Source: Deltaproteobacteria bacterium (GTDB lineage Bacteria > Desulfobacterota > Binatia > Binatales > Binataceae). From it: a DNA stretch of 64,000 bases. The stretch lies in the NCBI GenBank assembly GCA_021831785.1, contig JAKBMB010000021.1:8633-72632 (forward strand), written 5' to 3'. Below the pieces are notes generated by a model. That model saw nothing but the letters and a program-made list of their open reading frames with translations. It made no database searches and was not told the DNA's origin. The position numbers and the translations under genes are program-made. Shown here one piece after another: positions 1 through 64,000 of this stretch (position 1 is its first letter; each line of letters opens with the position of its first letter).

Positions 1-468
1 CGCGTTATGGAGGCTAAAGATGTGGTTATGCGCTCCACCCACGCGTACCGCGTACTTTTGCAGCATGCGCAGCCCCGGCCATCCCTTGCGTGTATCCGTA
101 ATTCGCACGCCCAAGTGACTGACCAAGTTGACGTAGCGGCGCGTCTTGGTAGCGATGCCGGAGAGCTGCTGTAGCCAGTCCAGCGCCACCCGTTCGATCA
201 TAAAAAAAGTCGACGCTCGGGCCTGAATCTGCAACAGCGCGGTGCCCGGCCTCATGTCGTCCCCGTCCTTGACCAGGTGCTCGACCACCGCCTCATCGTC
301 GACCAGCCTTACAGTCTCGTCGGCCAATAGCAGCCCGCAAACCACTCCCGATCCCTTGGCGTAAACCTGCCCGGTCTGCACCGGGTCGTCATCCACCAGG
401 AACCCGCCGGTCGTGTCTCCCGGCCCGATCTCTTCACGCAACGCCTGCTCCACATATGGCCTTATCAT
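1..468 (-). CDS. nadC: nicotinate-nucleotide pyrophosphorylase (quinolinate phosphoribosyltransferase), N-terminal 156 codons; rest of gene lies beyond the window start
   Basis: Own reverse-strand translation from the ATG (complement of 466-468): MIRPYVEQALREEIGPGDTTGG...ERVALDWLQQLSGIATKTRRYV...DTRKGWPGLRMLQKYAVRVGGAHNH. This matches the conserved NadC blocks (ER.ALN.LQ.LSGIAT; DTRKT.PGLR..EKYAVR.GG..NHR). Absent from the ORF track because the window edge truncates it. Confidence 0.85.
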   Translation of the reverse strand, partial: MIRPYVEQALREEIGPGDTTGGFLVDDDPVQTGQVYAKGSGVVCGLLLADETVRLVDDEAVVEHLVKDGDDMRPGTALLQIQARASTFFMIERVALDWLQQLSGIATKTRRYVNLVSHLGVRITDTRKGWPGLRMLQKYAVRVGGAHNHIFSLHNA

Positions 469-840
469 GAAGCGATTCAGTCGCACCGCGGTTCTCCCTT
501 CAAATGCCTCGCCGTTCTGAGCGCCCGCCGCATGATAACAAATGGGAGAGAACGAGTACACCCGAGCGGGACGGCGGCGGCACGTTCCTGATTTACGTCC
601 TTGAAACAGGCCGATACCGGCGGGGCCATGAAATTAGTCCGTCAAGGCCGCACGACCCTAGCGTCGGGGCTGCGTCGGTGGGAGCTTGAGAATTCCCTCA
701 AAAAAAGTTACCCCAACGCGGTGTTATCTTGGACGGGTTCTCTATTGCTTCTTTCGCGTGCCGCAGGGCTAGTATGATAGGGTCTGGCGCGCTTAGATCC
801 GGACACTCGAATCGCTTCGCTCGCACTGGGGAGCTATAAC

Positions 841-1221
841 ATGCCGCAGGGCGCTCGAATTCTCGACCTCGGTTGGGTCCTGGCCGGCCCCTTCGCAGGT
901 CAGCTTCTCGCTCAGCTTGGGGCAGACGTGATCAAGGTCGAGCCGCTCGAGGGCGATATGGCGCGTACAATCCCGCCTCACTTGGTCGACGGCAAGTCCT
1001 CTTTCTTCTTGGCGGTCAATCGCGGCAAGCGCAGCATCACGATCAATATCAAGCACGAGCGCGGCGCGGCGGCGAGGCGGTGCGCCGCGGCTACCAAGTC
1101 GCCGATCCGACCAGGGGCCTCTATGAGGCGACGGCGCGCAAGCGCTCAGCGCCCGTCAAATGAGCTACCCGCTGGCGCAGAGCGCCCAGACGGCGAAGGA
1201 TCATGGGGCGCCTGCGGTTAA
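841..1221 (+). pseudogene. CoA-transferase family III (CaiB/BaiF-like) N-terminal fragment, truncated or frameshifted
   Basis: The first ~65 aa (ILDLGWVLAGPFAGQLLAQLGADVIKVEPLEGDMAR...FFLAVNRGKRSITINIKHERG) match the N-terminal fold of family III CoA-transferases. The remaining ~60 aa are Arg/Ala-rich low-complexity sequence, and the ORF is far shorter than the ~400 aa typical of the family. Confidence 0.55.
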
Positions 1222-1401
1222 AGCGGCTCGCTCTTCAGCGTGGCGATGCGGCCCCACGAACGCTTAGCAGGTCGCGGAAAAATTCGGGAGGCACTTGACT
1301 AGCCAGTAACGTTGGCATGAGTCAGCCCATCAAAGCACGTGATTGCTTAGGTCAAAAAGGGTTCCAAAAGGCTTTTTCCGCAACCTGTTAGGGGATGAAC
1401 G

Positions 1402-2154
1402 ATGCTAATTCACAATCCTAGCGGCAACTTCAGCTTTATCGCGGGGATCGGCCCATTCTCTTTCGGCTGCGTGGCAGATAAGGGCTACGAGGTGCTGCAC
1501 GTCACGTTGAAGCCCCTGCTGGCGCTTTGGCCAGGGCTGGACGCGATCGAGCGATATCTCAATGGTCTCGGCCGGCCTTTGAACGCCCTCTGCGGCTTAG
1601 AATTGCGGATACCCGAACCCTTGTCGGCAGAAGGGTTTAACCGCTTCAACCAGCCATATCAGGAGAAGCTCGCGCGATGGAAACTTTACCTCAACGGCAG
1701 AAATCCGGTGGCGCGCACCAACGTCGCCGACGCCGCCGCGCCGGTTAAGGAGCCGTCCGTCTTCGGCTTTTCCTATACCGTTGTGACATCCAACTCGGAG
1801 ACAACCTTCGTCTTGGCCGGTGCGCCGGAGGTGCGCAGGAGCGAGTCGGGCGAATCGCAGATCGTTGCCCTCGGCGACACCTCTAGGCACGCGATGAGCC
1901 AGAAGGCCGAGTTCGTGATGCAAGTGGTCGGTGCCCGACTCAAGGAGATGGACGTTCGATGGAGCGACGCGACCCACGTGGGGGTCTATACCGTGCACGA
2001 TATTCATCCGCTGATAGAGTCAACGATTGCGCCCGCGATAAACGGCGCCAGCCGCTACGGAGTGTGCTGGTACTATGCGCGTCCGCCGGTGGTAGATTTC
2101 GACTTCGAGCTGGACGCCCGAGGAGTGCGTCGCGAGGAGTTTCTCAAGCCGTAA
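1402..2154 (+). CDS. hypothetical protein (250 aa), function unknown
   Basis: Clean ORF with non-repetitive, protein-like composition and no competing ORF of similar quality. I do not recognise a motif securely. Confidence 0.5.
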   Translation: MLIHNPSGNFSFIAGIGPFSFGCVADKGYEVLHVTLKPLLALWPGLDAIERYLNGLGRPLNALCGLELRIPEPLSAEGFNRFNQPYQEKLARWKLYLNGRNPVARTNVADAAAPVKEPSVFGFSYTVVTSNSETTFVLAGAPEVRRSESGESQIVALGDTSRHAMSQKAEFVMQVVGARLKEMDVRWSDATHVGVYTVHDIHPLIESTIAPAINGASRYGVCWYYARPPVVDFDFELDARGVRREEFLKP

Positions 2155-2830
2155 CGCGGTCCGCAAATGTCCCGACGGTAAAGAGCGTCATACTGACAGC
2201 CAGCGTCGGGCTTAGTTCCTCCGCGGGTTAATTTACTCATAACTTTTCGCAATAAGTTAACACTCACTCATAAGTTAAATAAATTAAGAGGCTTTTCAGC
2301 GGGGCGGTTCAGCGAGGCGGAAAAAGTACATATGGCGAAAGTGTAAGCCAATGTGCGCATGCGCTGAGCGTATTGCTACATGCGTGGAAAGCTTGAGCAT
2401 ATCTTTATCGACAGCTTCCCGAGCTCGTGGTGGCCTTACCAAGCCCTAAAGCGCCTTGCCTAAAGACTCGTGCGACGCCCCTTGTTCATACCTTCTGGGG
2501 CCTTGGCCGGTGCTCGAAGGCATGGATTTGCATGCCCCAAATTAGCAAAAAGTCAAAAGCTCAGACCAGCGGCGGCGCGAACGTAATCTAGCCCTTGCTC
2601 AGCCATATCTAAGCCGTCTCTAGAGGTGGCCTAAGTGTCGTTCCCGTAACCGATCGGGTTGGATCAAACCCGCTGCCCCGGATCGAAGAACGGGACGTAA
2701 CCGAAGCTGCAAACGAAACGTTTACCCGCCTAGGAGGGCCGTTGCTCAGGTGCATTCTTTAAGCTAGGGTAAGCACCAAGATTGGCCCGTACCGGTCAAT
2801 TGCAACGTCAAAAAACGGGGGAAAATTGTT

Positions 2831-4195
2831 ATGGCAGGATCGGCGCCGTCGGTTAGCACAAGCGGTCCGAGCGCAAGCTATAGTCTCAAGTTTGTCATCG
2901 CTGCCTCTTCAGTCGGTACGCTGATCGAATGGTACGACTTCTATCTTTACGGCAGTTTGGCCGTATTCTTCTCCACCCAGTTTTTCCCTCGCCAGAACCC
3001 GACCGCCGCGCTTCTGGCGAGCCTCGCAATCTTCGCAACAGGTTTTCTGGTGCGCCCCTTTGGCGCTATTTTCTTTGGCCGCCTGGGCGACCTCATCGGC
3101 CGCAAGTTCACCTTCCTCACAACTCTGATTCTGATGGGCGTATCGACGACCTTAGTCGGGCTGGCGCCGACTTACCGCCAAGTGGGGCTGTTGGCGCCGT
3201 TGCTGTTGGTCTTGCTGCGCATGCTGCAAGGATTGGCCCTGGGGGGCGAGTACGGCGGCGCGGCGATTTATATTGCCGAGCACTCCCCGGACAACCGGCG
3301 CGGCCTTTCCACGAGTTGGGTTCAGACTACCGCCTCGCTGGGCATTGTCATGTCGCTGCTAATCATTCTGGCCTTCCGGCTGGGCATGGGAGAAGCCGAG
3401 TTTCGCGAGTATGGCTGGCGCTTTCCGTTTCTGTTTTCGGCGGTACTGGTAGCCCTATCGATATACATCCGGCTTAGGCTGCGTGAATCGCCGATTTTCC
3501 AGAACTTAAAGGACTCCGGCAAGTCATCCGCAAAGCCGCTCGCCGAGAGCTTCGGCAGCGGCAAGAATTGGCGCCTTATACTGATCGCCCTGTTCGGCGC
3601 CGTGGCGCCCGAAGGAGTGATCTGGTACACCGGCCAATTCTACGCGCTGTTTTTTATGCAGACGGTGTTGAAGATTAACTACGTCACGGTGTATTGGATT
3701 ATCATCGCGGCAATCACACTGGCGACGCCGTTGTTCCTGGTCTTCGGCGCATGGTCGGACCGCATCGGACGGCGCAACATCATGGTGGCGGCCCAGATCC
3801 TCGCGGTGATCACCTTCATTCCGGTGTACATGGCGATGCAGGCCAATGCCAACAACCCGGTAATACTTGCAGCTCTGGTTTTTTATCAGGTGATCTTGGT
3901 AACTATGGTGTACGGACCGCTGGGTGCTTTCCTGGTGGAGTTGTTTCCGGCGCGGATCCGCTACACTTCGCTGTCTTTGCCCTACCACATCGGAAACGGC
4001 GTGTTCGGCGGCCTGGTGCCGCTGATAAACTCCTCGCTGGTGATCGCCACCGGCAATCACTTCGCAGGGCTGCTCTATCCGATTGTAATTTCGGCAATTG
4101 GCATCGTCGTCTCGTTCGTCTATTTGCGGGAGCCGACACACCACATCAAGATCTGGGACGAAGTACGCGGCGAGCTGCCGGCCGAAGCGGTCTGA
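2831..4195 (+). CDS. MFS transporter, metabolite:H+ symporter (ProP/KgtP-like) family
   Basis: 454 aa with multiple hydrophobic helices. Contains the N-terminal IEWYDFYLYGSLAVFF motif and the GRLGDLIGRK loop typical of MHS-family MFS proteins. Confidence 0.85.
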   Translation: MAGSAPSVSTSGPSASYSLKFVIAASSVGTLIEWYDFYLYGSLAVFFSTQFFPRQNPTAALLASLAIFATGFLVRPFGAIFFGRLGDLIGRKFTFLTTLILMGVSTTLVGLAPTYRQVGLLAPLLLVLLRMLQGLALGGEYGGAAIYIAEHSPDNRRGLSTSWVQTTASLGIVMSLLIILAFRLGMGEAEFREYGWRFPFLFSAVLVALSIYIRLRLRESPIFQNLKDSGKSSAKPLAESFGSGKNWRLILIALFGAVAPEGVIWYTGQFYALFFMQTVLKINYVTVYWIIIAAITLATPLFLVFGAWSDRIGRRNIMVAAQILAVITFIPVYMAMQANANNPVILAALVFYQVILVTMVYGPLGAFLVELFPARIRYTSLSLPYHIGNGVFGGLVPLINSSLVIATGNHFAGLLYPIVISAIGIVVSFVYLREPTHHIKIWDEVRGELPAEAV

Positions 4196-4448
4196 CGGCG
4201 TAAGGTTTGGACCTGTTGAATCGGAGCTTGGGCAGCCGCCCAAGCTCCTTGATTCCGTTCTTCTTGCAGCGGACGGCGCTGCTTATACGCCGCCACACCA
4301 GGAGTGAACCGGCGGATGGCTCGCTGCGGATGGCTGCGCGCGCCTGTTGCAAAATTTGAGCAACATTTAATAAAGCTGTTTAGTAGATCGGTTAATGCAG
4401 GAGACCCATCCGAAGCCGGAGGTTTTGGTGCAGGCGAAAGAAGTGAAA

Positions 4449-5036
4449 ATGTACTCGGACTATAAGAGCCCTTATGCCTACCTCGCATTTGATCCGGCCT
4501 TCGAACTTGAAGAGCGCTACCGGGTGCGTGTGCGTTGGATTCCGTTTAATCTTTCGCTCAAGGCCAAGGGCCAGAGAAGTATTTTCTCCGAGTATAAGGC
4601 GAAGTACTCATACCTGGACGCGCGACGCTGGGCGAAGCCTCGAGGGCTGGTAATTCGCGGCCCGCTTAAGATATACGATACGACGCCCGCACTAATCGGC
4701 GGCCTCTTTGCTCAAAGCCGCGGCCGGCTCCTCGATTACAGCCGCAGAGTCTTCGAGCTCTTCTTCCGCCGCGAGCTTGAAGTTGACCGGCGCGAGGCGG
4801 TCGCCGAGGTAGTCGCAAGCCTTGGGCTTTCCGCGCAGGATTACCTCGACTATTTGGCCAACGAGGGCGCCCAGGCTTATCAGCGCTCCCAGGAGGAGGC
4901 GGCGGCGGACCACGTCTTCGGCGTTCCGCTTTTTCTGTTCGAGGGCGAGCCCTTCTGGGGCCACGATCGGATCCCCTTGCTTGAGCAGCGCCTTCGCGAG
5001 AGCGGGCTGGCCGCGACGCGGGCGGCAGATCTTTGA
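4449..5036 (+). CDS. DsbA-family thioredoxin-fold protein (2-hydroxychromene-2-carboxylate isomerase-like)
   Basis: MYSDYKSPYAYLAF...FGVPLFLFEGEPFWGHDRIPLLEQRL matches the HCCA isomerase / DsbA-like family. The internal ATG at 4449 follows a purine-rich stretch and removes an 18-aa unconserved leader from ORF 4395..5036. Confidence 0.8.
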   Translation: MYSDYKSPYAYLAFDPAFELEERYRVRVRWIPFNLSLKAKGQRSIFSEYKAKYSYLDARRWAKPRGLVIRGPLKIYDTTPALIGGLFAQSRGRLLDYSRRVFELFFRRELEVDRREAVAEVVASLGLSAQDYLDYLANEGAQAYQRSQEEAAADHVFGVPLFLFEGEPFWGHDRIPLLEQRLRESGLAATRAADL

Positions 5037-5056
5037 CGGCGGATGGTGCGGGCGCC
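5024..5056. repeat. direct repeat copy 1 (33 bp identical to 8800-8832; looser match about 5012-5065)
   Basis: ggcagatctttgacggcggatggtgcgggcgcc is read at both positions. Copy 1 covers the stop codon and 3' flank of the DsbA-like gene. Confidence 0.9.
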
Positions 5057-5069
5057 CCTCGGCTAGTCA

Positions 5070-5592
5070 CGCCGACTGTTTACTCGCACCTATCGCAATG
5101 AGCAGTTGGCCGCGTTGCTCAACGCTCATGAGCGGGCCTTCCATCACTTCGGCAACCTAACCGAGGAGTTGCTCTCCGACCATCCGCGCACCGTGGCGCT
5201 CAAGCGCGATCGCCAAGGGCAGCACATCCAATAGCGGCCGCAGTTTAAGGAGTTGCCGGACTATTACGACTTTATACCGCGGCTGTGCCGGCCCTACCGC
5301 GCCCGCAACAAATGGAAGGTGGACAGCCGGATAAAGTACGTCAGGCGCAACGCGCTTATGAGCCGGCGTTTTAATTCTTGGGAGGATCTCAACTCTTGAG
5401 AGAAGCTCAACGAGTGGCTGCTACCCTGGGCTGTGACCATTGCCGATCAGCTCATTCACGGCACCACCCACAAGCGGCCCGCCGAACGCTTTGCCGGTGA
5501 AACGTTGCGCCCACTTAAGGCGGCACCGCCCTATCGGATCGAGCGCGAGCCCGCGCGCATGCTGGCCAAGCAATGCCTATTGGCTCTTACAT
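5070..5592 (+). pseudogene. IS21-family transposase (IstA) C-terminal remnant with internal stops
   Basis: Own translation: ...YRNEQLAALLNAHERAFHHFGNLTEELLSDHPRTVALKRDRQGQHIQ*...YDFIPRLCRPYRARNKWKVDSRIKYVRRN...GTTHKRPAERF... This resembles the IstA C-terminus (cf. the YRPQTKGKVE block). In-frame stops and frame changes are present. Confidence 0.65.
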
Positions 5593-5621
5593 AATATAAA
5601 TACGTCTGATAACCTGTTGGC

Positions 5622-6260
5622 ATGGGTAATGCGGCGCGTGTGCGGCGGGACTTTGAGGCTTTGATGCGGCGCCGGATGAAGGCGGTGGAGTTGCTCAAGC
5701 AGGACGTGAGCTGCAGCGAGGTGGCGTGCCACGCTCTTCGCCGACCAAAGCGTGCCAAGCGAGTAGGCTCATCGGATGCGCACTTGGGCGCCGCGCGGAC
5801 AGACACCGGTGCCGCAATATCACCTCAACTGGCAGATGCTCGCGGCCGCTGCCCGTATCACTTGCTGGAATTTCTATTCCCGGCTTTGCCCAGACACCGT
5901 TCGCACCGTCCAGGTGGTGGATTTCCTGGCTTATCTGCTGCGCCACCTGTAGGGCAGGCTGCTGGCGGTCCGGGACCGCGCCAACACTCATCGCAGCCGG
6001 CTAGTCGGCCAGGCTGTCGCCGGCCAGCGGGGCGGCTTGGCACCGGACTACTTGCCGGCCCACGCCCCGGAACCCAATCCGGTTGAGCACACTTCGGCTT
6101 ACCGGAGACACCGCGACCCAGCGCAGCTTCTGCCCGCACGGCTTCGCCCAGCTCACCTACCAAGCTCGCCGCGCTCTGCGCCCCATGCGCCGTCCCCCGC
6201 GCCGCTCGGGCGCAGTTTCCGACAACACGCCCACCCTACCTCTGCGTAGTATATTATGCC
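5622..6260 (+). pseudogene. IS630-family transposase remnant, frameshifted with internal stops
   Basis: N-terminal HTH-like RRRMKAVELLKQDVSCSEVA. Later, in other frames, VDFLAYLLRHL*GRLLAVRDRANTHRSRLV and LPAHAPEPNPVEH (cf. the IS630 motifs DNA..H and LP.YSPELNP.E). Confidence 0.6.
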
Positions 6261-6479
6261 ACGCTCAATAATCACACGGAGCTCTTATTATGAACGGTAA
6301 TTGATGACCGAGATGTCTTCGTTGTCCAATCTCCAATCATGTTGTCTCGCAGATTACTTTTCCGGCGGTTACCGAAAATGCGCCACCACGGTTATTTATC
6401 TAACTTTCGGGACTCTTTGCCAAACAACACCCGAGGCCTACGGCAAGAACTTGCTCGTGTCGAGACCCTACCCGCGCAA

Positions 6480-7694
6480 ATGGCGTACCGGGTCGTTGGA
6501 GCGACCGCTCTACTACTCTTGTGTGCCTTATGCGGGGTCTTCGCGCACGCCGATGATGACGTGACCGCAACCGAGCTAAAGATCGGGAATACCGCGCCGT
6601 ACAGCGGGCCGCTCTCCCGAGACAGTACCATGCAAAAAGCGGAGGCCGCATACTTTCGAAAGGTTAATGATGCCGGCGGCATTAACGGCCGAAAGCTCGT
6701 CTTTATAAGCTACGACGACGGCTATAGTCCACCTCGAACTTATGAAATGACCAGAAGGTTGGTCGAACAAGATCATGTCCTTTTACTGTTCAGCTCCCTT
6801 GGCACCCCGACCAACGCTGCCGTCTGGAAATATCTAAATGACCATCAGGTGCCGCAGCTATTCCTCGAGAGCGGCGCCAGTAAATGGGGTGATCCCAAGG
6901 GTCATCCGTGGACCATAGGTTTTCGCCCCACATACTACGGCGAGGGAAACGCTTGGGCTCAGTATGTACTTCGGCATATACCGGATGCTCGAGTCGGGAT
7001 CCTCTATCAGAATGACGATCTAGGCAAAGACTTTGTAAGTGGCTTCAAGGGTGGACTTGGCGCCGCCGGAAAGAAACTTATAGTGATGGAACAAACTTAC
7101 GAAGTAAGCGATCCGACCATCGATTCTCAGATCGTCAATTTAAAAAACAGCGGTGCCAACGTTTTTCTTAACGTTACCGTGGGAAAATTCACTTCCCAGG
7201 CGATTCGTAAAGTTTACGTCCTAGGCTGGCATCCAGTGCAGTTCATAACCAGCGTAGAATCCTCTATAAGTGCCGTCTTACGTCCCGCTGGCCTTGAAGC
7301 TTCAAAAGGGGCAATCGTGGGCCTCTATGAGAAGGACCCGGCCGATTCGCGCTGGCTTAACGATGTAGATGTAAAAGATTACCTCGCGTTCATGAAAATG
7401 TATGCTTCAGGTGCCGATCCGGCTGACGAGTTCAATGTGAGGGGATATATCCAAGCGCATGCGCTGGTTTGGGTGCTCAGAAGATGCGACGGCGATCTAA
7501 CTCGCATCAACATAATGCACCAGGCAACGAACATGCATGATGTACATCTTGCGATGGTGCTGCCGGGAATAGTCGTTAATACGAGTCCACGGGACTTCTA
7601 CCCGCTAAAGCAGCTTCAGTTAGGCCGTTTTAATGGTGAAAGGTGGGAGCCTTTCGGTGAAGTGATACGCGTCAAGAGTGGAAAACCCCGCTAG
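6480..7694 (+). CDS. ABC transporter substrate-binding protein, branched-chain amino acid (LivK/LivJ, PBP type 1) family
   Basis: Signal-like MAYRVVGATALLLLCALCGVFAHA, then LKIGNTAPYSGPLS...INGRKLVFISYDDGYSPPR...LLFSSLGTPTN, typical of Leu/Ile/Val-binding proteins. Start moved to the Met preceding the signal peptide. GC is markedly low (26/60 in line 7141). Confidence 0.85.
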   Translation: MAYRVVGATALLLLCALCGVFAHADDDVTATELKIGNTAPYSGPLSRDSTMQKAEAAYFRKVNDAGGINGRKLVFISYDDGYSPPRTYEMTRRLVEQDHVLLLFSSLGTPTNAAVWKYLNDHQVPQLFLESGASKWGDPKGHPWTIGFRPTYYGEGNAWAQYVLRHIPDARVGILYQNDDLGKDFVSGFKGGLGAAGKKLIVMEQTYEVSDPTIDSQIVNLKNSGANVFLNVTVGKFTSQAIRKVYVLGWHPVQFITSVESSISAVLRPAGLEASKGAIVGLYEKDPADSRWLNDVDVKDYLAFMKMYASGADPADEFNVRGYIQAHALVWVLRRCDGDLTRINIMHQATNMHDVHLAMVLPGIVVNTSPRDFYPLKQLQLGRFNGERWEPFGEVIRVKSGKPR

Positions 7695-8604
7695 CACTAG
7701 AAGCAGTCTCATAAATAGCGTCTGAGCAGGATGAGGATGCAGGCGAGGTGGACGAAGCCGAGAAAGTTTTCCGGGTAGCGCTCCTGCCTGTGCGTCGCAC
7801 GCAGACAGGCCCAGCGCATCACCAGGCGGCGAAAGTTATGCAGCCAGGCGAACAGCCGTTCGACCTTCCAGCGCCGCCGGTAGCGCCGCAGCGGCCGGCC
7901 GTCTTGGGTGCGCTGGCGGCGATTGGCGCGGTTAGGCGCGAGCAGTTCGATGCCCCGTTCCAGCATCGCTTCATCCAGCCGATCGCTGTCGTAGGCCAGG
8001 TCGCCGATCAGTCGCGCCGGCGGCTCGACCACGAAGCGCTCATTGAGCGTGGCCTCCACCAGGGTTACTTCGTGGGGCGAAGCACTGGCCACGTGCGCGG
8101 CGAGCGGAAGACCTTCACTGTCCGCCACTGCCATGAGCTTGGTCCCCTTGCCCCGCTTGGTCCGCTTGGTTTTTCCAACTCCTGGACCCCTTTTTTAGCC
8201 GGGGCGAAAGTGCCGTTGATGAAGCACTCCTCAAGCTTGATGCCGCCCCGCTCGTACAGGTCCTGAGCCAACGCTTCCAGCACCTGGCGCAGCACCCCCG
8301 AGCGTACCCATTGCTGGAAGCGCCGATGACAGGTCTGGTAGGGCAGAAACTGTTGCGGCAGGTCCTTTCAGCGCGCGCCGCTGCCCAGCATCCACAGAAT
8401 CCCCTCCAGCACTGCCTGCGCCTCGCGCCACGGCCGCCCGCGGCCATCGGCGCGCCGCGGCAGTTCGGGAATCAGTCCCCGCACCACCTCCCACTGTTCC
8501 TCGGCAAGCTCCACCCCGCTTCCACCTCCGCCTCGGCACACCCGCCCACGGCTCAAAGTACCCCAAGAACCTGGACAAAACCATTTATGAGACTGCTTCT
8601 AGTG
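7695..8604. mobile_element. IS5-family insertion sequence (IS427/IS1031-like organisation) with 22-bp perfect terminal inverted repeats
   Basis: cactagaagcagtctcataaat at 7695-7716 is the exact reverse complement of 8583-8604. A two-frame DDE transposase lies between the repeats on the minus strand. The element abuts the TAG stop (7692-7694) of the binding-protein gene. Confidence 0.85.
7709..8556 (-). pseudogene. IS5-family transposase, OrfA/OrfB joined by a -1 frameshift at A6G; OrfA interrupted by an in-frame TGA
   Basis: OrfA: ...LAEEQWEVVRGLIPE...GRGRPWR...GSGAR*KDLPQQF...RRFQQWVRSGV. The TGA at 8368-8370 sits where relatives have Trp in the GAPWRDLP motif. The slippery AAAAAAG is the complement of 8190-8196. 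The -1 frame reads [33 protein letters not shown]..., continuing into DDE ORF 7709..8134. Confidence 0.8.
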
Positions 8605-8799
8605 TGTTATGAAGATGGGGGGCCCGGACCTCGGAGGGGCGCGGCGATAGTAGGGGCAATAAGGCAAGGTCCGAAGCAGGAGCGCGGCAAGGAACACGCG
8701 CAAGGCGGCGATTGAGGCAGGCTCATAGCGCTGCGGCCTCAGCCGGAGCGCCGTGCGGGCGCAAGCGCGGCGGTGGGCTGACGCGCGGGCGGCGCAGAC

Positions 8800-8832
8800 G
8801 GCAGATCTTTGACGGCGGATGGTGCGGGCGCC
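8800..8832. repeat. direct repeat copy 2 (identical to 5024-5056)
   Basis: Same 33-mer. The flanking similarity extends to about 8780-8842 with small indels. Confidence 0.9.
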
Positions 8833-9028
8833 GCCTCGGCTAAGCGACCCTCGGGCGCCGCGGTCTTTCGGTCCGCATCGCTCGCGCGATGTTCGAGACC
8901 CCACAGCAACTGGCCTTTGCGCGCGCACGGTGTGATTCACAAAAGCTCTCGGATCTCGGAACTTCCGCGCGCTACGCTTACCAGTGTCGCGCCTTAAAGG
9001 CGCGCATCAACCAATACGGAGGACACCG

Positions 9029-9451
9029 ATGCGCTCTTACACCAAATACCTTGCGATGACGGTTCCCGCGCGGATGGAATTCGTGAATATCACGGCGGAG
9101 GTCGAGAAGGCAGTGGGCCAAAGCGGCGTCCGCGAAGGGCTATGCCTTGTCAATGCGATGCATATCACGGCGTCCGTCTTCATTAACGACGACGAACCGG
9201 GCCTCCATGAAGACTACAAGCGCTGGCTTGAATGGCTGGCGCCGTTCGATCCCAGCCCCGAGCGCTATCATCACAATCGCTCCGGAGAAGACAATGGCGA
9301 CGCCCATCACAAACGCCAAGTGATGGGACGTGAGGTTGTGGTAGCGGTTACCGACGGCAAGCTTGACTTCGGACCCTGGGAACAAATCTTCTATGGGGAG
9401 TTCGACGGGCGCCGGCCGAAGCGAGTCCTGATCAAAGTCATCGGGGAATAA
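9029..9451 (+). CDS. YjbQ/UPF0047 family protein (secondary thiamine-phosphate synthase-type fold)
   Basis: [25 protein letters not shown]...[20 protein letters not shown]...[39 protein letters not shown] matches the YjbQ family pattern. Confidence 0.85.
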
Positions 9452-9634
9452 GTCCGGCGCGGTCTCCGTACGGCCCAGCGCTCAGCCACCGCATGCGCTC
9501 GTTCAGATCCACGAGGTCGGATCTGGGATACTCATCGAGGTAGCTTGAAATAGGAATCAGAGCGCGGCCATCGAATATTTTGAGCGGCTAAAACTCCACG
9601 TTAACCGGAAAGGTGTCAGGAGCGGTATCTCGGT

Positions 9635-10252
9635 TCAACGCCGCGGCCGCCCCTTGGGCCTTACCAGACCCATGTTCCTCTTTGTAATCGAAGGTCTGCG
9701 CGAAGGCAGCAAGACCGCGGTGCGCTGGACGCGCGGTCTGCAAGCCTTAGCAGCCCGTGGAACCATCTCGCCGTTTATATAGAGAAAAACCGTCCAGAAG
9801 CTGCGCGACCACGGCATCGCGGCAACCGTGATTCCAGTCGTCGCCAGGGTCGGGATCAAAACCTGGGCCGTCTCGGAAGCGCTCAGCAGGGCGAGCGGTA
9901 TCCACGAGACCATCGCGACGACCACCGCTACAGTGTAACCGATCATGATCGGCCCCAGGTACTCGCCGTCGTTGCGCCAGAAGATGGAACCGCAAACCGG
10001 ACAGGCCGAATTCATATCGAAGTAGGAACTGAACATCCTGCCCCAGCCGCAGATAGGACATCTTCTCTTCAAGGCGCGCCGAATCAAAAGTCTTCCCGAG
10101 GGCCGCTCGGGCAGAGGATTATCGGACGTGTCCACGTCGGCCGGGTCGCCCCACGCCATCGCGACCAGCACCACAAGGCTGAGCACCACCAGGACGCCGA
10201 TACCGCCGGCGCCGGCGATTATAGAGATCGCGATCTGCTGGCCGGTGTCCAT
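9635..10252 (-). CDS. DUF983-like zinc-ribbon membrane protein
   Basis: RRCPICGWGRMFSSYFDMNSACPVCG (CPxCG...CPxCG) followed by two hydrophobic helices, plus an N-terminal TM segment. Confidence 0.6.
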   Translation of the reverse strand: MDTGQQIAISIIAGAGGIGVLVVLSLVVLVAMAWGDPADVDTSDNPLPERPSGRLLIRRALKRRCPICGWGRMFSSYFDMNSACPVCGSIFWRNDGEYLGPIMIGYTVAVVVAMVSWIPLALLSASETAQVLIPTLATTGITVAAMPWSRSFWTVFLYINGEMVPRAAKACRPRVQRTAVLLPSRRPSITKRNMGLVRPKGRPRR

Positions 10253-10495
10253 GCGGGCAACGAAGTCAGTCTATCGCCGTTCGCGTTCCGGTTTACGCCC
10301 GGGGACTTTCCGAACGCCAGCGCCCGGAGCCATTTTTCTTCGAACACCGCGCACGACCTCTCCGCGTCGCAGCGACGCGGTGCATTCTGATCAATCTATC
10401 CTCGCCCCTGCCGAGCTTGCCCCGACCGTATAAAACCGGCCGCTGAATTGCCCCCGCCTAAGGCGAAGCCCGCCAAAATACGTACGCAGCGGCGC

Positions 10496-11308
10496 TCAGC
10501 GCAGACGGAACTCCTCGCCGAGGAAGACTTGACGAACCTCGCGGCTCTCCACGACCTCCTCGGGCGTGCCTTCGATGAGTATTTTGCCCTGGTGGATAAC
10601 GTACGCTCGATTGATAATCGAAAGCGCCTCGTGGACGTTATGGTCGGACATGAGCACGCCGATGCCGCGGCTTTGAAGATAGCTAATCAAGCGCTTGATC
10701 TCGATCACCGTGATCGGATCGATTCCGGCAAAAGGTTCGTCCAGACAGAGGAAAAACGGCTCGAGCACTAGCGCCCTCGCAATTTCGACCCGCCGCCGCT
10801 CACCTCCCGAGAGAACCGCCGCCTTGGCGTCGGCAAGATGCGCCACGCCAAGCTCGTCCAACAACGACTGCAGGCGCGCCTGGCGCTCTTGCTTGCTGAT
10901 GGGTAGGGTTTCGAGCACCGCCAGAAGATTCTGCCTGACCGTGAGCTTGCGAAACACCGAAGGCTCCTGCGGTAGATAGCTTATCCCTCTGCGCGCGCGC
11001 TGGTACATCGGCAACCCGGTGATTTCCTCATCCCCGAGAAAAATTTTTCCCGAGTCAGGCTTGATCAGGCCGGCCACCATGTAAAAGGTCGTCGTTTTGC
11101 CCGCGCCATTCGGACCCAATAGGGCGACGACTTCTCCGCCGCTGGCCGTCACGGTAACCCGGCTGACCACCTGGCGACCGCCATAGCTTTTTACCACGTC
11201 CAGCGCGCACAGGGATTTAACCGCCGGGCTGGCGTCGACGCCGTCCCGACGCTCGTGGGCATCCTTAAGTCTAACGACTGTGCCGTCGGTAGCGCGCACG
11301 CCTGGCAC
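10496..11308 (-). CDS. lptB: LPS export ABC transporter ATP-binding protein LptB
   Basis: Walker A GPNGAGKTTTFYM; the LptB-typical GISYLPQEPSVFRKLTVRQNLLAVLE; signature LSGGERRRVEIARAL. The true start may lie ~25-30 codons downstream of the ORF start. Confidence 0.85.
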   Translation of the reverse strand: MPGVRATDGTVVRLKDAHERRDGVDASPAVKSLCALDVVKSYGGRQVVSRVTVTASGGEVVALLGPNGAGKTTTFYMVAGLIKPDSGKIFLGDEEITGLPMYQRARRGISYLPQEPSVFRKLTVRQNLLAVLETLPISKQERQARLQSLLDELGVAHLADAKAAVLSGGERRRVEIARALVLEPFFLCLDEPFAGIDPITVIEIKRLISYLQSRGIGVLMSDHNVHEALSIINRAYVIHQGKILIEGTPEEVVESREVRQVFLGEEFRLR

Positions 11309-11407
11309 AAAGCTCCTGACGCTAAAAACCTGTCACAAAGCGCGTCTTTGTTGAATTCTTCCGGGTCACGCCGGCGCGCGAGTCACGCCAGCGCTGTTCC
11401 GCGTCGC

Positions 11408-13015
11408 TCAAGCGCCGACCGCGGCCCCGTCGCTGCGCGGGTCAGAAACAGCCTCACACTCCTTGTCGGACCCGATTCGGATCAGCCCGGCATGACCCAT
11501 CATGCGGCAGTACGGGGCAACCCATTCCGTCCGATGGCCCAGCTTCTCCAGTTGCTGGCGGACCTCCTCGGAGAAACGCCTTTCCAGCTTAAGCGTGACC
11601 GACTCCGAGCCCCAGGTTCGGCCTAGAAGCCATCGAGGCGCGTCGATAGCTTCGGCCAAGGATAAGCCGAAATCGCGCACGCGCGTGACCAAAGCGGCTT
11701 GGGTCTGAGGCTGTCCCTCGCCGCCCATCGTACCGTAAACCAAGTGCAGGCGATTGTCCAAAAAAACCATCGCCGGGTTCAGCGTGTGGAGCGTGCGTTT
11801 GCCTGCGGCGATACAGTTGACATGCCTGCGATCGAGCGAAAATGCGCACCCTCGGTTCTGCCAGAGTATGCCGGTGTCACCGACCACAACCGCACTGCCA
11901 AACGGGTGGTAGATGCTCTGAATCGCGCTGACCGCCCGGCCGGAACTGTCGACCGCGCCGTACCACACGGTGTCGCTCTCCGCAACGGGCGGCGGGTACG
12001 GACGCGCACGATTCGGGTCGATCCGGGCGACAAGCGAATCGAGAAAAGCCGGCGCCAACAGTTCGTCGACCGGGACCTGGCTGAAATCCGGATCGGTAAC
12101 GTAGCGGTCCCGCACCTCGAAGGCGAGCTTGGTCGCCTCGACGACCTCATGGATGTACGCCGCGGCGAGATGCCCGAAGCGCGCGAAGTCGCGGCGCTCA
12201 AGTAAGCCCAGAATTACCAGCGAGGCAAGACCTTGAGTCGGTGGCGGCATGTTGACCACCGTTGCGCCGCGGTAAGGGCAGCTTATCGGCTCGACCCAGC
12301 GCGCGCGGTACGCTTTCAAGTCAACGGCTGACAACAGACTTCCTGCCGCGCTGAGGCCGCGCGCAATTCGCGCGGCTAGCGGACCGCGATAAAATGATTC
12401 TCCGCCTTCGCTCTGAAGCTGGCTTAGCGTACGGGCCAGGGCGGGCTGAACGAAGGGCACGCCGGGTTGCACCTCCGGCAAGGGCGCCAAAAAAGCCTCG
12501 GCGAAGCCCGGCCGGGTCTCGATTTCGCTACGCCGCTCGCGCAGAACTTCGCAATGGTCCTCGCTAAGCGGGAAACCGCGCGCGGCATAGTTGACGGCGT
12601 CCTCCAACAAATCTCCCCATGAGAGGCGGCCCTTCCACTGCGCGCAGCTATGCTCGTAAGCGCTTTGCCACAAGCCGACGATCCCCGCCACCGTATTGGC
12701 GGCCAACGGTCCGCGCTCAGGAATTTTTTCAAGGCCCTGACGCAGGTACGTATGGATTGAATAGTCGCGGCCCGCCGCGCCCGCGCCATCAAGCCCGCGC
12801 ACGCAACCCGCCTCGTCGGCTATCAGCCAAAAGCCGTCGCCCCCGATGCTGTTCATATGAGGATAGACGACCGCCAGCGTTGCGGCCGTAGCGAGCGCCG
12901 CCTCGATCGCATTGCCGCCTCGACGCAGGACCTTGGCCCCCGACTCGCTCGCCAGGCTATGGGGCGAGGTGACGACGCCGCCTCGCGACCGGGCTCTCTG
13001 ACCGCTTCTCACCAT
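11408..13015 (-). CDS. ggt: gamma-glutamyltransferase family protein (no signal peptide seen)
   Basis: VVTSPHSLASESGAKVLRRGGNAIEAALATAATLAVVYPHMNSIGGDGFWLI and ...DTVWYGAVDSSGRAVSAIQSIY.PFGS are typical GGT blocks. Confidence 0.85.
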   Translation of the reverse strand: MVRSGQRARSRGGVVTSPHSLASESGAKVLRRGGNAIEAALATAATLAVVYPHMNSIGGDGFWLIADEAGCVRGLDGAGAAGRDYSIHTYLRQGLEKIPERGPLAANTVAGIVGLWQSAYEHSCAQWKGRLSWGDLLEDAVNYAARGFPLSEDHCEVLRERRSEIETRPGFAEAFLAPLPEVQPGVPFVQPALARTLSQLQSEGGESFYRGPLAARIARGLSAAGSLLSAVDLKAYRARWVEPISCPYRGATVVNMPPPTQGLASLVILGLLERRDFARFGHLAAAYIHEVVEATKLAFEVRDRYVTDPDFSQVPVDELLAPAFLDSLVARIDPNRARPYPPPVAESDTVWYGAVDSSGRAVSAIQSIYHPFGSAVVVGDTGILWQNRGCAFSLDRRHVNCIAAGKRTLHTLNPAMVFLDNRLHLVYGTMGGEGQPQTQAALVTRVRDFGLSLAEAIDAPRWLLGRTWGSESVTLKLERRFSEEVRQQLEKLGHRTEWVAPYCRMMGHAGLIRIGSDKECEAVSDPRSDGAAVGA

Positions 13016-13365
13016 GAGCTCCTTTTGCCGCTAAATCCCGCGTGACAGAAAAACGCTTTCGCGGCGCCCTGTTGTTCGGCCGCGAGCGGCGGCACCGGGC
13101 CGCCCGAGATCCATCTTCCGGTATCATAACCCGTGCCTCACGCGCGTTGCCACCGTGCCAAGTGCGACGCACTACCGGAAACTGCCTCGCCATTAGGGTT
13201 GCATCTTAGGCCAGCAGTTTGGCGACCGAATCGAGTAACGCGTTCGCGACCTTTTTGGTCGAGACGCTTTAACCAGTTATCGTGCCGTAGACGTCCATTG
13301 TCTACCTGATATCAGACGCCTCCGAGTACCCGCGAGACGCAGGCCGCCCCCTCCCAAAAACCACC

Positions 13366-14478
13366 ATGTTTAGCGATACGAGGCGTTGGAATGCTAAAGT
13401 TCCAGGCGTGAGCCATGAAAACCTAGCGACGATACGCGCGGTCGGTCGCGCCTTCCCGCCTAACTATATGCCGCAGCAAGTCGCGATCGACAATCTGCGC
13501 CAACATTGGTCGGCGCAAAGCGGGGCTGCGCGCCGGCTCTTACGTCTGCTAGAAACCTCGGGCGTACAAGGACGTTACCTTGCGCTTACGATCCCCGAAT
13601 ACCGCGAGCTCGACTCGTTCGCCAAAGCGAATCAAGCCTGGTTGCGGATCGCCGCCGAGCTGGCCGAGGCCGCGGCGCGCAACGCGCTGGCATGCACCTC
13701 GCTTAGGCCGCACGATATCGACCATATCTTTTTCGTCACCGGCACGGGGATAGCGACGCCGAGTTTAGACGCGCCCCTGATCAATAGGATGCGGATGCGC
13801 GCGGACGTTAAACGGACGCCGATCTTCGGCCTGGGCTGCGCCGGCGGGGCGGGCGCGGTGGCTCGCGCAGCCGATTATTTGCGGGCTTTTCCGCGGCACG
13901 TCGCCCTGGTGATATCGGTCGAGCTCTGCTCGTTGACGCTCCAGCGCGACGACACTTCGCCTGCGAACCTGATCGCTTCGACCTTGTTCGGCGACGGCGC
14001 CGCTTGCGTGGTGCTGTGCGGAAGCGAAGCGCCGGAGGCGGGCGATGTGTGCGTGGTCGATTCGCGTTCAACTTTTTATCACGATACCGAGCGCGTGATG
14101 GGATGGGACATAGTTGACTCCGGCTTCAAGATAGTAATGTCGTCGGAGATACCGAATCTGGTCCGCGCGAACCTGGCCAGCGAGGTTAACGCCTTTCTCA
14201 AGCGCCATGGGCTCGAACGCCGCTCGGTGCGCCACTGGATCCTGCACACCGGCGGGCCGCGGGTGCTCGAAGCCGTCGGCCAGGCGCTCGAGCTCGACAC
14301 ACAAACGCTGGAGCGGTCTTGGCGGCTGCTGGCCAAGGTCGGAAACGTTTCTTCAGCCTCCGTGCTGCTGGTCTTGGCCAGCCTGCTCGAATCCGGCGAA
14401 GCCCGCCCCGGCGATTACGGACTTATGATCGCGATGGGGCCGGGCTTTTGCGCTGAACTCGCCCTGCTTCGATGGTGA
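13366..14478 (+). CDS. type III polyketide synthase (chalcone/stilbene synthase superfamily)
   Basis: Catalytic Cys context FGLGCAGGAGAVARAADYL, His context WILHTGGPRVLE, Asn context GNVSSASVL and C-terminal GPGF. Confidence 0.85.
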   Translation: MFSDTRRWNAKVPGVSHENLATIRAVGRAFPPNYMPQQVAIDNLRQHWSAQSGAARRLLRLLETSGVQGRYLALTIPEYRELDSFAKANQAWLRIAAELAEAAARNALACTSLRPHDIDHIFFVTGTGIATPSLDAPLINRMRMRADVKRTPIFGLGCAGGAGAVARAADYLRAFPRHVALVISVELCSLTLQRDDTSPANLIASTLFGDGAACVVLCGSEAPEAGDVCVVDSRSTFYHDTERVMGWDIVDSGFKIVMSSEIPNLVRANLASEVNAFLKRHGLERRSVRHWILHTGGPRVLEAVGQALELDTQTLERSWRLLAKVGNVSSASVLLVLASLLESGEARPGDYGLMIAMGPGFCAELALLRW

Positions 14479-15101
14479 TTCAGCTTGACGCATACCTGGC
14501 CGTTGTGGCGGCCGTGGGGCTCGAACGAGGATTTGAACTTGCGCTCTCCCGCGCTCACGCCCGACGCGCCCTGAGACAAGGCGCGGTTGAAACCGGCCGC
14601 GTGCTTTACAGCGTGATGGCGGCGTTTCACGCCCTGTTTCTGCTGAGCGCCGCGGGCGAGGCGCTCGCTTTCGGGCGCGGCGTGGGAGACCCCGTCGCTC
14701 TCATCGCTATCGGCGCCACGATCGTCGGGCAAGCGCTGCGCTACTGGGCCGTGATTACGCTCGGCGCGCGCTGGAACACGCGGGTAATCGTGATGGCGGG
14801 GGCGGCGCCGGTGACCAGTGGCCCATACCGCTTCGTGCGTCATCCGAACTACCTGGCCGTGATAATCGAGATGATATCGGTGCCGATGATCTACGGCTGC
14901 TGGCGCACTGCGCTAATTTTCTCCTGCGGGAACACGGTTTTGCTGGCGCTTCGAATCTCGCGCGAGGAGCGCGCGCTGGGCGACAAGTACACCGACGCCT
15001 TTGCCGGTGTACCTCGTTTGCTTCCCCATCTCGGCGCGCGACCGTTTGTACCGGCACGCACCGCGTTTGCGCGCGCCGAACGCCGCAAGAAGTTCAACTG
15101 A
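14472..15101 (+). CDS. isoprenylcysteine carboxyl methyltransferase (ICMT) family membrane methyltransferase
   Basis: Multi-TM protein with the GPYRFVRHPNYLAVIIEMISVP motif. Its ATG overlaps the PKS stop (ATGGTGA). Confidence 0.8.
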   Translation: MVIQLDAYLAVVAAVGLERGFELALSRAHARRALRQGAVETGRVLYSVMAAFHALFLLSAAGEALAFGRGVGDPVALIAIGATIVGQALRYWAVITLGARWNTRVIVMAGAAPVTSGPYRFVRHPNYLAVIIEMISVPMIYGCWRTALIFSCGNTVLLALRISREERALGDKYTDAFAGVPRLLPHLGARPFVPARTAFARAERRKKFN

Positions 15102-15249
15102 AACTATCTTGACGCCTCACGCTCGCGCGGATTGATCGAGGGCTACAGGGACAGGCTCAGGCGAGGGGGCCCATCCAGGCCGGTTTGCACGCCCATTTAA
15201 TACACTTGACCGCATATGCTTTTAAGAGCATCCTAGAGGACAAGACTTG

Positions 15250-15609
15250 ATGGTGACGGTCGAGGTTGAGGCGACCGAGGAGTTTGAGGCCTGGTTTTTG
15301 GCACTGGCTGAGAAAGAGGCTGAGGCGGTTGCCCACGTGGTTGGCCTTTTAGAAGAAAAGGGCGTGGCGCTCGGCTTCCCGTACAGCAGCGAGATTAAGG
15401 GCTCGCAGGCGCTACGCGAGCTTAGAGTTCAATCGAGTGGGCATCCATTGCGCGTATTTTATGCCTTTGATCCGCGGCGCCGGGCGGTGCTGCTCCTGGG
15501 CGGCAACAAAACTGGCGATGACCGCTTATACGACACGTTTGTGCCGCGCGCGGAGCAGATATGGGCCGACTATCTGGCCGACCTAGAGAAAGAGGAGAAG
15601 CGGAAATGA
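15250..15609 (+). CDS. type II toxin, RelE/HigB (Gp49-like) family
   Basis: ~119 aa: ...FEAWFLALAEKEAEAV...GFPYSSEIKGSQALRELRVQSSGHPLRVFYAFDPRRRAVLLLGGNKTGDD, typical of HigB/Gp49-like toxins. A 4-bp ATGA overlap joins it to the following HTH gene. Confidence 0.75.
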   Translation: MVTVEVEATEEFEAWFLALAEKEAEAVAHVVGLLEEKGVALGFPYSSEIKGSQALRELRVQSSGHPLRVFYAFDPRRRAVLLLGGNKTGDDRLYDTFVPRAEQIWADYLADLEKEEKRK

Positions 15610-15911
15610 AGACCAAGCCGTGGCGTGACATCCGGGCACGGAAGTTCTCGCCGGAGAAGCAGCAACAGATCGACCGCGGCGTAGAGGACGAACTGCTCGA
15701 AATGGACCTAAGGGAACTGCGTGAGGCTGCGGGCAAGACGCAGGAGGAGTTGGCGAGCGCACTGAAGAAGGCACAGTCGGAGATATCGCGGTTTGAAAGC
15801 CGTTCGGACTACCGACTTTCCACATTGCAACGTTACGTTGCTGCCCTCGGCGGCGAGCTGGAGGTCGTCGCCAGTTTCGGCAATCGGCGCGTTCGGCTGC
15901 GCGCGGCTTAA
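15606..15911 (+). CDS. XRE-family HTH antitoxin (HigA-like)
   Basis: LRELREAAGKTQEELASALKKAQSEISRFESRSDYRLSTLQRYVAALGGEL is an XRE HTH. Its position is that of a toxin-first HigBA module. Confidence 0.8.
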   Translation: MKTKPWRDIRARKFSPEKQQQIDRGVEDELLEMDLRELREAAGKTQEELASALKKAQSEISRFESRSDYRLSTLQRYVAALGGELEVVASFGNRRVRLRAA

Positions 15912-16109
15912 GATGAAGGGCAAGCTCCCGCCGAATTGGTTTGATGGCTATAGCGTCGCGTCGTCGAGCGCGCCGCGCGCTCACACCGAAATCGCTAATC
16001 ATCCGTTCATCCTTGAGTTCCCAATAAGGGCGAGCGACTTTTGCCGGGTACCAATCACCGGCGGTGAAAGGGGTGTCTGCGCTACCGCGCTGTCGCCAGA
16101 ACACATACG

Positions 16110-16388
16110 TCAGCTTTGGGGCCATTTTTGAGCGCCGTGGAGGACGCGAAGAATCTCCACATTTTCGGCTCTCGCGCGATAGGCGAGCATGTAAGGCGTG
16201 CCCGTGACGGCAAGCTCACGGGTATTTGATACCCGGCCAGGGCGCCCGGCCGCGGCGTAGTTAGCCGGGAGCTTTGCAGCGTCGCGGACCCGTTGCGCTA
16301 CATCGGCGGCGGCGGGGTTATCGCCGGCGATATGGGTCCTCGCGGCCTTGAGGTCTTCGACCGCTTCGTCAAGCCACCTGACTCTCAC
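16110..16388 (-). CDS. type II toxin, ParE/RelE family
   Basis: VRVRWLDEAVEDLKAARTHIAGDNPAAA...TRELAVTGTPYMLAYRARAENVEILRVLHGAQKWP. The GTG at 16388 overlaps the antitoxin stop (GTGA). Confidence 0.8.
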   Translation of the reverse strand: MRVRWLDEAVEDLKAARTHIAGDNPAAADVAQRVRDAAKLPANYAAAGRPGRVSNTRELAVTGTPYMLAYRARAENVEILRVLHGAQKWPQS

Positions 16389-16669
16389 AGCGGGGGCTTG
16401 CGCTCTTCGGCAATGCCCCAACTTGCGAGCCAGGCGTCGACCTCTTCATGGCTGACGAAGCGGGCGTCGCGCCGGTTCGCTCTGTTAAGCGCGTCGCGGA
16501 TCGCTTTGGTCTGCCACGCGTTTAGAGCGACGTACGTCTTCACGGCTTGGGCAGCAAGCCAAGCCTTGGAACGTTCGGTCGCCCGGGCAAGCTCATCGAG
16601 CCGCGCAAGCGTGTCGACGTCGAGCCGCAACGTCATAGTCTTGGACACTGAAGCTTTCCGTGCTTTCAC
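16385..16669 (-). CDS. ribbon-helix-helix (CopG/ParD-like) antitoxin
   Basis: MTLRLDVDTLARLDELARATERSKAWLAAQAVKTYV is an RHH motif. Lies upstream of, and overlaps, the ParE-like toxin. Confidence 0.75.
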   Translation of the reverse strand: MKARKASVSKTMTLRLDVDTLARLDELARATERSKAWLAAQAVKTYVALNAWQTKAIRDALNRANRRDARFVSHEEVDAWLASWGIAEERKPPL

Positions 16670-16860
16670 GTGTTTATCTTAACAAAAAGAAACACAGATA
16701 CCTTGCGCGCTGCTCGCGAGTTTCGCCGCCATCCTCCGTTTTTATCTCCCATACTGTTCCTAATCCTAGTTTGCTGTCCCGCAAATAAGTTGCTTAACTG
16801 GCGGGAGCCTTAGCTGGGGTGATGCTGGCCGCAGCGCAGAGCCCGCCCTGCGGCTGCCGA

Positions 16861-17160
16861 AGGAATAGCCGCGATGCTTTTTTCTGGTCATCCTGAGCGC
16901 CCCTGCGCTGTGATGCTGGACCCCTGCTTTGTCATGCTTCACTCCGGCAGCCTGCGCTCAGAGCCTGTGAATTTTTAGCCCTGAAACAAAAATCAATCTT
17001 AGTAGGGCGGGCCGCCGTGCCCGCCCCACTACTCAAAAATTCACAAACGCTCAGCATGACAAAAGAAAGAGGGTGCTCAGGATGACCAAGGGAGGCGCTA
17101 GGAATGACCAACGAGGCGCGGCGCGCCGGAATGACCAAGAGAGCGCGCAGAATGACGACC
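16861..17160. repeat. REP-like repeat cluster (GTCATyC / GAATGAC units) enclosing a ~130-bp palindromic, MITE-like unit (16931-17060)
   Basis: Units: ggtcatcctgagcg (16886), gtcatgc (16931), gcatgac (to 17060), caggatgacc (17078-17087), ggaatgacc (17101 and 17128), agaatgacg (17149). Inverted arms gtcatgc...ctgtgaattttta / tcaaaaattcaca...gcatgac surround a GC hairpin agtagggcgggc..gcccgcccc.actact. Confidence 0.65.
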
Positions 17161-17608
17161 GCGCAAGCGGCGTGCGGATGTGCGCAAATTGTGCAAGCTA
17201 TTTGTGGGACGCCATACTAGACGGAAGGGGAGGACCAGCGATCGGCGGACCCGGTGCCCAAGGAGCCCGTACTTGCGAACGATGACGAGGTGGCGGTGAC
17301 GCCACCGTCGCTCATACGAGCCGGTGTCGACGCGCTGCCAGCCGCGGTCGCTGCGGCCCCCGCGCCCGGCAAGGCTGCAATCCAACGCGTGGCCATAAGC
17401 AGAAGCTAACGCAAGACGCATTTTGCCCAGTGTGCTAAGCTTCTTGCCGTCCGAGGAGTGCCGGTTCGGCGGGGGTCTTTGCCGGCTTCTAGCGGGGCGT
17501 TACGCGTCACAAAGATGAATGGTTAGTGCGCTGAAGCGCCGCCACGGGCAGTAGCTTGTTCGCACGATCGCCGGCAAACGGGAGCGGTGCGAAAGATCGC
17601 ATGTAACA

Positions 17609-20059
17609 TTGATGGTAATGCTTTTGTGGAGCTATTTTATGCGGCTTGAGTCAGGCGAAGAAATTCGTGTGCATGCAACCGGCGGCGGATGGGACGGCTA
17701 CGACATAGACATGCTGGAGCGAATCCAGCGGCGCGTGCTTTGGCTTGCCACCTCGTTGGTGCATCACGCCAACTACGTTCGCCCCAATCCCGATGGGACA
17801 AAGGTCGGCGGCCATGAGGCAAGCTCGGCCTCGGTGGTCACGCTGATGACCGCGCTCTATTTCTATTTTTTGCGTCCCGGCGACCGCGTGTCGGTCAAGC
17901 CGCACGCCTCGCCGGTATTCCACGCGATCCAGTTTTTGCGCGGTCTTTTGCCGCAAGAAAAACTGCGCGCGTTTCGCCAATTCCATGGACTTCAGGCATA
18001 CCCCTCGCGGACCAAAGACCCCGACCAGGTCGACTTTTCGACCGGTTCGGTCGGACTTGGGCCCGTGGCCTGCCTGTTCGGCGCCCTGGTGCGAGACTAT
18101 GTTTTGGACCATTTCGGGACCTGCGGATCAAACCGCTTCATCTCGATCGTGGGCGACGCCGAGCTGGACGAAGGCAACGTATGGGAGGCTTTAGGGGAAG
18201 AATACACCCATCGGCTCTCGCGCCTGATCTGGATTATCGACCTTAATCGCCAGAGCCTTGACCGGGTCGTGCCGGACGGGCGCGCCCAGCAACTCGAAGA
18301 GATGTTCCGGATCAACGGATGGCGCGTCATCGACCTTAAGTATGGCAAAAAACTCGAGGCCGTGTTTCGCCGGCCATACGGCCACAAGCTGCGCGCGCGC
18401 ATCGATGAGATGAGCAACGAGGAGTACCAAAGCTTGCTGCTCAAGGACGGCGAGAGCATCCGCGCGCGCCTCGTCGCGCCCGAGGGAAGGGTTGATCCGT
18501 CGATGGCCGAACTACTCGAACCTTATCGCTCGAGCGAGGTGAAAGAGCTGCTCGGCAATCTGGGTGGACACGATTTTGCGCGCGTGCTCGAAGCCTTCGA
18601 CGAGGCCTTCGCGGCCGGCAAACAGCCCGTGGCCGTGTTCGCTTACACGATCAAAGGTTGGGGACTTCCGTTCGCCGGCAATCCGGCCAACCACGCCGGC
18701 CTGCTCAAGCCGGCGCAGCTTGAGGAGCTGCGCGATAGCCTCGGGATCGCGCGCGGCGAAGAATTTCCGCCTTTCCCCGCCGCCGGCGAAGAGGCGGTTT
18801 ATATCGAACGGCGGCTCAAGACCCTTGGCTGGAGAGACCAATTAACGCCGCGGGTCTGTGAAGCGATCGAAATTCCTAAACGGCTCGGGGCCGCTTATCA
18901 CGGGACACTTTCCACTCAAAGCGCGCTCGGCGCCATTTTCCTCTCACTGAGCCGCCGGCCCGAGATTGCAAAGCACTTGGTCACCGTCTCGCCCGACGTT
19001 GCCACGTCCACCAACTTGGGAGGATGGATTCATAGGATGGGCGTCTATTCGCGGCGCCAAGCCAGAAACTACTTCAAAGAGGAAGGCATCTCGCTGCTCA
19101 TCGACTGGCGCGAAAGCCCGTCCGGGCATCACCTCGAGCTCGGCATCTCGGAGAACAATCTTTTCCTGCTGCTGGCGGCCTTAGGCATGGCTGACGAGTT
19201 TCACGGGCATCGCCTGCTTCCGGTGGGCACGATCTACGACCCGTTCATCTGCCGCGCGCTTGACGCGTTGATCTATGCGGCATACTCCGACGCCCGGTTC
19301 ATCATCGTCGGCACGCCCTCGGGCATCAGTTTGAGCCCGGAAGGTGGCGCGCATCAGTCGATCATCACGCCCGGCGTGGGCGTGCAGTTGCCCGGCGTGA
19401 CCTATCACGAGCCGGCGTTCGGCACCGAGTTGGAATGGATTCTTCTGAACGCGCTTAAGCGCATGCAGGAGCGCGGCGGCTCAAGCGCCTACCTGCGCGT
19501 ATCCACCAAACCGCTCGATCAGGAGCTGTTCAACACGATTCTGGCCGAGCGAGGCGAGGAGGACCTGCGCGCGCAGGTGCTAAAGGGCGGCTACCGTTTC
19601 GTGGATTGCCGCACCGCGCAAGGCTACCGGCCGGCCGAAAACGCGGTGCATCTGTTCGCCAGCGGCGCGATGGTCAAAGAGGCGTTCGCCGCGGCCGGCG
19701 AACTTCGCGCGCGGGGAATCTTCGCCAACCTGTTCAATGTTACCAGCGCCGATCTTCTTTTCCACGATTACATGGCCGCACAAAAGGCAAGAATGCGCGG
19801 CGAGAAAAGAAACGGTTGGTTGGAGGAGCTGGTTGCGCCCGAAGAGCGCATCGCCCCGATCGTAACCGTGCATGACGCTCATCCCCATACACTTTCGTTC
19901 ATCGGCGGAGCGCTATCGGCTCGAATGATTAATCTGGGCGTAACCGAGTTCGGCCAATCCGGCACTCAAGGAGAACTTTACCGCGCTTACGAAATCGACA
20001 CATCGACCATCGTCAGTGCGGCGCAGTGGCTGGTCGCGCAGGCCACAATCGGGCCGTGA
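17609..20059 (+). CDS. thiamine-diphosphate enzyme related to homodimeric pyruvate dehydrogenase E1 (AceE) / transketolase superfamily
   Basis: GGHEASSASVVTLMTALYFYFLRPGDRVSVKPHASPVFHAIQFLRG...FRQFHGLQAYPS...STGSVGLGP...VGDAELDEGNVWEAL...IDLNRQSLD parallels AceE blocks (GGH.AS..S...LY...FNHFFR; GDGE.DEPES; NCNLQRLDG). No E2/E3 genes lie nearby. Confidence 0.7.
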   Translation: MMVMLLWSYFMRLESGEEIRVHATGGGWDGYDIDMLERIQRRVLWLATSLVHHANYVRPNPDGTKVGGHEASSASVVTLMTALYFYFLRPGDRVSVKPHASPVFHAIQFLRGLLPQEKLRAFRQFHGLQAYPSRTKDPDQVDFSTGSVGLGPVACLFGALVRDYVLDHFGTCGSNRFISIVGDAELDEGNVWEALGEEYTHRLSRLIWIIDLNRQSLDRVVPDGRAQQLEEMFRINGWRVIDLKYGKKLEAVFRRPYGHKLRARIDEMSNEEYQSLLLKDGESIRARLVAPEGRVDPSMAELLEPYRSSEVKELLGNLGGHDFARVLEAFDEAFAAGKQPVAVFAYTIKGWGLPFAGNPANHAGLLKPAQLEELRDSLGIARGEEFPPFPAAGEEAVYIERRLKTLGWRDQLTPRVCEAIEIPKRLGAAYHGTLSTQSALGAIFLSLSRRPEIAKHLVTVSPDVATSTNLGGWIHRMGVYSRRQARNYFKEEGISLLIDWRESPSGHHLELGISENNLFLLLAALGMADEFHGHRLLPVGTIYDPFICRALDALIYAAYSDARFIIVGTPSGISLSPEGGAHQSIITPGVGVQLPGVTYHEPAFGTELEWILLNALKRMQERGGSSAYLRVSTKPLDQELFNTILAERGEEDLRAQVLKGGYRFVDCRTAQGYRPAENAVHLFASGAMVKEAFAAAGELRARGIFANLFNVTSADLLFHDYMAAQKARMRGEKRNGWLEELVAPEERIAPIVTVHDAHPHTLSFIGGALSARMINLGVTEFGQSGTQGELYRAYEIDTSTIVSAAQWLVAQATIGP

Positions 20060-20079
20060 GCCGCCCAGCCGCGACGCCG

Positions 20080-22605
20080 CTATAACGGCGGGATCGGCAC
20101 CGTGATGCTGTTATAGACCGCGAGCCTCGGTGCGTACATCGCCTGGAAAATGCCGATCCCTGCGGCCGGACGGAGCAGGTTCGTGCGATTGAATATGTTG
20201 TTTATCACGATTCGATCCTGTACTTCGCCGACCCAAGGGAGCGAGAATGTCCGCCCCATTCCCCAGTTTATCCACCACCACATCGGTTCCTGCCGGGTAT
20301 CGGCGAATCCACCGACATAACCGCTTCCGTAAATCCCGTCCACGCTGAAGAGATACTTTTCCCAGCGGTAGGCGGCTCCGCCGCTAACCGCGACAAGCGG
20401 CTCGTGGTCAAGCACGATATAGTGCGTGTTGATGTATTGGAGTTCCTGCTGGTCGAAGTTGTACTGGCCGGTAGCTATGCCTTTGTCTTTTTCCTCGCCA
20501 ACGGTCAAGTTGAAGCGCAGCGTCAGCTTTTCAAGGTTGTAGGTTAGGCTATTCTCTGTTCCCCAGCCATAGCCATGTACATAGTTGAATGGTATGTCGA
20601 TGGGCACATAGCCGAAAAAGCCGTAGTCCAGGTAGTCATGGTCGATGCGGAAATAGTCGTCATGCTGGTAGACCAGCCGCGGCGTCACGTGATACACCGC
20701 GCCAACGTCCCAGTACCAATCTCGCTCCGGCTTGGGGAAGGCCCCTTCCGGTACGCTGCCGAAGCCCGCGGACGTGTTGGCAAAGGTCCCGAAGGCGGTT
20801 GGCGAGAGGGCGAAGAAGTTCGGGATTTGGAAGTAGCGGGCAAAGCCGGCATGGAAGGCTGCGTCCGGCCGAGCCTTGTAAACGAGGTTGATGCTGGGGC
20901 TAAACTGCTCGCCGGTGGCAAAGCCCGTCACCTTGTCCCAGCGGGCCCCAAAATTGGCGGTCAGCCGCTCGTCTATCTTCCAGGTGTCCTGTAGGTAAAC
21001 GCCATAGACCATGTTGAGTCCGTTGAGGCTATCGGACAGGCCGATCGGCGTGTCGCTGGTCTGCTGGCCTTGATCATTGACCGGGAAGGTGAGCGTAAAG
21101 CTGCTCGACGCGGTATTGTAGGCGCCCACGTAAAAGCCCGCGGCGAGCGTATGCGAAGCGCCGAGTTGATAGGTGAAGTCGCCCTGAAAGGTATTCGCCA
21201 GACCTTCGACCAAGGCGTTCGGAGCCGCTCCCTGATAAATGAGGTCACCAACCGGGTCAGGAAGGTAATGCTGGCTCTGGTAATGGATCGAATAAGCGAG
21301 CTGATAGGTCAGCGCGGGCGAAAGCAGACCATTGAGCGCGAGCACCGCCCAATAGTCCCGCTGCTCAAAGTTAGCGTCAATGGCCGTGGACGGGTAGGTG
21401 GCCGAATTGACGCCCGACAGGTTGTACTGGGGCGCCAACCCGACGCTGTTCGGGAACTGGCTGTTCCATACCGCCAGTCCGGTGAGAAGACTTAGACGGG
21501 CCGTTGGCGCGATGTCGTAGGTGAAGTACCCGAAGCCCTCGCCAAGGTCCGACAGGTCGTGGATCGGATTGGGGGCAGGCGTGGCGGAGCTGAATCCGAT
21601 GTTATCGTGCTGGTACATGCCCATGACGTAGTAGCTGAACTTGTCGTGGCAGCCCGCCATCTCAAAGCTCGGCTGAGCGGTCTCGCGTTGGCCGCCGTAA
21701 ATGCCGACGTCGCCCCCCTTGTCGGTACAACCGTCCTTAGTTTTGATCTGAACGACGCCGTTATTTTCGAACCCGTACTGCGCCGGCAGGATGCCGTCGA
21801 GCAAGCTTACGTCCTTGACGATGAACGAGTTCAACACCTGAACAAAGCCGGAGTTGGTATAAATGTTGAGCGGCAGCATCACGCCGTTAACCTGGTACTG
21901 AACGTTACCGATCGCCCAGCCGCGCACATGAACCAATCCGTTGCGGTCATAGCTCACCCCAGGCATCTGCGCCAGCACGTCGCTCAGCGGGGTGTACTCG
22001 CCTTGGGGGAGCTCTTCGATGTCGCGCTCGGTCATGGTGTATTTGGTGGCGCCAGTATCGGACAAGCCGTTTTGCGCGCGCAGCACCTGTTCTTTTACCT
22101 GAAGCGTGAGCGCTCGCTGTGATTCCAGCACGATGGCGACCATTGCGCCTCTCTCGGCCGGAAAAGTGACGATTTTGACGGCGGGCTTGAATCCTTCTTT
22201 TGCCGCTATAAGAGCGTATACGCCAGGCGCCGGCGCCGGCACTTCAAAACGTCCTCGCGAGTCGGACACCGCGTGCGCGACTTCCTTACCGTTTTGCGCT
22301 CGCAGGCCGACGCGCGCTAGCTCTAGCGGGCGGCCGAGCGCGTCTCTCACGGTACCGCTGATTCCCTGCTGGCCCGCCCACGCCAGCGCGCAAAGTCCGA
22401 GCGCGAACGCCGCGGCCGGCAGCAGTAGGCAGGCTATCCGACGCCCGGCGCGACCTGTCAGCGTGTCTGCTCGCTCGCCCCCGGCCCCGTCGACAGGCGG
22501 TCTTTCATTCCTTGAGTCTGTGGATTCCGCCGCCGGTGCTGAAAGCGCCTCGGCTTTGAAGGCTGTTCGTGCCGCCGGAAACGACCTAGGCCACAAGCCT
22601 GACAT
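20080..22605 (-). CDS. TonB-dependent receptor with N-terminal carboxypeptidase-regulatory-like domain
   Basis: Signal-like RRIACLLLPAAAFALGLCALAWA; a CarboxypepD_reg-like segment GTVRDALGRPLELARVGLRAQNGKEVAHAVSDSRGRFEV; plug MTERDIEELPQGEYTPLSDVLAQMPGV; beta-barrel-like C-terminus. Start moved to Met136 of ORF 20080..23010. Confidence 0.85.
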   Translation of the reverse strand: MSGLWPRSFPAARTAFKAEALSAPAAESTDSRNERPPVDGAGGERADTLTGRAGRRIACLLLPAAAFALGLCALAWAGQQGISGTVRDALGRPLELARVGLRAQNGKEVAHAVSDSRGRFEVPAPAPGVYALIAAKEGFKPAVKIVTFPAERGAMVAIVLESQRALTLQVKEQVLRAQNGLSDTGATKYTMTERDIEELPQGEYTPLSDVLAQMPGVSYDRNGLVHVRGWAIGNVQYQVNGVMLPLNIYTNSGFVQVLNSFIVKDVSLLDGILPAQYGFENNGVVQIKTKDGCTDKGGDVGIYGGQRETAQPSFEMAGCHDKFSYYVMGMYQHDNIGFSSATPAPNPIHDLSDLGEGFGYFTYDIAPTARLSLLTGLAVWNSQFPNSVGLAPQYNLSGVNSATYPSTAIDANFEQRDYWAVLALNGLLSPALTYQLAYSIHYQSQHYLPDPVGDLIYQGAAPNALVEGLANTFQGDFTYQLGASHTLAAGFYVGAYNTASSSFTLTFPVNDQGQQTSDTPIGLSDSLNGLNMVYGVYLQDTWKIDERLTANFGARWDKVTGFATGEQFSPSINLVYKARPDAAFHAGFARYFQIPNFFALSPTAFGTFANTSAGFGSVPEGAFPKPERDWYWDVGAVYHVTPRLVYQHDDYFRIDHDYLDYGFFGYVPIDIPFNYVHGYGWGTENSLTYNLEKLTLRFNLTVGEEKDKGIATGQYNFDQQELQYINTHYIVLDHEPLVAVSGGAAYRWEKYLFSVDGIYGSGYVGGFADTRQEPMWWWINWGMGRTFSLPWVGEVQDRIVINNIFNRTNLLRPAAGIGIFQAMYAPRLAVYNSITVPIPPL

Positions 22606-23339
22606 GACCCTTTGACCCGCAGCGGCTAGCCCGCAACGCAGCGAAAAAGGGCAGCCTCGCCCGGCGCAAGTGAGCTCCAGGCTGCGTGCCTGAGATTCCG
22701 AATCCGCAACCGAGGCGGCGGGGGCGCGCGATGCAAAGGCGGCAGTGAAAGAAGCTACACACATGAGCCCGGTTCCGGCAGTCACGATAGTGAAACTCGT
22801 TCTCAATCTCAATAGCGGCGCCAAATCGAAGGGCGGCTGCGTCGAGTGCACAAGCGGCCGAAGCCAGCCGCGCGGCAGGTGGGCGTCAGCGAACGAAGAA
22901 ACAGCGAGGAGAAAAGGTGCCGTCTTGGCTCGCTCGGGGCGCTGCCTTGCCCCCCGGCGAGCGAGCGGCGGACGGGCGTGCATAGCGAGGGCCGCGGGGC
23001 GAGCGCCCAAGCGGCGGCCGTCGAGCGTCTTGCTCAGCGCACGGGATGATTCTTAGTCAAGTGAAGAACGGGGCGAACAGAAAAACGGCGCGAGCGATAG
23101 AGGCATAATGGCGTTCCCGGAAAGAGCTTGCCGCTCCTGTGGGTCCGTTTTCATTGACAAATTGCACCTCAGAGGTGAATTTTGACAGCGACACGCAAAA
23201 CGCGGCACGCGATAGATAGGCGACGGCAAATGTGGCAGAGTTAACGGCGAGAATAAATTGCGACCCGGGGGCTCGATGAGGCCCGAGGAGCTCATTTACT
23301 CGGACACATACACGGCTTCGTGCCGGCAATAATGAGGCG

Positions 23340-23930
23340 ATGATGGAACGTAAGATTGCGCTTAGGCTCTCGCTTGCTCTGTTTCTCCTTCTGTCGGCAA
23401 CCGGGTGTGCCAGCGTCAGGCTGAGCGAATACGGCAATACCACCCCCAAGTTTACAATGCGCGATTTCTTTTCCGGGCCGGTTTACGGCGTGGGGATTCG
23501 CCAGGACAATGACCAAATGGTAACGCAGCGCTTCGTGGTCCATATGATTGGACGGTGGAACGGAGGAACGGGCACGCTTGCGGAGCGCATAATTTATGTT
23601 GACAACACACCGCCGCGCGAGCGCAAATGGAGCTTTGTTCAGCTAAATGACCATTCGGTCGAAGTAACGGCTCGTGGAACCGCCGGCGACATAGTCGGCA
23701 CCCCCAACGCCGAGATGGCCGGCTTTGCAACGCATTTGGCATACGACGCCAAGGTTCCCGCAGGCCAAGGCACGCAAGTGGTCCACTTCGACCAATGGAT
23801 GTACATGATACGGTCGGACGTGGTTATGAGCCGCACCAGGATGAGCAGGCACGGCTTTCACGATGGCGATCTGATCGTCCTCTACCAGAAGCTCGCCCCG
23901 ACGCCCGAGAACTTCAAGGCCGTGCAGTAG
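23340..23930 (+). CDS. DUF3833-like lipoprotein
   Basis: Lipobox LLSATGC, then FTMRDFFSGPVYGVGIRQD...RFVVHMIGRWNGGTGTLAERIIY...RKWSF, resembling the DUF3833 family as I recall it. Confidence 0.6.
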   Translation: MMERKIALRLSLALFLLLSATGCASVRLSEYGNTTPKFTMRDFFSGPVYGVGIRQDNDQMVTQRFVVHMIGRWNGGTGTLAERIIYVDNTPPRERKWSFVQLNDHSVEVTARGTAGDIVGTPNAEMAGFATHLAYDAKVPAGQGTQVVHFDQWMYMIRSDVVMSRTRMSRHGFHDGDLIVLYQKLAPTPENFKAVQ

Positions 23931-23974
23931 TACAAGCGCGTGCGAGCGGCCCCATCCGGGCCTGAAACAAATCC

Positions 23975-24002
23975 GCTAGACCACTTGCGCTAGACCACTT
24001 GA
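23975..24002. repeat. perfect tandem duplication, 2 x 14 bp (cgctagaccacttg)
   Basis: cgctagaccacttg at 23975-23988 is repeated at 23989-24002. The second copy contains the stop codon and last codons of the dehydrogenase gene. Confidence 0.9.
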
Positions 24003-24934
24003 TGGAGAAGCTGCGCGCCGCGCAGAAGCCGATGGCAATTCTCAACCGCGATCGCCAGCGTGCGGTCAAGGCTCTGCATCGTGAGCCAGCCGACGTGGGG
24101 CGTGAGCACGGTCGATGGGCAGCGAATCAACGGGTCATCGGGCGCCAACGGTTCTTGCGCAAAAGCGTCCAAGCCGACCGCGCGCAGGCGCCCCTGGCCG
24201 AGCGCGGCGTCAAGAGCGGCGTGATCAATCAGACCGCCGCGCGCCGTGTTGATGAGGATGGCCCCGGGTTTCATCGCAGCTATCGCCTCGGCGTCGATAA
24301 GCTGCTGCGTGTGCGGGGTAAGCGGCAGATGCAAGGAAACGATGTCCGACTCGGCGAGCAAAGTTTTGAGACCACACCAGGGCGCCGGAAAGTCCGGCTT
24401 TCGGGTGCGGGACGTATAGACCACGCGCGCGCCCAGCGCGCTCAGGACCGGGGCCAAGATCCGCGCAATCGCGCCGGCGCCGACTAAGCCGACGGTGCTG
24501 CCCGCGATTTCGCTTAGCCTGTCCTCGAGCTGCGCGGCGAGCGCCCAGCCTTCTCCGCGCCGAACCGCGCCATCGAAGCAGGCGACCCGGCGTGCCGCGG
24601 CAAGCATCAATGCCAGCGTCAGTTCGGCAACCGCCTGGCTGTTGACGCCGGGCATATTGCACACGGCCACGCCGCGGCCGCGGGCCGCCTGGAGGTCAAT
24701 CGTGTTGACCCCCACTCCGAGCTTTTGAATAAGCCTGAGGCGCGGCGCCACGGCCAGCACCTCCGCGGTGATCGGCTTGAGTACGTGCCAGATAACCTCG
24801 GCTTCCCCAATGAGGGCGGCAAACCGTTGCTCATCGGCCTCGGCGCAAAAATCCACCTGCATCTGCCCGGCCGGCAGTTCAGCGACCCGCCGCTTTAAGT
24901 GCGCCCCCGGCTCGTAATGAAACAGCACCTTCAC
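23990..24934 (-). CDS. D-isomer-specific 2-hydroxyacid dehydrogenase (PGDH/GyaR-like)
   Basis: LIQKLGVGVNTIDLQAARGRGVAVCNMPG; NAD motif VGLVGAGAIARILA; LINTARGGLID; VLTPHVGW. Start placed at GTG 24934 (VKVLFHY...) because the 127 upstream codons of ORF 23990..25315 translate REP-like repeats. Confidence 0.85.
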   Translation of the reverse strand: MKVLFHYEPGAHLKRRVAELPAGQMQVDFCAEADEQRFAALIGEAEVIWHVLKPITAEVLAVAPRLRLIQKLGVGVNTIDLQAARGRGVAVCNMPGVNSQAVAELTLALMLAAARRVACFDGAVRRGEGWALAAQLEDRLSEIAGSTVGLVGAGAIARILAPVLSALGARVVYTSRTRKPDFPAPWCGLKTLLAESDIVSLHLPLTPHTQQLIDAEAIAAMKPGAILINTARGGLIDHAALDAALGQGRLRAVGLDAFAQEPLAPDDPLIRCPSTVLTPHVGWLTMQSLDRTLAIAVENCHRLLRGAQLLHQVV

Positions 24935-25117
24935 GGATACGTCTCCATCGCAGTCAGTATGGAGCGATTGGCTCCTTACGTATGTGGCTCTACGCCACGT
25001 TCCTCCAACTCGCAGCGTAACGAACGACATCTGCGAATCAAAGCCGGTCACTCCACACCGGCCAGATCCTGTCTCATAAACGCTTTTGCTTTCTCCCTCA
25101 TGCTGAACCCTTCGCAT

Positions 25118-25309
25118 GTCATTCCACGCCGTTCGCCCGTCATTCCGAGCGCAGCGAGGAATCCCAGCGCACAGCGGCTCAAGGAAAACTCCGCGAAGCA
25201 TCTGCGCGAAGCAATTTGGCTGAAAGGCGAATCGCAGAAGGCATCGAATCACTGCGCGCAGATTCTTCGCCTGGCGCCTCAGAATGACCAAGGCGGCGCT
25301 CGGAATGAC
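25118..25309. repeat. REP-like repeat cluster of the same GTCATTCC / GGAATGAC family
   Basis: gtcattcc (25118), gtcattccgagcgcagcgaggaatccc (25139-25165), agaatgacc (25281), ggaatgac (25302). Confidence 0.65.
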
Positions 25310-25325
25310 ATTCATGCCCTACGGT

Positions 25326-25346
25326 CATTTATGAGACTACTTCTAG
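25326..25346. mobile_element. solo end of the IS5-family element (one mismatch to the right inverted repeat at 8582-8602)
   Basis: catttatgagactacttctag versus catttatgagactgcttctag. No transposase sequence is adjacent. Confidence 0.6.
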
Positions 25347-25838
25347 ATCCTGATCGGCGCTCACGACACCGTAAAGTTGTGGGCCACGGAGCTTCTCTCC
25401 CGCGTCGAGGAGTATGTCGGCTACTACTTTGGCGCGCTACGTTAGGACGAAAAAACTCCGCGGAATTAGGGTTAGACCATTTACTAAGGTTGAGATGCGC
25501 CTCCTTTACGACCAGCTAAGACGGAAGCGCGAGCTTCAAGCCGGCGTGAATTAAGCGTCTCACGTTAGGCAAACCGGTTCGGTTTGAAATTGGCATGCCT
25601 TTTGATACTCATCTTAAAGTGTTTCGTCACGCTGGTGGGGGCTGCGCACGTCCGGTTGAGCAAATGCCAGCCGCGGCTAGGCCGCTTGAGCGTGGAGCAC
25701 CTGCACGCCGCGCTTAGGCACTGGGCGGTAGTGCTTTTTTGCGCGGCAAATGCGCAGGGTTTGTGCAGCAAGCGGGCGCTGTGCTGAAACCACCTCGCGT
25801 GCTTATCGACGACGCTTAAGACGGGAGAGGAAAGCCCG

Positions 25839-26141
25839 ATGCGGCTTACACCGCGCGAGATTGAAAAGTTGATGATATTCACCGCGGCCGAAGTGGCGCG
25901 CAGACGGCGCGCGCGCGGTCTTAAGCTTAATCACCCCGAGGCGCTGGCGCTGATTACCGCCGAACTGCTCGAGGGTATGCGCGACGGACGCTCGGTCTCG
26001 GAGCTGATGGAATACGGGCTTACGATTCTCCAGCGCGACGAGGTGATGGAGGGCGTGCCGGAAATGCTGGACGATGTGCAGGTGGAAGGAACTTTTGCCG
26101 ACGGCACTAAGCTGGTCACCGTCCATCACCCGATACGCTGA
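25839..26141 (+). CDS. ureA: urease subunit gamma
   Basis: [39 protein letters not shown]... is the canonical UreA sequence. Confidence 0.95.
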
Positions 26142-26185
26142 TACCCGCGCGCAGGCGCACCGTCACCCGCGCGAAGAGGCGGCAT

Positions 26186-26563
26186 ATGATCCCGGGAGAG
26201 TATCTGTTAGCCGAAGGTGAGATTATTGCCAACGCGGGCCGGCCGACGGTCGAGTCGGTGGTCGTCAATACCGGCGACCGGCCGATTCAGGTTGGCTCCC
26301 ACTTTCATTTCTTCGAGGTCAACCGGGCCCTGCGCTTTGACCGCGGCCAAGCCTTCGGTATGCGACTGAATATTCCGGCCGGCACCGCCGTGCGCTTCGA
26401 GCCTGGCGATGACAAGAAGGTCACGCTGGTCAAGCTCGGCGGAGCGGCGAGCGTATACGGGCTCAATGGGATCACCACCGGGCCGACCGGCGCATCGGCC
26501 AAGGACGCCGCGCTCGACCGAGCGCGAGCAGCGGGCTTTTTGAGGACACCCGATGAGTCTTAA
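26186..26563 (+). CDS. ureB: urease subunit beta
   Basis: [21 protein letters not shown]...[19 protein letters not shown] is canonical UreB. It carries a ~25-aa C-terminal extension that overlaps the ureC start. Confidence 0.95.
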
Positions 26564-28271
26564 GATTGCGCGCCGCCAGTACGCCGATCTTTATGGCCCT
26601 ACCGTCGGCGACCGCATTCGGCTGGCGGACACGGAAATTTTCATCGAGGTGGAGAAAGACCTCGCCGGCGGCGGTGACGAGGCCAAATTCGGCGGCGGCA
26701 AGGTGCTGCGCGACGGCATGGGGCAGTCCTCCCGCGCTACGACCGAGCAGGGCGTGCTCGACCTCGTGATTACCAACGCGGTGGTGCTCGATCATTGGGG
26801 AATCGTCAAGGCCGACATTGGAATCCGCGGCGGCCGGATCGTCGGCATCGGGAAAAGCGGCAACCCTGACACGATGGAAGGGGTGACGCGCGGGATGACG
26901 GTCGGCGCCGGCACCGAGGTCATCGCCGGCGAGGGCCGGATCATAACCGCGGGCGGGATCGACGCCCACGTTCACTTTATCTGTCCGCAACTGGCCGAGA
27001 CCGCGCTGGCGGCCGGCATCACGACGCTTATCGGCGGCGGCACCGGCCCGGCGACCGGCACCAACGCCACCACGTGCACGCCTGGGGCGTGGAACATCCA
27101 TCGCATGCTCGAGGCGGCCGAGGGGTTCGCGGTCAACCTGGGCTTTCTCGGTAAGGGCAATGCCTCGTTTCCGGCGCCGCTGCGCGAGCAGATCGAGGCC
27201 GGCGCAATCGGCCTCAAGCTCCACGAAGACTGGGGCACGACGCCGGCTGCGATCGATTGCGCCCTGTCGGTGGCCGAACAGTATGATGTCCAGGTGGCGA
27301 TCCACACCGACACGCTCAACGAGGCCGGTTTCGTCCAAGACTCGATCCGCGCGTTCCAGGGGCGCACGATTCACACCTATCACACCGAGGGCGCCGGCGG
27401 CGGGCACGCGCCCGATATTATCGCGGTGTGCGGCGAACCCAACTGCCTGCCGTCGTCGACCAATCCCACGATGCCGTTCACCGTCAACACCTTGGACGAG
27501 CATTTGGACATGTTGATGGTGTGCCATCATCTCGACGCGAAAATTCCCGAGGACGTGGCCTTCGCCGAATCGCGCATCCGCGCGGAAACCATCGCAGCCG
27601 AGGACGTGCTGCACGACCTCGGCGCGATCAGCATGATGTCGTCCGACTCCCAAGCGATGGGGCGGATCGGCGAGGTGATCATCCGCACCTGGCAGACGGC
27701 CGACAAGATGAAGCGCCAACGGGGACCGCTCGCGGGCGAGAACACGGGCAGCGATAACCTGCGCGCTCGCCGCTACGTCGCCAAGTACACGATCAACCCG
27801 GCGATCGCCCACGGTATCGCTCATGAGATAGGATCCATCGAGACCGGAAAATTTGCCGACCTAGTGGTCTGGAAGCCGGCGTTTTTCGGCGTCAAGCCGG
27901 AGCTGGTGATAAAGGGCGGCTTTATCGCGTGGTCGGCGATGGGCGATCCCAACGCCTCTATACCGACGCCCCAGCCGGTGATTTACCGTCCGATGTTCGG
28001 CGCCTTCGGCAACGCGCTGCGCTCGACCTCGCTGACCTTCGTCTCCGCGGCGGCGCTCGAGGCCGGGATTGCCGGCCGCTTGAAACTCAACAAGCGCGTT
28101 GTAGCGGTCCGCAAATGCCGTGGCCTAAGCAAGCGCGACATGGTCAACAACGACGCTTTGCCGACGATCGAGGTCAATCCGGAAACCTACGAAGTGCGTG
28201 CCGATGGCGAGCTCCTGACTTGCGAACCGGCTCGAGTGCTGGCGATGGCTCAGCGCTATTTTCTTTTCTGA
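26553..28271 (+). CDS. ureC: urease subunit alpha
   Basis: 572 aa with [52 protein letters not shown] and SSDSQAMGR. Confidence 0.97.
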
Positions 28272-28287
28272 GCGCCTGCCGGAGGCA

Positions 28288-28737
28288 ATGCGGATAATCG
28301 AACGGCTAATCGCGCGGCCGAGCGCGGAGGAGCTGCGCGGCAAGGAGCCCGACAGGCTTGCGCTTACCTGGGAGCAGCGGCGATGGCTAAGGGGCCGCTT
28401 TACGACCGCCGCCGGCCGCGAGATTGCCTTGGCGCTGCCGACCGGCACCAGGATTAAGCCCGGCGCGGTGGTGTTGGTCGAAGCGCAATGGTACGTCGAA
28501 ATTATCGCCGCCGACGAACCGCTGCTGGCGGTCTTCCCGCCTGACCATGCAAGCGCGCTGAAGGTTGCCTTCGAGGTAGGCACCCGGCATTTCCCGCTGG
28601 CCCTGAGCGGGCGCGAACTGCTGGTGCCCGATGATCCGGCGATGGCGCATTTGATGGGGCGTCTCGGCGCGCGTTTCGAGCGCCGGGTTGGCGCCTTCGA
28701 GCCGATTGGCTTCGGCGCGCATGGCGATGACGCCTGA
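28288..28737 (+). CDS. ureE: urease accessory protein UreE (no His-rich tail)
   Basis: Position in the operon, size, and the VAFEVGTRHFPL block (cf. the UreE motif GNRH). The C-terminus ...GFGAHGDDA lacks a poly-His stretch. Confidence 0.8.
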   Translation: MRIIERLIARPSAEELRGKEPDRLALTWEQRRWLRGRFTTAAGREIALALPTGTRIKPGAVVLVEAQWYVEIIAADEPLLAVFPPDHASALKVAFEVGTRHFPLALSGRELLVPDDPAMAHLMGRLGARFERRVGAFEPIGFGAHGDDA

Positions 28738-29416
28738 GACCTTTTTAGGCCTGCTCCAGTTCGCCGACGGCCTGTTTCCGACCGGCGCGTTCGCGCATTC
28801 CATGGGGCTCGAGGCGTATGCGCGGGCGGACGCGCTCGAAAGCGCGGAGAAAGTTAAAGCTCTGGTTGAAGTTCAACTTGAATGCGCGGTCGGACCGGCG
28901 GATACGGTGGCGATGCTTTCGACGTTGAAAGCCGCGCGGCGGGGCGAACTCGCTGCGGTGTTCGAGCTCGACCAGGTCCTGGATGCGATGAAGCCGGTAG
29001 CCGAGCTTAGAAACGCAAGCCGTCAGATGGGCCGCCAGACCGCCCGCGTAGCCGCCGCTCTTACCGAAGATGTTCGGCTAGCCGAGTTTTATCGGCGCAG
29101 CCAATCCGAGCACACCCCAGGTCATCACGCGGTCGCCTTCGGGCTCACCGGCGGGGCCATGGGATGGGACGAGAGGGCGGCGAGCTGCGCTTACCTCTAT
29201 GGCGCGGGAGCGCTGATGGTGAGCGCGGCGGTCAAGCTGCTACCCTTGGGGCAACTTGCGGGGCAGCGAATTTTATGGTCGCTTCATCCGCTGATCGCGC
29301 GGCTAACCCGTGAAGCCGAGGGAAAAAGCGTGGATGACATGTGGAGCTTTGTCCCCGCGCTTGAGATCGCCGCGATGCGCCATGGCGGGATGGACGCAAG
29401 GCTCTTTCGGTCATGA
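28721..29416 (+). CDS. ureF: urease accessory protein UreF
   Basis: [21 protein letters not shown] is the UreF signature. Start chosen at the Met just before it, overlapping the ureE end. Confidence 0.88.
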
Positions 29417-30024
29417 TTGCGAAGCCGCTTAAAATCGGCATCGGCGGCCCGGTCGGCTCCGGCAAGACGGCGCTGGTCGAAGCCCTGTGCAGGCGTTTGA
29501 GCTCAAGCTATGAGCTGGCGGTCATCACTAACGACATCTACACCAAGGAGGACGCGGAGTTTCTGACGCGCCGCGCAGCGCTGCCGGCTGAGCGGATCGT
29601 GGGGGTCGAAACCGGCGGCTGTCCTCACACCGCGATACGCGAAGACGCCTCGGTGAACCTCGAGGCGGTCGATGCGCTGGTCAAGCGCTTCCCGGCGCTC
29701 GAGCTGGTTTTTATCGAGAGCGGCGGAGACAACCTGGCGGCGACCTTCAGCCCGGAGCTCGTGGACGCAGCGATCTACGTTATCGACGTAGCCGAGGGCG
29801 ACAAGATTCCCCGCAAGGGCGGACCGGGAATCACCAAGTCAGGCCTTCTCGTGATCAACAAAATCGACCTCGCGCCCCACGTCGGCGCCGACCTGTCGGT
29901 GATGGAAGTTGACGCGAGACGAGGGCGCGGGACGCGCCCATTTGTGTTCACCAACCTAAAGGACGGCATCGGCGTTGACGCTGTCATCGACTGGATCCGA
30001 CGAGAGCTGCTATTCGAGTCTTAG
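29413..30024 (+). CDS. ureG: urease accessory GTPase UreG
   Basis: [20 protein letters not shown]-loop, ESGGDNL and INKIDLAP motifs. Confidence 0.95.
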
Positions 30025-30850
30025 ACGCGTAGGCCGCGACGGACGTCTCTTGCTGCGCTTCGCGCGGCGCGGACCGGGCACCGTGCTCGCCGCGAGCCGC
30101 TTTACGCTGCCGCTGCAGGCGCTGGAGCCGGTGATGCTGAAGGACGGCACCGCTTACCTGATGCTGCTCAACCCCAGCGGCGGGCTGGTCGGCGGTGACC
30201 GGCTGACGACCCGGATTCGGCTTGAGCCCGCAACCCACGTCTGCCTGACGACGCCCTCGGCGACCAAGGTTTATCGTACGGTGGGTGACCCGGCGGTGCA
30301 GGAGACCACGATCGAACTCGGCGCGGGCGCGATTCTGGAGTATATCCCTGACCATCTGATTCCCCATGCCGGGGCGGCGCTGCGCCAGGTTCTGCGGGTG
30401 GAAATGGGAGCCGCAAGCCGCGCGATCATCGCCGACGGATATGCCGCGGGCCGCGTCGGGCGCGGCGAGCGTTGGGAGTTCGCGCAGCTCGACAGCTTGA
30501 CCACGGTCGCCAGTGGAGGCCGTCTAGTTTTCTTCAACCGGACGAAACTGACCCCGGCATCGGTCGCGCCGGCCGGCGCGGGCAAGGCGCAGGAGTTTAA
30601 CTACGTGGCAAGCTTTCTCGTTGTTGCCGACGAATGGCACGAATGGGAACAGCTAAGATGCGCGCTCGATGAGCGGCTTAGCGCTTTCCCGCAGGTCAGC
30701 GGAGGAGCAAGCCTGCTGGCGCGAAGCGGCTGCTTCGCGCGCTACTTGACCAATACGGCCCACGAGCTTAGTCAGACGACACGAGCGCTATGGATCACGA
30801 CGCGCCGATTGCTCCTTGGCTTGGACGGTTTCGACCTGCGAAAAGCCTAG
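29975..30850 (+). CDS. ureD: urease accessory protein UreD/UreH
   Basis: [14 protein letters not shown]...[10 protein letters not shown] is typical of UreD. The start is uncertain: the ORF start overlaps ureG by 50 nt, so a downstream non-ATG start is possible. Confidence 0.85.
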
Positions 30851-31151
30851 CGTCGGTTCACCCTTGGCGCTCAAATGAACCTCGATCCGCGCCGTCTGCC
30901 TCTCGTCATAAAGGGTGACCATCGGCAGACCCGCCGGTGTCGCGCCCAGCGATACTCGGGGCCGACCGGCGTCGTCGAACACCACCAGTCCCGAGTATTG
31001 TTGCTCGATTGCGAGCAGCACTCGCCGCCGCCCAGGCGAGGGACGAGGAGATTCGCCACAGCCAATCCGCAACGAAGCCCCGGGCAAATCCGGACGCTGC
31101 TACAAGCAAAAGTAAACCCGCTGACCCAGAGAGGCGAAGGCTGCTCATCAT
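30788..31151 (-). pseudogene. possible small secreted protein split over two frames (frameshift or assembly error)
   Basis: The frame starting at 31151 gives a signal peptide MMSSLRLSGSAGLLLLVAASGFA and then degenerates. The overlapping frame (30788..31087) gives a protein-like body, VLLAIEQQYSGLVVFDDAGRPRVSLGATPAGLPMVTLYDERQTARIEVHL. Confidence 0.3.
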
Positions 31152-31246
31152 CGCGGCATAGCTCCTCTGTTTTTCTGTTAGACTAATTTAGGATGGGCAG
31201 AGTTGCCGTGCATTCTTAACGGCTGGCGGGCGGGGAGATCGGCTCT

Positions 31247-31414
31247 ATGATTAAAGCAGTGAGGAGCTCGGTGCTATGCGCGGTTGCTTGCCTGACCCTC
31301 GGAGCCGCGCTTTATGCCTGCGGTCCTGCGGCGTTCGGGCCCGGTTTCATGGGTTCCCCAATGATGGGAATGCCTGGCTTCGGGATGCCTTTAATGCCGG
31401 GGCCCGGGACCTAA
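31247..31414 (+). CDS. 55-aa putative lipoprotein with a Met/Gly/Pro-rich mature part (below the ORF-track cutoff)
   Basis: Own translation: MIKAVRSSVLCAVACLTLGAALYAC|GPAAFGPGFMGSPMMGMPGFGMPLMPGPGT*. Signal peptide plus a lipobox-like L-Y-A-C. Confidence 0.4.
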   Translation: MIKAVRSSVLCAVACLTLGAALYACGPAAFGPGFMGSPMMGMPGFGMPLMPGPGT

Positions 31415-31488
31415 AATTCGCTCGCCGTTTTTTTTTTCGAATATCAACGGAGGTGGCGGGCTTGGCCCGGGATGTCGTAAAGGCCGAG

Positions 31489-32130
31489 ATGAATCTCGCG
31501 CCAGCTTCTACACGTCTCGTACTTTTCTTCGCGGCATTTTACTTTGCATCTCTCCCGGGCTTTGCACAAGCGCAGAGCAGCCAAGCAGCCGCTGCTAAGA
31601 CGACGCAAGTGACGACTTTCACCCCGTCGCTTGCCGGCGGCCCAAACCACAGAGGCCGTTGCTGGACAACTTCGATTGCTTTGCCCCGCAAAGGCGCGTG
31701 GCGCTGTATGGTGGGTAACGCGATTTACGATCCCTGTTTTCACCTCACCGCGAAGGCAAACGCCGTCGTATGCGATGCCGACCCATCCGAGCATAAAGCC
31801 GGCTTCACGCTCCTCCTCGCCGAGCCTTTGCCCGAACAGAAAGCGGCGCCGCCCAAGTCACCCCGGCCTTGGATTGTCGAGCTGGCTGACGGCAGCAAAT
31901 GCAGACCCTATACAGGCACAATGCCCTTTATCCAGGGCCTGCCGCCGCTTAGCTACTACTGCCAAACGCGCTCGCCGCCTGGCGAAGGCGAGTGCGCGCT
32001 GTTAGGCGATTTCAAAACGGGCAAGCTCTGGACGGTCACGAAGATTCGCTACACGCAGACCCCTGGCAAGGAGTTGCCGCTTAAGGTTATCGGCCGCGAG
32101 CGCGTCGCAGTGAAGGCGTTATGGCAGTAA
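31489..32130 (+). CDS. secreted hypothetical protein with 8 Cys in the mature part
   Basis: MNLAPASTRLVLFFAAFYFASLPGFAQA signal peptide. The body contains paired cysteines (RCWTT...WRCMVGNAIYDPCF...VVCDAD...KCRPY...YYCQ...GECAL). Start moved to Met72 of ORF 31276..32130. Confidence 0.6.
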   Translation: MNLAPASTRLVLFFAAFYFASLPGFAQAQSSQAAAAKTTQVTTFTPSLAGGPNHRGRCWTTSIALPRKGAWRCMVGNAIYDPCFHLTAKANAVVCDADPSEHKAGFTLLLAEPLPEQKAAPPKSPRPWIVELADGSKCRPYTGTMPFIQGLPPLSYYCQTRSPPGEGECALLGDFKTGKLWTVTKIRYTQTPGKELPLKVIGRERVAVKALWQ

Positions 32131-32850
32131 GCCCGCGCCTTGGAAGATATCTCACCCTTCGCTTGTGCACCCTAACTGGAAAGCGACGGCGCAGCGTCGC
32201 CGATCCGTCCAAACGGAGATAGGCCTCGCCCAGCAACGATGGCGCCACTGGGCGTGAAGCGATGGCGAAGCCCTGACTTCGAATCACGGCTTTATTTGTG
32301 AAATTCATTATTCCGGCTACTATTGCAGCTCCCATTATGCTAAATTCCGCTCATCGTGGGTTTTCCCATCGAGGCAGCGCTATTCTTAACGCAGATCAGG
32401 TCGCGTGGGTTTGCCCAAACCACTGATGGAACGAAAAAATCCGCCCCTCTTAGCCGTAGGGAAGCCCTAACCGTAGCAGCCAAAGGTATGGATAAACCCA
32501 AACCGTCCCAAAACCCCTGGTGCCACGGGATTAGGATATTCCAGGGCATAGAAGCCCGCGCCGCTCTTGCTGTACCGCTTTTTCGGCATTTGTTTCGCCT
32601 AGCATGCAGCTTCGCCCCTCCGCTTTTGGGGAGAAAAGCCGTCAATAGCCCTTTGCGAACCGCATATACACCCACCGGGGAACTCGGGTATAATGCGGCG
32701 TTGGCCAAAAGCGCGTTGGCTTGGCCCGGCTTCCGCTGAGCCAACGACATAGGTGTGTAAATCGAATGACTGAACGCGATAACGGCGCGTTAGTCGGGCG
32801 AGCACGCCGATGACCTCGTAACTTGCGGCGAGGGGACGGACGGACACGAG

Positions 32851-33570
32851 TTGCGAATAGCTGGGTTTATCGCGATCGGGCTTATGCTGGCGGTGTGGAA
32901 CGGCGTGTTATGTGCCGAGGAACCGGCGAATGACACCGCGACCCTGGACCAGGATTCGCTATTTGAGGCCGTAGCTTGGCGGTATGGTCTTGATGCCAGC
33001 TTATTAAGGGCGATTGCTACCGTTGAATCGGCAAGACAGACGCGAGCGGTTTCGCCTGCGGGCGCGATGGGACTGATGCAATTAATGCCAGACACCGCGC
33101 GGCGCTTTCGGGTCGAAGACCCGTTCGATCCGGTAGACAACGCGCTTGGGGCCGCGCGTTTTCTCGCTTACCTGCAACGTCAGCAGCTAAGCTCGAAAGG
33201 CGAAGCAAATCTGGCCGACCTGTTGGCCGCCTATAATGCCGGCGAGGGAGCGGTCAAGCGCTACCAAGGCGTACCACCGTATGCCGAGACGCGCGGCTAC
33301 GTCCGGCGCGTGCTCTGGGCCTATTTGCTTGCTGAGCAACCGGCGGCAGTAATTGACGCGCGTGAGCCAAGCGAGTCAACTGATGTCGGCGCACGTGTTC
33401 GGCACCCGCAGCCCGCGGACCGCGCGTTGCGCGCCCCTGATGGCTCCGGTGCCGGCAAGCGTAGCGAAGACGATGCGCTTTTGAGGCAGCTCGCCGAGCT
33501 TCGCCGCGAAAGAGCGCGGGCGAGCGAACCCGAACAGAGCGCGCGCGGTGCCCTGGAAGCCGCGAGATGA
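32851..33570 (+). CDS. lytic transglycosylase (SLT domain) protein
   Basis: AIATVESARQTRAVSPAGAMGLMQLMPDTARRF...LLAAYNAGEGAVKRYQGVPPYAETRGYV is the SLT catalytic E-S plus GLMQ and AYNAG motifs. TTG start with a signal-like N-terminus. Confidence 0.85.
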   Translation: MRIAGFIAIGLMLAVWNGVLCAEEPANDTATLDQDSLFEAVAWRYGLDASLLRAIATVESARQTRAVSPAGAMGLMQLMPDTARRFRVEDPFDPVDNALGAARFLAYLQRQQLSSKGEANLADLLAAYNAGEGAVKRYQGVPPYAETRGYVRRVLWAYLLAEQPAAVIDAREPSESTDVGARVRHPQPADRALRAPDGSGAGKRSEDDALLRQLAELRRERARASEPEQSARGALEAAR

Positions 33571-33804
33571 AACCGAAAAGACAGCTCTTGAGGACCGCGG
33601 GAGCGGCAAAGCGATGAAAGCCCTTAAGCAATTTCCACACTCAAAAGGCGAGCTGGGATATCTTCGGGGGCATGCTTTCGGTTTTCTCGACGTGCTGTCG
33701 AAGCATAATAGGTCGGCGAATGAGCAGCCCAGGCCGCGAAATTTTGCGCGCAAGCAGCCCGCCGATGGCAGGCGCTATGGATAGGTCGCCGGCCGGGAGG
33801 CTCT

Positions 33805-34824
33805 ATGGACGATAGCGGCAACGGCCATTGGCGGTCAGCAGCTCCGGCGCCGGGGCTGTTCGAGGCCTCAAACAGCGGCTGGTGGTCTCAACTCTCCGAG
33901 CCCGGCGCCGCGCTCGACATTTCACAGCCGATTGCGATGCTCAAACACCGGCGACGGTTAATCTTCGCGTGGGCTTTTGTATTCGCGCTCGCAGCCGGGT
34001 TGATGACCAAGTTCGTGCTCACCAAGTGGTATCGCGCCTTCGCGGTGATTTCTCCCACTCCGCAGGAGGACCTCAGCCAGTCGGCAGGCATGTACGACGT
34101 CGGGATGCAAATGATGCTTGGCGACCTGATGGGCAGCGGAGCGGTCGCGCTAGCGCAAAAATACACCCTTATCGTCAAGAGTTACGAGTTCACGATGGAT
34201 TTGGTTGACCGCTACGCCTTGGCGCCTCGGGTCTGGGGCAGCAAACAAAAGTTGGAGGAGGCCGCCACGCAGAACCCACAGACCTTGCGATGGCGCACCT
34301 ACAAGCTGATGCTCGGTCGGTTCAACAGCGAATACGACTACAAGAGTGGAAGTTTGTCCCTCTCCTTTATCGACCCTGAACCGGCGCAGGCAAAGCGCAT
34401 CGTGGGTCTCTACGTGGACTCGCTGCGCAGCAAATTGCGCGAAGAGGCGGTGCACAAAGCCAGCGTGATCGCGGCCTCGCTCCAGGCCCAGGCGGTGAAA
34501 ACTTCAGACCCGCTGCTGCAATCGCGCCTCTATCAATTAGCGGCGCAGCAATTGCAGCGCCAGATAATAGCGCAGGCCCAGTCCGACTTTTTCTTCTCCC
34601 TGGTCGACCCGCCGGTGGCGCCGGGCGTCATCTACTCGCCGTCGGCCAAGCTAAACGCTTTACTGGGGGCTATCGTAGGCGCGATACTATGCTCAGTCCT
34701 AGTTCTTGCTTATGACTCGCGGCGCGCGAGGAGAGCTAAGCGGCGCGAAGCCGGCGTACCGACGACGCAACGACAGGACGAGCCGAGCAGCCGTCCGGCG
34801 GGCGCTGCTCTCGGCGCCCGGTAG
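33805..34824 (+). CDS. polysaccharide chain-length determinant (Wzz/GumC-like, no kinase domain)
   Basis: N-terminal TM (LIFAWAFVFALAAGLMTKFVL) followed by YRAFAVISP, a long coiled-coil-like periplasmic region, and a C-terminal TM (LLGAIVGAILCSVLVLAY). Confidence 0.65.
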   Translation: MDDSGNGHWRSAAPAPGLFEASNSGWWSQLSEPGAALDISQPIAMLKHRRRLIFAWAFVFALAAGLMTKFVLTKWYRAFAVISPTPQEDLSQSAGMYDVGMQMMLGDLMGSGAVALAQKYTLIVKSYEFTMDLVDRYALAPRVWGSKQKLEEAATQNPQTLRWRTYKLMLGRFNSEYDYKSGSLSLSFIDPEPAQAKRIVGLYVDSLRSKLREEAVHKASVIAASLQAQAVKTSDPLLQSRLYQLAAQQLQRQIIAQAQSDFFFSLVDPPVAPGVIYSPSAKLNALLGAIVGAILCSVLVLAYDSRRARRAKRREAGVPTTQRQDEPSSRPAGAALGAR

Positions 34825-35169
34825 ACTAAAGTCCCAACGGCCTGGAGCGAACCTCGCCTCGCACCCCATGTTGCTGCAGGAGGCAGGACCTATCGCACGG
34901 GCAGACGCGCTCACCCGTCTCGCGCGCATGTCCGTGGACAGGCGCGCCGCAATCGTGCTCGCCAAATCTCAGCTTGCGGTGAGAAAATAACCGGGCCGGA
35001 CACATTACCGAGCGCCATCGAGCGCGCGCCTTGGAGGGCGCACCGAGCGGCTAAAAGGAACCGGACGAATCCGTATGGCCGCGCGTTGTGCTATGCGCGA
35101 TGAATTATACTAAGGCATCATCAGGTCGAGGCCAGGACGCGCCCACGGCGGCGCTGCCGATAGCGGTTT

Positions 35170-36702
35170 ATGAGAGGGCTTAAGGATTATCACGAAGCCG
35201 ATAACGAATCACACATCGCCTTGCTGCCCGCGGCCTTGCCGCCGACCAGGCCGGTGCGAATCCTGGTCGTAGGCGAGATGATCCTGGATCGCTACGTATG
35301 GGGCTCGGCGTCGCGAATTTCGCCCGAAGCGCCGATCCCAGTGCTTCAGGTCGAAAGACGGGAGCATCGGGCAGGGAACGCCGCTTTCGTTATGGCCAAT
35401 TTGCGGGCGCTCGGCGCCGCGGTGCACGGACTCAGCGCAGTCGGCCGTGACGCCAACGGCAAGCTGCTGCGCCGTCTGATAGCCGAATGCGGGGTCAACA
35501 CGGACTCGATTGTAGCCGTCACCGGACGGTCCACAATAGTGAAGGAGCGCTTTCTTGCCTCGGTTCAATCCGCCGGACGCGCGACCCAGCAGTTGCTGCG
35601 CGTCGATGAAGAAGACACGCATCCGTTAGCGGCGCCGACCGAGCGCGTGCTGAAAAAGAAGCTGAGCGTCGAACTCGAGACGGCCGACGCCGTGTTGGTT
35701 TCCGACATCAATAAAGGACTGCTTACCCCGTCGTTTTTACGCGCGATTATCGACGGCGCGCGCCAACGGGGGGCTCCAGTGATAATCGACCCACGCATCA
35801 GTTCCGACTACTCGTTATACCGTGGCGCTACGGCGTTGACGCCGAACCGCTTTGAAACCGAGGCCGCGACCGGTGTCGCGATGAGCGATCGCGGCGCCTG
35901 GGAGCTCGGAGCCAAGACCCTTACCGAGCGGCTTGACCTGCGCGCGTGCCTGGTGACGCTCGATCGCGAAGGTATGTATCTGTACCAACGCGACGGCCGC
36001 GGCTTTCACATTTCGACCAGCCCGCGCGACGTCTATGACGTGACCGGGGCGGGAGACGTGGTGCTGGCGGTGTTCGGGCTGATGGTTGCGATGGAGGAGG
36101 GCTTTCCCGCCGCCGCGGCATTATCAAACCTGGCCGCCGGGGTCGAAGTGGGACATCTCGGCGCTCAGGTGATCGCTCGAGCCGAGTTGGAAGCCGCGAT
36201 CGAAAATCAGCGGCTCGACCACTCGAAGAAGGTGGTTTTACTGCCCGAGCTGAAAAGGCGACTGGAGACCGAGCGGCGGGCGGGCCACAAGATCGTATTT
36301 ACGAACGGATGCTTCGATCTTCTGCACGCCGGTCATATAGCAAGCTTGAACTTCGCCCGCGCGCAGGGCGAAAGGCTCGTCGTGGGTCTCAACAGCGACC
36401 GCAGCGTGCGCCAACTCAAAGGCGCCGGGCGGCCGGTTTATCCGGCGAGCGAGCGCGCGCGTATCCTCGCCGCGCTCGAAAGCGTGGATTACGTGGTGAT
36501 TTTCGACGAGACGCGCGCCGAGCGGATTATCGCCGAAGTGGCGCCGGACGTGTTAGTCAAGGGTGAGGACTATCGCGGGCGGGTGGTTGACGGAGCCGAG
36601 CAGGTCCTTGCGCGTGGCGGAAAGGTCGTCTTAGCACCGCTGCTTGACGGACGAAGCACAAGCAAGACGCTGGCGGACCTCAAACAGCGGCTCAGTGAAT
36701 AA
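35170..36702 (+). CDS. hldE: bifunctional D-beta-D-heptose 7-phosphate kinase / D-beta-D-heptose 1-phosphate adenylyltransferase
   Basis: ILVVGEMILDRYVWGSASRISPEAPIPVL (kinase N-terminus), DVTGAGD, and the cytidylyltransferase part FTNGCFDLLHAGH...GLNSD.SVR.LKG.GRPV. Confidence 0.9.
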   Translation: MRGLKDYHEADNESHIALLPAALPPTRPVRILVVGEMILDRYVWGSASRISPEAPIPVLQVERREHRAGNAAFVMANLRALGAAVHGLSAVGRDANGKLLRRLIAECGVNTDSIVAVTGRSTIVKERFLASVQSAGRATQQLLRVDEEDTHPLAAPTERVLKKKLSVELETADAVLVSDINKGLLTPSFLRAIIDGARQRGAPVIIDPRISSDYSLYRGATALTPNRFETEAATGVAMSDRGAWELGAKTLTERLDLRACLVTLDREGMYLYQRDGRGFHISTSPRDVYDVTGAGDVVLAVFGLMVAMEEGFPAAAALSNLAAGVEVGHLGAQVIARAELEAAIENQRLDHSKKVVLLPELKRRLETERRAGHKIVFTNGCFDLLHAGHIASLNFARAQGERLVVGLNSDRSVRQLKGAGRPVYPASERARILAALESVDYVVIFDETRAERIIAEVAPDVLVKGEDYRGRVVDGAEQVLARGGKVVLAPLLDGRSTSKTLADLKQRLSE

Positions 36703-36840
36703 GCCCATGAAGCCTGCGGAGCGGTGTCTTGACTCGCGAGTATTGGACCGGATCCGCGCCCCGGTCGGCGGGGCAGGCTTGCGCCAAATTTGCGCGCAAC
36801 CCCGGGCCTATCGATACCCGCGACCGATTGGAGACTTAAG

Positions 36841-37854
36841 ATGCCCAAGTGCGCGTTGATCTCAGGAATAACCGGTCAAGACGGCTCGTATCTGGCGGAA
36901 TTGCTGCTCAGCAAAGGCTATGAAGTGCACGGCATCGTTCGGCGCACGTCAAGCTTCGCCACCGGTCGTATCGAGCACTTACACAGAGGCTACGATCCAG
37001 CCGCCGGCGGCCTGCACCTGCATTATGGCGACCTGGGCGACGCCGGGTCTTTGCGCCGGATTCTAGCGCGCGCGATGCCCGAGGAGGTCTACAACCTCGC
37101 TGCGCAATCTCACGTGCGCATCTCCTTCGAGCAGCCCGAGTACACCGTTGAGGTAACCGGCCTCGGTACGCTGCGCCTGCTCGAGGCGATCCGCGAACAC
37201 AACCGGCGCTTCGGCAGCGCGATACGGTTCTATCAGGCGGGCTCCTCCGAAATGTTCGGCCAGGCCAGCGAAACACCGCAGCGCGAGACGACGCCGTTTC
37301 ATCCGCGCAGTCCCTACGCCTGCGCTAAGGTTTTCGCCTTCTGGCAAACCGTCAATTATCGCGAGGCCTATGGGCTTTTCGCGGCCAACGGAATCCTCTT
37401 CAATCACGAGTCGCCGCGGCGCGGCGAGAACTTCGTGACGCGAAAAATTACGCGCAGCGCGGCGCGAATAAAGCTGGGGCTTCAAGAGCGCCTGGAACTC
37501 GGCAACCTCGAGGCGCGGCGGGACTGGGGCTTTGCCGGCGACTACGTCGAGGCCATGTGGCGGATGATGCAGCACGAGAGCCCCGAGGACTTCGTTATCG
37601 CCACCGGCCAGACGCACTCGGTCGAGGAGTTTGTCGACCTTGCCTTTGACCGCCTGAAGCTCGACTGGCGTAAGTACGTCGGCTTCGATTCACGGCTCAC
37701 CAGACCGAGCGAAGTCGACGCGCTGTGCGGCGACGCCGCTAAGGCTCGTCGAGTGCTTCACTGGCAGCCCAAGGTTTCCTTTGAGGAACTAGTCGCGATG
37801 ATGGTTGACGCGGACCTCGAGTTGGCGCAGCGCGAGCACAAAGCCAATGGGTGA
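36841..37854 (+). CDS. gmd: GDP-mannose 4,6-dehydratase
   Basis: [59 protein letters not shown] and [17 protein letters not shown]. Confidence 0.92.
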
Positions 37855-37995
37855 GCCGCGGCATAGGAGCGGCAACCCGACGCGGGCGCGGCGAGGATGG
37901 GGGGCGCAAAGGACGGAAAGCGAGGCTTGATTCCCGGCTTGGCGCTTGGCACTAGCGATGAACGATTTGCCGCGCGCGCCGCGCCATGCGACTTT

Positions 37996-38030
37996 TTCCC
38001 CCGCAGGGCGGGGGAAGGCCGGGAAGGGGG
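37996..38030. repeat. GC hairpin plus GGGAAGGGGG box (copy 1)
   Basis: ttcccccg-caggg-cgggggaa (37996-38016) followed by gggaaggggg (38021-38030). Confidence 0.6.
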
Positions 38031-38122
38031 CGCCGTCTCGCCGCGGTTGACCTATCTGAAATTTGATTGCAGGTCCCGCTTTGATAAGGCATTGTGGAGC
38101 CAACCGAGGAGGCAGCGAGCTG

Positions 38123-38485
38123 ATGAACCGACCGCGCGGACCGGTCCATATCGAACCCAAGGGCTGGGGCCGAGAGGTATGGATCGCCAACAATGAACTT
38201 TATTGCGGAAAAATTCTCGAGATCCGCAAAGGCAAGCGATGCTCTTTGCATTACCATAGCCTCAAGACCGAAACCTTCTACCTGCGAAGCGGCCGCATTA
38301 AGCTGCGTCTGAAGGAAAGCGCGCACGTGGAGACTATCGAGGAACTTGAGCTTCTGCCCGGCGACTGCATGGACGTAAGCCCGGGACTCGTGCATCAAAT
38401 GGAAGCAATCGAGGATTCGGAGCTGTTCGAATTCTCTACGCAGCACTTCGAGACCGATTCATATCGTTTAGTGCGCGGCGATTAG
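38123..38485 (+). CDS. cupin-domain protein (mannose-6-phosphate isomerase-like small cupin)
   Basis: KGWGREVWIANNELYCGKILEIRKGKRCSLHYHSLKTETFYLRSG...PGLVHQMEA shows the cupin motifs (HYH...E; H). Confidence 0.65.
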   Translation: MNRPRGPVHIEPKGWGREVWIANNELYCGKILEIRKGKRCSLHYHSLKTETFYLRSGRIKLRLKESAHVETIEELELLPGDCMDVSPGLVHQMEAIEDSELFEFSTQHFETDSYRLVRGD

Positions 38486-38534
38486 ACCCCGGCTTCGACG
38501 GATGGCCGGTGACCACCCCGCCTGGCCGCGTCTC

Positions 38535-38578
38535 CCAACTCCTTCCTCCGCCGCGCGGAGGAAGGTTGGGAAGGGGGG
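38535..38578. repeat. GC hairpin plus GGGAAGGGGGG box (copy 2)
   Basis: ccaactccttcctccg-ccgcg-cggaggaaggttgg (38535-38569), running into gggaagggggg (38568-38578). Confidence 0.6.
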
Positions 38579-38947
38579 TCTCCCGCCACGACCCGGCACG
38601 TTCTCAATCTTTTACAATCCTCAATAATAAGCTCCGAGCCAGCCCGGCTCTCGACGAGTGCCACGGATGCGAAATCGAGGTTGGCCGAGCGCTCGGAGCA
38701 GACCAGGTCCTAATCGGGTGGGTGCTCAAAGAGAGCGGTCTCCCCTCAAAGAGCGGCCCGGCTCACTAGGCCGCGGATCGTTTGGCGCGCCGTACCCGCC
38801 GGTTGGTTCCGCAACCGAGTTTTCGGATTTTGGGTCAAATCTTCTGGTCGTGACGCTTCATCTGCTCGCACAACTCCGTGTTGCATGCTCGGGCCTTGCC
38901 ATCGAACCTTCGCGCCTTGGCGTTGACGCGGTTGAGGGCGGCGGCTG

Positions 38948-39283
38948 TTAAAGATCAAGGTGAAGGCGCACGGCGTCTTCGGCCTTGCGCACAAGCGCGG
39001 GGCTGAGCCTGCCCAGCACGTTGCCGCGTAAGCGTTCCTTGGAGATGGTCCGAATCTGTTGAGCCTGAGCCTTAGAAGGTTTGGGCAGGTTGCTCTCCTT
39101 GGGCGAAAGCATAATTTCGAAAGGATAGACGCGGCTTACGTTGGAAGTGATGGGCAGGACGGTCACCGTGTTGCCCGCGCGGTTGTTCGCGTCGTTGCTC
39201 ACGATCAGCACCGGGCGGCGTTTGTTGATCTGGGAGCCGACCGTGAGGTTCAAGTCGGCGTAGTAGATTTCACCACGCCTCAT
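38948..39283 (-). CDS. mazF: type II toxin MazF/PemK family endoribonuclease
   Basis: MRRGEIYYADLNLTVGSQINKRRPVLIVSNDANNRAGNTVTVLPITSN is the classic PemK/MazF N-terminus. Confidence 0.88.
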   Translation of the reverse strand: MRRGEIYYADLNLTVGSQINKRRPVLIVSNDANNRAGNTVTVLPITSNVSRVYPFEIMLSPKESNLPKPSKAQAQQIRTISKERLRGNVLGRLSPALVRKAEDAVRLHLDL

Positions 39284-39491
39284 CGCCAAGTCCGTCCGCG
39301 GCCGTGTTCTCCCACTCCTTGTCGGACTCCGCACTAGCTTGCCGGTAAGCGGCCTCTAGCTCACGGCTCCTGAGGAGTCTAACCGCTTCCTCGAAAACCT
39401 GGGAACGGTTCAAGCCCCGTTTTTTTCGATAAGTCTCGACGAACCCGGCCAGCGAGTTGGGCAGCGAGGCGGAAAGCTTTGCCACGCTCAT
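39270..39491 (-). CDS. RHH-type antitoxin (MazE/CopG-like)
   Basis: MSVAKLSASLPNSLAGFVETYRKKRGLNRSQVFEEAVRLLRSRE is an RHH pattern. It overlaps the mazF start by 14 nt. Confidence 0.7.
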   Translation of the reverse strand: MSVAKLSASLPNSLAGFVETYRKKRGLNRSQVFEEAVRLLRSRELEAAYRQASAESDKEWENTAADGLGDEAW

Positions 39492-39500
39492 AGTAAAGCG

Positions 39501-39517
39501 TCCTACCAAAGGTAGGA
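39501..39517. promoter_or_regulatory. candidate operator palindrome of the mazEF module
   Basis: tcctacc-aaa-ggtagga is a perfect 7-bp inverted repeat, 10 nt upstream of the antitoxin ATG (minus strand). Confidence 0.45.
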
Positions 39518-40232
39518 ATTAAGTTAGTATGTATGGTACGCCTCAGCCAGAAGCAAGTCAGAAAGCTACAAGCGTCCGGCGCTGTTCTAATCTTTTCAAA
39601 GTCGAAGCGTTTGCTGCGCGCAGCGTCCGGTCCGGTTGAAGCTACGTTGCGCGCGGCGGGTATCGGCACGCCGCTGCCTTAAATGTTCCGGCGATTGCCG
39701 CGGCCAGCTATGACGCGACTCCTTAACGTCGCAGATGCGCGCTTGAGGTCAAACCGGCCCGTATCCGGAACCGAATCGTAGACTACCCCTTTTGGCCGAA
39801 TGTCGGCAGCTTTTGTCTAGGTCAGTTGCCAAGGTGTCCGGTCCGCGGCGGGCCACACCCGGCTTGCTCGAATAGCGGGCAATTGCCCGCGCCGTAATCG
39901 TTGACAGACCGCGAACGCTTGCTGTGCTAGGGCCCGCCTAGCTCCGTTTTTGGCACGGCCGGGCCTCTAAGATCGATTCCTAAGGTTGCCGGCGTCGTGG
40001 CTGGGAAGCCTTGTTGCGCAGCGTGCAATGGGCGTTGCGGCGGTTGTCTCATGTCCGGCTTCTTGTTATCTTTGCCGGCTTGCGGAAACGTCGTAGGGGG
40101 GACAGGCGCATTGGCACGCCCATTGCGCCACGTGACCGCACGGCTTAACATCAGCCGCATAATAGAGCCTGTTAGCCGTCGAAGAAATTAGCCGAGGCGA
40201 GGGTAAACTCACCTCAGCGAGGAGGCCGCGTC

Positions 40233-41378
40233 ATGGCGGGCTTGCATAGCCGCGATTCAGAGCCCTGGCGCGTAGGCGTGCTTTTTTCACGCAGCGGATG
40301 CACGGCCGTCATCGAAGAGACCCAGCTACGGGCGACCTTGCTTGCGCTGGCGGAAATCAACGACTCGGGGGGCATCAATGACCGCGAAATAGTTCCGGTC
40401 ATCTACGACCCGATGTCCGATCCAGCGACCTTTGCGTGTCATGCCAAGCGACTCATGGTTGAAGACAGTATCACCGCTATTTTCGGCTGCTACACCTCCA
40501 GCAGCCGAAAGGCCGTGATACCGGTGGTCGAGCGTCTCAACGGCCTGCTCTGGTATCCGACGCCTTACGAAGGCTTCGAATTTTCGCCCAACGTCATTTA
40601 CACCGGACCCGCGCCCAATCAGAACAGCGTTGCCCTGTGCCGCTTCCTGATGGAACGCTACGGCAGGCGCTTTTACCTGATCGGCTCGGACTACGTCTAC
40701 CCGCGCGAGTCCAACCGCATCATGCGTGAATTGGTGCGCAACAACGGGGGCGAAGTTTGCGGTGAGACCTATCTGAGCCTGCGCGCGCAGCATCGGGATT
40801 TCGTGCCGGTGTTGGGCGAGCTCAAACGCCTGCGGCCGGACGTGATTTTCTCGACCGTGGTTGGCGATTCCACAAGTTCTCTTTATCAAAGTTACATCGA
40901 CGCAGGTCTCGAGCCCAAGGTGATGCCGATCGGGAGCCTGACGACGACCGAGGCGGAGGTCAGGGCGATGGGCGCGGACGCCGCCGAGGGGCATGTCACG
41001 GCCGCCTCCTATTTCCAATCGGTTTGCACCGAGCAAAATTCTTTTTTTGTCGCCAGATACAAGAAGCGGTATGGGGAGGACGAGCCGACCAACATGTGCG
41101 CCGAAGCCGCCTATTTCCAGGTTCATATCTTCGCCAAGGCCCTGGCGCAGACGGATTCGCTCGACACCGACACTCTGCGTCCGGTGGTGCTGGGCACGGA
41201 ATTCGACGCGCCGCAAGGCAAGGTTTGCGTCAACGAGACCTACGCTCACACCGATCTGTGGACGCGCATCGGGCGCGTGGACAGCCGTGGCGGGTTCGAG
41301 ATTATCGAGGAATCCTGCGCGCAGGTGAACGCCGACCCGTACTTGATCGGCTCGGGAAGGGCGCTGGCTTGCAGCTAA
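40233..41378 (+). CDS. amiC: aliphatic amidase expression-regulating protein AmiC (amide sensor, PBP type 1 fold)
   Basis: [9 protein letters not shown].TAVIE...[44 protein letters not shown]...[18 protein letters not shown] is near-collinear with Pseudomonas aeruginosa AmiC as I recall it ([41 protein letters not shown]...IGSDYIYPRESN). Confidence 0.88.
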   Translation: [381 protein letters not shown]

Positions 41379-41421
41379 GGCGAGGCGCAGTTCGGCAATT
41401 CGGAACACGGGGAGCCAGGCG

Positions 41422-42012
41422 ATGACTTCAGCAGAGCGCTCGCTGCGCGCAGAGTTTGCCAAACTCGACGCGCTGGTCGCCGTGCCGCGCGACGATGACG
41501 GAGAGTTCCTAGTCCGCGAGTTGCAGCGTGCGCGGGCGCGTGTACGCCATGTCTGGCCGCTTCCGGACCGGCTGCCCGAGGACACCGACATAATCTTTTG
41601 CGCCCTTGAGCCGGGGCTGCCCGAGCGAATACCGTGGGTGCCCGGCGAGCCGAAAGCGGCGCTGACCGTGGTCGTCGCGCCGGGAGCCGCGCCGGACCTC
41701 GGCCTGCTGGTCAACAGCGCACCGGACGCCGTGCTGCACCGGCCGATCACGAGCAACGGTGTGTTGGTCAGCCTGGCGCTGGCGCGCAGTCACTTTACCT
41801 ACGACCGACGGCTGCGCTGGCGCATCAACAAGCTCGATGAGAGCCTTCGAGGGATGCGGGCGGTTGAACGGGCCAAGGAGATTCTGATGCGCACACGTCA
41901 GATGTGTGAAGAAGAGGCCTACCGGTTTATCCGCGGTCAGGCCATGAGGCGGCGCGCGCCGATTAGCGTTGTCGCGGCGGCGATAGTTGACTCACACGAC
42001 ATACTGAGCTAG
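41422..42012 (+). CDS. amiR: ANTAR-domain antiterminator AmiR
   Basis: C-terminal ANTAR: LRGMRAVERAKEILMRTRQMCEEEAYRFIRGQAMRRRAPISVVAAAIV. N-terminal pseudo-receiver. Position is directly after amiC. Confidence 0.85.
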   Translation: MTSAERSLRAEFAKLDALVAVPRDDDGEFLVRELQRARARVRHVWPLPDRLPEDTDIIFCALEPGLPERIPWVPGEPKAALTVVVAPGAAPDLGLLVNSAPDAVLHRPITSNGVLVSLALARSHFTYDRRLRWRINKLDESLRGMRAVERAKEILMRTRQMCEEEAYRFIRGQAMRRRAPISVVAAAIVDSHDILS

Positions 42013-42016
42013 GGGG

Positions 42017-42045
42017 TTGACTTACGCGAGATACTGCGCTAACTT
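42017..42045 (+). promoter_or_regulatory. candidate sigma70-type promoter of the amiE leader
   Basis: TTGACT (42017-42022), 17-nt spacer, TAACTT (42040-42045), immediately after the amiR stop. Confidence 0.4.
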
Positions 42046-42107
42046 AGCTCTGCCTCAGCTTAGCTGAGAGCAGCAGCGGCAACGGCGCCGCGCCAAAAAT
42101 TCAGGGC

Positions 42108-42160
42108 AAAGACGCCCTTGTGACGCCATCTCGATGGGCGACACAAGGGCGTCTTTTTTT
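42108..42160 (+). terminator. intrinsic terminator in the amiE leader (probable AmiR antitermination target)
   Basis: aaagacgcccttgtgacgcc-atctcgat-gggcgacacaagggcgtcttt followed by a T-run (to 42160), ~200 nt upstream of the amiE ATG. Confidence 0.75.
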
Positions 42161-42365
42161 GCGCAAGTCGAACGCGGCGAGCCGCGAGCGTATGGCGGAA
42201 ATGGCCGCCGGCTGTAGAAGAAGAGAATGGCTGTAGCTTGCGCGCAGTTGGTTGGAAAGCTCCGCCAACGCGTCGGCCCGGGCAGGCACGCTCAGGGTGG
42301 GCGTGATCGAGTCTGCTGACTAACGGTTAGGGTGTGAGCCCGATGACAATCGATGGAGGACAGAT

Positions 42366-43394
42366 ATGAGGCACGGAGACATTTCATCCAGCAAAGACTG
42401 TGTGGGCGTCGCTGTAGTGAACTACAAGATGCCGAGGTTACATACCAAGGTGGAGGTCCTCGAGAATGCCCGCCACATTGCCGAAATGATAGTGGGCATC
42501 AAGACCGGCCTGCCCGGGATGGACCTGATAATTTTCCCCGAGTACAGCACCCACGGCATCATGTACGACCAAAAGGAGATGATGGAGACCGCTTCCGTCG
42601 TTCCTGGCGAAGAGACCAACATTTTCGCCGCGGCCTGCCGCAAGGCCAACACCTGGGGCGTTTTCTCGCTTACCGGCGAGCGGCACGAGGAGCATCCGAA
42701 AAAGGCCCCGTACAACACGCTCATGCTGATGAATAACAGGGGCGAAATCGTCCAGAAGTACCACAAGATCAATCCCTGGTGTCCCATCGAAGGCTGGTAT
42801 CCCGGCAACTGCACGTACGTCTCGGAAGGCCCCAAGGGGCTCAAGATAAGTCTCATCGTTTGTGACGACGGCAACTACCCGGAAATCTGGCGCGACTGCG
42901 CGATGCGCGGGGCCGAACTCATCGTGCGCTGCCAGGGGTATATGTATCCGGCCAAGGAACAGCAGATTTTAGTCGCCAAGGCGATGGCCTGGATGAACAA
43001 CTCCTACGTCGCCGTGGCCAACGCTGCCGGTTTCGACGGGGTGTACTCGTATTTCGGCCATTCGGCCATCGTCGGCTTTGACGGGCGGACCCTGGCGGAG
43101 TGCGCCGAGGAGGAAAACGGCGTGCAGTATGCCGAGTTGTCGGTGTCAACTATCCGCGATGCGCGCAAAAACTGGCAGTCGCAGAACCACCTGTTCAAGC
43201 TTCTGCACCGCGGCTATACCGGGAAGATACTCTCGGAGGAAAGCTCGCTCGGCGTGGCCGAATGCCCGTTTGAGTTTTACCGCACCTGGGTAACCGACCC
43301 GGAAAAGGCCCGCAAGCAGGTCGAAAGCTTCACGCGCGAGACCGCCGGAACCCCGGAGTGCGAGATCGCGGGAATCCCGGCCAGAGCGGCCTGA
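42366..43394 (+). CDS. amiE: aliphatic amidase (nitrilase superfamily)
   Basis: [28 protein letters not shown]...[14 protein letters not shown]...[23 protein letters not shown]...[41 protein letters not shown]...[25 protein letters not shown] is nearly collinear with P. aeruginosa AmiE. The Glu-Lys-Cys triad context is present. Confidence 0.96.
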
Positions 43395-43541
43395 GTTTAC
43401 GGACAATGGTTCGCCAATCACACGGGGACTGAATTAATGAACTGGGGGAGCGGGTAGTTGGCTATGGGCAGGGCGGTACGGAAAAGGCCTTCAAGAACGC
43501 AGAAAGAAAGTAGCGAATCACCGAACACGAGGAGACGGACG

Positions 43542-45047
43542 ATGCCTAGCGCAGGAAACTCCCTGCTTGAAAAACGAAAATTGGATGCACTGAAACGGGG
43601 AATCCACCGGATTGGCGAAAAAAAGGCGACTCCGCCTTTTTCGATCCACGTCGTGGGAATCGGCAAGGCGGGTGCCGAGGTAATTGCACAGATTTTGAGG
43701 GATTCGTCGGACAGCGGCTTTCCGGGAGAAGCGCGGTTCACGGCGCTGGCGGTTGACATCGGCGACCAGTACCTGAAACCACTGCGGGAACTGGCTGCAA
43801 AGTCTCCGGTCGATCGCCTTCAACTGGAAACCGTAGCGCTAGAGGTGCCGGCGAAGGACGATTTTTTCGCGACGCTTCGCAGGTATCGAGAGTTCCTGAA
43901 GCTCGAGTACCCACGATACTATTGGAATCCTAATTACGAAGCGTGGGTTCCCTCGAGCATCGTCTTGCCTCGAGCGGGGGAGCACTTTTCCCGCGCGGTG
44001 GCCAAAGGTATCTATGGCCGAGCGTACTACGATGGCGACCGACCGATGGAGCAGGCCCTGCGACGATTTGGCGAAAGCGTGGACGCTACTCACACTCAGG
44101 CCGTAGTGTGTATAGTGTCAGGCTTGGGCGGGGGGACTGGAAGTGGAGTGCTAGTTGACTTGGCGCGCCATCTGACGAACGTGGTTTTCGGACGGAGGAT
44201 CCCCGTCGTTGGTATCGGGATTGCCCCGTGTGAAGGTGACGCGTCTGAGCACCGCGGCTCACGCCTGTTCCCAGTGCTCAACGAGTTGGATTGTCTGTGC
44301 GATCAGGAAAACAACCAGGGCGTCATGACGGTCTGGGGCGATCTCTACCGCAATCCTTTCACCGCGGGGTTTCTCATAGTCCCTGAGCAACCGGCTTGGC
44401 AGGCGACGAAGAATCTGGATGCCACGCATAAGCGCGTGGATGAAGAAGTGGCGACGTTCCTGACCGGCAACAAAGGAGTCAATCTGTTGGAGACGCTACA
44501 GCTCTTGAACTGGGTAGGTGCGCCGCCGACTCAGCATTCTGCCGCCCGCACCCAGTATGGTGCGCGATGGACTCATATTTTGGGATTCGTCGACGTTGAT
44601 GGCGGCATTAAAGGCGGACAGGAGTTGCGACAGCAGCTCGGACTACGCCCAAGTTACAAGGTTGATTTTCTCGAGATGCGTACCTCCGACCCTGCCGACA
44701 AGAAGGCACAAGGAGTTGGACAGACGCTGGGAAACGTGTTTTCGCCGTCGGCCGAACCCGAGATCGTTGGCGGTGGCAGGAAGGGTTCGCTCCAGTTTGT
44801 ATTACCATGTGCTGCTAAAATCAATCTGGACCTGTTCTTCCAAGCTCGCGCCGCGTACGACCGCAAATCCTGGGACGAGCGATTGCTCGACCATTCAATG
44901 TTGCTCGAACTAGGTGTGATGCTCTGTGAGCCGGCTATTAGATTCGAAGGGATGGCGGGTGAGTGCATATGGGGCTGTGCCTGTTGGGTAGTGGTGCCCT
45001 ATAAGTCCATTCGCGGACCGCAAGAGGGGGCGGAAGCTGCGGCATAG
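43542..45047 (+). CDS. tubulin-signature protein A (function unknown; paralogue of 45483..47135)
   Basis: N-terminal IHVVGIGKAGAEVIAQIL (GxGxxG after a beta-strand). VCIVSGLGGGTGSGVLVDLARHL carries the tubulin signature [SAG]GGTG[SA]G (nt 44127-44147). C-terminal EPAIRFEGMAGECIWGCACWVVVPY (Cys codons 44964-44984). Start set at ATG 43542, preceded by GGAGA. Confidence 0.8.
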   Translation: MPSAGNSLLEKRKLDALKRGIHRIGEKKATPPFSIHVVGIGKAGAEVIAQILRDSSDSGFPGEARFTALAVDIGDQYLKPLRELAAKSPVDRLQLETVALEVPAKDDFFATLRRYREFLKLEYPRYYWNPNYEAWVPSSIVLPRAGEHFSRAVAKGIYGRAYYDGDRPMEQALRRFGESVDATHTQAVVCIVSGLGGGTGSGVLVDLARHLTNVVFGRRIPVVGIGIAPCEGDASEHRGSRLFPVLNELDCLCDQENNQGVMTVWGDLYRNPFTAGFLIVPEQPAWQATKNLDATHKRVDEEVATFLTGNKGVNLLETLQLLNWVGAPPTQHSAARTQYGARWTHILGFVDVDGGIKGGQELRQQLGLRPSYKVDFLEMRTSDPADKKAQGVGQTLGNVFSPSAEPEIVGGGRKGSLQFVLPCAAKINLDLFFQARAAYDRKSWDERLLDHSMLLELGVMLCEPAIRFEGMAGECIWGCACWVVVPYKSIRGPQEGAEAAA

Positions 45048-45095
45048 ATTTACGGAAAGATACGGCAGAAATCCTTCTGACCAAGGAGATTAATT

Positions 45096-45422
45096 ATGCC
45101 TCTGGACTGGGCGCAGGTGAGAAAGAAATACGGCAAGGGAGTAAGTATTCCCACCGTTGCGGGCGGCAAATCGTTGCAGATTACCGGTGCGGACGATGAG
45201 GCGATCCACATTAAATCACCTCTGTGGACCGCCAAACTGAGCCGCAATAACCTCGAAAAAGCCGTCGAACTAATCGAACAGGGAGTCATAGCACGCGAAC
45301 CCGGCTTGTTTGTGGAAGATTACCGGGTTTACGTCGCCGACGAGCGCCCCACCTCGGCTGCGCACGTTCTGAAAGATCTGGGGTTTCTTGGAGAGGACAA
45401 GGGCTATCACGCGAGATGCTGA
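45096..45422 (+). CDS. 108-aa hypothetical protein (paralogue of 50913..51218)
   Basis: MPLDWAQVRKKYGKG...LSRNNLEKAVELIEQGVI...DYRVYVADERPTSAAHVLKDLGFL aligns along its whole length with the 101-aa ORF at 50913. Confidence 0.75.
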   Translation: MPLDWAQVRKKYGKGVSIPTVAGGKSLQITGADDEAIHIKSPLWTAKLSRNNLEKAVELIEQGVIAREPGLFVEDYRVYVADERPTSAAHVLKDLGFLGEDKGYHARC

Positions 45423-45482
45423 ACGACGGACACTAGGAACGACGGCTCAGTCAAAAATCGAGACCATAGGGAGGTCGAACAA

Positions 45483-47135
45483 ATGGCACAATCTTTATAT
45501 CATAGCTCTTCCGGGCAACAGTCTCCTCACTGCGTGAACGTGGTGGGAATCGGTAGAACTGGTGCCGGCTACGTTGACGCACTGCTTCGAACGGGAGAGA
45601 TCGAAGATTTTTTGGAAGACCCGCGCGCACGCTTTGCGGCTCTGATTGTGGACATCGGCAAACAAGATATGCAGCAGGCGATAGATTATGCCGCGGGCTT
45701 CAAGGACCGGCTGCGATCGAGAAATATTCCAGTGGAACGGTTTCATTTTGAAGCGGTGCCGCTTGAAGTCCCTGACCGAAATGAATTGTTCGGAACCTTA
45801 CGCCGCTACCGCGAGTTCCTAAAACTCGAATATCCCCGCTACTACTGGAATCCCAATTATGAAGCTTGGCTACCAGGCGATACCAAGGTTCCGGCAGCCG
45901 GTGAACATTTCCCCCGCGCCGTGGCCAAGGCCATTTATGGCCGAGCATACTACGACGGCGACCGACCCCTAGACGGCGCCTTGACACGGTTCGCCGCGCA
46001 CGTGCAGGGCGCAACTCTTCCATCGATGGTCTTGGTCTGCTTTGGTCTGGGAGGGGGCACCGGCAGCGGCATAGCGGTCGACCTCGCGCGCCATTTGTCG
46101 AACATCAAACTTGGCCGGCGCATACCAGTGATCGGAGTTGGCCAGCTCCCCTGCAGTGGAGACGCCGAGATCTACCGAGGCAGCAGCATTTTCCCCGCGC
46201 TTAATGAAATCGACTGCATGCTGGACGATGACAAGAACCAGGGAGTCATCACGGTCTGGGGGGACCTTTATCGCAGCCCGTTCACGGGGGGCTTTTTTGT
46301 CAATGCGACGGAGCATTCATATCAGCGCCTGCATTATTACACGAAAGCAGGCGACCCTGATGTGCGCAAGAAGATCCAACTTCAGGTGACCAACAAGTTC
46401 GTGCAGGATGCATTTTCGCGATTCGCCGTCCGCGATGAGGGGCGCGCTCTATTCCGAGCGTTGCGTCCGGCCGGTTTCACTGGGGCACCACACGAAAGGG
46501 TGAGCGGAAAATCGCGCAACTGGACGTTATACTATTTAGCGAAGCTCAGCCATCCAGGTGTGCAGGTTCTACCCGGCGAACCGCTAAGCAAGTGGCACAA
46601 GGTTCTCGGCCAGTGGGTCGAGCATATCTCTGACTATTCACCGGTCAATCAGGAGTTCCGAACCGATTTTGCCGAGCTTCATGCTTACGCGCCACGCGAG
46701 ATCGGACACGACTACCTTGACCAAATGCTCAAAGACAAGGTCACCTCGCAGTTTCTGGTGCCCGGAGACGATTCCTCACTGGTCATTGAGGACTTCGAGT
46801 TCTTCGACGAACTGACCTCGTACTGCGACATTATTCTGCCGGGTGCGGCAAAAACAGACCTGAACGTCTTCTGGCAGAGCCGCGACTTGTACGACAAAAA
46901 ATCCTGGGAAGAAAAACTGCTGGATCATTCCTGGTTACTTGAGTTGGGCGTGCTGTTGTCGGAACCGGCGATCCGGTTCGAAGGGATGGCGGGCGAGTGC
47001 CTATGGGGCTGCGCTTGCTGGGTGGTGGTTCCCTATGACCAGATGCGAGGCGAGAAGCTTCCGCCGCCGAATCGCAAATTAATTCTTGAACAGGGTATTG
47101 CCGCGATGACAAGGACGGTCGTCGCTACGCCATAA
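45483..47135 (+). CDS. tubulin-signature protein B (function unknown; paralogue of 43542..45047)
   Basis: VNVVGIGRTGAGYVDALL; LVCFGLGGGTGSGIAVDLARHL (nt 46050-46070); identical 25-aa block TLRRYREFLKLEYPRYYWNPNYEAW; C-terminal EPAIRFEGMAGECLWGCACWVVVPY (Cys codons 46998-47018). Confidence 0.8.
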   Translation: MAQSLYHSSSGQQSPHCVNVVGIGRTGAGYVDALLRTGEIEDFLEDPRARFAALIVDIGKQDMQQAIDYAAGFKDRLRSRNIPVERFHFEAVPLEVPDRNELFGTLRRYREFLKLEYPRYYWNPNYEAWLPGDTKVPAAGEHFPRAVAKAIYGRAYYDGDRPLDGALTRFAAHVQGATLPSMVLVCFGLGGGTGSGIAVDLARHLSNIKLGRRIPVIGVGQLPCSGDAEIYRGSSIFPALNEIDCMLDDDKNQGVITVWGDLYRSPFTGGFFVNATEHSYQRLHYYTKAGDPDVRKKIQLQVTNKFVQDAFSRFAVRDEGRALFRALRPAGFTGAPHERVSGKSRNWTLYYLAKLSHPGVQVLPGEPLSKWHKVLGQWVEHISDYSPVNQEFRTDFAELHAYAPREIGHDYLDQMLKDKVTSQFLVPGDDSSLVIEDFEFFDELTSYCDIILPGAAKTDLNVFWQSRDLYDKKSWEEKLLDHSWLLELGVLLSEPAIRFEGMAGECLWGCACWVVVPYDQMRGEKLPPPNRKLILEQGIAAMTRTVVATP

Positions 47136-47248
47136 CTGTTCCGGGGAAAGCCGTTAGCTGTGCCAAGCCGCCGACGGCTTTCATTCCACGAAAGGGGTGA
47201 GGGTGACGACGCCCCGCGGAGTTGCGCTCACCCCCGGGTGACCGAAGC

Positions 47249-48244
47249 ATGAGTCAGCAGAGCTATATGCGAGGTCAGCGAGTTGACCATCGGATTCCGG
47301 TCACGGTTGTAACCGGGTTTCTAGGGTCGGGTAAAACGACCTTGGTCAACCACATCCTCAGCGCTAGGCACGGTCAGAAGGTTGCTGTCATCGTAAATGA
47401 GTTCGGTCAAGTTAGTATTGATGGCCAGCTTGTCGTTCGTGACGAGAATGAGCAGCTTATCGAATTCAACAATGGCTGCCTCTGTTGCACGGTGCGGGGC
47501 GATCTGATCGCGACCTTGGGACGACTAACCCAGCGGGCTGGTCAGCTCGACGGGATTCTGATCGAAACCACAGGGCTGGCGGATCCCGCGCCGGTGGCCT
47601 CGACCTTCTTTGTTTCTAACGAGGTCAAATCGGCCATCCGACTTGATTCGTTCATTACCGTCGTTGACCCGGTTAACTTGGAACACAATCTGCGCAGCAA
47701 CGAAGCCGTCGAGCAAATCGCCTTCGCGGATATCATTCTGATTAACAAGATTGACTTGGCTTCCGCCGCGGACCTGGAGCGCGTGGAGAGAAAAATCCGG
47801 ACGTTCAATCCGATGGCGACGATTCATCACACGTGCCAAGGAGTGGTCGATCTCAGTTTGATCATTGACACGGGCGCCTTCGAGTTGGAGGCGAAACTTC
47901 AGGTCGATCCTACCTTTCTGGACAACTTGCAGCATCAGCATGATCTATCGGTCGGCTCCTTCGTAGTTTATGAGGAGCGACCCGTCGACATCAATAAGTT
48001 TATGCTGTGGATGCAGTCGGTCCTTGCCGAGAACGGCCAAGACGTCTATCGGACTAAGGGTTTGTTTTATGCTAGAGGGTTCCCAGAGCGCTTGGTCTTC
48101 CAGAGTGTTCGGATGCTTACCTCTATGCGGCCGGATCGCGTTTGGCGGCCCAGCGAACGGAAACGCACAGAGTTTGTGGTGATAGGCCGCAGCCTGGATC
48201 GCGCCGCGTTCCAGCAAGGTTTAGCAGCGTGTGTCGCGACTTGA
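47249..48244 (+). CDS. COG0523 (CobW/YjiA/Nha3-type) G3E-family metallochaperone GTPase
   Basis: P-loop VTVVTGFLGSGKTTLVNHIL, IVNEFG, the metal-binding GCLCCTVRGDL (CxCC), ETTGLADP and INKIDL. C-terminal CobW_C-like domain. Confidence 0.88.
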   Translation: MSQQSYMRGQRVDHRIPVTVVTGFLGSGKTTLVNHILSARHGQKVAVIVNEFGQVSIDGQLVVRDENEQLIEFNNGCLCCTVRGDLIATLGRLTQRAGQLDGILIETTGLADPAPVASTFFVSNEVKSAIRLDSFITVVDPVNLEHNLRSNEAVEQIAFADIILINKIDLASAADLERVERKIRTFNPMATIHHTCQGVVDLSLIIDTGAFELEAKLQVDPTFLDNLQHQHDLSVGSFVVYEERPVDINKFMLWMQSVLAENGQDVYRTKGLFYARGFPERLVFQSVRMLTSMRPDRVWRPSERKRTEFVVIGRSLDRAAFQQGLAACVAT

Positions 48245-48247
48245 AGC

Positions 48248-48706
48248 GTGGTCCTGCTGCGGGACATCTTGGGGAGTCGCGCAACGATGACTTTTGAAAT
48301 GGCGGCTTCCGAAACGTCCAGCGACGCTCGGCGAGGTTCCTCGAGGAGGCTCCCTGGCGACCCTCCGTATATTTATGAAGCTCACGTGTTCTGTTGCATA
48401 AACGAACGCCCTGACGGCCACTTGCGAGGCTGCTGTGCGGGCAAAGGCGCGCGGCAACTCTGCGATTACATGTGCAGGCGTGCGATGGCGCTTGGCCTCA
48501 CCCAGGGGACTTGCCGAATACGGATCAATCACGCTGGCTGCCTTAATCTTTGTGAATTCGGACCCGTGATGATCGTTTATCCTGAAGGTGTGGCTTATTC
48601 CTACCGTAGCGATGAGGATATCGAGGAGATACTACGCAAGCATTTGATACTGGGAAGGCGCGTTGAGCATCTAGTTCTCCGCATCGACCCGGGCAAGCTT
48701 CACTGA
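48248..48706 (+). CDS. thioredoxin-like [2Fe-2S] ferredoxin domain protein
   Basis: HVFCCINER...GCCAGKGA...INHAGCLNLCEFGPVMIVYPEGVAY shows the Cys spacing and GP..V.P motif of thioredoxin-like 2Fe-2S ferredoxins. The start within the first ~15 codons is uncertain. Confidence 0.75.
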   Translation: MVLLRDILGSRATMTFEMAASETSSDARRGSSRRLPGDPPYIYEAHVFCCINERPDGHLRGCCAGKGARQLCDYMCRRAMALGLTQGTCRIRINHAGCLNLCEFGPVMIVYPEGVAYSYRSDEDIEEILRKHLILGRRVEHLVLRIDPGKLH

Positions 48707-48729
48707 CCAGTCTGGAAGGATGAGGCGCC

Positions 48730-49047
48730 ATGTACATCGATAGCCGAATCCAGCTATTTGATTCGATCGCGTGGACGGACATCGCGACTCATACTTACGA
48801 GCGGGTATCGCGCACGAGATGGCGTGTCAAGATCCGCCTTGTGTGTGGCGCTGAGATGATATTGGAAAACATACCTGACGACCTCATCCAATGTCTTGTG
48901 GTCGGGGCTTTCAATTCCGGGAAGTCATTCGACACTAACATTACAAGCGGCGTCGCGATGGATAAAGCCCGGTTTCCAAACCCGGCGGGTACCTGGTCGG
49001 AGATCCAGAATGTTATCCTGGCGGGCGCCGCACAAGTGAGCAGCTGA
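48730..49047 (+). CDS. hypothetical protein (105 aa)
   Basis: ORF tightly packed between the ferredoxin and the permease genes on the same strand. No motif recognised. Confidence 0.5.
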   Translation: MYIDSRIQLFDSIAWTDIATHTYERVSRTRWRVKIRLVCGAEMILENIPDDLIQCLVVGAFNSGKSFDTNITSGVAMDKARFPNPAGTWSEIQNVILAGAAQVSS

Positions 49048-49056
49048 AATCCGCAT

Positions 49057-50217
49057 ATGGAAACGCTGTGTGGTTCTTCTGGGCGAAGGACTTTGAAATC
49101 CAAAGCCGCCGTACCCGCGGGTTCGGGCGGAACGGATGAACTTGGTTTGAGCTCGATCTCGCAGTCAACCTCGCCACCGCGTTTGAAGCTGCTGGTGGGG
49201 GGGCTCGTTCTGTTCAATTTGTTGAGTTGGATAGTGTTCGCGGTGGTGGGGCGCGCCTACCACAGCATGCTCTGGACAGGGGTGCTGGCGTATTCCCTCG
49301 GTTTGCAGCATGCGTTCGATGCCGATCACATTGCAGCGATCGATAATGTTACGCGCAAACTTCGACAGGACGGCCAGAGGCCCGTCGCCGTTGGGTTCTT
49401 CTTCGCGTTAGGGCATTCCGTGGTTGTCTATGTGCTTTCGCTGGGCTTAGTAATGCTGGTAAGTGGGCCTTTTGGCATGGGGCGCTCGGCGCAAGCACTT
49501 GGCTATCTTATTAGTCGCGTGGCCTCGGCCGGTTTTTTGACGATCATCGGGCTTCTCAATCTCGTGGTCGTACGGCATCTTTGGCTGCAGTTGCGCGCGA
49601 ACCAGGGCAATTCGAGCCGCACGGCCACTGTGGCGCACGCAGCCAAAGCGACGGCGCTGAGCGGAGCCTACGGCCGCCTGGTGCTTTTTTTCCAACGCCA
49701 TATCGACGCGAGCTGGAAGATGCTTCTGGTTGGCATGCTCTTCGCCGTCGGGTTCGATACGGCCTCCGAAGCTGCGCTTTTTGGCGTATCCACTGCCACT
49801 GCGGCCGGCCAGCACATCGCGTTGTGGGCGGTAATGCTGCTGCCGCTGCTCTTCGCAGCGGGGATGACCCTAGTAGACAGCGCCGACGGGATTCTGATGG
49901 CAAAAGCGTACGATTGGGCGAGTGGTGACATAAACGCCAAACTCATTTTCAACCTCACCATCACGTGGATGTCTGTGTTAGTGGCTTTCAGTGTGGCCGG
50001 GATCGAGTGGCTGCAGCTCTTCAGCCACCGATTGCAACTGACGGGCCCCATCTGGACCGCGGTCATAGAATTGAACTTCGAGACACTCGGGTTCTTTATT
50101 GTAGGTCTGATGCTCACTACGTGGGCCGTGGCGGCGCTTTACTGTAAGCGCAGCCGAGTCCCCTCAGCATTCACGGAATTGTCCACTGGGGCAATCGAGA
50201 CTGAATACGATAGGTAA
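49057..50217 (+). CDS. NiCoT (HoxN/HupN/NixA/NhlF) family nickel/cobalt permease
   Basis: Signature LQHAFDADHIAAIDNVTRKL (HA.DADHI), FALGHSVVV (LGHS..V) and GFDTASE, in a multi-TM protein. Confidence 0.88.
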   Translation: METLCGSSGRRTLKSKAAVPAGSGGTDELGLSSISQSTSPPRLKLLVGGLVLFNLLSWIVFAVVGRAYHSMLWTGVLAYSLGLQHAFDADHIAAIDNVTRKLRQDGQRPVAVGFFFALGHSVVVYVLSLGLVMLVSGPFGMGRSAQALGYLISRVASAGFLTIIGLLNLVVVRHLWLQLRANQGNSSRTATVAHAAKATALSGAYGRLVLFFQRHIDASWKMLLVGMLFAVGFDTASEAALFGVSTATAAGQHIALWAVMLLPLLFAAGMTLVDSADGILMAKAYDWASGDINAKLIFNLTITWMSVLVAFSVAGIEWLQLFSHRLQLTGPIWTAVIELNFETLGFFIVGLMLTTWAVAALYCKRSRVPSAFTELSTGAIETEYDR

Positions 50218-50912
50218 GCCGACGAAACCGTTAACTTTCCGGATAGTGTCAACGATTAGCGGCAGGATCCCAAGCGAGTTGACAGTTGGCAGGCAGTTGA
50301 GAAAACGAGCGACTCGTGAACCTGTTCTGCCTTGGCGAGGGCACTAAGGTGAGTGCTGTTTTAGTATCTATCCTGGCAATAGATGCTGCCTTTGCCTTGG
50401 TCGAGATGACCTAAGCGAGCAGCGCATGCATAGTGGGGAACGGCATGGCCAATTACACGCGCCGCACGACGGCCGTCATAGGAACTCTTTTGTAGCTGTT
50501 GTTTTGTTAAACGCAATAGTGGCCCTCAGACAAGACGTCTCACGGTTAGGACATGGGCAGATGACCGCGTGTTTAACCGCGCCTTGCGCGACGTTGGCGA
50601 CGGTGGCGGACACGCACCTTACGCCGCCTTGACTCGGTTGGGAAAGACGTGAGGGCTGCAATCGCAAGCTCTTCATCTTGAAAACCGGACTTTCCGAATC
50701 TCTTATGGCCATGCGCTTCCACAATCTGCCGCGCCGCATCATTAGTTCCTTGCGCAGCGCATCCATCGGCGGGGGTTGAGCTTCTCGGTCGGAGATCGAC
50801 GCGCCAACCATGACCTCCTTTGGGTACCTTTCCAAACCGCTCTTCAACGCTATCCTCATTGGACCGTGATGCGTTATAATTTCGTCGCTACGCCGAACAA
50901 GGGAGGCGATTT

Positions 50913-51218
50913 ATGGTTCCACTGGATTGGAACATGGTGAAAGAGAAGTACAAGCCAGGTACCAAAGTTCGCCACATAGTTGGGTCACGGGCTTTCGAGA
51001 TCCTCAGGGTAACTGAGGAAGCGATTTACTTCAAATGGGGCGCTGTCCCCGAAGGAGCAATACATCGTTCTCATCTTGAACGAATCGTGGAGCTGATCGA
51101 AGAGGGGGTTGTGCGCCCTGACCAAGTGACACTTACGAGCGACTACAGGACCTTAGTCTCTGACGAGCGCCCGACCACAGCGATCGGCGTTCTCAAGGAC
51201 CTCGGGTACGTTCGATAA
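50913..51218 (+). CDS. 101-aa hypothetical protein (paralogue of 45096..45422)
   Basis: MVPLDWNMVKEKYKPG...IHRSHLERIVELIEEGVV...DYRTLVSDERPTTAIGVLKDLGYV. GGAGG lies 6 nt before the ATG. Confidence 0.75.
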   Translation: MVPLDWNMVKEKYKPGTKVRHIVGSRAFEILRVTEEAIYFKWGAVPEGAIHRSHLERIVELIEEGVVRPDQVTLTSDYRTLVSDERPTTAIGVLKDLGYVR

Positions 51219-51297
51219 CGCGCTGCCGTTCACGGAGATTCGGGGGTGCCACTAAACAATCGATACACTGCGGATTCTGGATTCAACAGTACGAGGT

Positions 51298-52719
51298 TTG
51301 CCAAAGACGGCAGATACACTGGCCATGGTGAACATTTTAGACGGCCTCAACTCGATGCCTTGGGTGTCATTGGGACGACTGCCCAATGGTTGGGTGATCG
51401 AACTAGCGCAGATTCCACCAAGAGATAAATTTAAATATTCGTATGACTTGTGGTCGAACGGTCTTGCCTTCGAGGCCTTCGGTATCGCAAGGACGTACAA
51501 GGCAACTATTCGAGCCGCCGGTTACGGCGATGGGTTATGGCTCCTCAACTTCGACACCCAAGGAAGACTCCTTAACGCATCGTACACCGGTGCTCGGTGG
51601 GGTCCGTTTGAAATCTCGGCGCCGACGCAAGATTTCAGCCTGCTTGCTTATCCTCGCTATCGCCCGGAAATACACCGTCTGATCGGCGGGACGTGGCTAC
51701 GAGCAAAGTGGATCGATAAGTACGAGAGTAGCCACCTAACGTATCGCCTCGAAATCGTGGAAGCGCAAGATGCCCTCTATCAAGCCGCCATGCGTACTTT
51801 GGACGACTTCGTCAGGGCTTTATCTGCCATGAATACGCAGCAAAACGACCCATTGACCGAACGCCTTCTCGACGCGTTCCGAAAGTTGCCCCTCAGGACG
51901 CATACCGAATTGGACGCGGAGGCGGCAAGATTTCACGAGATACTCGGAATCAGCGGCCACATCCCCGTGGAACCCCCCGAGCTGGCCCTCGACCATTACC
52001 ACGCCATCCCGCTCAAGGTTCAAGATGGATGCGGAGGTCTTTGTACATTTTGTAGCTTGTACGGGCGGAAGATCCGAATCGCTCCGGTGGAGCTGGTCTT
52101 TCGTCAGATTGACTTGATGGCCGAATACTTAGGTGAAGAATTGGATCACTTTACCAAGGTTGCCTTACTGCAAGGTGATGCCCTCGTTGTTCCCCCCGAA
52201 ACCCTCGCCCGAGAGCTCGAGTACGCAAGGGAGAAGTTTGCGCTCAGTTCATCCTCAGCGTTCGCTCACGCCTTCGCAAAGGCCACAACGGTGGCACGGG
52301 CACCAGTACCCCAACTAGTGAACCTCAAGAAGAGAGGTTTGCTCCACGTCAACCTCGGTCTCGAAAGCGGTTGTCAAGATGTCCTTAACCTGGTGAAAAA
52401 AGGCCAGGAACTCAGCGAATTCCACGGCGCCGTATCTGCCCTCTGCGAAGCCGGGATCGGCGTAAGCGTCAACATCATCCTTGGAGTGGGCGGCCTAAAA
52501 TTCAAGGAGCGACACGTCCAAGAGACCGTTGAGTTCGTGCGAAGCCTTCCCAGTGCCGTTACTGTTTTCTACTCACCTCTCCAGATCGCCTCTACTTCAT
52601 ACTATGTTCGAAACCAGGAATCTAGCTTCGGCAGATTGTCGGACAGCGACATGATCGAGCAAGAAAACGTCTTTCAGAGAGAGCTTGGCGCCTATAAGTA
52701 TCTATTTGTCCCTATCTAG
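51298..52719 (+). CDS. radical SAM protein with a ~240-aa N-terminal extension of unknown type
   Basis: CX3CX2C motif DGCGGLCTFCSLYG (nt 52030-52053), then VNLGLESG and IILGVGG, typical of the radical SAM core. The start is uncertain (ATG 51298 or 51325). Confidence 0.8.
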   Translation: MPKTADTLAMVNILDGLNSMPWVSLGRLPNGWVIELAQIPPRDKFKYSYDLWSNGLAFEAFGIARTYKATIRAAGYGDGLWLLNFDTQGRLLNASYTGARWGPFEISAPTQDFSLLAYPRYRPEIHRLIGGTWLRAKWIDKYESSHLTYRLEIVEAQDALYQAAMRTLDDFVRALSAMNTQQNDPLTERLLDAFRKLPLRTHTELDAEAARFHEILGISGHIPVEPPELALDHYHAIPLKVQDGCGGLCTFCSLYGRKIRIAPVELVFRQIDLMAEYLGEELDHFTKVALLQGDALVVPPETLARELEYAREKFALSSSSAFAHAFAKATTVARAPVPQLVNLKKRGLLHVNLGLESGCQDVLNLVKKGQELSEFHGAVSALCEAGIGVSVNIILGVGGLKFKERHVQETVEFVRSLPSAVTVFYSPLQIASTSYYVRNQESSFGRLSDSDMIEQENVFQRELGAYKYLFVPI

Positions 52720-52725
52720 CAGGCT

Positions 52726-53283
52726 TCTCACAAATACCATTTGAGCAGGATGAGGGCGGCCCTACCGTTAGAGCGGGAGCAACCTACAGGCAGCTCGGCC
52801 AGGCTTTCTCGCCTCCCTCGCCGTCGCGACGGCACGTCGAAATTTTCGCGCCCAACGCGGAGGTCGCGAGGACCTTGGTTAGCAACCAGCGTCGAATTCA
52901 GCCCGGCCGTGATCGGCCTCGGCGGGCAAGGTCAATTGATTTTGTCGAGGCCTTTGGTGCCGGGTCTTCTCAGAAGTGAGACCCTTGAGCGTGGCGCTAT
53001 CAAATTTCCGCCCTCGAGCGGCGCCCTGGCCCTGACCGATCGCATAGGCGATCCTCGGACTCGATGCCGAGTCGCCCAAAGGAGCCCGGCTCTCGAATGT
53101 TGTACCAACGCTCCCGGCGGAGGATTGTACGGCGAGGTCTCACCTCGGGAGCATATCATCCGCGCTTTTAGGAAGATCTCGACCTTTAGCTGATTGGACT
53201 GAGGCTTTTGGCACGAAAAGAGGACGAAGGGCTTGCATTTCCTGCCGCCACAAGGTGAAGATATTCGAGACTGACTTTTCGGT
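52726..53283. mobile_element. internally deleted IS5-family remnant (relative of the element at 7695-8604)
   Basis: The left end ctagcaggcttctcacaaatac resembles ctagaagcagtctcataaatag. The minus strand encodes transposase pieces (...AALILLKWYL* at 52738; IAYAIGQGQGA..FDSATLKGL; N-terminal-like LWRQEMQALRPLFVPKAS..GRDLPK). The possible right end gagactgactttt lies near 53268. It abuts the TAG stop of the radical SAM gene. Confidence 0.55.
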
Positions 53284-53336
53284 CAGGCTTGCGCGGGAAG
53301 TCGGCTCGAATCTGATTCTAGAGCGCGGAGGAGGGC

Positions 53337-53939
53337 ATGGACGAGGTGAATTTAGGTCCAACCGTCAGTATGCAGGCGGCTTTGCGACACGGGCCTTATT
53401 CGACCGAAGTGTTTGAGGCGGTTCTCAGCGTTAACACGCGCCACGGGCTCGAATTTATCGACTTGACCGGCCATATAAACGCCTGTTTGCTCGAACACCG
53501 CGTGCGCACCGGCCAGGTGGTCGTTTTTTCTCTCCACACTACGGCGGCAATTAAGATCAACGAGGCCGAGGATTTGCTGCTGGAGGATTTCAAGCGTTTG
53601 TTGCTTCGGCTCTGTCCACCGGACCGCAACTACGCTCATAATGATCTTCGCCGGCGCAAGCCGCCGATCGCGCCTGACGAGCGTGCCAACGGCCATTCCC
53701 ATTGCATGCACCTTCTTTTGCCCACCAGCGAAACGATTCCCGTGAGCGACGGTCGTCTCGCGCTGGGCACCTGGCAGCGTGTGTTCTTGGTCGAGCTGGA
53801 CGGTCCGCGCCAGCGTCAGATAAGCTTGCGTCTCATCAGTTATAAACTTGCCGGCCATGGCGAGGGGCCCAAGCCGATTCAGCTCAATGGTCAACGGCCC
53901 CTTTCGAGCAACAACGGCTTTGGCGAGCGTAGCGCGTAA
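53337..53939 (+). CDS. YjbQ/UPF0047 family protein, second copy, with a C-terminal extension
   Basis: LEFIDLTGHINACL...GQVVVFSLHTTAAIKINEAED...NGHSHCMHLLLPTSETIPVSDGRLALGTWQRVFLVELDGPRQR. Confidence 0.8.
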   Translation: MDEVNLGPTVSMQAALRHGPYSTEVFEAVLSVNTRHGLEFIDLTGHINACLLEHRVRTGQVVVFSLHTTAAIKINEAEDLLLEDFKRLLLRLCPPDRNYAHNDLRRRKPPIAPDERANGHSHCMHLLLPTSETIPVSDGRLALGTWQRVFLVELDGPRQRQISLRLISYKLAGHGEGPKPIQLNGQRPLSSNNGFGERSA

Positions 53940-54218
53940 AGACGCTAGCTTCTAGCTTCACACCCGGCTGACACGCTAAGGGGCAGCAGCATCAAGCACC
54001 TAATCTTCCACCTCCCGTGAAAAGAGCCTGCTTTTGTACCGGCGTGCTCCGGGTTGGGTCCCGTCGCAGCGCGGCCGATGTCCCCTCGTAAGAAGCGGCG
54101 AAGGCGCCGGGGTGGGCCGGATGAAGGCTGATTCCTGCCGGTATTCCAGCGGCGCTAGATTTAGTGCACAATGACGGAATAAAATTTGCGGATGGGTTAC
54201 AAGAGAAACTTGCCTGTC

Positions 54219-55484
54219 ATGAATGGATGTTCGGATCGTCGAGTCGTCGTCACCGGCATGGGTCTGGTGACGCCTTTGGGCACCGGCCTTGAGCGAAATT
54301 GGGAAGCCCTGATGGCTGGCCGGTCCGGCCTCGGCCGCATCACGCGGTTCGACGTCACCGGATTCCCGGTTCAGATAGCGGGCGAGGTCCGCGACTTCAA
54401 CCCGGAGGACTGGATTGACAAGCGCGACATCAAAAAGATGGACCTGTTCATCCAGTATGCAGTCGCCTCCGCCGAACAGGCGATGAGGCAGTCCGGGTTC
54501 AAGATTACCGAGGACAATGCGGAGCAGGTGGGCGTCATCATCGGAGTCGGGATCGGCGGCCTGTGCACGATCGAGGAATGCCATAAAATGTTCCTACGCG
54601 AGGGCGGCCGCCGCGTGAGCCCTTTTTTCATCCCGCGGCTGATTGGCAATCTGGCGCCCGGGCAGATCGGAATTCGATACGGAGCCAAGGGAATAAATCT
54701 TACTACCACCAGCGCGTGCGCCTCCGGCAGCCATGCCATCGGCGAGGCCTACCGGATGATCCGCATGGGCTATCTTGACGCGGTCATCACGGGGGGCGCC
54801 GAGGCGGCGCTGACGCCGCTCGGCTTGTGCGGCTTTGCCTCGATGCGAGCGCTCTCCGAGCGCAACGACGATCCCGAGCACGCCAGTCGGCCGTTCGAGC
54901 GCGATCGCGACGGGTTCGTGATGGCGGAAGGCGCCGGCGCGCTGGTGCTCGAGGAGTGCGAAAGCGCGATCGCGCGAGGCGCGAACATTCTGGCCGAGCT
55001 GATTGGGTATGGCTCCAACGCCGACGCCTACCATATCACTGCGCCCTCTCCCGACGGCGAAGGGGCTGCTCGATGCATGCGCATGTGCCTGGAAGACGGC
55101 GGCGTCGACCCCGATGAGGTCGACTATATCAACGCTCATGCCACTTCGACCCCTCAGGGAGACCTTGCGGAAACCATGGCGATCAAAACCGTTTTCGGCG
55201 AGCGGGCGCCGCAAATCCCGATTAGCTCGACCAAGTCGATGACCGGCCACACCCTGGGCGCCGCCGGCGCAGTGGAGTCGGTCTACACCTTAATGGCGAT
55301 CAAACGCGCAATGATTCCACCGACCATTAACTATTACAACCTGGACCCACGATGCGACCTCGACTATGTGCCGAATACCCCTCGTCCGGGCAAAATTCGC
55401 GTGGCGCTGAACAACTCGTTCGGCTTTGGTGGAACCAACACCACGCTGGCCTTTCGCGCCTTTGAACCGCTGACCGCGAACTGA
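54219..55484 (+). CDS. fabF: beta-ketoacyl-ACP synthase II
   Basis: RRVVVTGMGLVTPLG, active-site TTSACASGSHAIGEA, INAHATSTP.GD and KSMTGHTLGAAG. Confidence 0.92.
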   Translation: MNGCSDRRVVVTGMGLVTPLGTGLERNWEALMAGRSGLGRITRFDVTGFPVQIAGEVRDFNPEDWIDKRDIKKMDLFIQYAVASAEQAMRQSGFKITEDNAEQVGVIIGVGIGGLCTIEECHKMFLREGGRRVSPFFIPRLIGNLAPGQIGIRYGAKGINLTTTSACASGSHAIGEAYRMIRMGYLDAVITGGAEAALTPLGLCGFASMRALSERNDDPEHASRPFERDRDGFVMAEGAGALVLEECESAIARGANILAELIGYGSNADAYHITAPSPDGEGAARCMRMCLEDGGVDPDEVDYINAHATSTPQGDLAETMAIKTVFGERAPQIPISSTKSMTGHTLGAAGAVESVYTLMAIKRAMIPPTINYYNLDPRCDLDYVPNTPRPGKIRVALNNSFGFGGTNTTLAFRAFEPLTAN

Positions 55485-55497
55485 GGCGAAAGCTCGA

Positions 55498-56475
55498 ATG
55501 GGTTCACGAATCGTCAGCACTGGGCGCGCGGTTCCCCCGACGTGTATCTCCAACCGCGACCTCGAACGCCGCCTGGACACCTCGCATGAGTGGATTTGCT
55601 CACGAACCGGAATTATACGGCGCCATGTCCTGCGCGACGGCGAATCATTGGTCGATTTCGCGGCCGAAGCGAGCCGGCAAGCTTTGCAGCGCGCCGGCAT
55701 GGAAGCCGGCGACCTTGACGCTATCGTAGCCGGCACGGTTTCTTCCGAGTACGCCTTTCCTTCCTTCGCATGCCAAGTGCAGCGGGCGCTTGGCGCTCCG
55801 ACCGTCCCGGCATTGGACGTTGCTGCCGCCTGCTCCGGATTTGTTTACGCCTTGGCGGTAGCCGACGGCATTATGCGCGCCGGCGACTGGAGGCGTGCGT
55901 TGGTGGTCGGAGCGGATGCGCTGTCGACCATGGTCAATTGGCGCGACCGGTCGACCGCGGTTTTGTTCGGCGACGGCGCCGGAGCGGTGGTGATGGTCTC
56001 GGAACCGGGGCCGCGCGGGGTGCTTAAGAGCATTTTGCGCTCATCGGGCGAAATGTGGGATTTGCTCTCCGTGCGCGCTACCGGCCAGCGGGGCGCGATC
56101 GACGCTGCAAGCGTTCGCGACCCGCGCGACGCGATACAGATGCGCGGACCCGAGCTGTTCAGAATCGCCGTCAAAAGCATGGAGGACGTTACCCGCGAGG
56201 TCGCCGAAGGCGCCGGTGTAAGCTTAAACGATATCTCGCTGGTCGTCCCGCACCAGGCAAACTTGCGGATTATCAACGCGATGATGGAGCGCCTGGGCAT
56301 AGACCAGGAAAAAGTCTTCACCAATATCGACCGCTACGGTAATACGTCCGCCGCCTCCGTCCCGATCGCTCTGGACGAAGCCGTGGAAGCTAACCGGCTG
56401 CAGAGCAACGACCTCGTGCTAATCAACGCCTGCGGCGGCGGATTGACTTGGGGCGCCAACCTGGTCCGTTGGTAG
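55498..56475 (+). CDS. fabH: beta-ketoacyl-ACP synthase III
   Basis: SNRDLERRLDTSHEWICSRTGIIRRH, AAACSGFVYAL, VPHQANLRII, GNTSAASVPIALDEA and GGGLTWGA. Confidence 0.92.
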   Translation: MGSRIVSTGRAVPPTCISNRDLERRLDTSHEWICSRTGIIRRHVLRDGESLVDFAAEASRQALQRAGMEAGDLDAIVAGTVSSEYAFPSFACQVQRALGAPTVPALDVAAACSGFVYALAVADGIMRAGDWRRALVVGADALSTMVNWRDRSTAVLFGDGAGAVVMVSEPGPRGVLKSILRSSGEMWDLLSVRATGQRGAIDAASVRDPRDAIQMRGPELFRIAVKSMEDVTREVAEGAGVSLNDISLVVPHQANLRIINAMMERLGIDQEKVFTNIDRYGNTSAASVPIALDEAVEANRLQSNDLVLINACGGGLTWGANLVRW

Positions 56476-56709
56476 CTTGCCCCGGCGGGCAGGCGGTCGC
56501 GTCTCGCGCGGCAAGCCGGAGATGGTTGCAAGAGCGAACCGGCTGCGCCTTCAGCGCTAGGCCGTGAGGCGGCGGCGCGGCGGTAATCCGATTATCCTAA
56601 GCGCGATCGGTCGAGCGCGCCCCCGCGGTCCGCAGCCGTTAGGCGAGGGCCGCGCCGGACCCGGCGACCCCGCAGTCGGCCGCACCGCGCCGGGATTGAG
56701 CGGGCAACA

Positions 56710-57723
56710 ATGCCGCAAAACAACCGAGCACCGTCCGACGGGTTGCCTTCGCCTTCCGCGATAGTCGCGGGCTTGCTCGCACACCGCCTAATTATCGTCG
56801 TCGGCAAGGGCGGCGTGGGCAAGACCACGTTGAGCGCGGCGCTCGCGCTTCGCGCCGCTGAAAACGGCCTAGACACGGTCGCGGCCGAAACCGACAGACG
56901 GGCGCCGTTGGCAGCGCTATTCGGTCGCGGGCCGTCCCTCGGGCCGCTTGAAGTCAACCGACGGCTGGCAGTTGTGGTTCTGGACGGCCGGCGCGCGCTC
57001 GAAGAGTATTTGCGTCTGACGCTTCCGTTCGGTTCGCTCCTGGACGCTATCTTTTCGACCAAGCTTTATGAGCATTTCGTCGCCGCCGCCCCGGGTTTAC
57101 GCGAACTGATGATGCTCGGCAAGGTCTACTACGGAATGGAACGTTGTCCGCAGGACGAGCGCTGGGAGACCGCAGTGCTTGACGCGCCTTCGACCGGCCA
57201 AGCGCTGGGTCTCCTGCGCATGCCGTTTAGCGCTCGCCAGACGTTTTCCGGCGGGGTAGTCGGGCGTGAGGCCGAAAATATCGGCCGCCTCTTACAAGAC
57301 CCGCGCTCCACGTGCGCGGCGTTGGTCTCCACGCCCGACCATCTGTCGGTCAAGGAAACGCTGGACAACGCGGCGGCGCTCAAGAGCCTGGGTGTTAAAA
57401 TCGGCGCCGTCATTCTCAACCGCTTTAGACCGGCCACATTTAATGCCGGCGACCTGAGGCAGTTGATGCTGCGCGCCTCACGCAGCCGTCGGTTGCGCTA
57501 CCCCGAGCACATTTCCAGACTTGCGCTGGCGGAGATCCAGCGAGCCGCGCAGTCGTCCCACGCGCTCAATTCGCTGGTAAACCGCATCAACGCTCCGGTC
57601 CTCGTGATCCAGGTTTACGACCGACTGCACGGCTTTGCTCTGGTGAAACATCTTTGCGCAAGCTTTGACCCCGATGCCTTGGAGCAAGAAGTGTTCGCGG
57701 ACACGCAAGCCCCTCGCGCTTGA
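56710..57723 (+). CDS. ArsA/GET3-family P-loop ATPase (single domain)
   Basis: Deviant Walker A LIIVVGKGGVGKTTLSAALA and the later DAPSTGQALGLL (cf. the ArsA motif D.AP.GH.L.LL). Confidence 0.75.
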   Translation: MPQNNRAPSDGLPSPSAIVAGLLAHRLIIVVGKGGVGKTTLSAALALRAAENGLDTVAAETDRRAPLAALFGRGPSLGPLEVNRRLAVVVLDGRRALEEYLRLTLPFGSLLDAIFSTKLYEHFVAAAPGLRELMMLGKVYYGMERCPQDERWETAVLDAPSTGQALGLLRMPFSARQTFSGGVVGREAENIGRLLQDPRSTCAALVSTPDHLSVKETLDNAAALKSLGVKIGAVILNRFRPATFNAGDLRQLMLRASRSRRLRYPEHISRLALAEIQRAAQSSHALNSLVNRINAPVLVIQVYDRLHGFALVKHLCASFDPDALEQEVFADTQAPRA

Positions 57724-58056
57724 GCGGAAAGCCTCGCTTGCCGGCCAAGGAGCCGGTTTTGTAGCGTGGCGACGTGGGGGTCAGCCTTTCGAGCGCTGGC
57801 GTACAGAGCGCTCTCCGGCTCACTCGGCGGCGCGACATCGGGTCGGAATGCCGGTCAGCACAATATGCTTTCGCGGCGCGCTCAAATAAGGGAGACCCCA
57901 ACCCTGCCGCGGGACGGAGAGCTTCGGTCTCGACGTTCTCTCCAGCAACGCCGTCGGCTTCAGCAAAGTGGTTGACTGAAAAGTACTGATGCAGGGAAAC
58001 GGCAGGCGTCACGGCCGCTTGATAAAATTGCCACCGCACGGCGAGGGCTTCAAGAA

Positions 58057-58449
58057 ATGGTAATGCTAGACGGTATCGATCACGTCGTTTTAACCGTCAA
58101 CGACATCGACGCAACCTGCGCCTTTTATAAGACGGTCCTCGGCATGGAAGAGATAACCTTTGGCCAGGGACGCAAAGCCCTTCGCTTCGGTGCGCAAAAA
58201 ATCAACCTTCATCAGAGGGGCAAAGAATTCGAGCCGAAAGCGCTCAGGCCAATGCCCGGAGCAATTGATGTCTGCTTCGTCACTTCGACGCCCCTGGAAG
58301 AGGTGCTGCGCCACTTAGCCGAGCATCAGGTGAAGATCGAGCAGGGGCCGGTTGAACGCGACGGAGCCACGGCAAAGCTCAGATCGGTCTATATTCGAGA
58401 CCCGGACGGAAACTTACTCGAAATCAGTAACGAGCTGCCGCGCCGTTGA
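58057..58449 (+). CDS. VOC (glyoxalase/bleomycin-resistance/dioxygenase) family protein
   Basis: IDHVVLTVNDIDATCAFYKTVLGME...VYIRDPDGNLLEISN. Confidence 0.85.
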   Translation: MVMLDGIDHVVLTVNDIDATCAFYKTVLGMEEITFGQGRKALRFGAQKINLHQRGKEFEPKALRPMPGAIDVCFVTSTPLEEVLRHLAEHQVKIEQGPVERDGATAKLRSVYIRDPDGNLLEISNELPRR

Positions 58450-58605
58450 GCGCCGCTCGCTCCCGGCCATTGAAGCTTTTGACTGCCGACACCCTGCCAC
58501 CGTGGCAAATCGCGATGAGCAAAGCCGCGACGACCGCCGGCGACGGTCCAAGCAAGAAGATCAGGTCTGAATCAAGACGGCCGCCGAGCACGCGTGGACA
58601 GGTTT

Positions 58606-59442
58606 TTAGCGTCCTGCCTGGTGAATCTCATCGACAAACTGCTCAACCGCGTGCGCCAAGTGCTCGGGTTGTTCCAGAAGAACGTGATGGTGAGCTTGTG
58701 GAGTTTCGACCAGCCGGGCAAGCGGATTCGCCTCCAGCGCAAGGGCGCAAGCCGGCTTGGTCATGACGGAGCTGAGCGCGCCGCGCACTAACAAGAGCGG
58801 ACGTTTAACCAGGCCGATAGCGTCGAGCACGTTTAGGCCGTCGCCGCCGAAAAAGCTTTCGCGGTCAAATTTCATCGAGTAAAGTCCGTCGCCGGTAATG
58901 CCCAGGCTTTTTTCAGCTATGAACGCCAGGCGCTCGTGCGGGATATCGCCCTGATGGGGTATCAGGCGAAATCTTTGCTTGGCGGTGATAAGGTTGGGGT
59001 AGTTTACCGTCGGCAGGCTCCTAAGCCGACGCACGAAGCGGCCGCGCCTTTCGCTCGATACGATCGCCACATCGACCACCGCCACCCCCGCCGCAAGCTG
59101 CGGGTATTTGCAGGCGAAGGCGATTGTAACGAGTCCCCCCATACTGTGCCCAACAATCACCGGCGCACGCAGACCCAAGTCGAGGATAAGCCGGCGCACG
59201 TCCTGCGCGTAGTCGGCGGGCTGGTAGGCCGGCGGGCGCACCCATCCGCTGTCGCCATGGCCGCGCAGATCAATCGCGACGAGACGCATGCCAACGCCGA
59301 CCGCGTCAGCGAACGGATACCACCACCAGGCATTAGCCGCATTACCGTGAAGCAGCACGACTTCGCGCTCGGCCCCTTCGTTCCATTCGAGGTAATGCAA
59401 CTGCGGATTACCTTGCGAAATTCGGCTTTTCGGCGCCTTCAT
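58606..59442 (-). CDS. alpha/beta-fold hydrolase
   Basis: VVLLHGNAANAWWW, nucleophile elbow VGHSMGG, and a C-terminal His region. Confidence 0.85.
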   Translation of the reverse strand: MKAPKSRISQGNPQLHYLEWNEGAEREVVLLHGNAANAWWWYPFADAVGVGMRLVAIDLRGHGDSGWVRPPAYQPADYAQDVRRLILDLGLRAPVIVGHSMGGLVTIAFACKYPQLAAGVAVVDVAIVSSERRGRFVRRLRSLPTVNYPNLITAKQRFRLIPHQGDIPHERLAFIAEKSLGITGDGLYSMKFDRESFFGGDGLNVLDAIGLVKRPLLLVRGALSSVMTKPACALALEANPLARLVETPQAHHHVLLEQPEHLAHAVEQFVDEIHQAGR

Positions 59443-59634
59443 CTAGGGACACCACGTACGACAGTTACCGCGACGGCCCGACTGCGGACGACGCCCCGGC
59501 CCTGCCCATGCGCACCTGACAGGCACCCGAGCGTGCCGTCAGATAGAGGCAACACTCGTAAGCTTCGCCGATCGTACTTTGCCATGGCCATTTTTTGTGC
59601 CACGATTTCATCTGACTCTTGATTCGTACTTTTC

Positions 59635-60195
59635 ATGTCACGTCGATCTTCACTAATCGTCCTAGGCTTGGCTGCGGCCGCCGTGCTGATGCCTTGCTTC
59701 ACACTCCATGCGCAGGACGCTAATGAAGGCAAGGCGCGCGCCCTGATTGATTCGGCGATTCAAATGACCGACAGCGATCAAGCGGTTAAACTTCTGTGGC
59801 AGGCAACGGACATCGACCCCCGCCTAACAGATTCGTATCTTTATCTAGGGCTTTACTATAATTCGCGGGAGAATTTTCCCAAGGTGGTAGAGGTCTACCA
59901 AAAGTTGCTCAAGTACCGTCCCAAAGAGGTGAGCGCCTGCCTGAACATCGGAGAAGCGTACATGTCTTTCAATACGCCCCGGTATGACGACGCGCTCAAT
60001 TACTTCCGCAAGGCCTATTCGATTGACCCGAGCTCCGCGCTCGCCGCGCTGCGAATCGGCGAAATTTTGGCGCACGAAGGGCAGCGCGACGACGCCATCC
60101 GCTTCCTCACTCAAGCCGTGAATGGCGCCAAGAGCAAAGACCCATCGGTCGCGGCCGAAGCGCAAAAGGTTCTTGCAGAAATAGCCTCCCACTAG
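59635..60195 (+). CDS. secreted tetratricopeptide (TPR) repeat protein
   Basis: Signal peptide LIVLGLAAAAVLMPCFTLHA, then several TPR-like units (YLYLGLYYNSRENFPKVVEVYQKLLKYRP; LNIGEAYMSF...ALNYFRKAYSIDP). Confidence 0.8.
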   Translation: MSRRSSLIVLGLAAAAVLMPCFTLHAQDANEGKARALIDSAIQMTDSDQAVKLLWQATDIDPRLTDSYLYLGLYYNSRENFPKVVEVYQKLLKYRPKEVSACLNIGEAYMSFNTPRYDDALNYFRKAYSIDPSSALAALRIGEILAHEGQRDDAIRFLTQAVNGAKSKDPSVAAEAQKVLAEIASH

Positions 60196-60359
60196 CAGTG
60201 TCCTGCTCATGCAGCGCCGCACAATTAAGCAGCAATCCACGCGCCATCTTGTAATTATGCGCTACGGGCACAACGGTTCGCGCCGCGGCGCGCCCGGCCT
60301 CGGCTCTCGGCGCCGCGGATCGTGCTGATACCCGCGGCCGGTCGCCGGCGCGCGGTCAA

Positions 60360-60998
60360 TCAACTCTGCCGCTGCTTGGGGCTGCGTGTTGCGGGCGCTG
60401 CCGGCGGCACACCCAGACCCGCTCGGGTGAGATCGTCGGGGAAGTCGAGGTCGGTGGTCACGCCGCGATCGTCGATCTCCACGTAGGCTACCCGCTCGGC
60501 ATCCTTGCGTACCACGGCCCGCGCGCCCAGCGTGTCCGGCGCGTCCAATAGCTCGCGAAACATGGAGCGATCGAAGATAACCGGATGGCCCCGTTGGCCC
60601 TGGTAACGGGCGACAACGATCTTCTTGCTTCCCGCCGCGTAGGCCTCAAGCAAAGCCGCGACTGTTTGCCGCCGGATAAGCGGCTGGTCGGCCAGATGGA
60701 CGAGGATCGCGTCCGCGCGAGGATCGACGGCTGCAACGGCGGCCTTCAGAGAACTGAGCTGACCCATCGCGTAATTGGGATTTTCGATTATCGTAAGCCG
60801 CGGACTCTCAGGAATTGCCGGCTTTATTCGCTGGGCGTGTGCGCCGACCACAACCAGCACTCGCGGCAACTCGGCAAGCAGGGTGTCGCATAGATGGGCG
60901 ATAAACGTCTTGCCGTCGATCAGCAACAACGGCTTGGGAAATCCCATCCGGCGCGACTCGCCGGCGGCGAGCAGCACCCCCTCAACGTAAGCGCCCAT
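60360..60998 (-). CDS. MobA/MocA-like nucleotidyltransferase (molybdenum cofactor cytidylyl/guanylyl-transferase family)
   Basis: GVLLAAGESRRMGFPKPLLLIDGKTFI N-terminal motif. Size ~210 aa. Adjacent to xdhC. Confidence 0.75.
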   Translation of the reverse strand: MGAYVEGVLLAAGESRRMGFPKPLLLIDGKTFIAHLCDTLLAELPRVLVVVGAHAQRIKPAIPESPRLTIIENPNYAMGQLSSLKAAVAAVDPRADAILVHLADQPLIRRQTVAALLEAYAAGSKKIVVARYQGQRGHPVIFDRSMFRELLDAPDTLGARAVVRKDAERVAYVEIDDRGVTTDLDFPDDLTRAGLGVPPAAPATRSPKQRQS

Positions 60999-61054
60999 GC
61001 GCGCGATTGGCCGTAAAGTCCCTCCGGCGTCAAGTCGACGCCGGGACGGATTGA

Positions 61055-62224
61055 TTAAGCGGCGGCGCTGGGCTTGCGCGACGGCTTAAGGCGGCCGAGC
61101 TTCATGCCCAGCGACAGTTCGTCGCTAACGCCCAGCCGACGCGCGCGGATAATCTCCGCCATTATCGCCACCGCTATCTCCTCGGGAGTCTCGGCACCGA
61201 TGTCGAGCCCGATCGGCGCGTGCACACAAGCCAGCGTTTCTTTGTCCACCCCGTCGGCTTCAATCCGGTCAAGGGTGGCCTTGACGCGCCGGCGCGAACC
61301 GATCATGCCGACGTATCGTGGACGCTGCTTGAGCGTCGCCCGCAGCGACGATTCGTCAAAGGCATGCCCTCGCGTCACCACGACCACGTACGAATACCTA
61401 TCAAGCGTGAGCGAGCTGATCGCCGCGGCGAACGGCCTGACGATTATCGCGTGCGCTTGCGGAAAACGCTCTCGGTTGGCGAACGAAGCGCGGTCGTCAA
61501 TTACGGTGACGCCAAAGCCGACCATCGCGCCCATCGCGCATAGCGGCTGAGCAATGTGACCCGCGCCGACGATAACGAGTTGCTGCGTCCCGGCCAGCGG
61601 GTCGAGAAACAGACAGGCCAAGTCGCCGCGCCCGACCCGCGCGACCGACCTGAGCTTGCCTGACGGCTCCAGCTCGAGCAGCCCCGGCGAAACCTCGAAG
61701 GCCCGCTGCGCCAACTGTTCCAGTTCGTTCTGTGCCAGCGGGACGGGCAATCCTTCGCCGCTCAACCGGTTGAGCCTGAGCACCGCTTTGGCGCCGGCCG
61801 CTTGTTCTGACCGGCCCGGCCCCTGAATCAGCGTCAGCAGCGCGGCCGGTTCGCCGCGTTGCGCTGCGTTGGCCAACTCGGCAGCGACGTTCGAATCCTG
61901 CTGCGGCTTCCAGAGGTCGACGAACACGTCCATGACCCCGCCACAGGTTCCGATCTCTTCTTGTTCGAAGTCCCCGGTGAGGTCAACCTGGTCAAGCCTC
62001 GGGCCACCCCCATGCTCGAGCAGCAAGCGCGCCTTGCGAAAGATCTCCGCCTCTCCGCAGCCTCCGCCAATCGTCCCCACCTGTCCGTCGTCCCGCACCA
62101 GCATCTTGGCGCCGATTTCACGCGGCGTCGAGCCGCGCACGTTAACCACGGTGGCCAGCACAAAAGCTTGACCCGACTCAAGCGTGCTCACCGCCTCGGA
62201 CCAAATTTTCTCCGCTGACGCCAT
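61055..62224 (-). CDS. XdhC/CoxI family molybdoenzyme maturation factor
   Basis: FVLATVVNVRGSTPREIGAKMLVRDDGQVGTIGGGCGE, and the Rossmann part LVIVGAGHIAQPL. Confidence 0.85.
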   Translation of the reverse strand: MASAEKIWSEAVSTLESGQAFVLATVVNVRGSTPREIGAKMLVRDDGQVGTIGGGCGEAEIFRKARLLLEHGGGPRLDQVDLTGDFEQEEIGTCGGVMDVFVDLWKPQQDSNVAAELANAAQRGEPAALLTLIQGPGRSEQAAGAKAVLRLNRLSGEGLPVPLAQNELEQLAQRAFEVSPGLLELEPSGKLRSVARVGRGDLACLFLDPLAGTQQLVIVGAGHIAQPLCAMGAMVGFGVTVIDDRASFANRERFPQAHAIIVRPFAAAISSLTLDRYSYVVVVTRGHAFDESSLRATLKQRPRYVGMIGSRRRVKATLDRIEADGVDKETLACVHAPIGLDIGAETPEEIAVAIMAEIIRARRLGVSDELSLGMKLGRLKPSRKPSAAA

Positions 62225-62432
62225 TTCTAAATTCCATCACTTAGTTTAGCAGCAATCGCCAGCCGCGGCATCGCCCGCGTGCGCTAGGCTTTGTCGTGCC
62301 GCCCTCGGCGCGAAGCTTCCGCAGATTCGGCAGGGCTCGCGGCTGCTCGAACGCCGGAACGGAGCAACGCGGAGTTGGCCATGAATCAGCAAAGGTCGGC
62401 TCGCGGCTTGCGCCGGCGCAGCTTGCCATTTC

Positions 62433-63239
62433 TCAAGCCAAGCCCTTTTCTTGCCGCTCCAGCATCTCAAGGAGTTCCTGATAATGCTTGGGCATGGTGA
62501 CGGTGCCGCGCATCGCCACGGGCACCGGATAGCGCACGCCGCCCTTTTGCGTTCCTTCGAGCCCGCCCAGGATCTCATCAACTTTTTCCCAGGGAAATGC
62601 AAAGACCATCTCGGTATCCTGAGCCATTCCGAAGACGCGGTCTCCATTGCACGGCAGGATTACTTTGGGCTCCCCGGCGGTCATGGTCTGGATGACGATC
62701 TCCGCGCAGTCGAGGCGGCCGCCGGTGGTGCTCTCGACTCGCCCGCCGCGCTTGTATAAAGCGGCGTTCACCAGCCGCATCACCTGAGCGCTGTTGCCGT
62801 ATACCGCCACGACATGCGGCGTAAAAGTGGCGCGCGACAGCGGCGCGATACAGACGTAGGCGTACCGGCCGGGTTCGAACTTCCAGGTGCTCGCTTCGAG
62901 GGTCGTCGCGGCATCTTCGTTCTCGCAATACATGCCGACGGCGGCAAACCCCTTGAGATAGGCCTCGTTGGGCTTGCGGAAGCCGAACGCGATTGCAGAT
63001 AGCGGGCAGATCACGTCGTCCTTTCCCACTGCCACCGCCCACCCATAGCGGCGCGCCACGCCGATCGATTGGCATACAATCCACTGCTCGCCATAGTTCT
63101 TGCTCGGAATCTTTACCCCTTCGGGCAACTCCTCGCCGGGCTTCAGCATTCGAATGCCGAGCGGAAACGTGTCCGGCCGCACGTAACGGCTGATTGCCGA
63201 GTCGAGCTCTTTGACCTTGGACCCATCGGGCTCACCCAT
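62433..63239 (-). CDS. DUF169-like protein (uncertain family call)
   Basis: 268-aa ORF with good coding character. RPDTFPLGIRMLKPGE...CQSIGVARRYGW...CPLSAIAFGF resembles DUF169/COG2043 as I remember it. Confidence 0.5.
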   Translation of the reverse strand: MGEPDGSKVKELDSAISRYVRPDTFPLGIRMLKPGEELPEGVKIPSKNYGEQWIVCQSIGVARRYGWAVAVGKDDVICPLSAIAFGFRKPNEAYLKGFAAVGMYCENEDAATTLEASTWKFEPGRYAYVCIAPLSRATFTPHVVAVYGNSAQVMRLVNAALYKRGGRVESTTGGRLDCAEIVIQTMTAGEPKVILPCNGDRVFGMAQDTEMVFAFPWEKVDEILGGLEGTQKGGVRYPVPVAMRGTVTMPKHYQELLEMLERQEKGLA

Positions 63240-63589
63240 GTCTGGCCTCCTGCTAAGACGCCGTCCGTCGGCGCATCCGATCTCTCGTTAAGCCCATAAG
63301 AATGGCGAGAACACCGCCTCAGACGTTTCTAGCACAGTCTGGGTACGGTTCGAAGCCGGCGTTTTTGTGTCGGGCAGACCGCAGCTAAGCCGCGACCCAT
63401 CAAATGCTGGGGCCCGTTCAACGCTTCGGACGGGCTGGCGGCGAAGATTTCAGTAAAATCAAGAAAGTTATGCCTACCCGGCTGCACCGTTATCGGTTGG
63501 ACTTGATACGCACCCCGGTTGCGAAACGGGCGTTGGACTACGCTGCGGCGAAGCCTCGCATCACCCTCGCGAAAAACATTCGCGCGGGG

Positions 63590-63967
63590 TCAGGTCGCCT
63601 GGTTGGGGCCCGCGGTCAAGTTTTGCCGATTCTGGCGGGACCGCCGATGACGGTAGCCGGAAAGCGTCTTGAAGCTGTCGCCCAAGCCGTGGCGCCACAT
63701 CATCCGGTAAAGCGTGGAGCGCGAAACGCCGAGCAGCGAAGCGGCAAGGCAGCGATTGCCTTTGCTCTCGCGCAGCGAACGAAGCAGAGCCTGTTTGATG
63801 TTCTCTTCAAATGAAAGGCTGAAGGCTGCTTCATGCTCCGCAGTTTCAGCAAAAGCCTCGCTGAGCCCTAAATTTGTTCGGCTCCCGCCGGTCGGTGCCT
63901 CCCTGAGACCACCGCGCAGACCACCGTGACTTATCGGCACGCGGTTAGATGAGGGCTGTTCGGGCAT
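63590..63967 (-). CDS. small Fis-type HTH DNA-binding protein
   Basis: IKQALLRSLRESKGNRCLAASLLGVSRSTLYRMMWRHGL is the HTH_8/Fis-type motif usually found at the C-terminus of NtrC-like regulators. Here it stands alone. Confidence 0.65.
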   Translation of the reverse strand: MPEQPSSNRVPISHGGLRGGLREAPTGGSRTNLGLSEAFAETAEHEAAFSLSFEENIKQALLRSLRESKGNRCLAASLLGVSRSTLYRMMWRHGLGDSFKTLSGYRHRRSRQNRQNLTAGPNQAT

Positions 63968-64000
63968 CAGATTAGACGCCGCGGGCGCGGGTTGGCTCAG

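Follow-up and report, generated by a model that had tools for sequence, protein, structure and literature searches.

The two paralogous large proteins encoded in the window (the whole 64-kb stretch of DNA that was analysed) are probably the two large subunits of a cobalt nitrile hydratase of the acetonitrile hydratase (ANHase) type, with the 108-residue protein encoded between them as a small cobalt chaperone of the AnhE type. By analogy with the enzyme of Rhodococcus jostii RHA1, the pair most likely hydrates small nitriles and so supplies the neighbouring amidase with amides. This enzyme family is already known, though little studied; its tubulin/FtsZ ancestry, confirmed here at the level of the fold from a predicted structure and profile matches, has apparently gone unremarked, and no mention of it was found in the literature. 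The fold, the homology, the conservation of the operon and the way site residues co-vary were computed here, while nitrile hydration, cobalt content and the chaperone role of AnhE are taken from secondary accounts of the RHA1 enzyme. The gene order is amiC-amiR-amiE-A-small-B-COG0523 GTPase-[2Fe-2S] ferredoxin-Ni/Co permease, where A and B are the first and second large subunits, with these features:

40233..41378, + strand: AmiC-like amide sensor, a periplasmic-binding-fold regulator (Pfam Peripla_BP_5, 454 bits) that adjoins the unit in many loci
41422..42012, + strand: amiR, ANTAR antiterminator (Pfam AmiR_N and ANTAR)
42108..42160, + strand: candidate AmiR-controlled terminator in the amiR-amiE leader, a strong hairpin followed by a run of seven T
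42366..43394, + strand: amiE, aliphatic amidase of the nitrilase superfamily (NCBIfam PRK13286, 696 bits, cut-off 427)
43542..45047, + strand: first tubulin-fold subunit, AnhA-type, 501 aa, 54.9 kDa, with the entire composite site (T1 43656-43676; block 43872-43946; GGGTGSG 44127-44147; VWGDLY 44331-44348; Cys module 44949-45002)
45096..45422, + strand: small subunit/chaperone, AnhE-type, 108 aa, with a nearly invariant C-terminal Arg-Cys
45483..47135, + strand: second tubulin-fold subunit, AnhB-type, 550 aa, 61.9 kDa, with the entire composite site (T1 45546-45566; block 45795-45869; GGGTGSG 46050-46070; VWGDLY 46254-46271; Cys module 46983-47036)
47222..48244, + strand: COG0523 (CobW/YjiA-like) G3E GTPase, a presumed metal chaperone (Pfam cobW, 200 bits, and CobW_C)
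48248..48706, + strand, start codon uncertain: thioredoxin-like [2Fe-2S] ferredoxin (NCBIfam fdxn_Azotob, 68.6 bits, under the 195-bit cut-off)
48730..49047, + strand: conserved 105-aa ORF with homologues (44-55% identity) close to the unit at six further loci and no family match in Pfam or NCBIfam
49057..50217, + strand: NiCoT (HoxN/NhlF-type) nickel/cobalt permease (Pfam NicO, 234.7 bits; NCBIfam nico, 270.6 bits)
50913..51218, + strand: candidate member, small-subunit paralogue, 101 aa, lacking the C-terminal Cys and 41% identical to 45096-45422
51298..52719, + strand: candidate member, radical SAM protein paired with the small-subunit paralogue (Pfam Radical_SAM, 50.7 bits)

The preliminary description had presented the large proteins as diverged paralogues with a common 25-residue block, a GGGTGSG motif and a Cys-rich C-terminal end, and the alignment bears this out. 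BLASTP finds 225 identities in 517 positions (44%, E = 4e-136), and each motif is located in both proteins: the T1-like G-I-G-(K/R)-x-G-A at residues 39-45 of the first and 22-28 of the second, the block TLRRYREFLKLEYPRYYWNPNYEAW, letter for letter the same, at 111-135 and 105-129, GGGTGSG at 196-202 and 190-196, and GMAGEC(I/L)WGCACWVVVPY at 470-487 and 501-518. The first reading frame ends at 45047 and has possible starts at 43458 and 43542; the public gene call (P0121, 501 aa) uses 43542, as did the preliminary description. Identity is 27 of 165 in the centre (residues 291-455) and 50 of 68 in the C-terminal module (residues 456-523). Synonymous sites are saturated in every region (pS about 0.75, Nei-Gojobori), and dN falls from an overall 0.49 to 0.20 in the C-module and to 0.05 in the block, this last value from 25 codons shifted one codon past the block as first noted (LRRY...AW plus V/L). 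Between the block-region codons of the two genes, 18 of 75 nucleotides differ, almost all silently. The saturated pS and low dN therefore point to an old duplication under purifying selection rather than to recent gene conversion, as had been proposed. Orthologues of each copy occur separately in many phyla, which places the resemblance of the pair far beyond chance; the two proteins look like partners in an obligate unit of two subunits.

Plasmid pRHL2 of RHA1 encodes an aliphatic amidase, proteins of 514, 99 and 568 residues, and a nickel/cobalt transporter. Full-length homology links the two sets in the same large-small-large order, at 44% identity between the first subunit and RHA1_RS41530, 45% between the small protein and the 99-residue protein at the AnhE position, and 51% between the second subunit and RHA1_RS41540, and an AmiC-like protein likewise lies nearby in RHA1. 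The RHA1 products have computed masses of 55.8, 11.1 and 63.0 kDa, with a single His in the small protein; the original ANHase papers, by Okamoto and Eltis in 2007 and Okamoto and others in 2010, reportedly contain details that fit both. On gene order, masses, these reported details and function as given in secondary papers, the pRHL2 genes match anhA/anhE/anhB. Such accounts describe RHA1 ANHase as a cobalt nitrile hydratase acting on small aliphatic nitriles, with genes ordered alpha-AnhE-beta and AnhE as a cobalt metallochaperone (PMC3511329; PMC7193024). The systems are not identical. The small protein of the window ends in Arg-Cys, unlike that of Rhodococcus; the window has genes for a COG0523 GTPase and for a [2Fe-2S] ferredoxin, neither of which was seen in the (incomplete) Rhodococcus gene tables; the regulator is AmiR rather than MarR; and the site-bearing subunit of Rhodococcus carries at its N-terminus a His-rich tail with no counterpart in the window protein. 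Because identity to RHA1 is only 44-51% and the accessory set differs, substrate range or maturation may differ as well.

Thirty-one positions are lost in Cys-less subunits but kept in 93% or more of those that bear the site, most of these positions without exception. They fall in the block (F103-E127), the VWGDLY segment (M246-Y263) and the C-module (W475-Y518). Since the block, VWGDLY and E-C-x-W-G-C-A-C-W are kept or lost together, they appear to form one composite site, presumably a cobalt site or cobalt-thiolate catalytic centre. Homologues retain the Cys motif, and co-variation shows it to be functionally coupled to the 25-residue block. The C-x3-C-x-C tail had not been recognised from any tubulin or FtsZ family; it is specific to this family, and we add that it seemed unfamiliar because it is probably the metal-site module of acetonitrile-hydratase-type enzymes. 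The RHA1 enzyme is reported, in a secondary account, to contain Co, Cu and Zn (PMC7193024), a composition that leaves room for more than one metal stoichiometry at the Cys site. Both large subunits of the window carry the site; the Rhodococcus pair has it in the first subunit alone, with the same block, VWGDLY and Cys motif, and the second lacks all three. In 37 loci it is the first subunit that has lost the 31-position site. The site residues of the window proteins are those of the site-bearing RHA1 subunit save for a conservative W508L.

The unit was followed through 80 loci in genomes of Alpha-, Beta- and Gammaproteobacteria, Cyanobacteria and one Firmicute, and the A-small-B order is retained in all with enough DNA. 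A COG0523 gene is near the unit in most of the 80, lying 3' of the second subunit in most of those with sufficient downstream DNA; its product in the window scores under every NCBIfam equivalog cut-off and thus appears to belong to a separate subfamily. About half of the loci have an amiE copy, 75-82% identical, close to the unit; the [2Fe-2S] ferredoxin likewise recurs in roughly half of them and is missing from the cyanobacterial ones. Five kinds of cobalt/nickel importer accompany the unit, including NicO, CbtA/CbtB, CbiM/CbiN and HupE, and amiC/amiR also recur. Copies of the unit occur on plasmid pNit of R. rhodochrous BAA-870 and in Natronocella acetinitrilica. In five loci the alpha subunit of a canonical Co-type nitrile hydratase (VCTLCSCYPWP) is encoded within a few kb, adjoined in two of the five by a second COG0523 gene. 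Like the copies just named, these loci speak for a nitrile context, although with a canonical enzyme at hand the unit may have a role other than nitrile hydration there.

It is conceivable, though unlikely, that the enzyme of the window, though of the same family, forms amides from another small nitrogen compound (an aldoxime, isonitrile, cyanide or hydroxamate), perhaps with the ferredoxin as electron donor and with cobalt or iron-sulphur at its site. The canonical enzymes in the five loci could render a second hydratase redundant, but one strain commonly has two nitrile hydratases, for example H- and L-NHase in R. rhodochrous J1. Recurrent neighbours of the unit include the [2Fe-2S] ferredoxin or DUF1636, peroxiredoxin and DUF255 thioredoxin, and the three Cys together with the C-terminal Cys of the small protein could hold an Fe-S cluster; yet Rhodococcus, in which no ferredoxin was seen by the unit and which lacks that terminal Cys, encodes an active enzyme according to secondary accounts. 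The unit lies among nitrogen-scavenging genes such as urease, but the accompanying importers are cobalt-specific (CbiMN, CbtAB), with no iron or sulphur genes in their place, and the near identity of site residues with RHA1 argues for the same chemistry.

The tubulin/FtsZ assignment, suggested earlier from the glycine-rich signature, holds for the fold. Model PF00091 matches the first protein at 36.6 bits (cut-off 33) and the second at 27.2 bits; the Pfam scan gave matches to Tubulin and, weakly, to Tubulin_2 (PF13809), and none to NHase for either large subunit. For the AF2 model of the second protein (pLDDT 86.9, pTM 0.90), the best Foldseek matches in the PDB are all CetZ, TubZ, FtsZ or tubulins, with probability 1.0, E-values of 3e-10 to 2e-8 and 440-590 aligned columns at 10-15% identity. 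Profile alignments with CetZ and an Asgard tubulin cover the surroundings of H3-T4-S5, where H3 (A-K-x-x-Y) and S5/T5 (LPxSxD) resemble those of tubulins.

A GTP-driven, filament-forming heterodimer like alpha/beta-tubulin or BtubA/B, its Cys tail a structural or regulatory metal site, would suit the two-domain fold, the T1 (G-x-G-x-x-G) and T4 (GGGTGSG) loops kept in every paralogue, Cys-less ones included, and the pairing with one often degenerate partner. Such a cytoskeletal role, raised in the preliminary description, is nevertheless very unlikely. No T7-type NxDxx(D/E) catalytic loop was found, and the T7 region is poorly conserved and modelled with low confidence; among cyanobacterial members T4 departs from its signature (GESTGSG or DSVGNG); the T3 region has grown into the conserved 25-residue loop, and the C-terminal Cys module is extra. 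The unit is constantly linked to amidase, metal chaperone and cobalt importers, a catabolic, metal-related setting, and not to genes for division, segregation or membrane functions, and the RHA1 orthologues correspond to a cobalt enzyme purified in soluble form, by secondary accounts, and its chaperone AnhE. FtsZl1 (Tubulin_2) and FtsZl2 are likewise divergent branches of the superfamily in bacteria and archaea; coiled-coil proteins of about 880 residues are 28-34% identical over the N-terminal domain, which they share, and VWA proteins lie near the unit in some loci. FtsZl1 proteins, however, exceed 800 residues, with coiled coils and membrane-linked VWA/OmpA/kinase operons, and FtsZl2 genes are single, encoding 722-746 residues, with neighbours not conserved (Makarova & Koonin 2010); both lack the Cys module and the amidase/cobalt context. 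That the proteins are no enzyme but a scaffold that stores, senses or delivers cobalt for another client, for example a canonical nitrile hydratase or B12 synthesis, is scarcely credible: COG0523, CbtAB, DUF1636 and CbbQ/VWA pairs do resemble cobalt-supply genes of B12 clusters, and the Rhodococcus protein has its His-rich tail, but most loci, including all cyanobacterial ones, lack another candidate metal client or cob genes, no B12 riboswitch was found in the 64-kb window, the very high conservation of some 30 polar and aromatic site residues suits catalysis over storage, and published accounts of the RHA1 enzyme speak against it (PMC3511329; PMC7193024).

If the pair is an ANHase-type hydratase, it would parallel the canonical Co/Fe nitrile hydratases (NthA/NthB) and thiocyanate hydrolase in being heteromeric, in three clustered Cys, presumably in reaction and cobalt, and in its amidase, amide-responsive regulator, COG0523/small activator and NhlF-type cobalt permease. 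In contrast, neither sequence nor fold is related, the canonical motif is C-(S/T)-L-C-S-C rather than C-x3-C-x-C inside E-C-x-W-G-C-A-C-W, and the canonical subunits are about 23-26 kDa against 55-63 kDa. The body of each large subunit comprises an N-terminal nucleotide-binding domain (T1, T4), a core helix and a C-terminal domain, with two family-specific additions, the much enlarged, aromatic-rich T3-region loop that is the 25-residue block and a C-terminal module of about 95 residues ending in E-C-x-W-G-C-A-C-W; the nucleotide pocket appears to be retained and may serve the enzyme. The NiCoT permease would import cobalt, the COG0523 GTPase and the AnhE-type protein may pass it to the Cys site, and the [2Fe-2S] ferredoxin possibly sets the redox state of metal or thiols. 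Short aliphatic nitriles would then be hydrated to amides and AmiE would split these into acid and ammonia. AmiC and AmiR probably turn the operon on by antitermination at the leader hairpin; the RNA fold of 42013-42365 (z = -3.4) shows a long perfect stem followed by U7.

Homologues of the small protein are invariably 108 residues long and 60-85% identical. Its AF2 model (pLDDT 88.9) consists of three helices and a small beta-barrel, with nothing matching in the PDB. In another locus the same pair of small-subunit paralogue and radical SAM protein precedes a third, truncated paralogue with the tubulin fold.

Two forward-strand ORFs were called in the window, at 43458/43542-45047 and 45483-47135; the public gene call starts the first at 43542, which gives a protein of 501 aa. 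The products are 44% identical over 517 aligned positions (E = 4e-136), and both contain G-I-G-(K/R)-x-G-A, an identical 25-aa block (TLRRYREFLKLEYPRYYWNPNYEAW), GGGTGSG, and GMAGEC(I/L)WGCACWVVVPY, every motif that the preliminary description had reported being located in both proteins where it had been placed. That description had also seen a paralogue pair with a diverged centre and a conserved C-terminal module, and the alignment agrees: 27 of 165 positions are identical in the middle region, as against 50 of 68 in the module. Synonymous sites are saturated between the two genes (pS about 0.75), while dN is 0.49 overall, 0.20 in the C-terminal module and 0.05 in the block; over a 25-codon stretch (the block moved by one codon), 18 of 75 nucleotides differ, nearly all of them silently. 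Saturated synonymous sites combined with low dN in the shared segments indicate an old duplication whose shared segments are under selection, as had been surmised from the silent differences in the block.

The resemblance to tubulin proposed on the strength of the glycine-rich signature holds at the level of the superfamily fold, with support from AlphaFold2 and Foldseek and, for the first protein, from Pfam. Pfam model PF00091 (Tubulin) scores 36.6 bits for the first protein, above the gathering cut-off of 33, and 27.2 bits for the second, below it; there are weak Tubulin_2 matches for the pair as well, and PF00091 matches are precomputed for most homologues. Both window proteins have a T1 loop, GIG(K/R)xGA, and a T4 loop, GGGTGSG, which satisfy G-x-G-x-x-G and the tubulin signature [SAG]GGTG[SA]G. 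Glycines G22, G24, G27, G194 and G196 (numbered, like the site residues below, in the second protein) are universal across the family, and the first glycines of T4 vary, giving AGGTGSG, NGGTGSG, GESTGSG and DSVGNG. Sequence searches of the PDB returned matches confined to CetZ and an Asgard tubulin, around H3-T4-S5. Structure prediction, named beforehand as the test of a GTPase fold, recovered the tubulin/FtsZ fold: the AlphaFold2 model of the second protein, built from a 72-sequence alignment of both paralogue types, has a pLDDT of 86.9 and a pTM of 0.90, and the best 50 Foldseek matches listed from the PDB are all to CetZ, TubZ, FtsZ or tubulin at probability 1.0, with E from 3e-10 to 2e-8, target-normalised TM of 0.46-0.65 and 439-593 aligned columns. 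Matches of that length imply that the GTPase domain, the core helix H7 and the C-terminal domain are all present in the predicted structure of the second protein.

Catalytic residues resembling those of the T7 loop, which the preliminary description had marked out for a search, did not emerge: the motif NxDxx(D/E) is absent from the post-H7 region of the second protein, residues 328-346, where only a G-A-P motif is kept. In tubulin/FtsZ proteins, the acidic residue of this motif completes the GTPase of the neighbouring subunit. This region, which follows the long core helix, is poorly predicted, with pLDDT below 50 in part. The C-terminus of the second protein carries about 95 additional residues, untypical of tubulins, that bear the Cys motif. 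No Pfam match to Tubulin_C or FtsZ_C was found in the window proteins, and, unlike tubulins and BtubA/B, they lack a Tubulin_C domain and are just 10-12% identical to tubulin chains.

To define the conserved features of the family, 151 members were sorted into Cys-bearing subunits, Cys-less subunits and truncated paralogues. Thirty-one positions are kept in at least 93% of Cys-bearing subunits (most of them in all) and lost in Cys-less ones, and they fall in exactly three segments, which together we call the composite site.

Positions of the composite site
Block: F103, R110, E111, K114, R119, Y120, Y121, W122, N123, P124, N125, E127
VWGDLY stretch: M246, V258, W259, D261, Y263
C-terminal Cys module: W475, L479, W484, A496, I497, F499, E505, C506, W508, C510, A511, C512, V515, Y518

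Conservation of the Cys motif among homologues, whose absence the preliminary description had named as refuting its reading, is thus borne out, the motif co-varying with the block and the VWGDLY stretch. In the set of 80 genome loci, the second subunit keeps it in 69 of 70 Gram-negative and cyanobacterial cases; for the first subunit, the tally is 31 loci with the motif and 37 where it has been lost. A rule that the second subunit always bears the site was considered and dropped; it is false in Rhodococcus, where the roles are reversed, the first subunit having all three segments and the second having none of them. At the sequence level, loss from opposite subunits amounts to a second, independent instance of the co-variation and shows that the three segments act as a single functional site, needed in at least one member of each pair. 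Short database matches to residues 449-527 look like gene fragments, and a stand-alone Cys-module domain family was rejected.

A different set of residues, G22, G24, G27, G194, G196, D200, R203, H204, D244 and D248, is kept in all paralogues. Since every paralogue has the T1 and T4 glycines, the nucleotide pocket, or its architecture at the least, has been kept whether or not the Cys site is there; the pocket could hold a structural cofactor, serve as a maturation switch, or be a vestige. The T3 loop of tubulin is the gamma-phosphate sensor, and the block occupies the position of that loop, which suggests a metal site adjoining the nucleotide pocket.

The genes lie on the forward strand in a tightly spaced series that begins with amidase regulators and ends with a metal permease. 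The gaps flanking the small protein are 48 and 60 nt.

Genes and elements of the operon, in order (all on the + strand)
1. amiC-like gene
2. amiR, encoding an ANTAR protein
3. 353-nt leader with a strong hairpin-U7 candidate terminator, 42108-42160
4. amiE, aliphatic amidase (696 bits against a cut-off of 427)
5. 43542-45047, first subunit
6. 45096-45422, small protein, 108 aa
7. 45483-47135, second subunit
8. COG0523 GTPase
9. [2Fe-2S] ferredoxin
10. 48730-49047, 105-aa ORF with no family match
11. NiCoT permease

The hairpin at 42108-42160 (+) is perfect and long, is followed by T7, and lies within the 353-nt amiR-amiE leader; it looks like a terminator acted on by the ANTAR protein AmiR. 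Rfam matched no riboswitch or other RNA in the operon, and a promoter and terminator scan of the operon gave nothing above shuffled sequences. Homologues of the 105-aa ORF at 48730-49047 (+), 44-55% identical, occur near the unit in loci L003, L007, L008, L010, L014 and L028.

A survey of gene neighbourhoods, taking one genome per species, returned 193 relatives, of which 80 loci were kept. These span Alpha-, Beta- and Gammaproteobacteria (many of them sponge or lichen symbionts), numerous Cyanobacteria and one member of the Alicyclobacillaceae. The order first subunit, small protein, second subunit is kept wherever the DNA suffices, and most of the 80 loci have a COG0523 gene near the unit. 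Recurring neighbours are amiE (75-82% identity), amiC/amiR, a ferredoxin or DUF1636 protein, a peroxiredoxin, a DUF255 thioredoxin-fold protein, urea/amide-type ABC transporters and acetyl-CoA synthetase, together with NicO, CbtA/CbtB, CbiM/CbiN and HupE/UreJ, which are cobalt/nickel importers unrelated to one another. The cytoskeletal role implied by the earlier likening of the pair to alpha/beta-tubulin or BtubA/B does not sit with these surroundings: the gene company is one that a cobalt metalloenzyme in nitrile/amide catabolism keeps and a cytoskeletal element does not.

In about 30 loci there are also genes for a VWA protein and for an AAA+ protein of the CbbQ/NorQ type, often together with a third paralogue that is truncated at its C-terminus and lacks the Cys module. 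This third tubulin-fold paralogue, about 380-460 aa long and devoid of the whole module (L004 14253-15515, L010 16541-17932, L075 14739-16088, L087 16625-17773 and others), has the specific surface residues of the second subunit (277-313, 354-378, 439-445). Because it usually adjoins the CbbQ/NorQ AAA+ and VWA genes, it may be a maturation factor.

A search of plasmid proteins found the unit on pRHL2 of Rhodococcus jostii RHA1 and on pNit of R. rhodochrous BAA-870, as well as on plasmids of R. qingshengii, R. aetherivorans, R. pyridinivorans, Agrobacterium and Brucella anthropi. The order on pRHL2 is MarR, AmiC-like protein, aliphatic amidase, proteins of 514, 99 and 568 aa, an HTH protein and a nickel/cobalt transporter, so that a large-small-large order beside an amidase and a cobalt permease is common to the window and RHA1. 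By tblastn against pRHL2, the first, small and second window proteins all show full-length homology to these three proteins, at 44% (residues 41-526 of the 529-aa ORF), 45% (1-108) and 51% (1-550) identity. RHA1 contains acetonitrile hydratase (ANHase), a nitrile hydratase with cobalt that acts on small aliphatic nitriles; its genes run alpha-subunit, AnhE, beta-subunit, AnhE being a cobalt metallochaperone (PMC3511329, PMC7193024); Co, Cu and Zn have been reported in the enzyme (PMC7193024). The computed masses of the pRHL2 products RS41530, RS41535 and RS41540 are 55.8, 11.1 and 63.0 kDa, and the small one, RS41535, has a single histidine. The original ANHase study reportedly described subunits of 56 and 63 kDa encoded on pRHL2, and that of AnhE is said to have described an 11.1-kDa protein with a "sole histidine"; the computed values agree with these, and we provisionally take RS41530, RS41535 and RS41540 to be the published anhA, anhE and anhB. 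Cobalt reportedly resides in AnhA, in keeping with our finding that it is the first subunit in Rhodococcus whose site is intact. As the pRHL2 homology, the ANHase papers, and the masses and single histidine all agree, we file the window genes, on sequence grounds, as putative anhA-type, anhE-type and anhB-type. An earlier conjecture from gene context alone, that of a convergent analogue of nitrile hydratase, gave way to this identification when the RHA1 plasmid copy pointed to the papers on ANHase.

The site-bearing Rhodococcus subunit has a His-rich N-terminal tail (MPDHGHDHGHNHD... in L085, the RHA1 pRHL2 locus, 12127-13671; MSGLHSHDHGHSH... in L086, 12130-13674). No COG0523 gene was found by tblastn in the roughly 30-kb regions of these two loci. 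The C-terminal Arg-Cys of the small protein is nearly invariant, being present in more than 90% of aligned homologues of the 108-aa sequence, and the protein has no structural neighbour in the PDB.

Classical nitrile hydratases have no homology to the window pair, which had no match to an NHase family in Pfam or NCBIfam, and NCBIfam offered no useful family assignment of any kind. Their C-(S/T)-L-C-S-C claw motif is absent from all six frames of the window and is present in separate genes of five related loci (L001, L029, L041, L064 and L068), where a canonical Co-type alpha subunit (VCTLCSCYPWP) is encoded a few kb from the unit. L064 and L068 have two COG0523 genes each, one beside each enzyme. 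In four of the five loci (all except L041), a separate ORF corresponds to only the N-terminal half of the beta subunit.

Membership in FtsZl1 or FtsZl2 was rejected by comparison with the published descriptions and tables: FtsZl1 exceeds 800 aa and has a coiled coil, and FtsZl2 is a single gene of 722-746 aa (PMC2875224), whereas the window proteins form a pair of 501 and 550 aa encoded in an operon of another kind. About a dozen long proteins besides P0280 and P0287, of 858-916 aa, have in common with the family only the N-terminal tubulin-like domain (26-34% identity, and 28-34% for those of about 880 aa). An extended coiled coil follows this domain, and the proteins end in HSFL(I/L)E(Q/H)GV, which recalls HSWLLELGV; they are probably relatives of the FtsZl1 type. 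When 1.84 billion representatives were scanned exhaustively with HMMER, no more than 188 clusters proved related, so the family is compact and sharply delimited. RefSeq labels some members "tubulin-like domain-containing protein". In the literature searched, the tubulin/FtsZ fold was linked neither to ANHase nor to an operon for any nitrile hydratase or amidase, and there was nothing joining tubulin-like proteins with amidase, nitrile hydratase, cobalt or COG0523; a survey of COG0523 leaves a tubulin-like/amidase context unmentioned.

By analogy with RHA1, the family would convert small nitriles to amides as cobalt-containing enzymes, with AnhE delivering the cobalt. In the window, the NiCoT permease would bring in cobalt, the COG0523 GTPase and the small protein would load it, and E505, C506, C510 and C512 with the surrounding aromatics would form the cobalt centre, functionally analogous but not homologous to the classical claw. 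Ferredoxin and peroxiredoxin would control the redox state of thiols or metal, AmiE would clear the amide product, and AmiC/AmiR would gate transcription at the leader terminator.

One joint reading, tentative and, with all its parts taken together, somewhat improbable, places the ANHase-type nitrile hydratases within the tubulin/FtsZ superfamily as a branch with a catalytic instead of a cytoskeletal function; their cobalt site would be formed by the enlarged loop of the T3 region together with a C-terminal Cys claw, next to the nucleotide pocket kept by all paralogues. As further parts of this reading, GTP or GDP would act as a structural cofactor or else be coupled to catalysis or to the insertion of cobalt, the subunits of the heteromer would meet through a longitudinal contact of the tubulin type, with one or both active sites retained according to lineage, and the truncated third paralogues, with their CbbQ/VWA partners, would be maturation factors. 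If true, this would be the first enzyme known on the tubulin/FtsZ fold, showing that fold recruited for metal-dependent catalysis.

The window genes belong to a known, experimentally characterised but little-studied enzyme family; what appears to be new is the fold assignment, the definition of the composite site, the reciprocal degeneration of subunits and the breadth of distribution. To our knowledge, the "novel" cobalt nitrile hydratase of R. jostii RHA1 previously had no recognised relatives. This orphan gains a structural identity, a candidate active site and candidate maturation factors, and ANHase now appears widespread (more than 1000 sequence clusters), with members in Cyanobacteria, sponge and lichen symbionts, rhizobia, Burkholderiales, Acidobacteria-like bacteria and Rhodococcus plasmids. 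The family is a natural case in which one or the other member of a paralogous heteromer can turn non-catalytic, and it suggests that groups seldom credited with nitrile hydratases draw nitrogen from nitriles or related compounds. For annotation, a "tubulin-like domain-containing protein" beside amiE should not be taken to mean a cytoskeletal gene.

At 50913-52719 (+), a paralogue of the small protein, 101 aa, 41% identical and without the C-terminal Cys, is encoded directly upstream of a radical SAM gene; nothing recognisable follows the radical SAM gene in the window. In L052 (45-2483, minus strand), such a pair is followed by a truncated tubulin-fold paralogue. Elsewhere in the window, a urease alpha subunit is encoded at 26553-28271 (+), and the ORFs after it, up to about 32130, probably specify urease accessory proteins. 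In loci L012-L016, from sponge symbionts, the unit is likewise flanked by genes for urease, which suggests a common nitrogen-scavenging neighbourhood. The TonB-dependent receptor at 20080-23010 (-) has an N-terminal CarboxypepD_reg domain, an architecture common in Acidobacteriota. The contig itself comes from JGI metagenome 3300039716, as Ga0438459_0000500. Finally, a 128-aa ORF at 38948-39334 (-), RGEIYYADL...KRRPVLIVSNDANN, resembles MazF/PemK-type toxins by eye.
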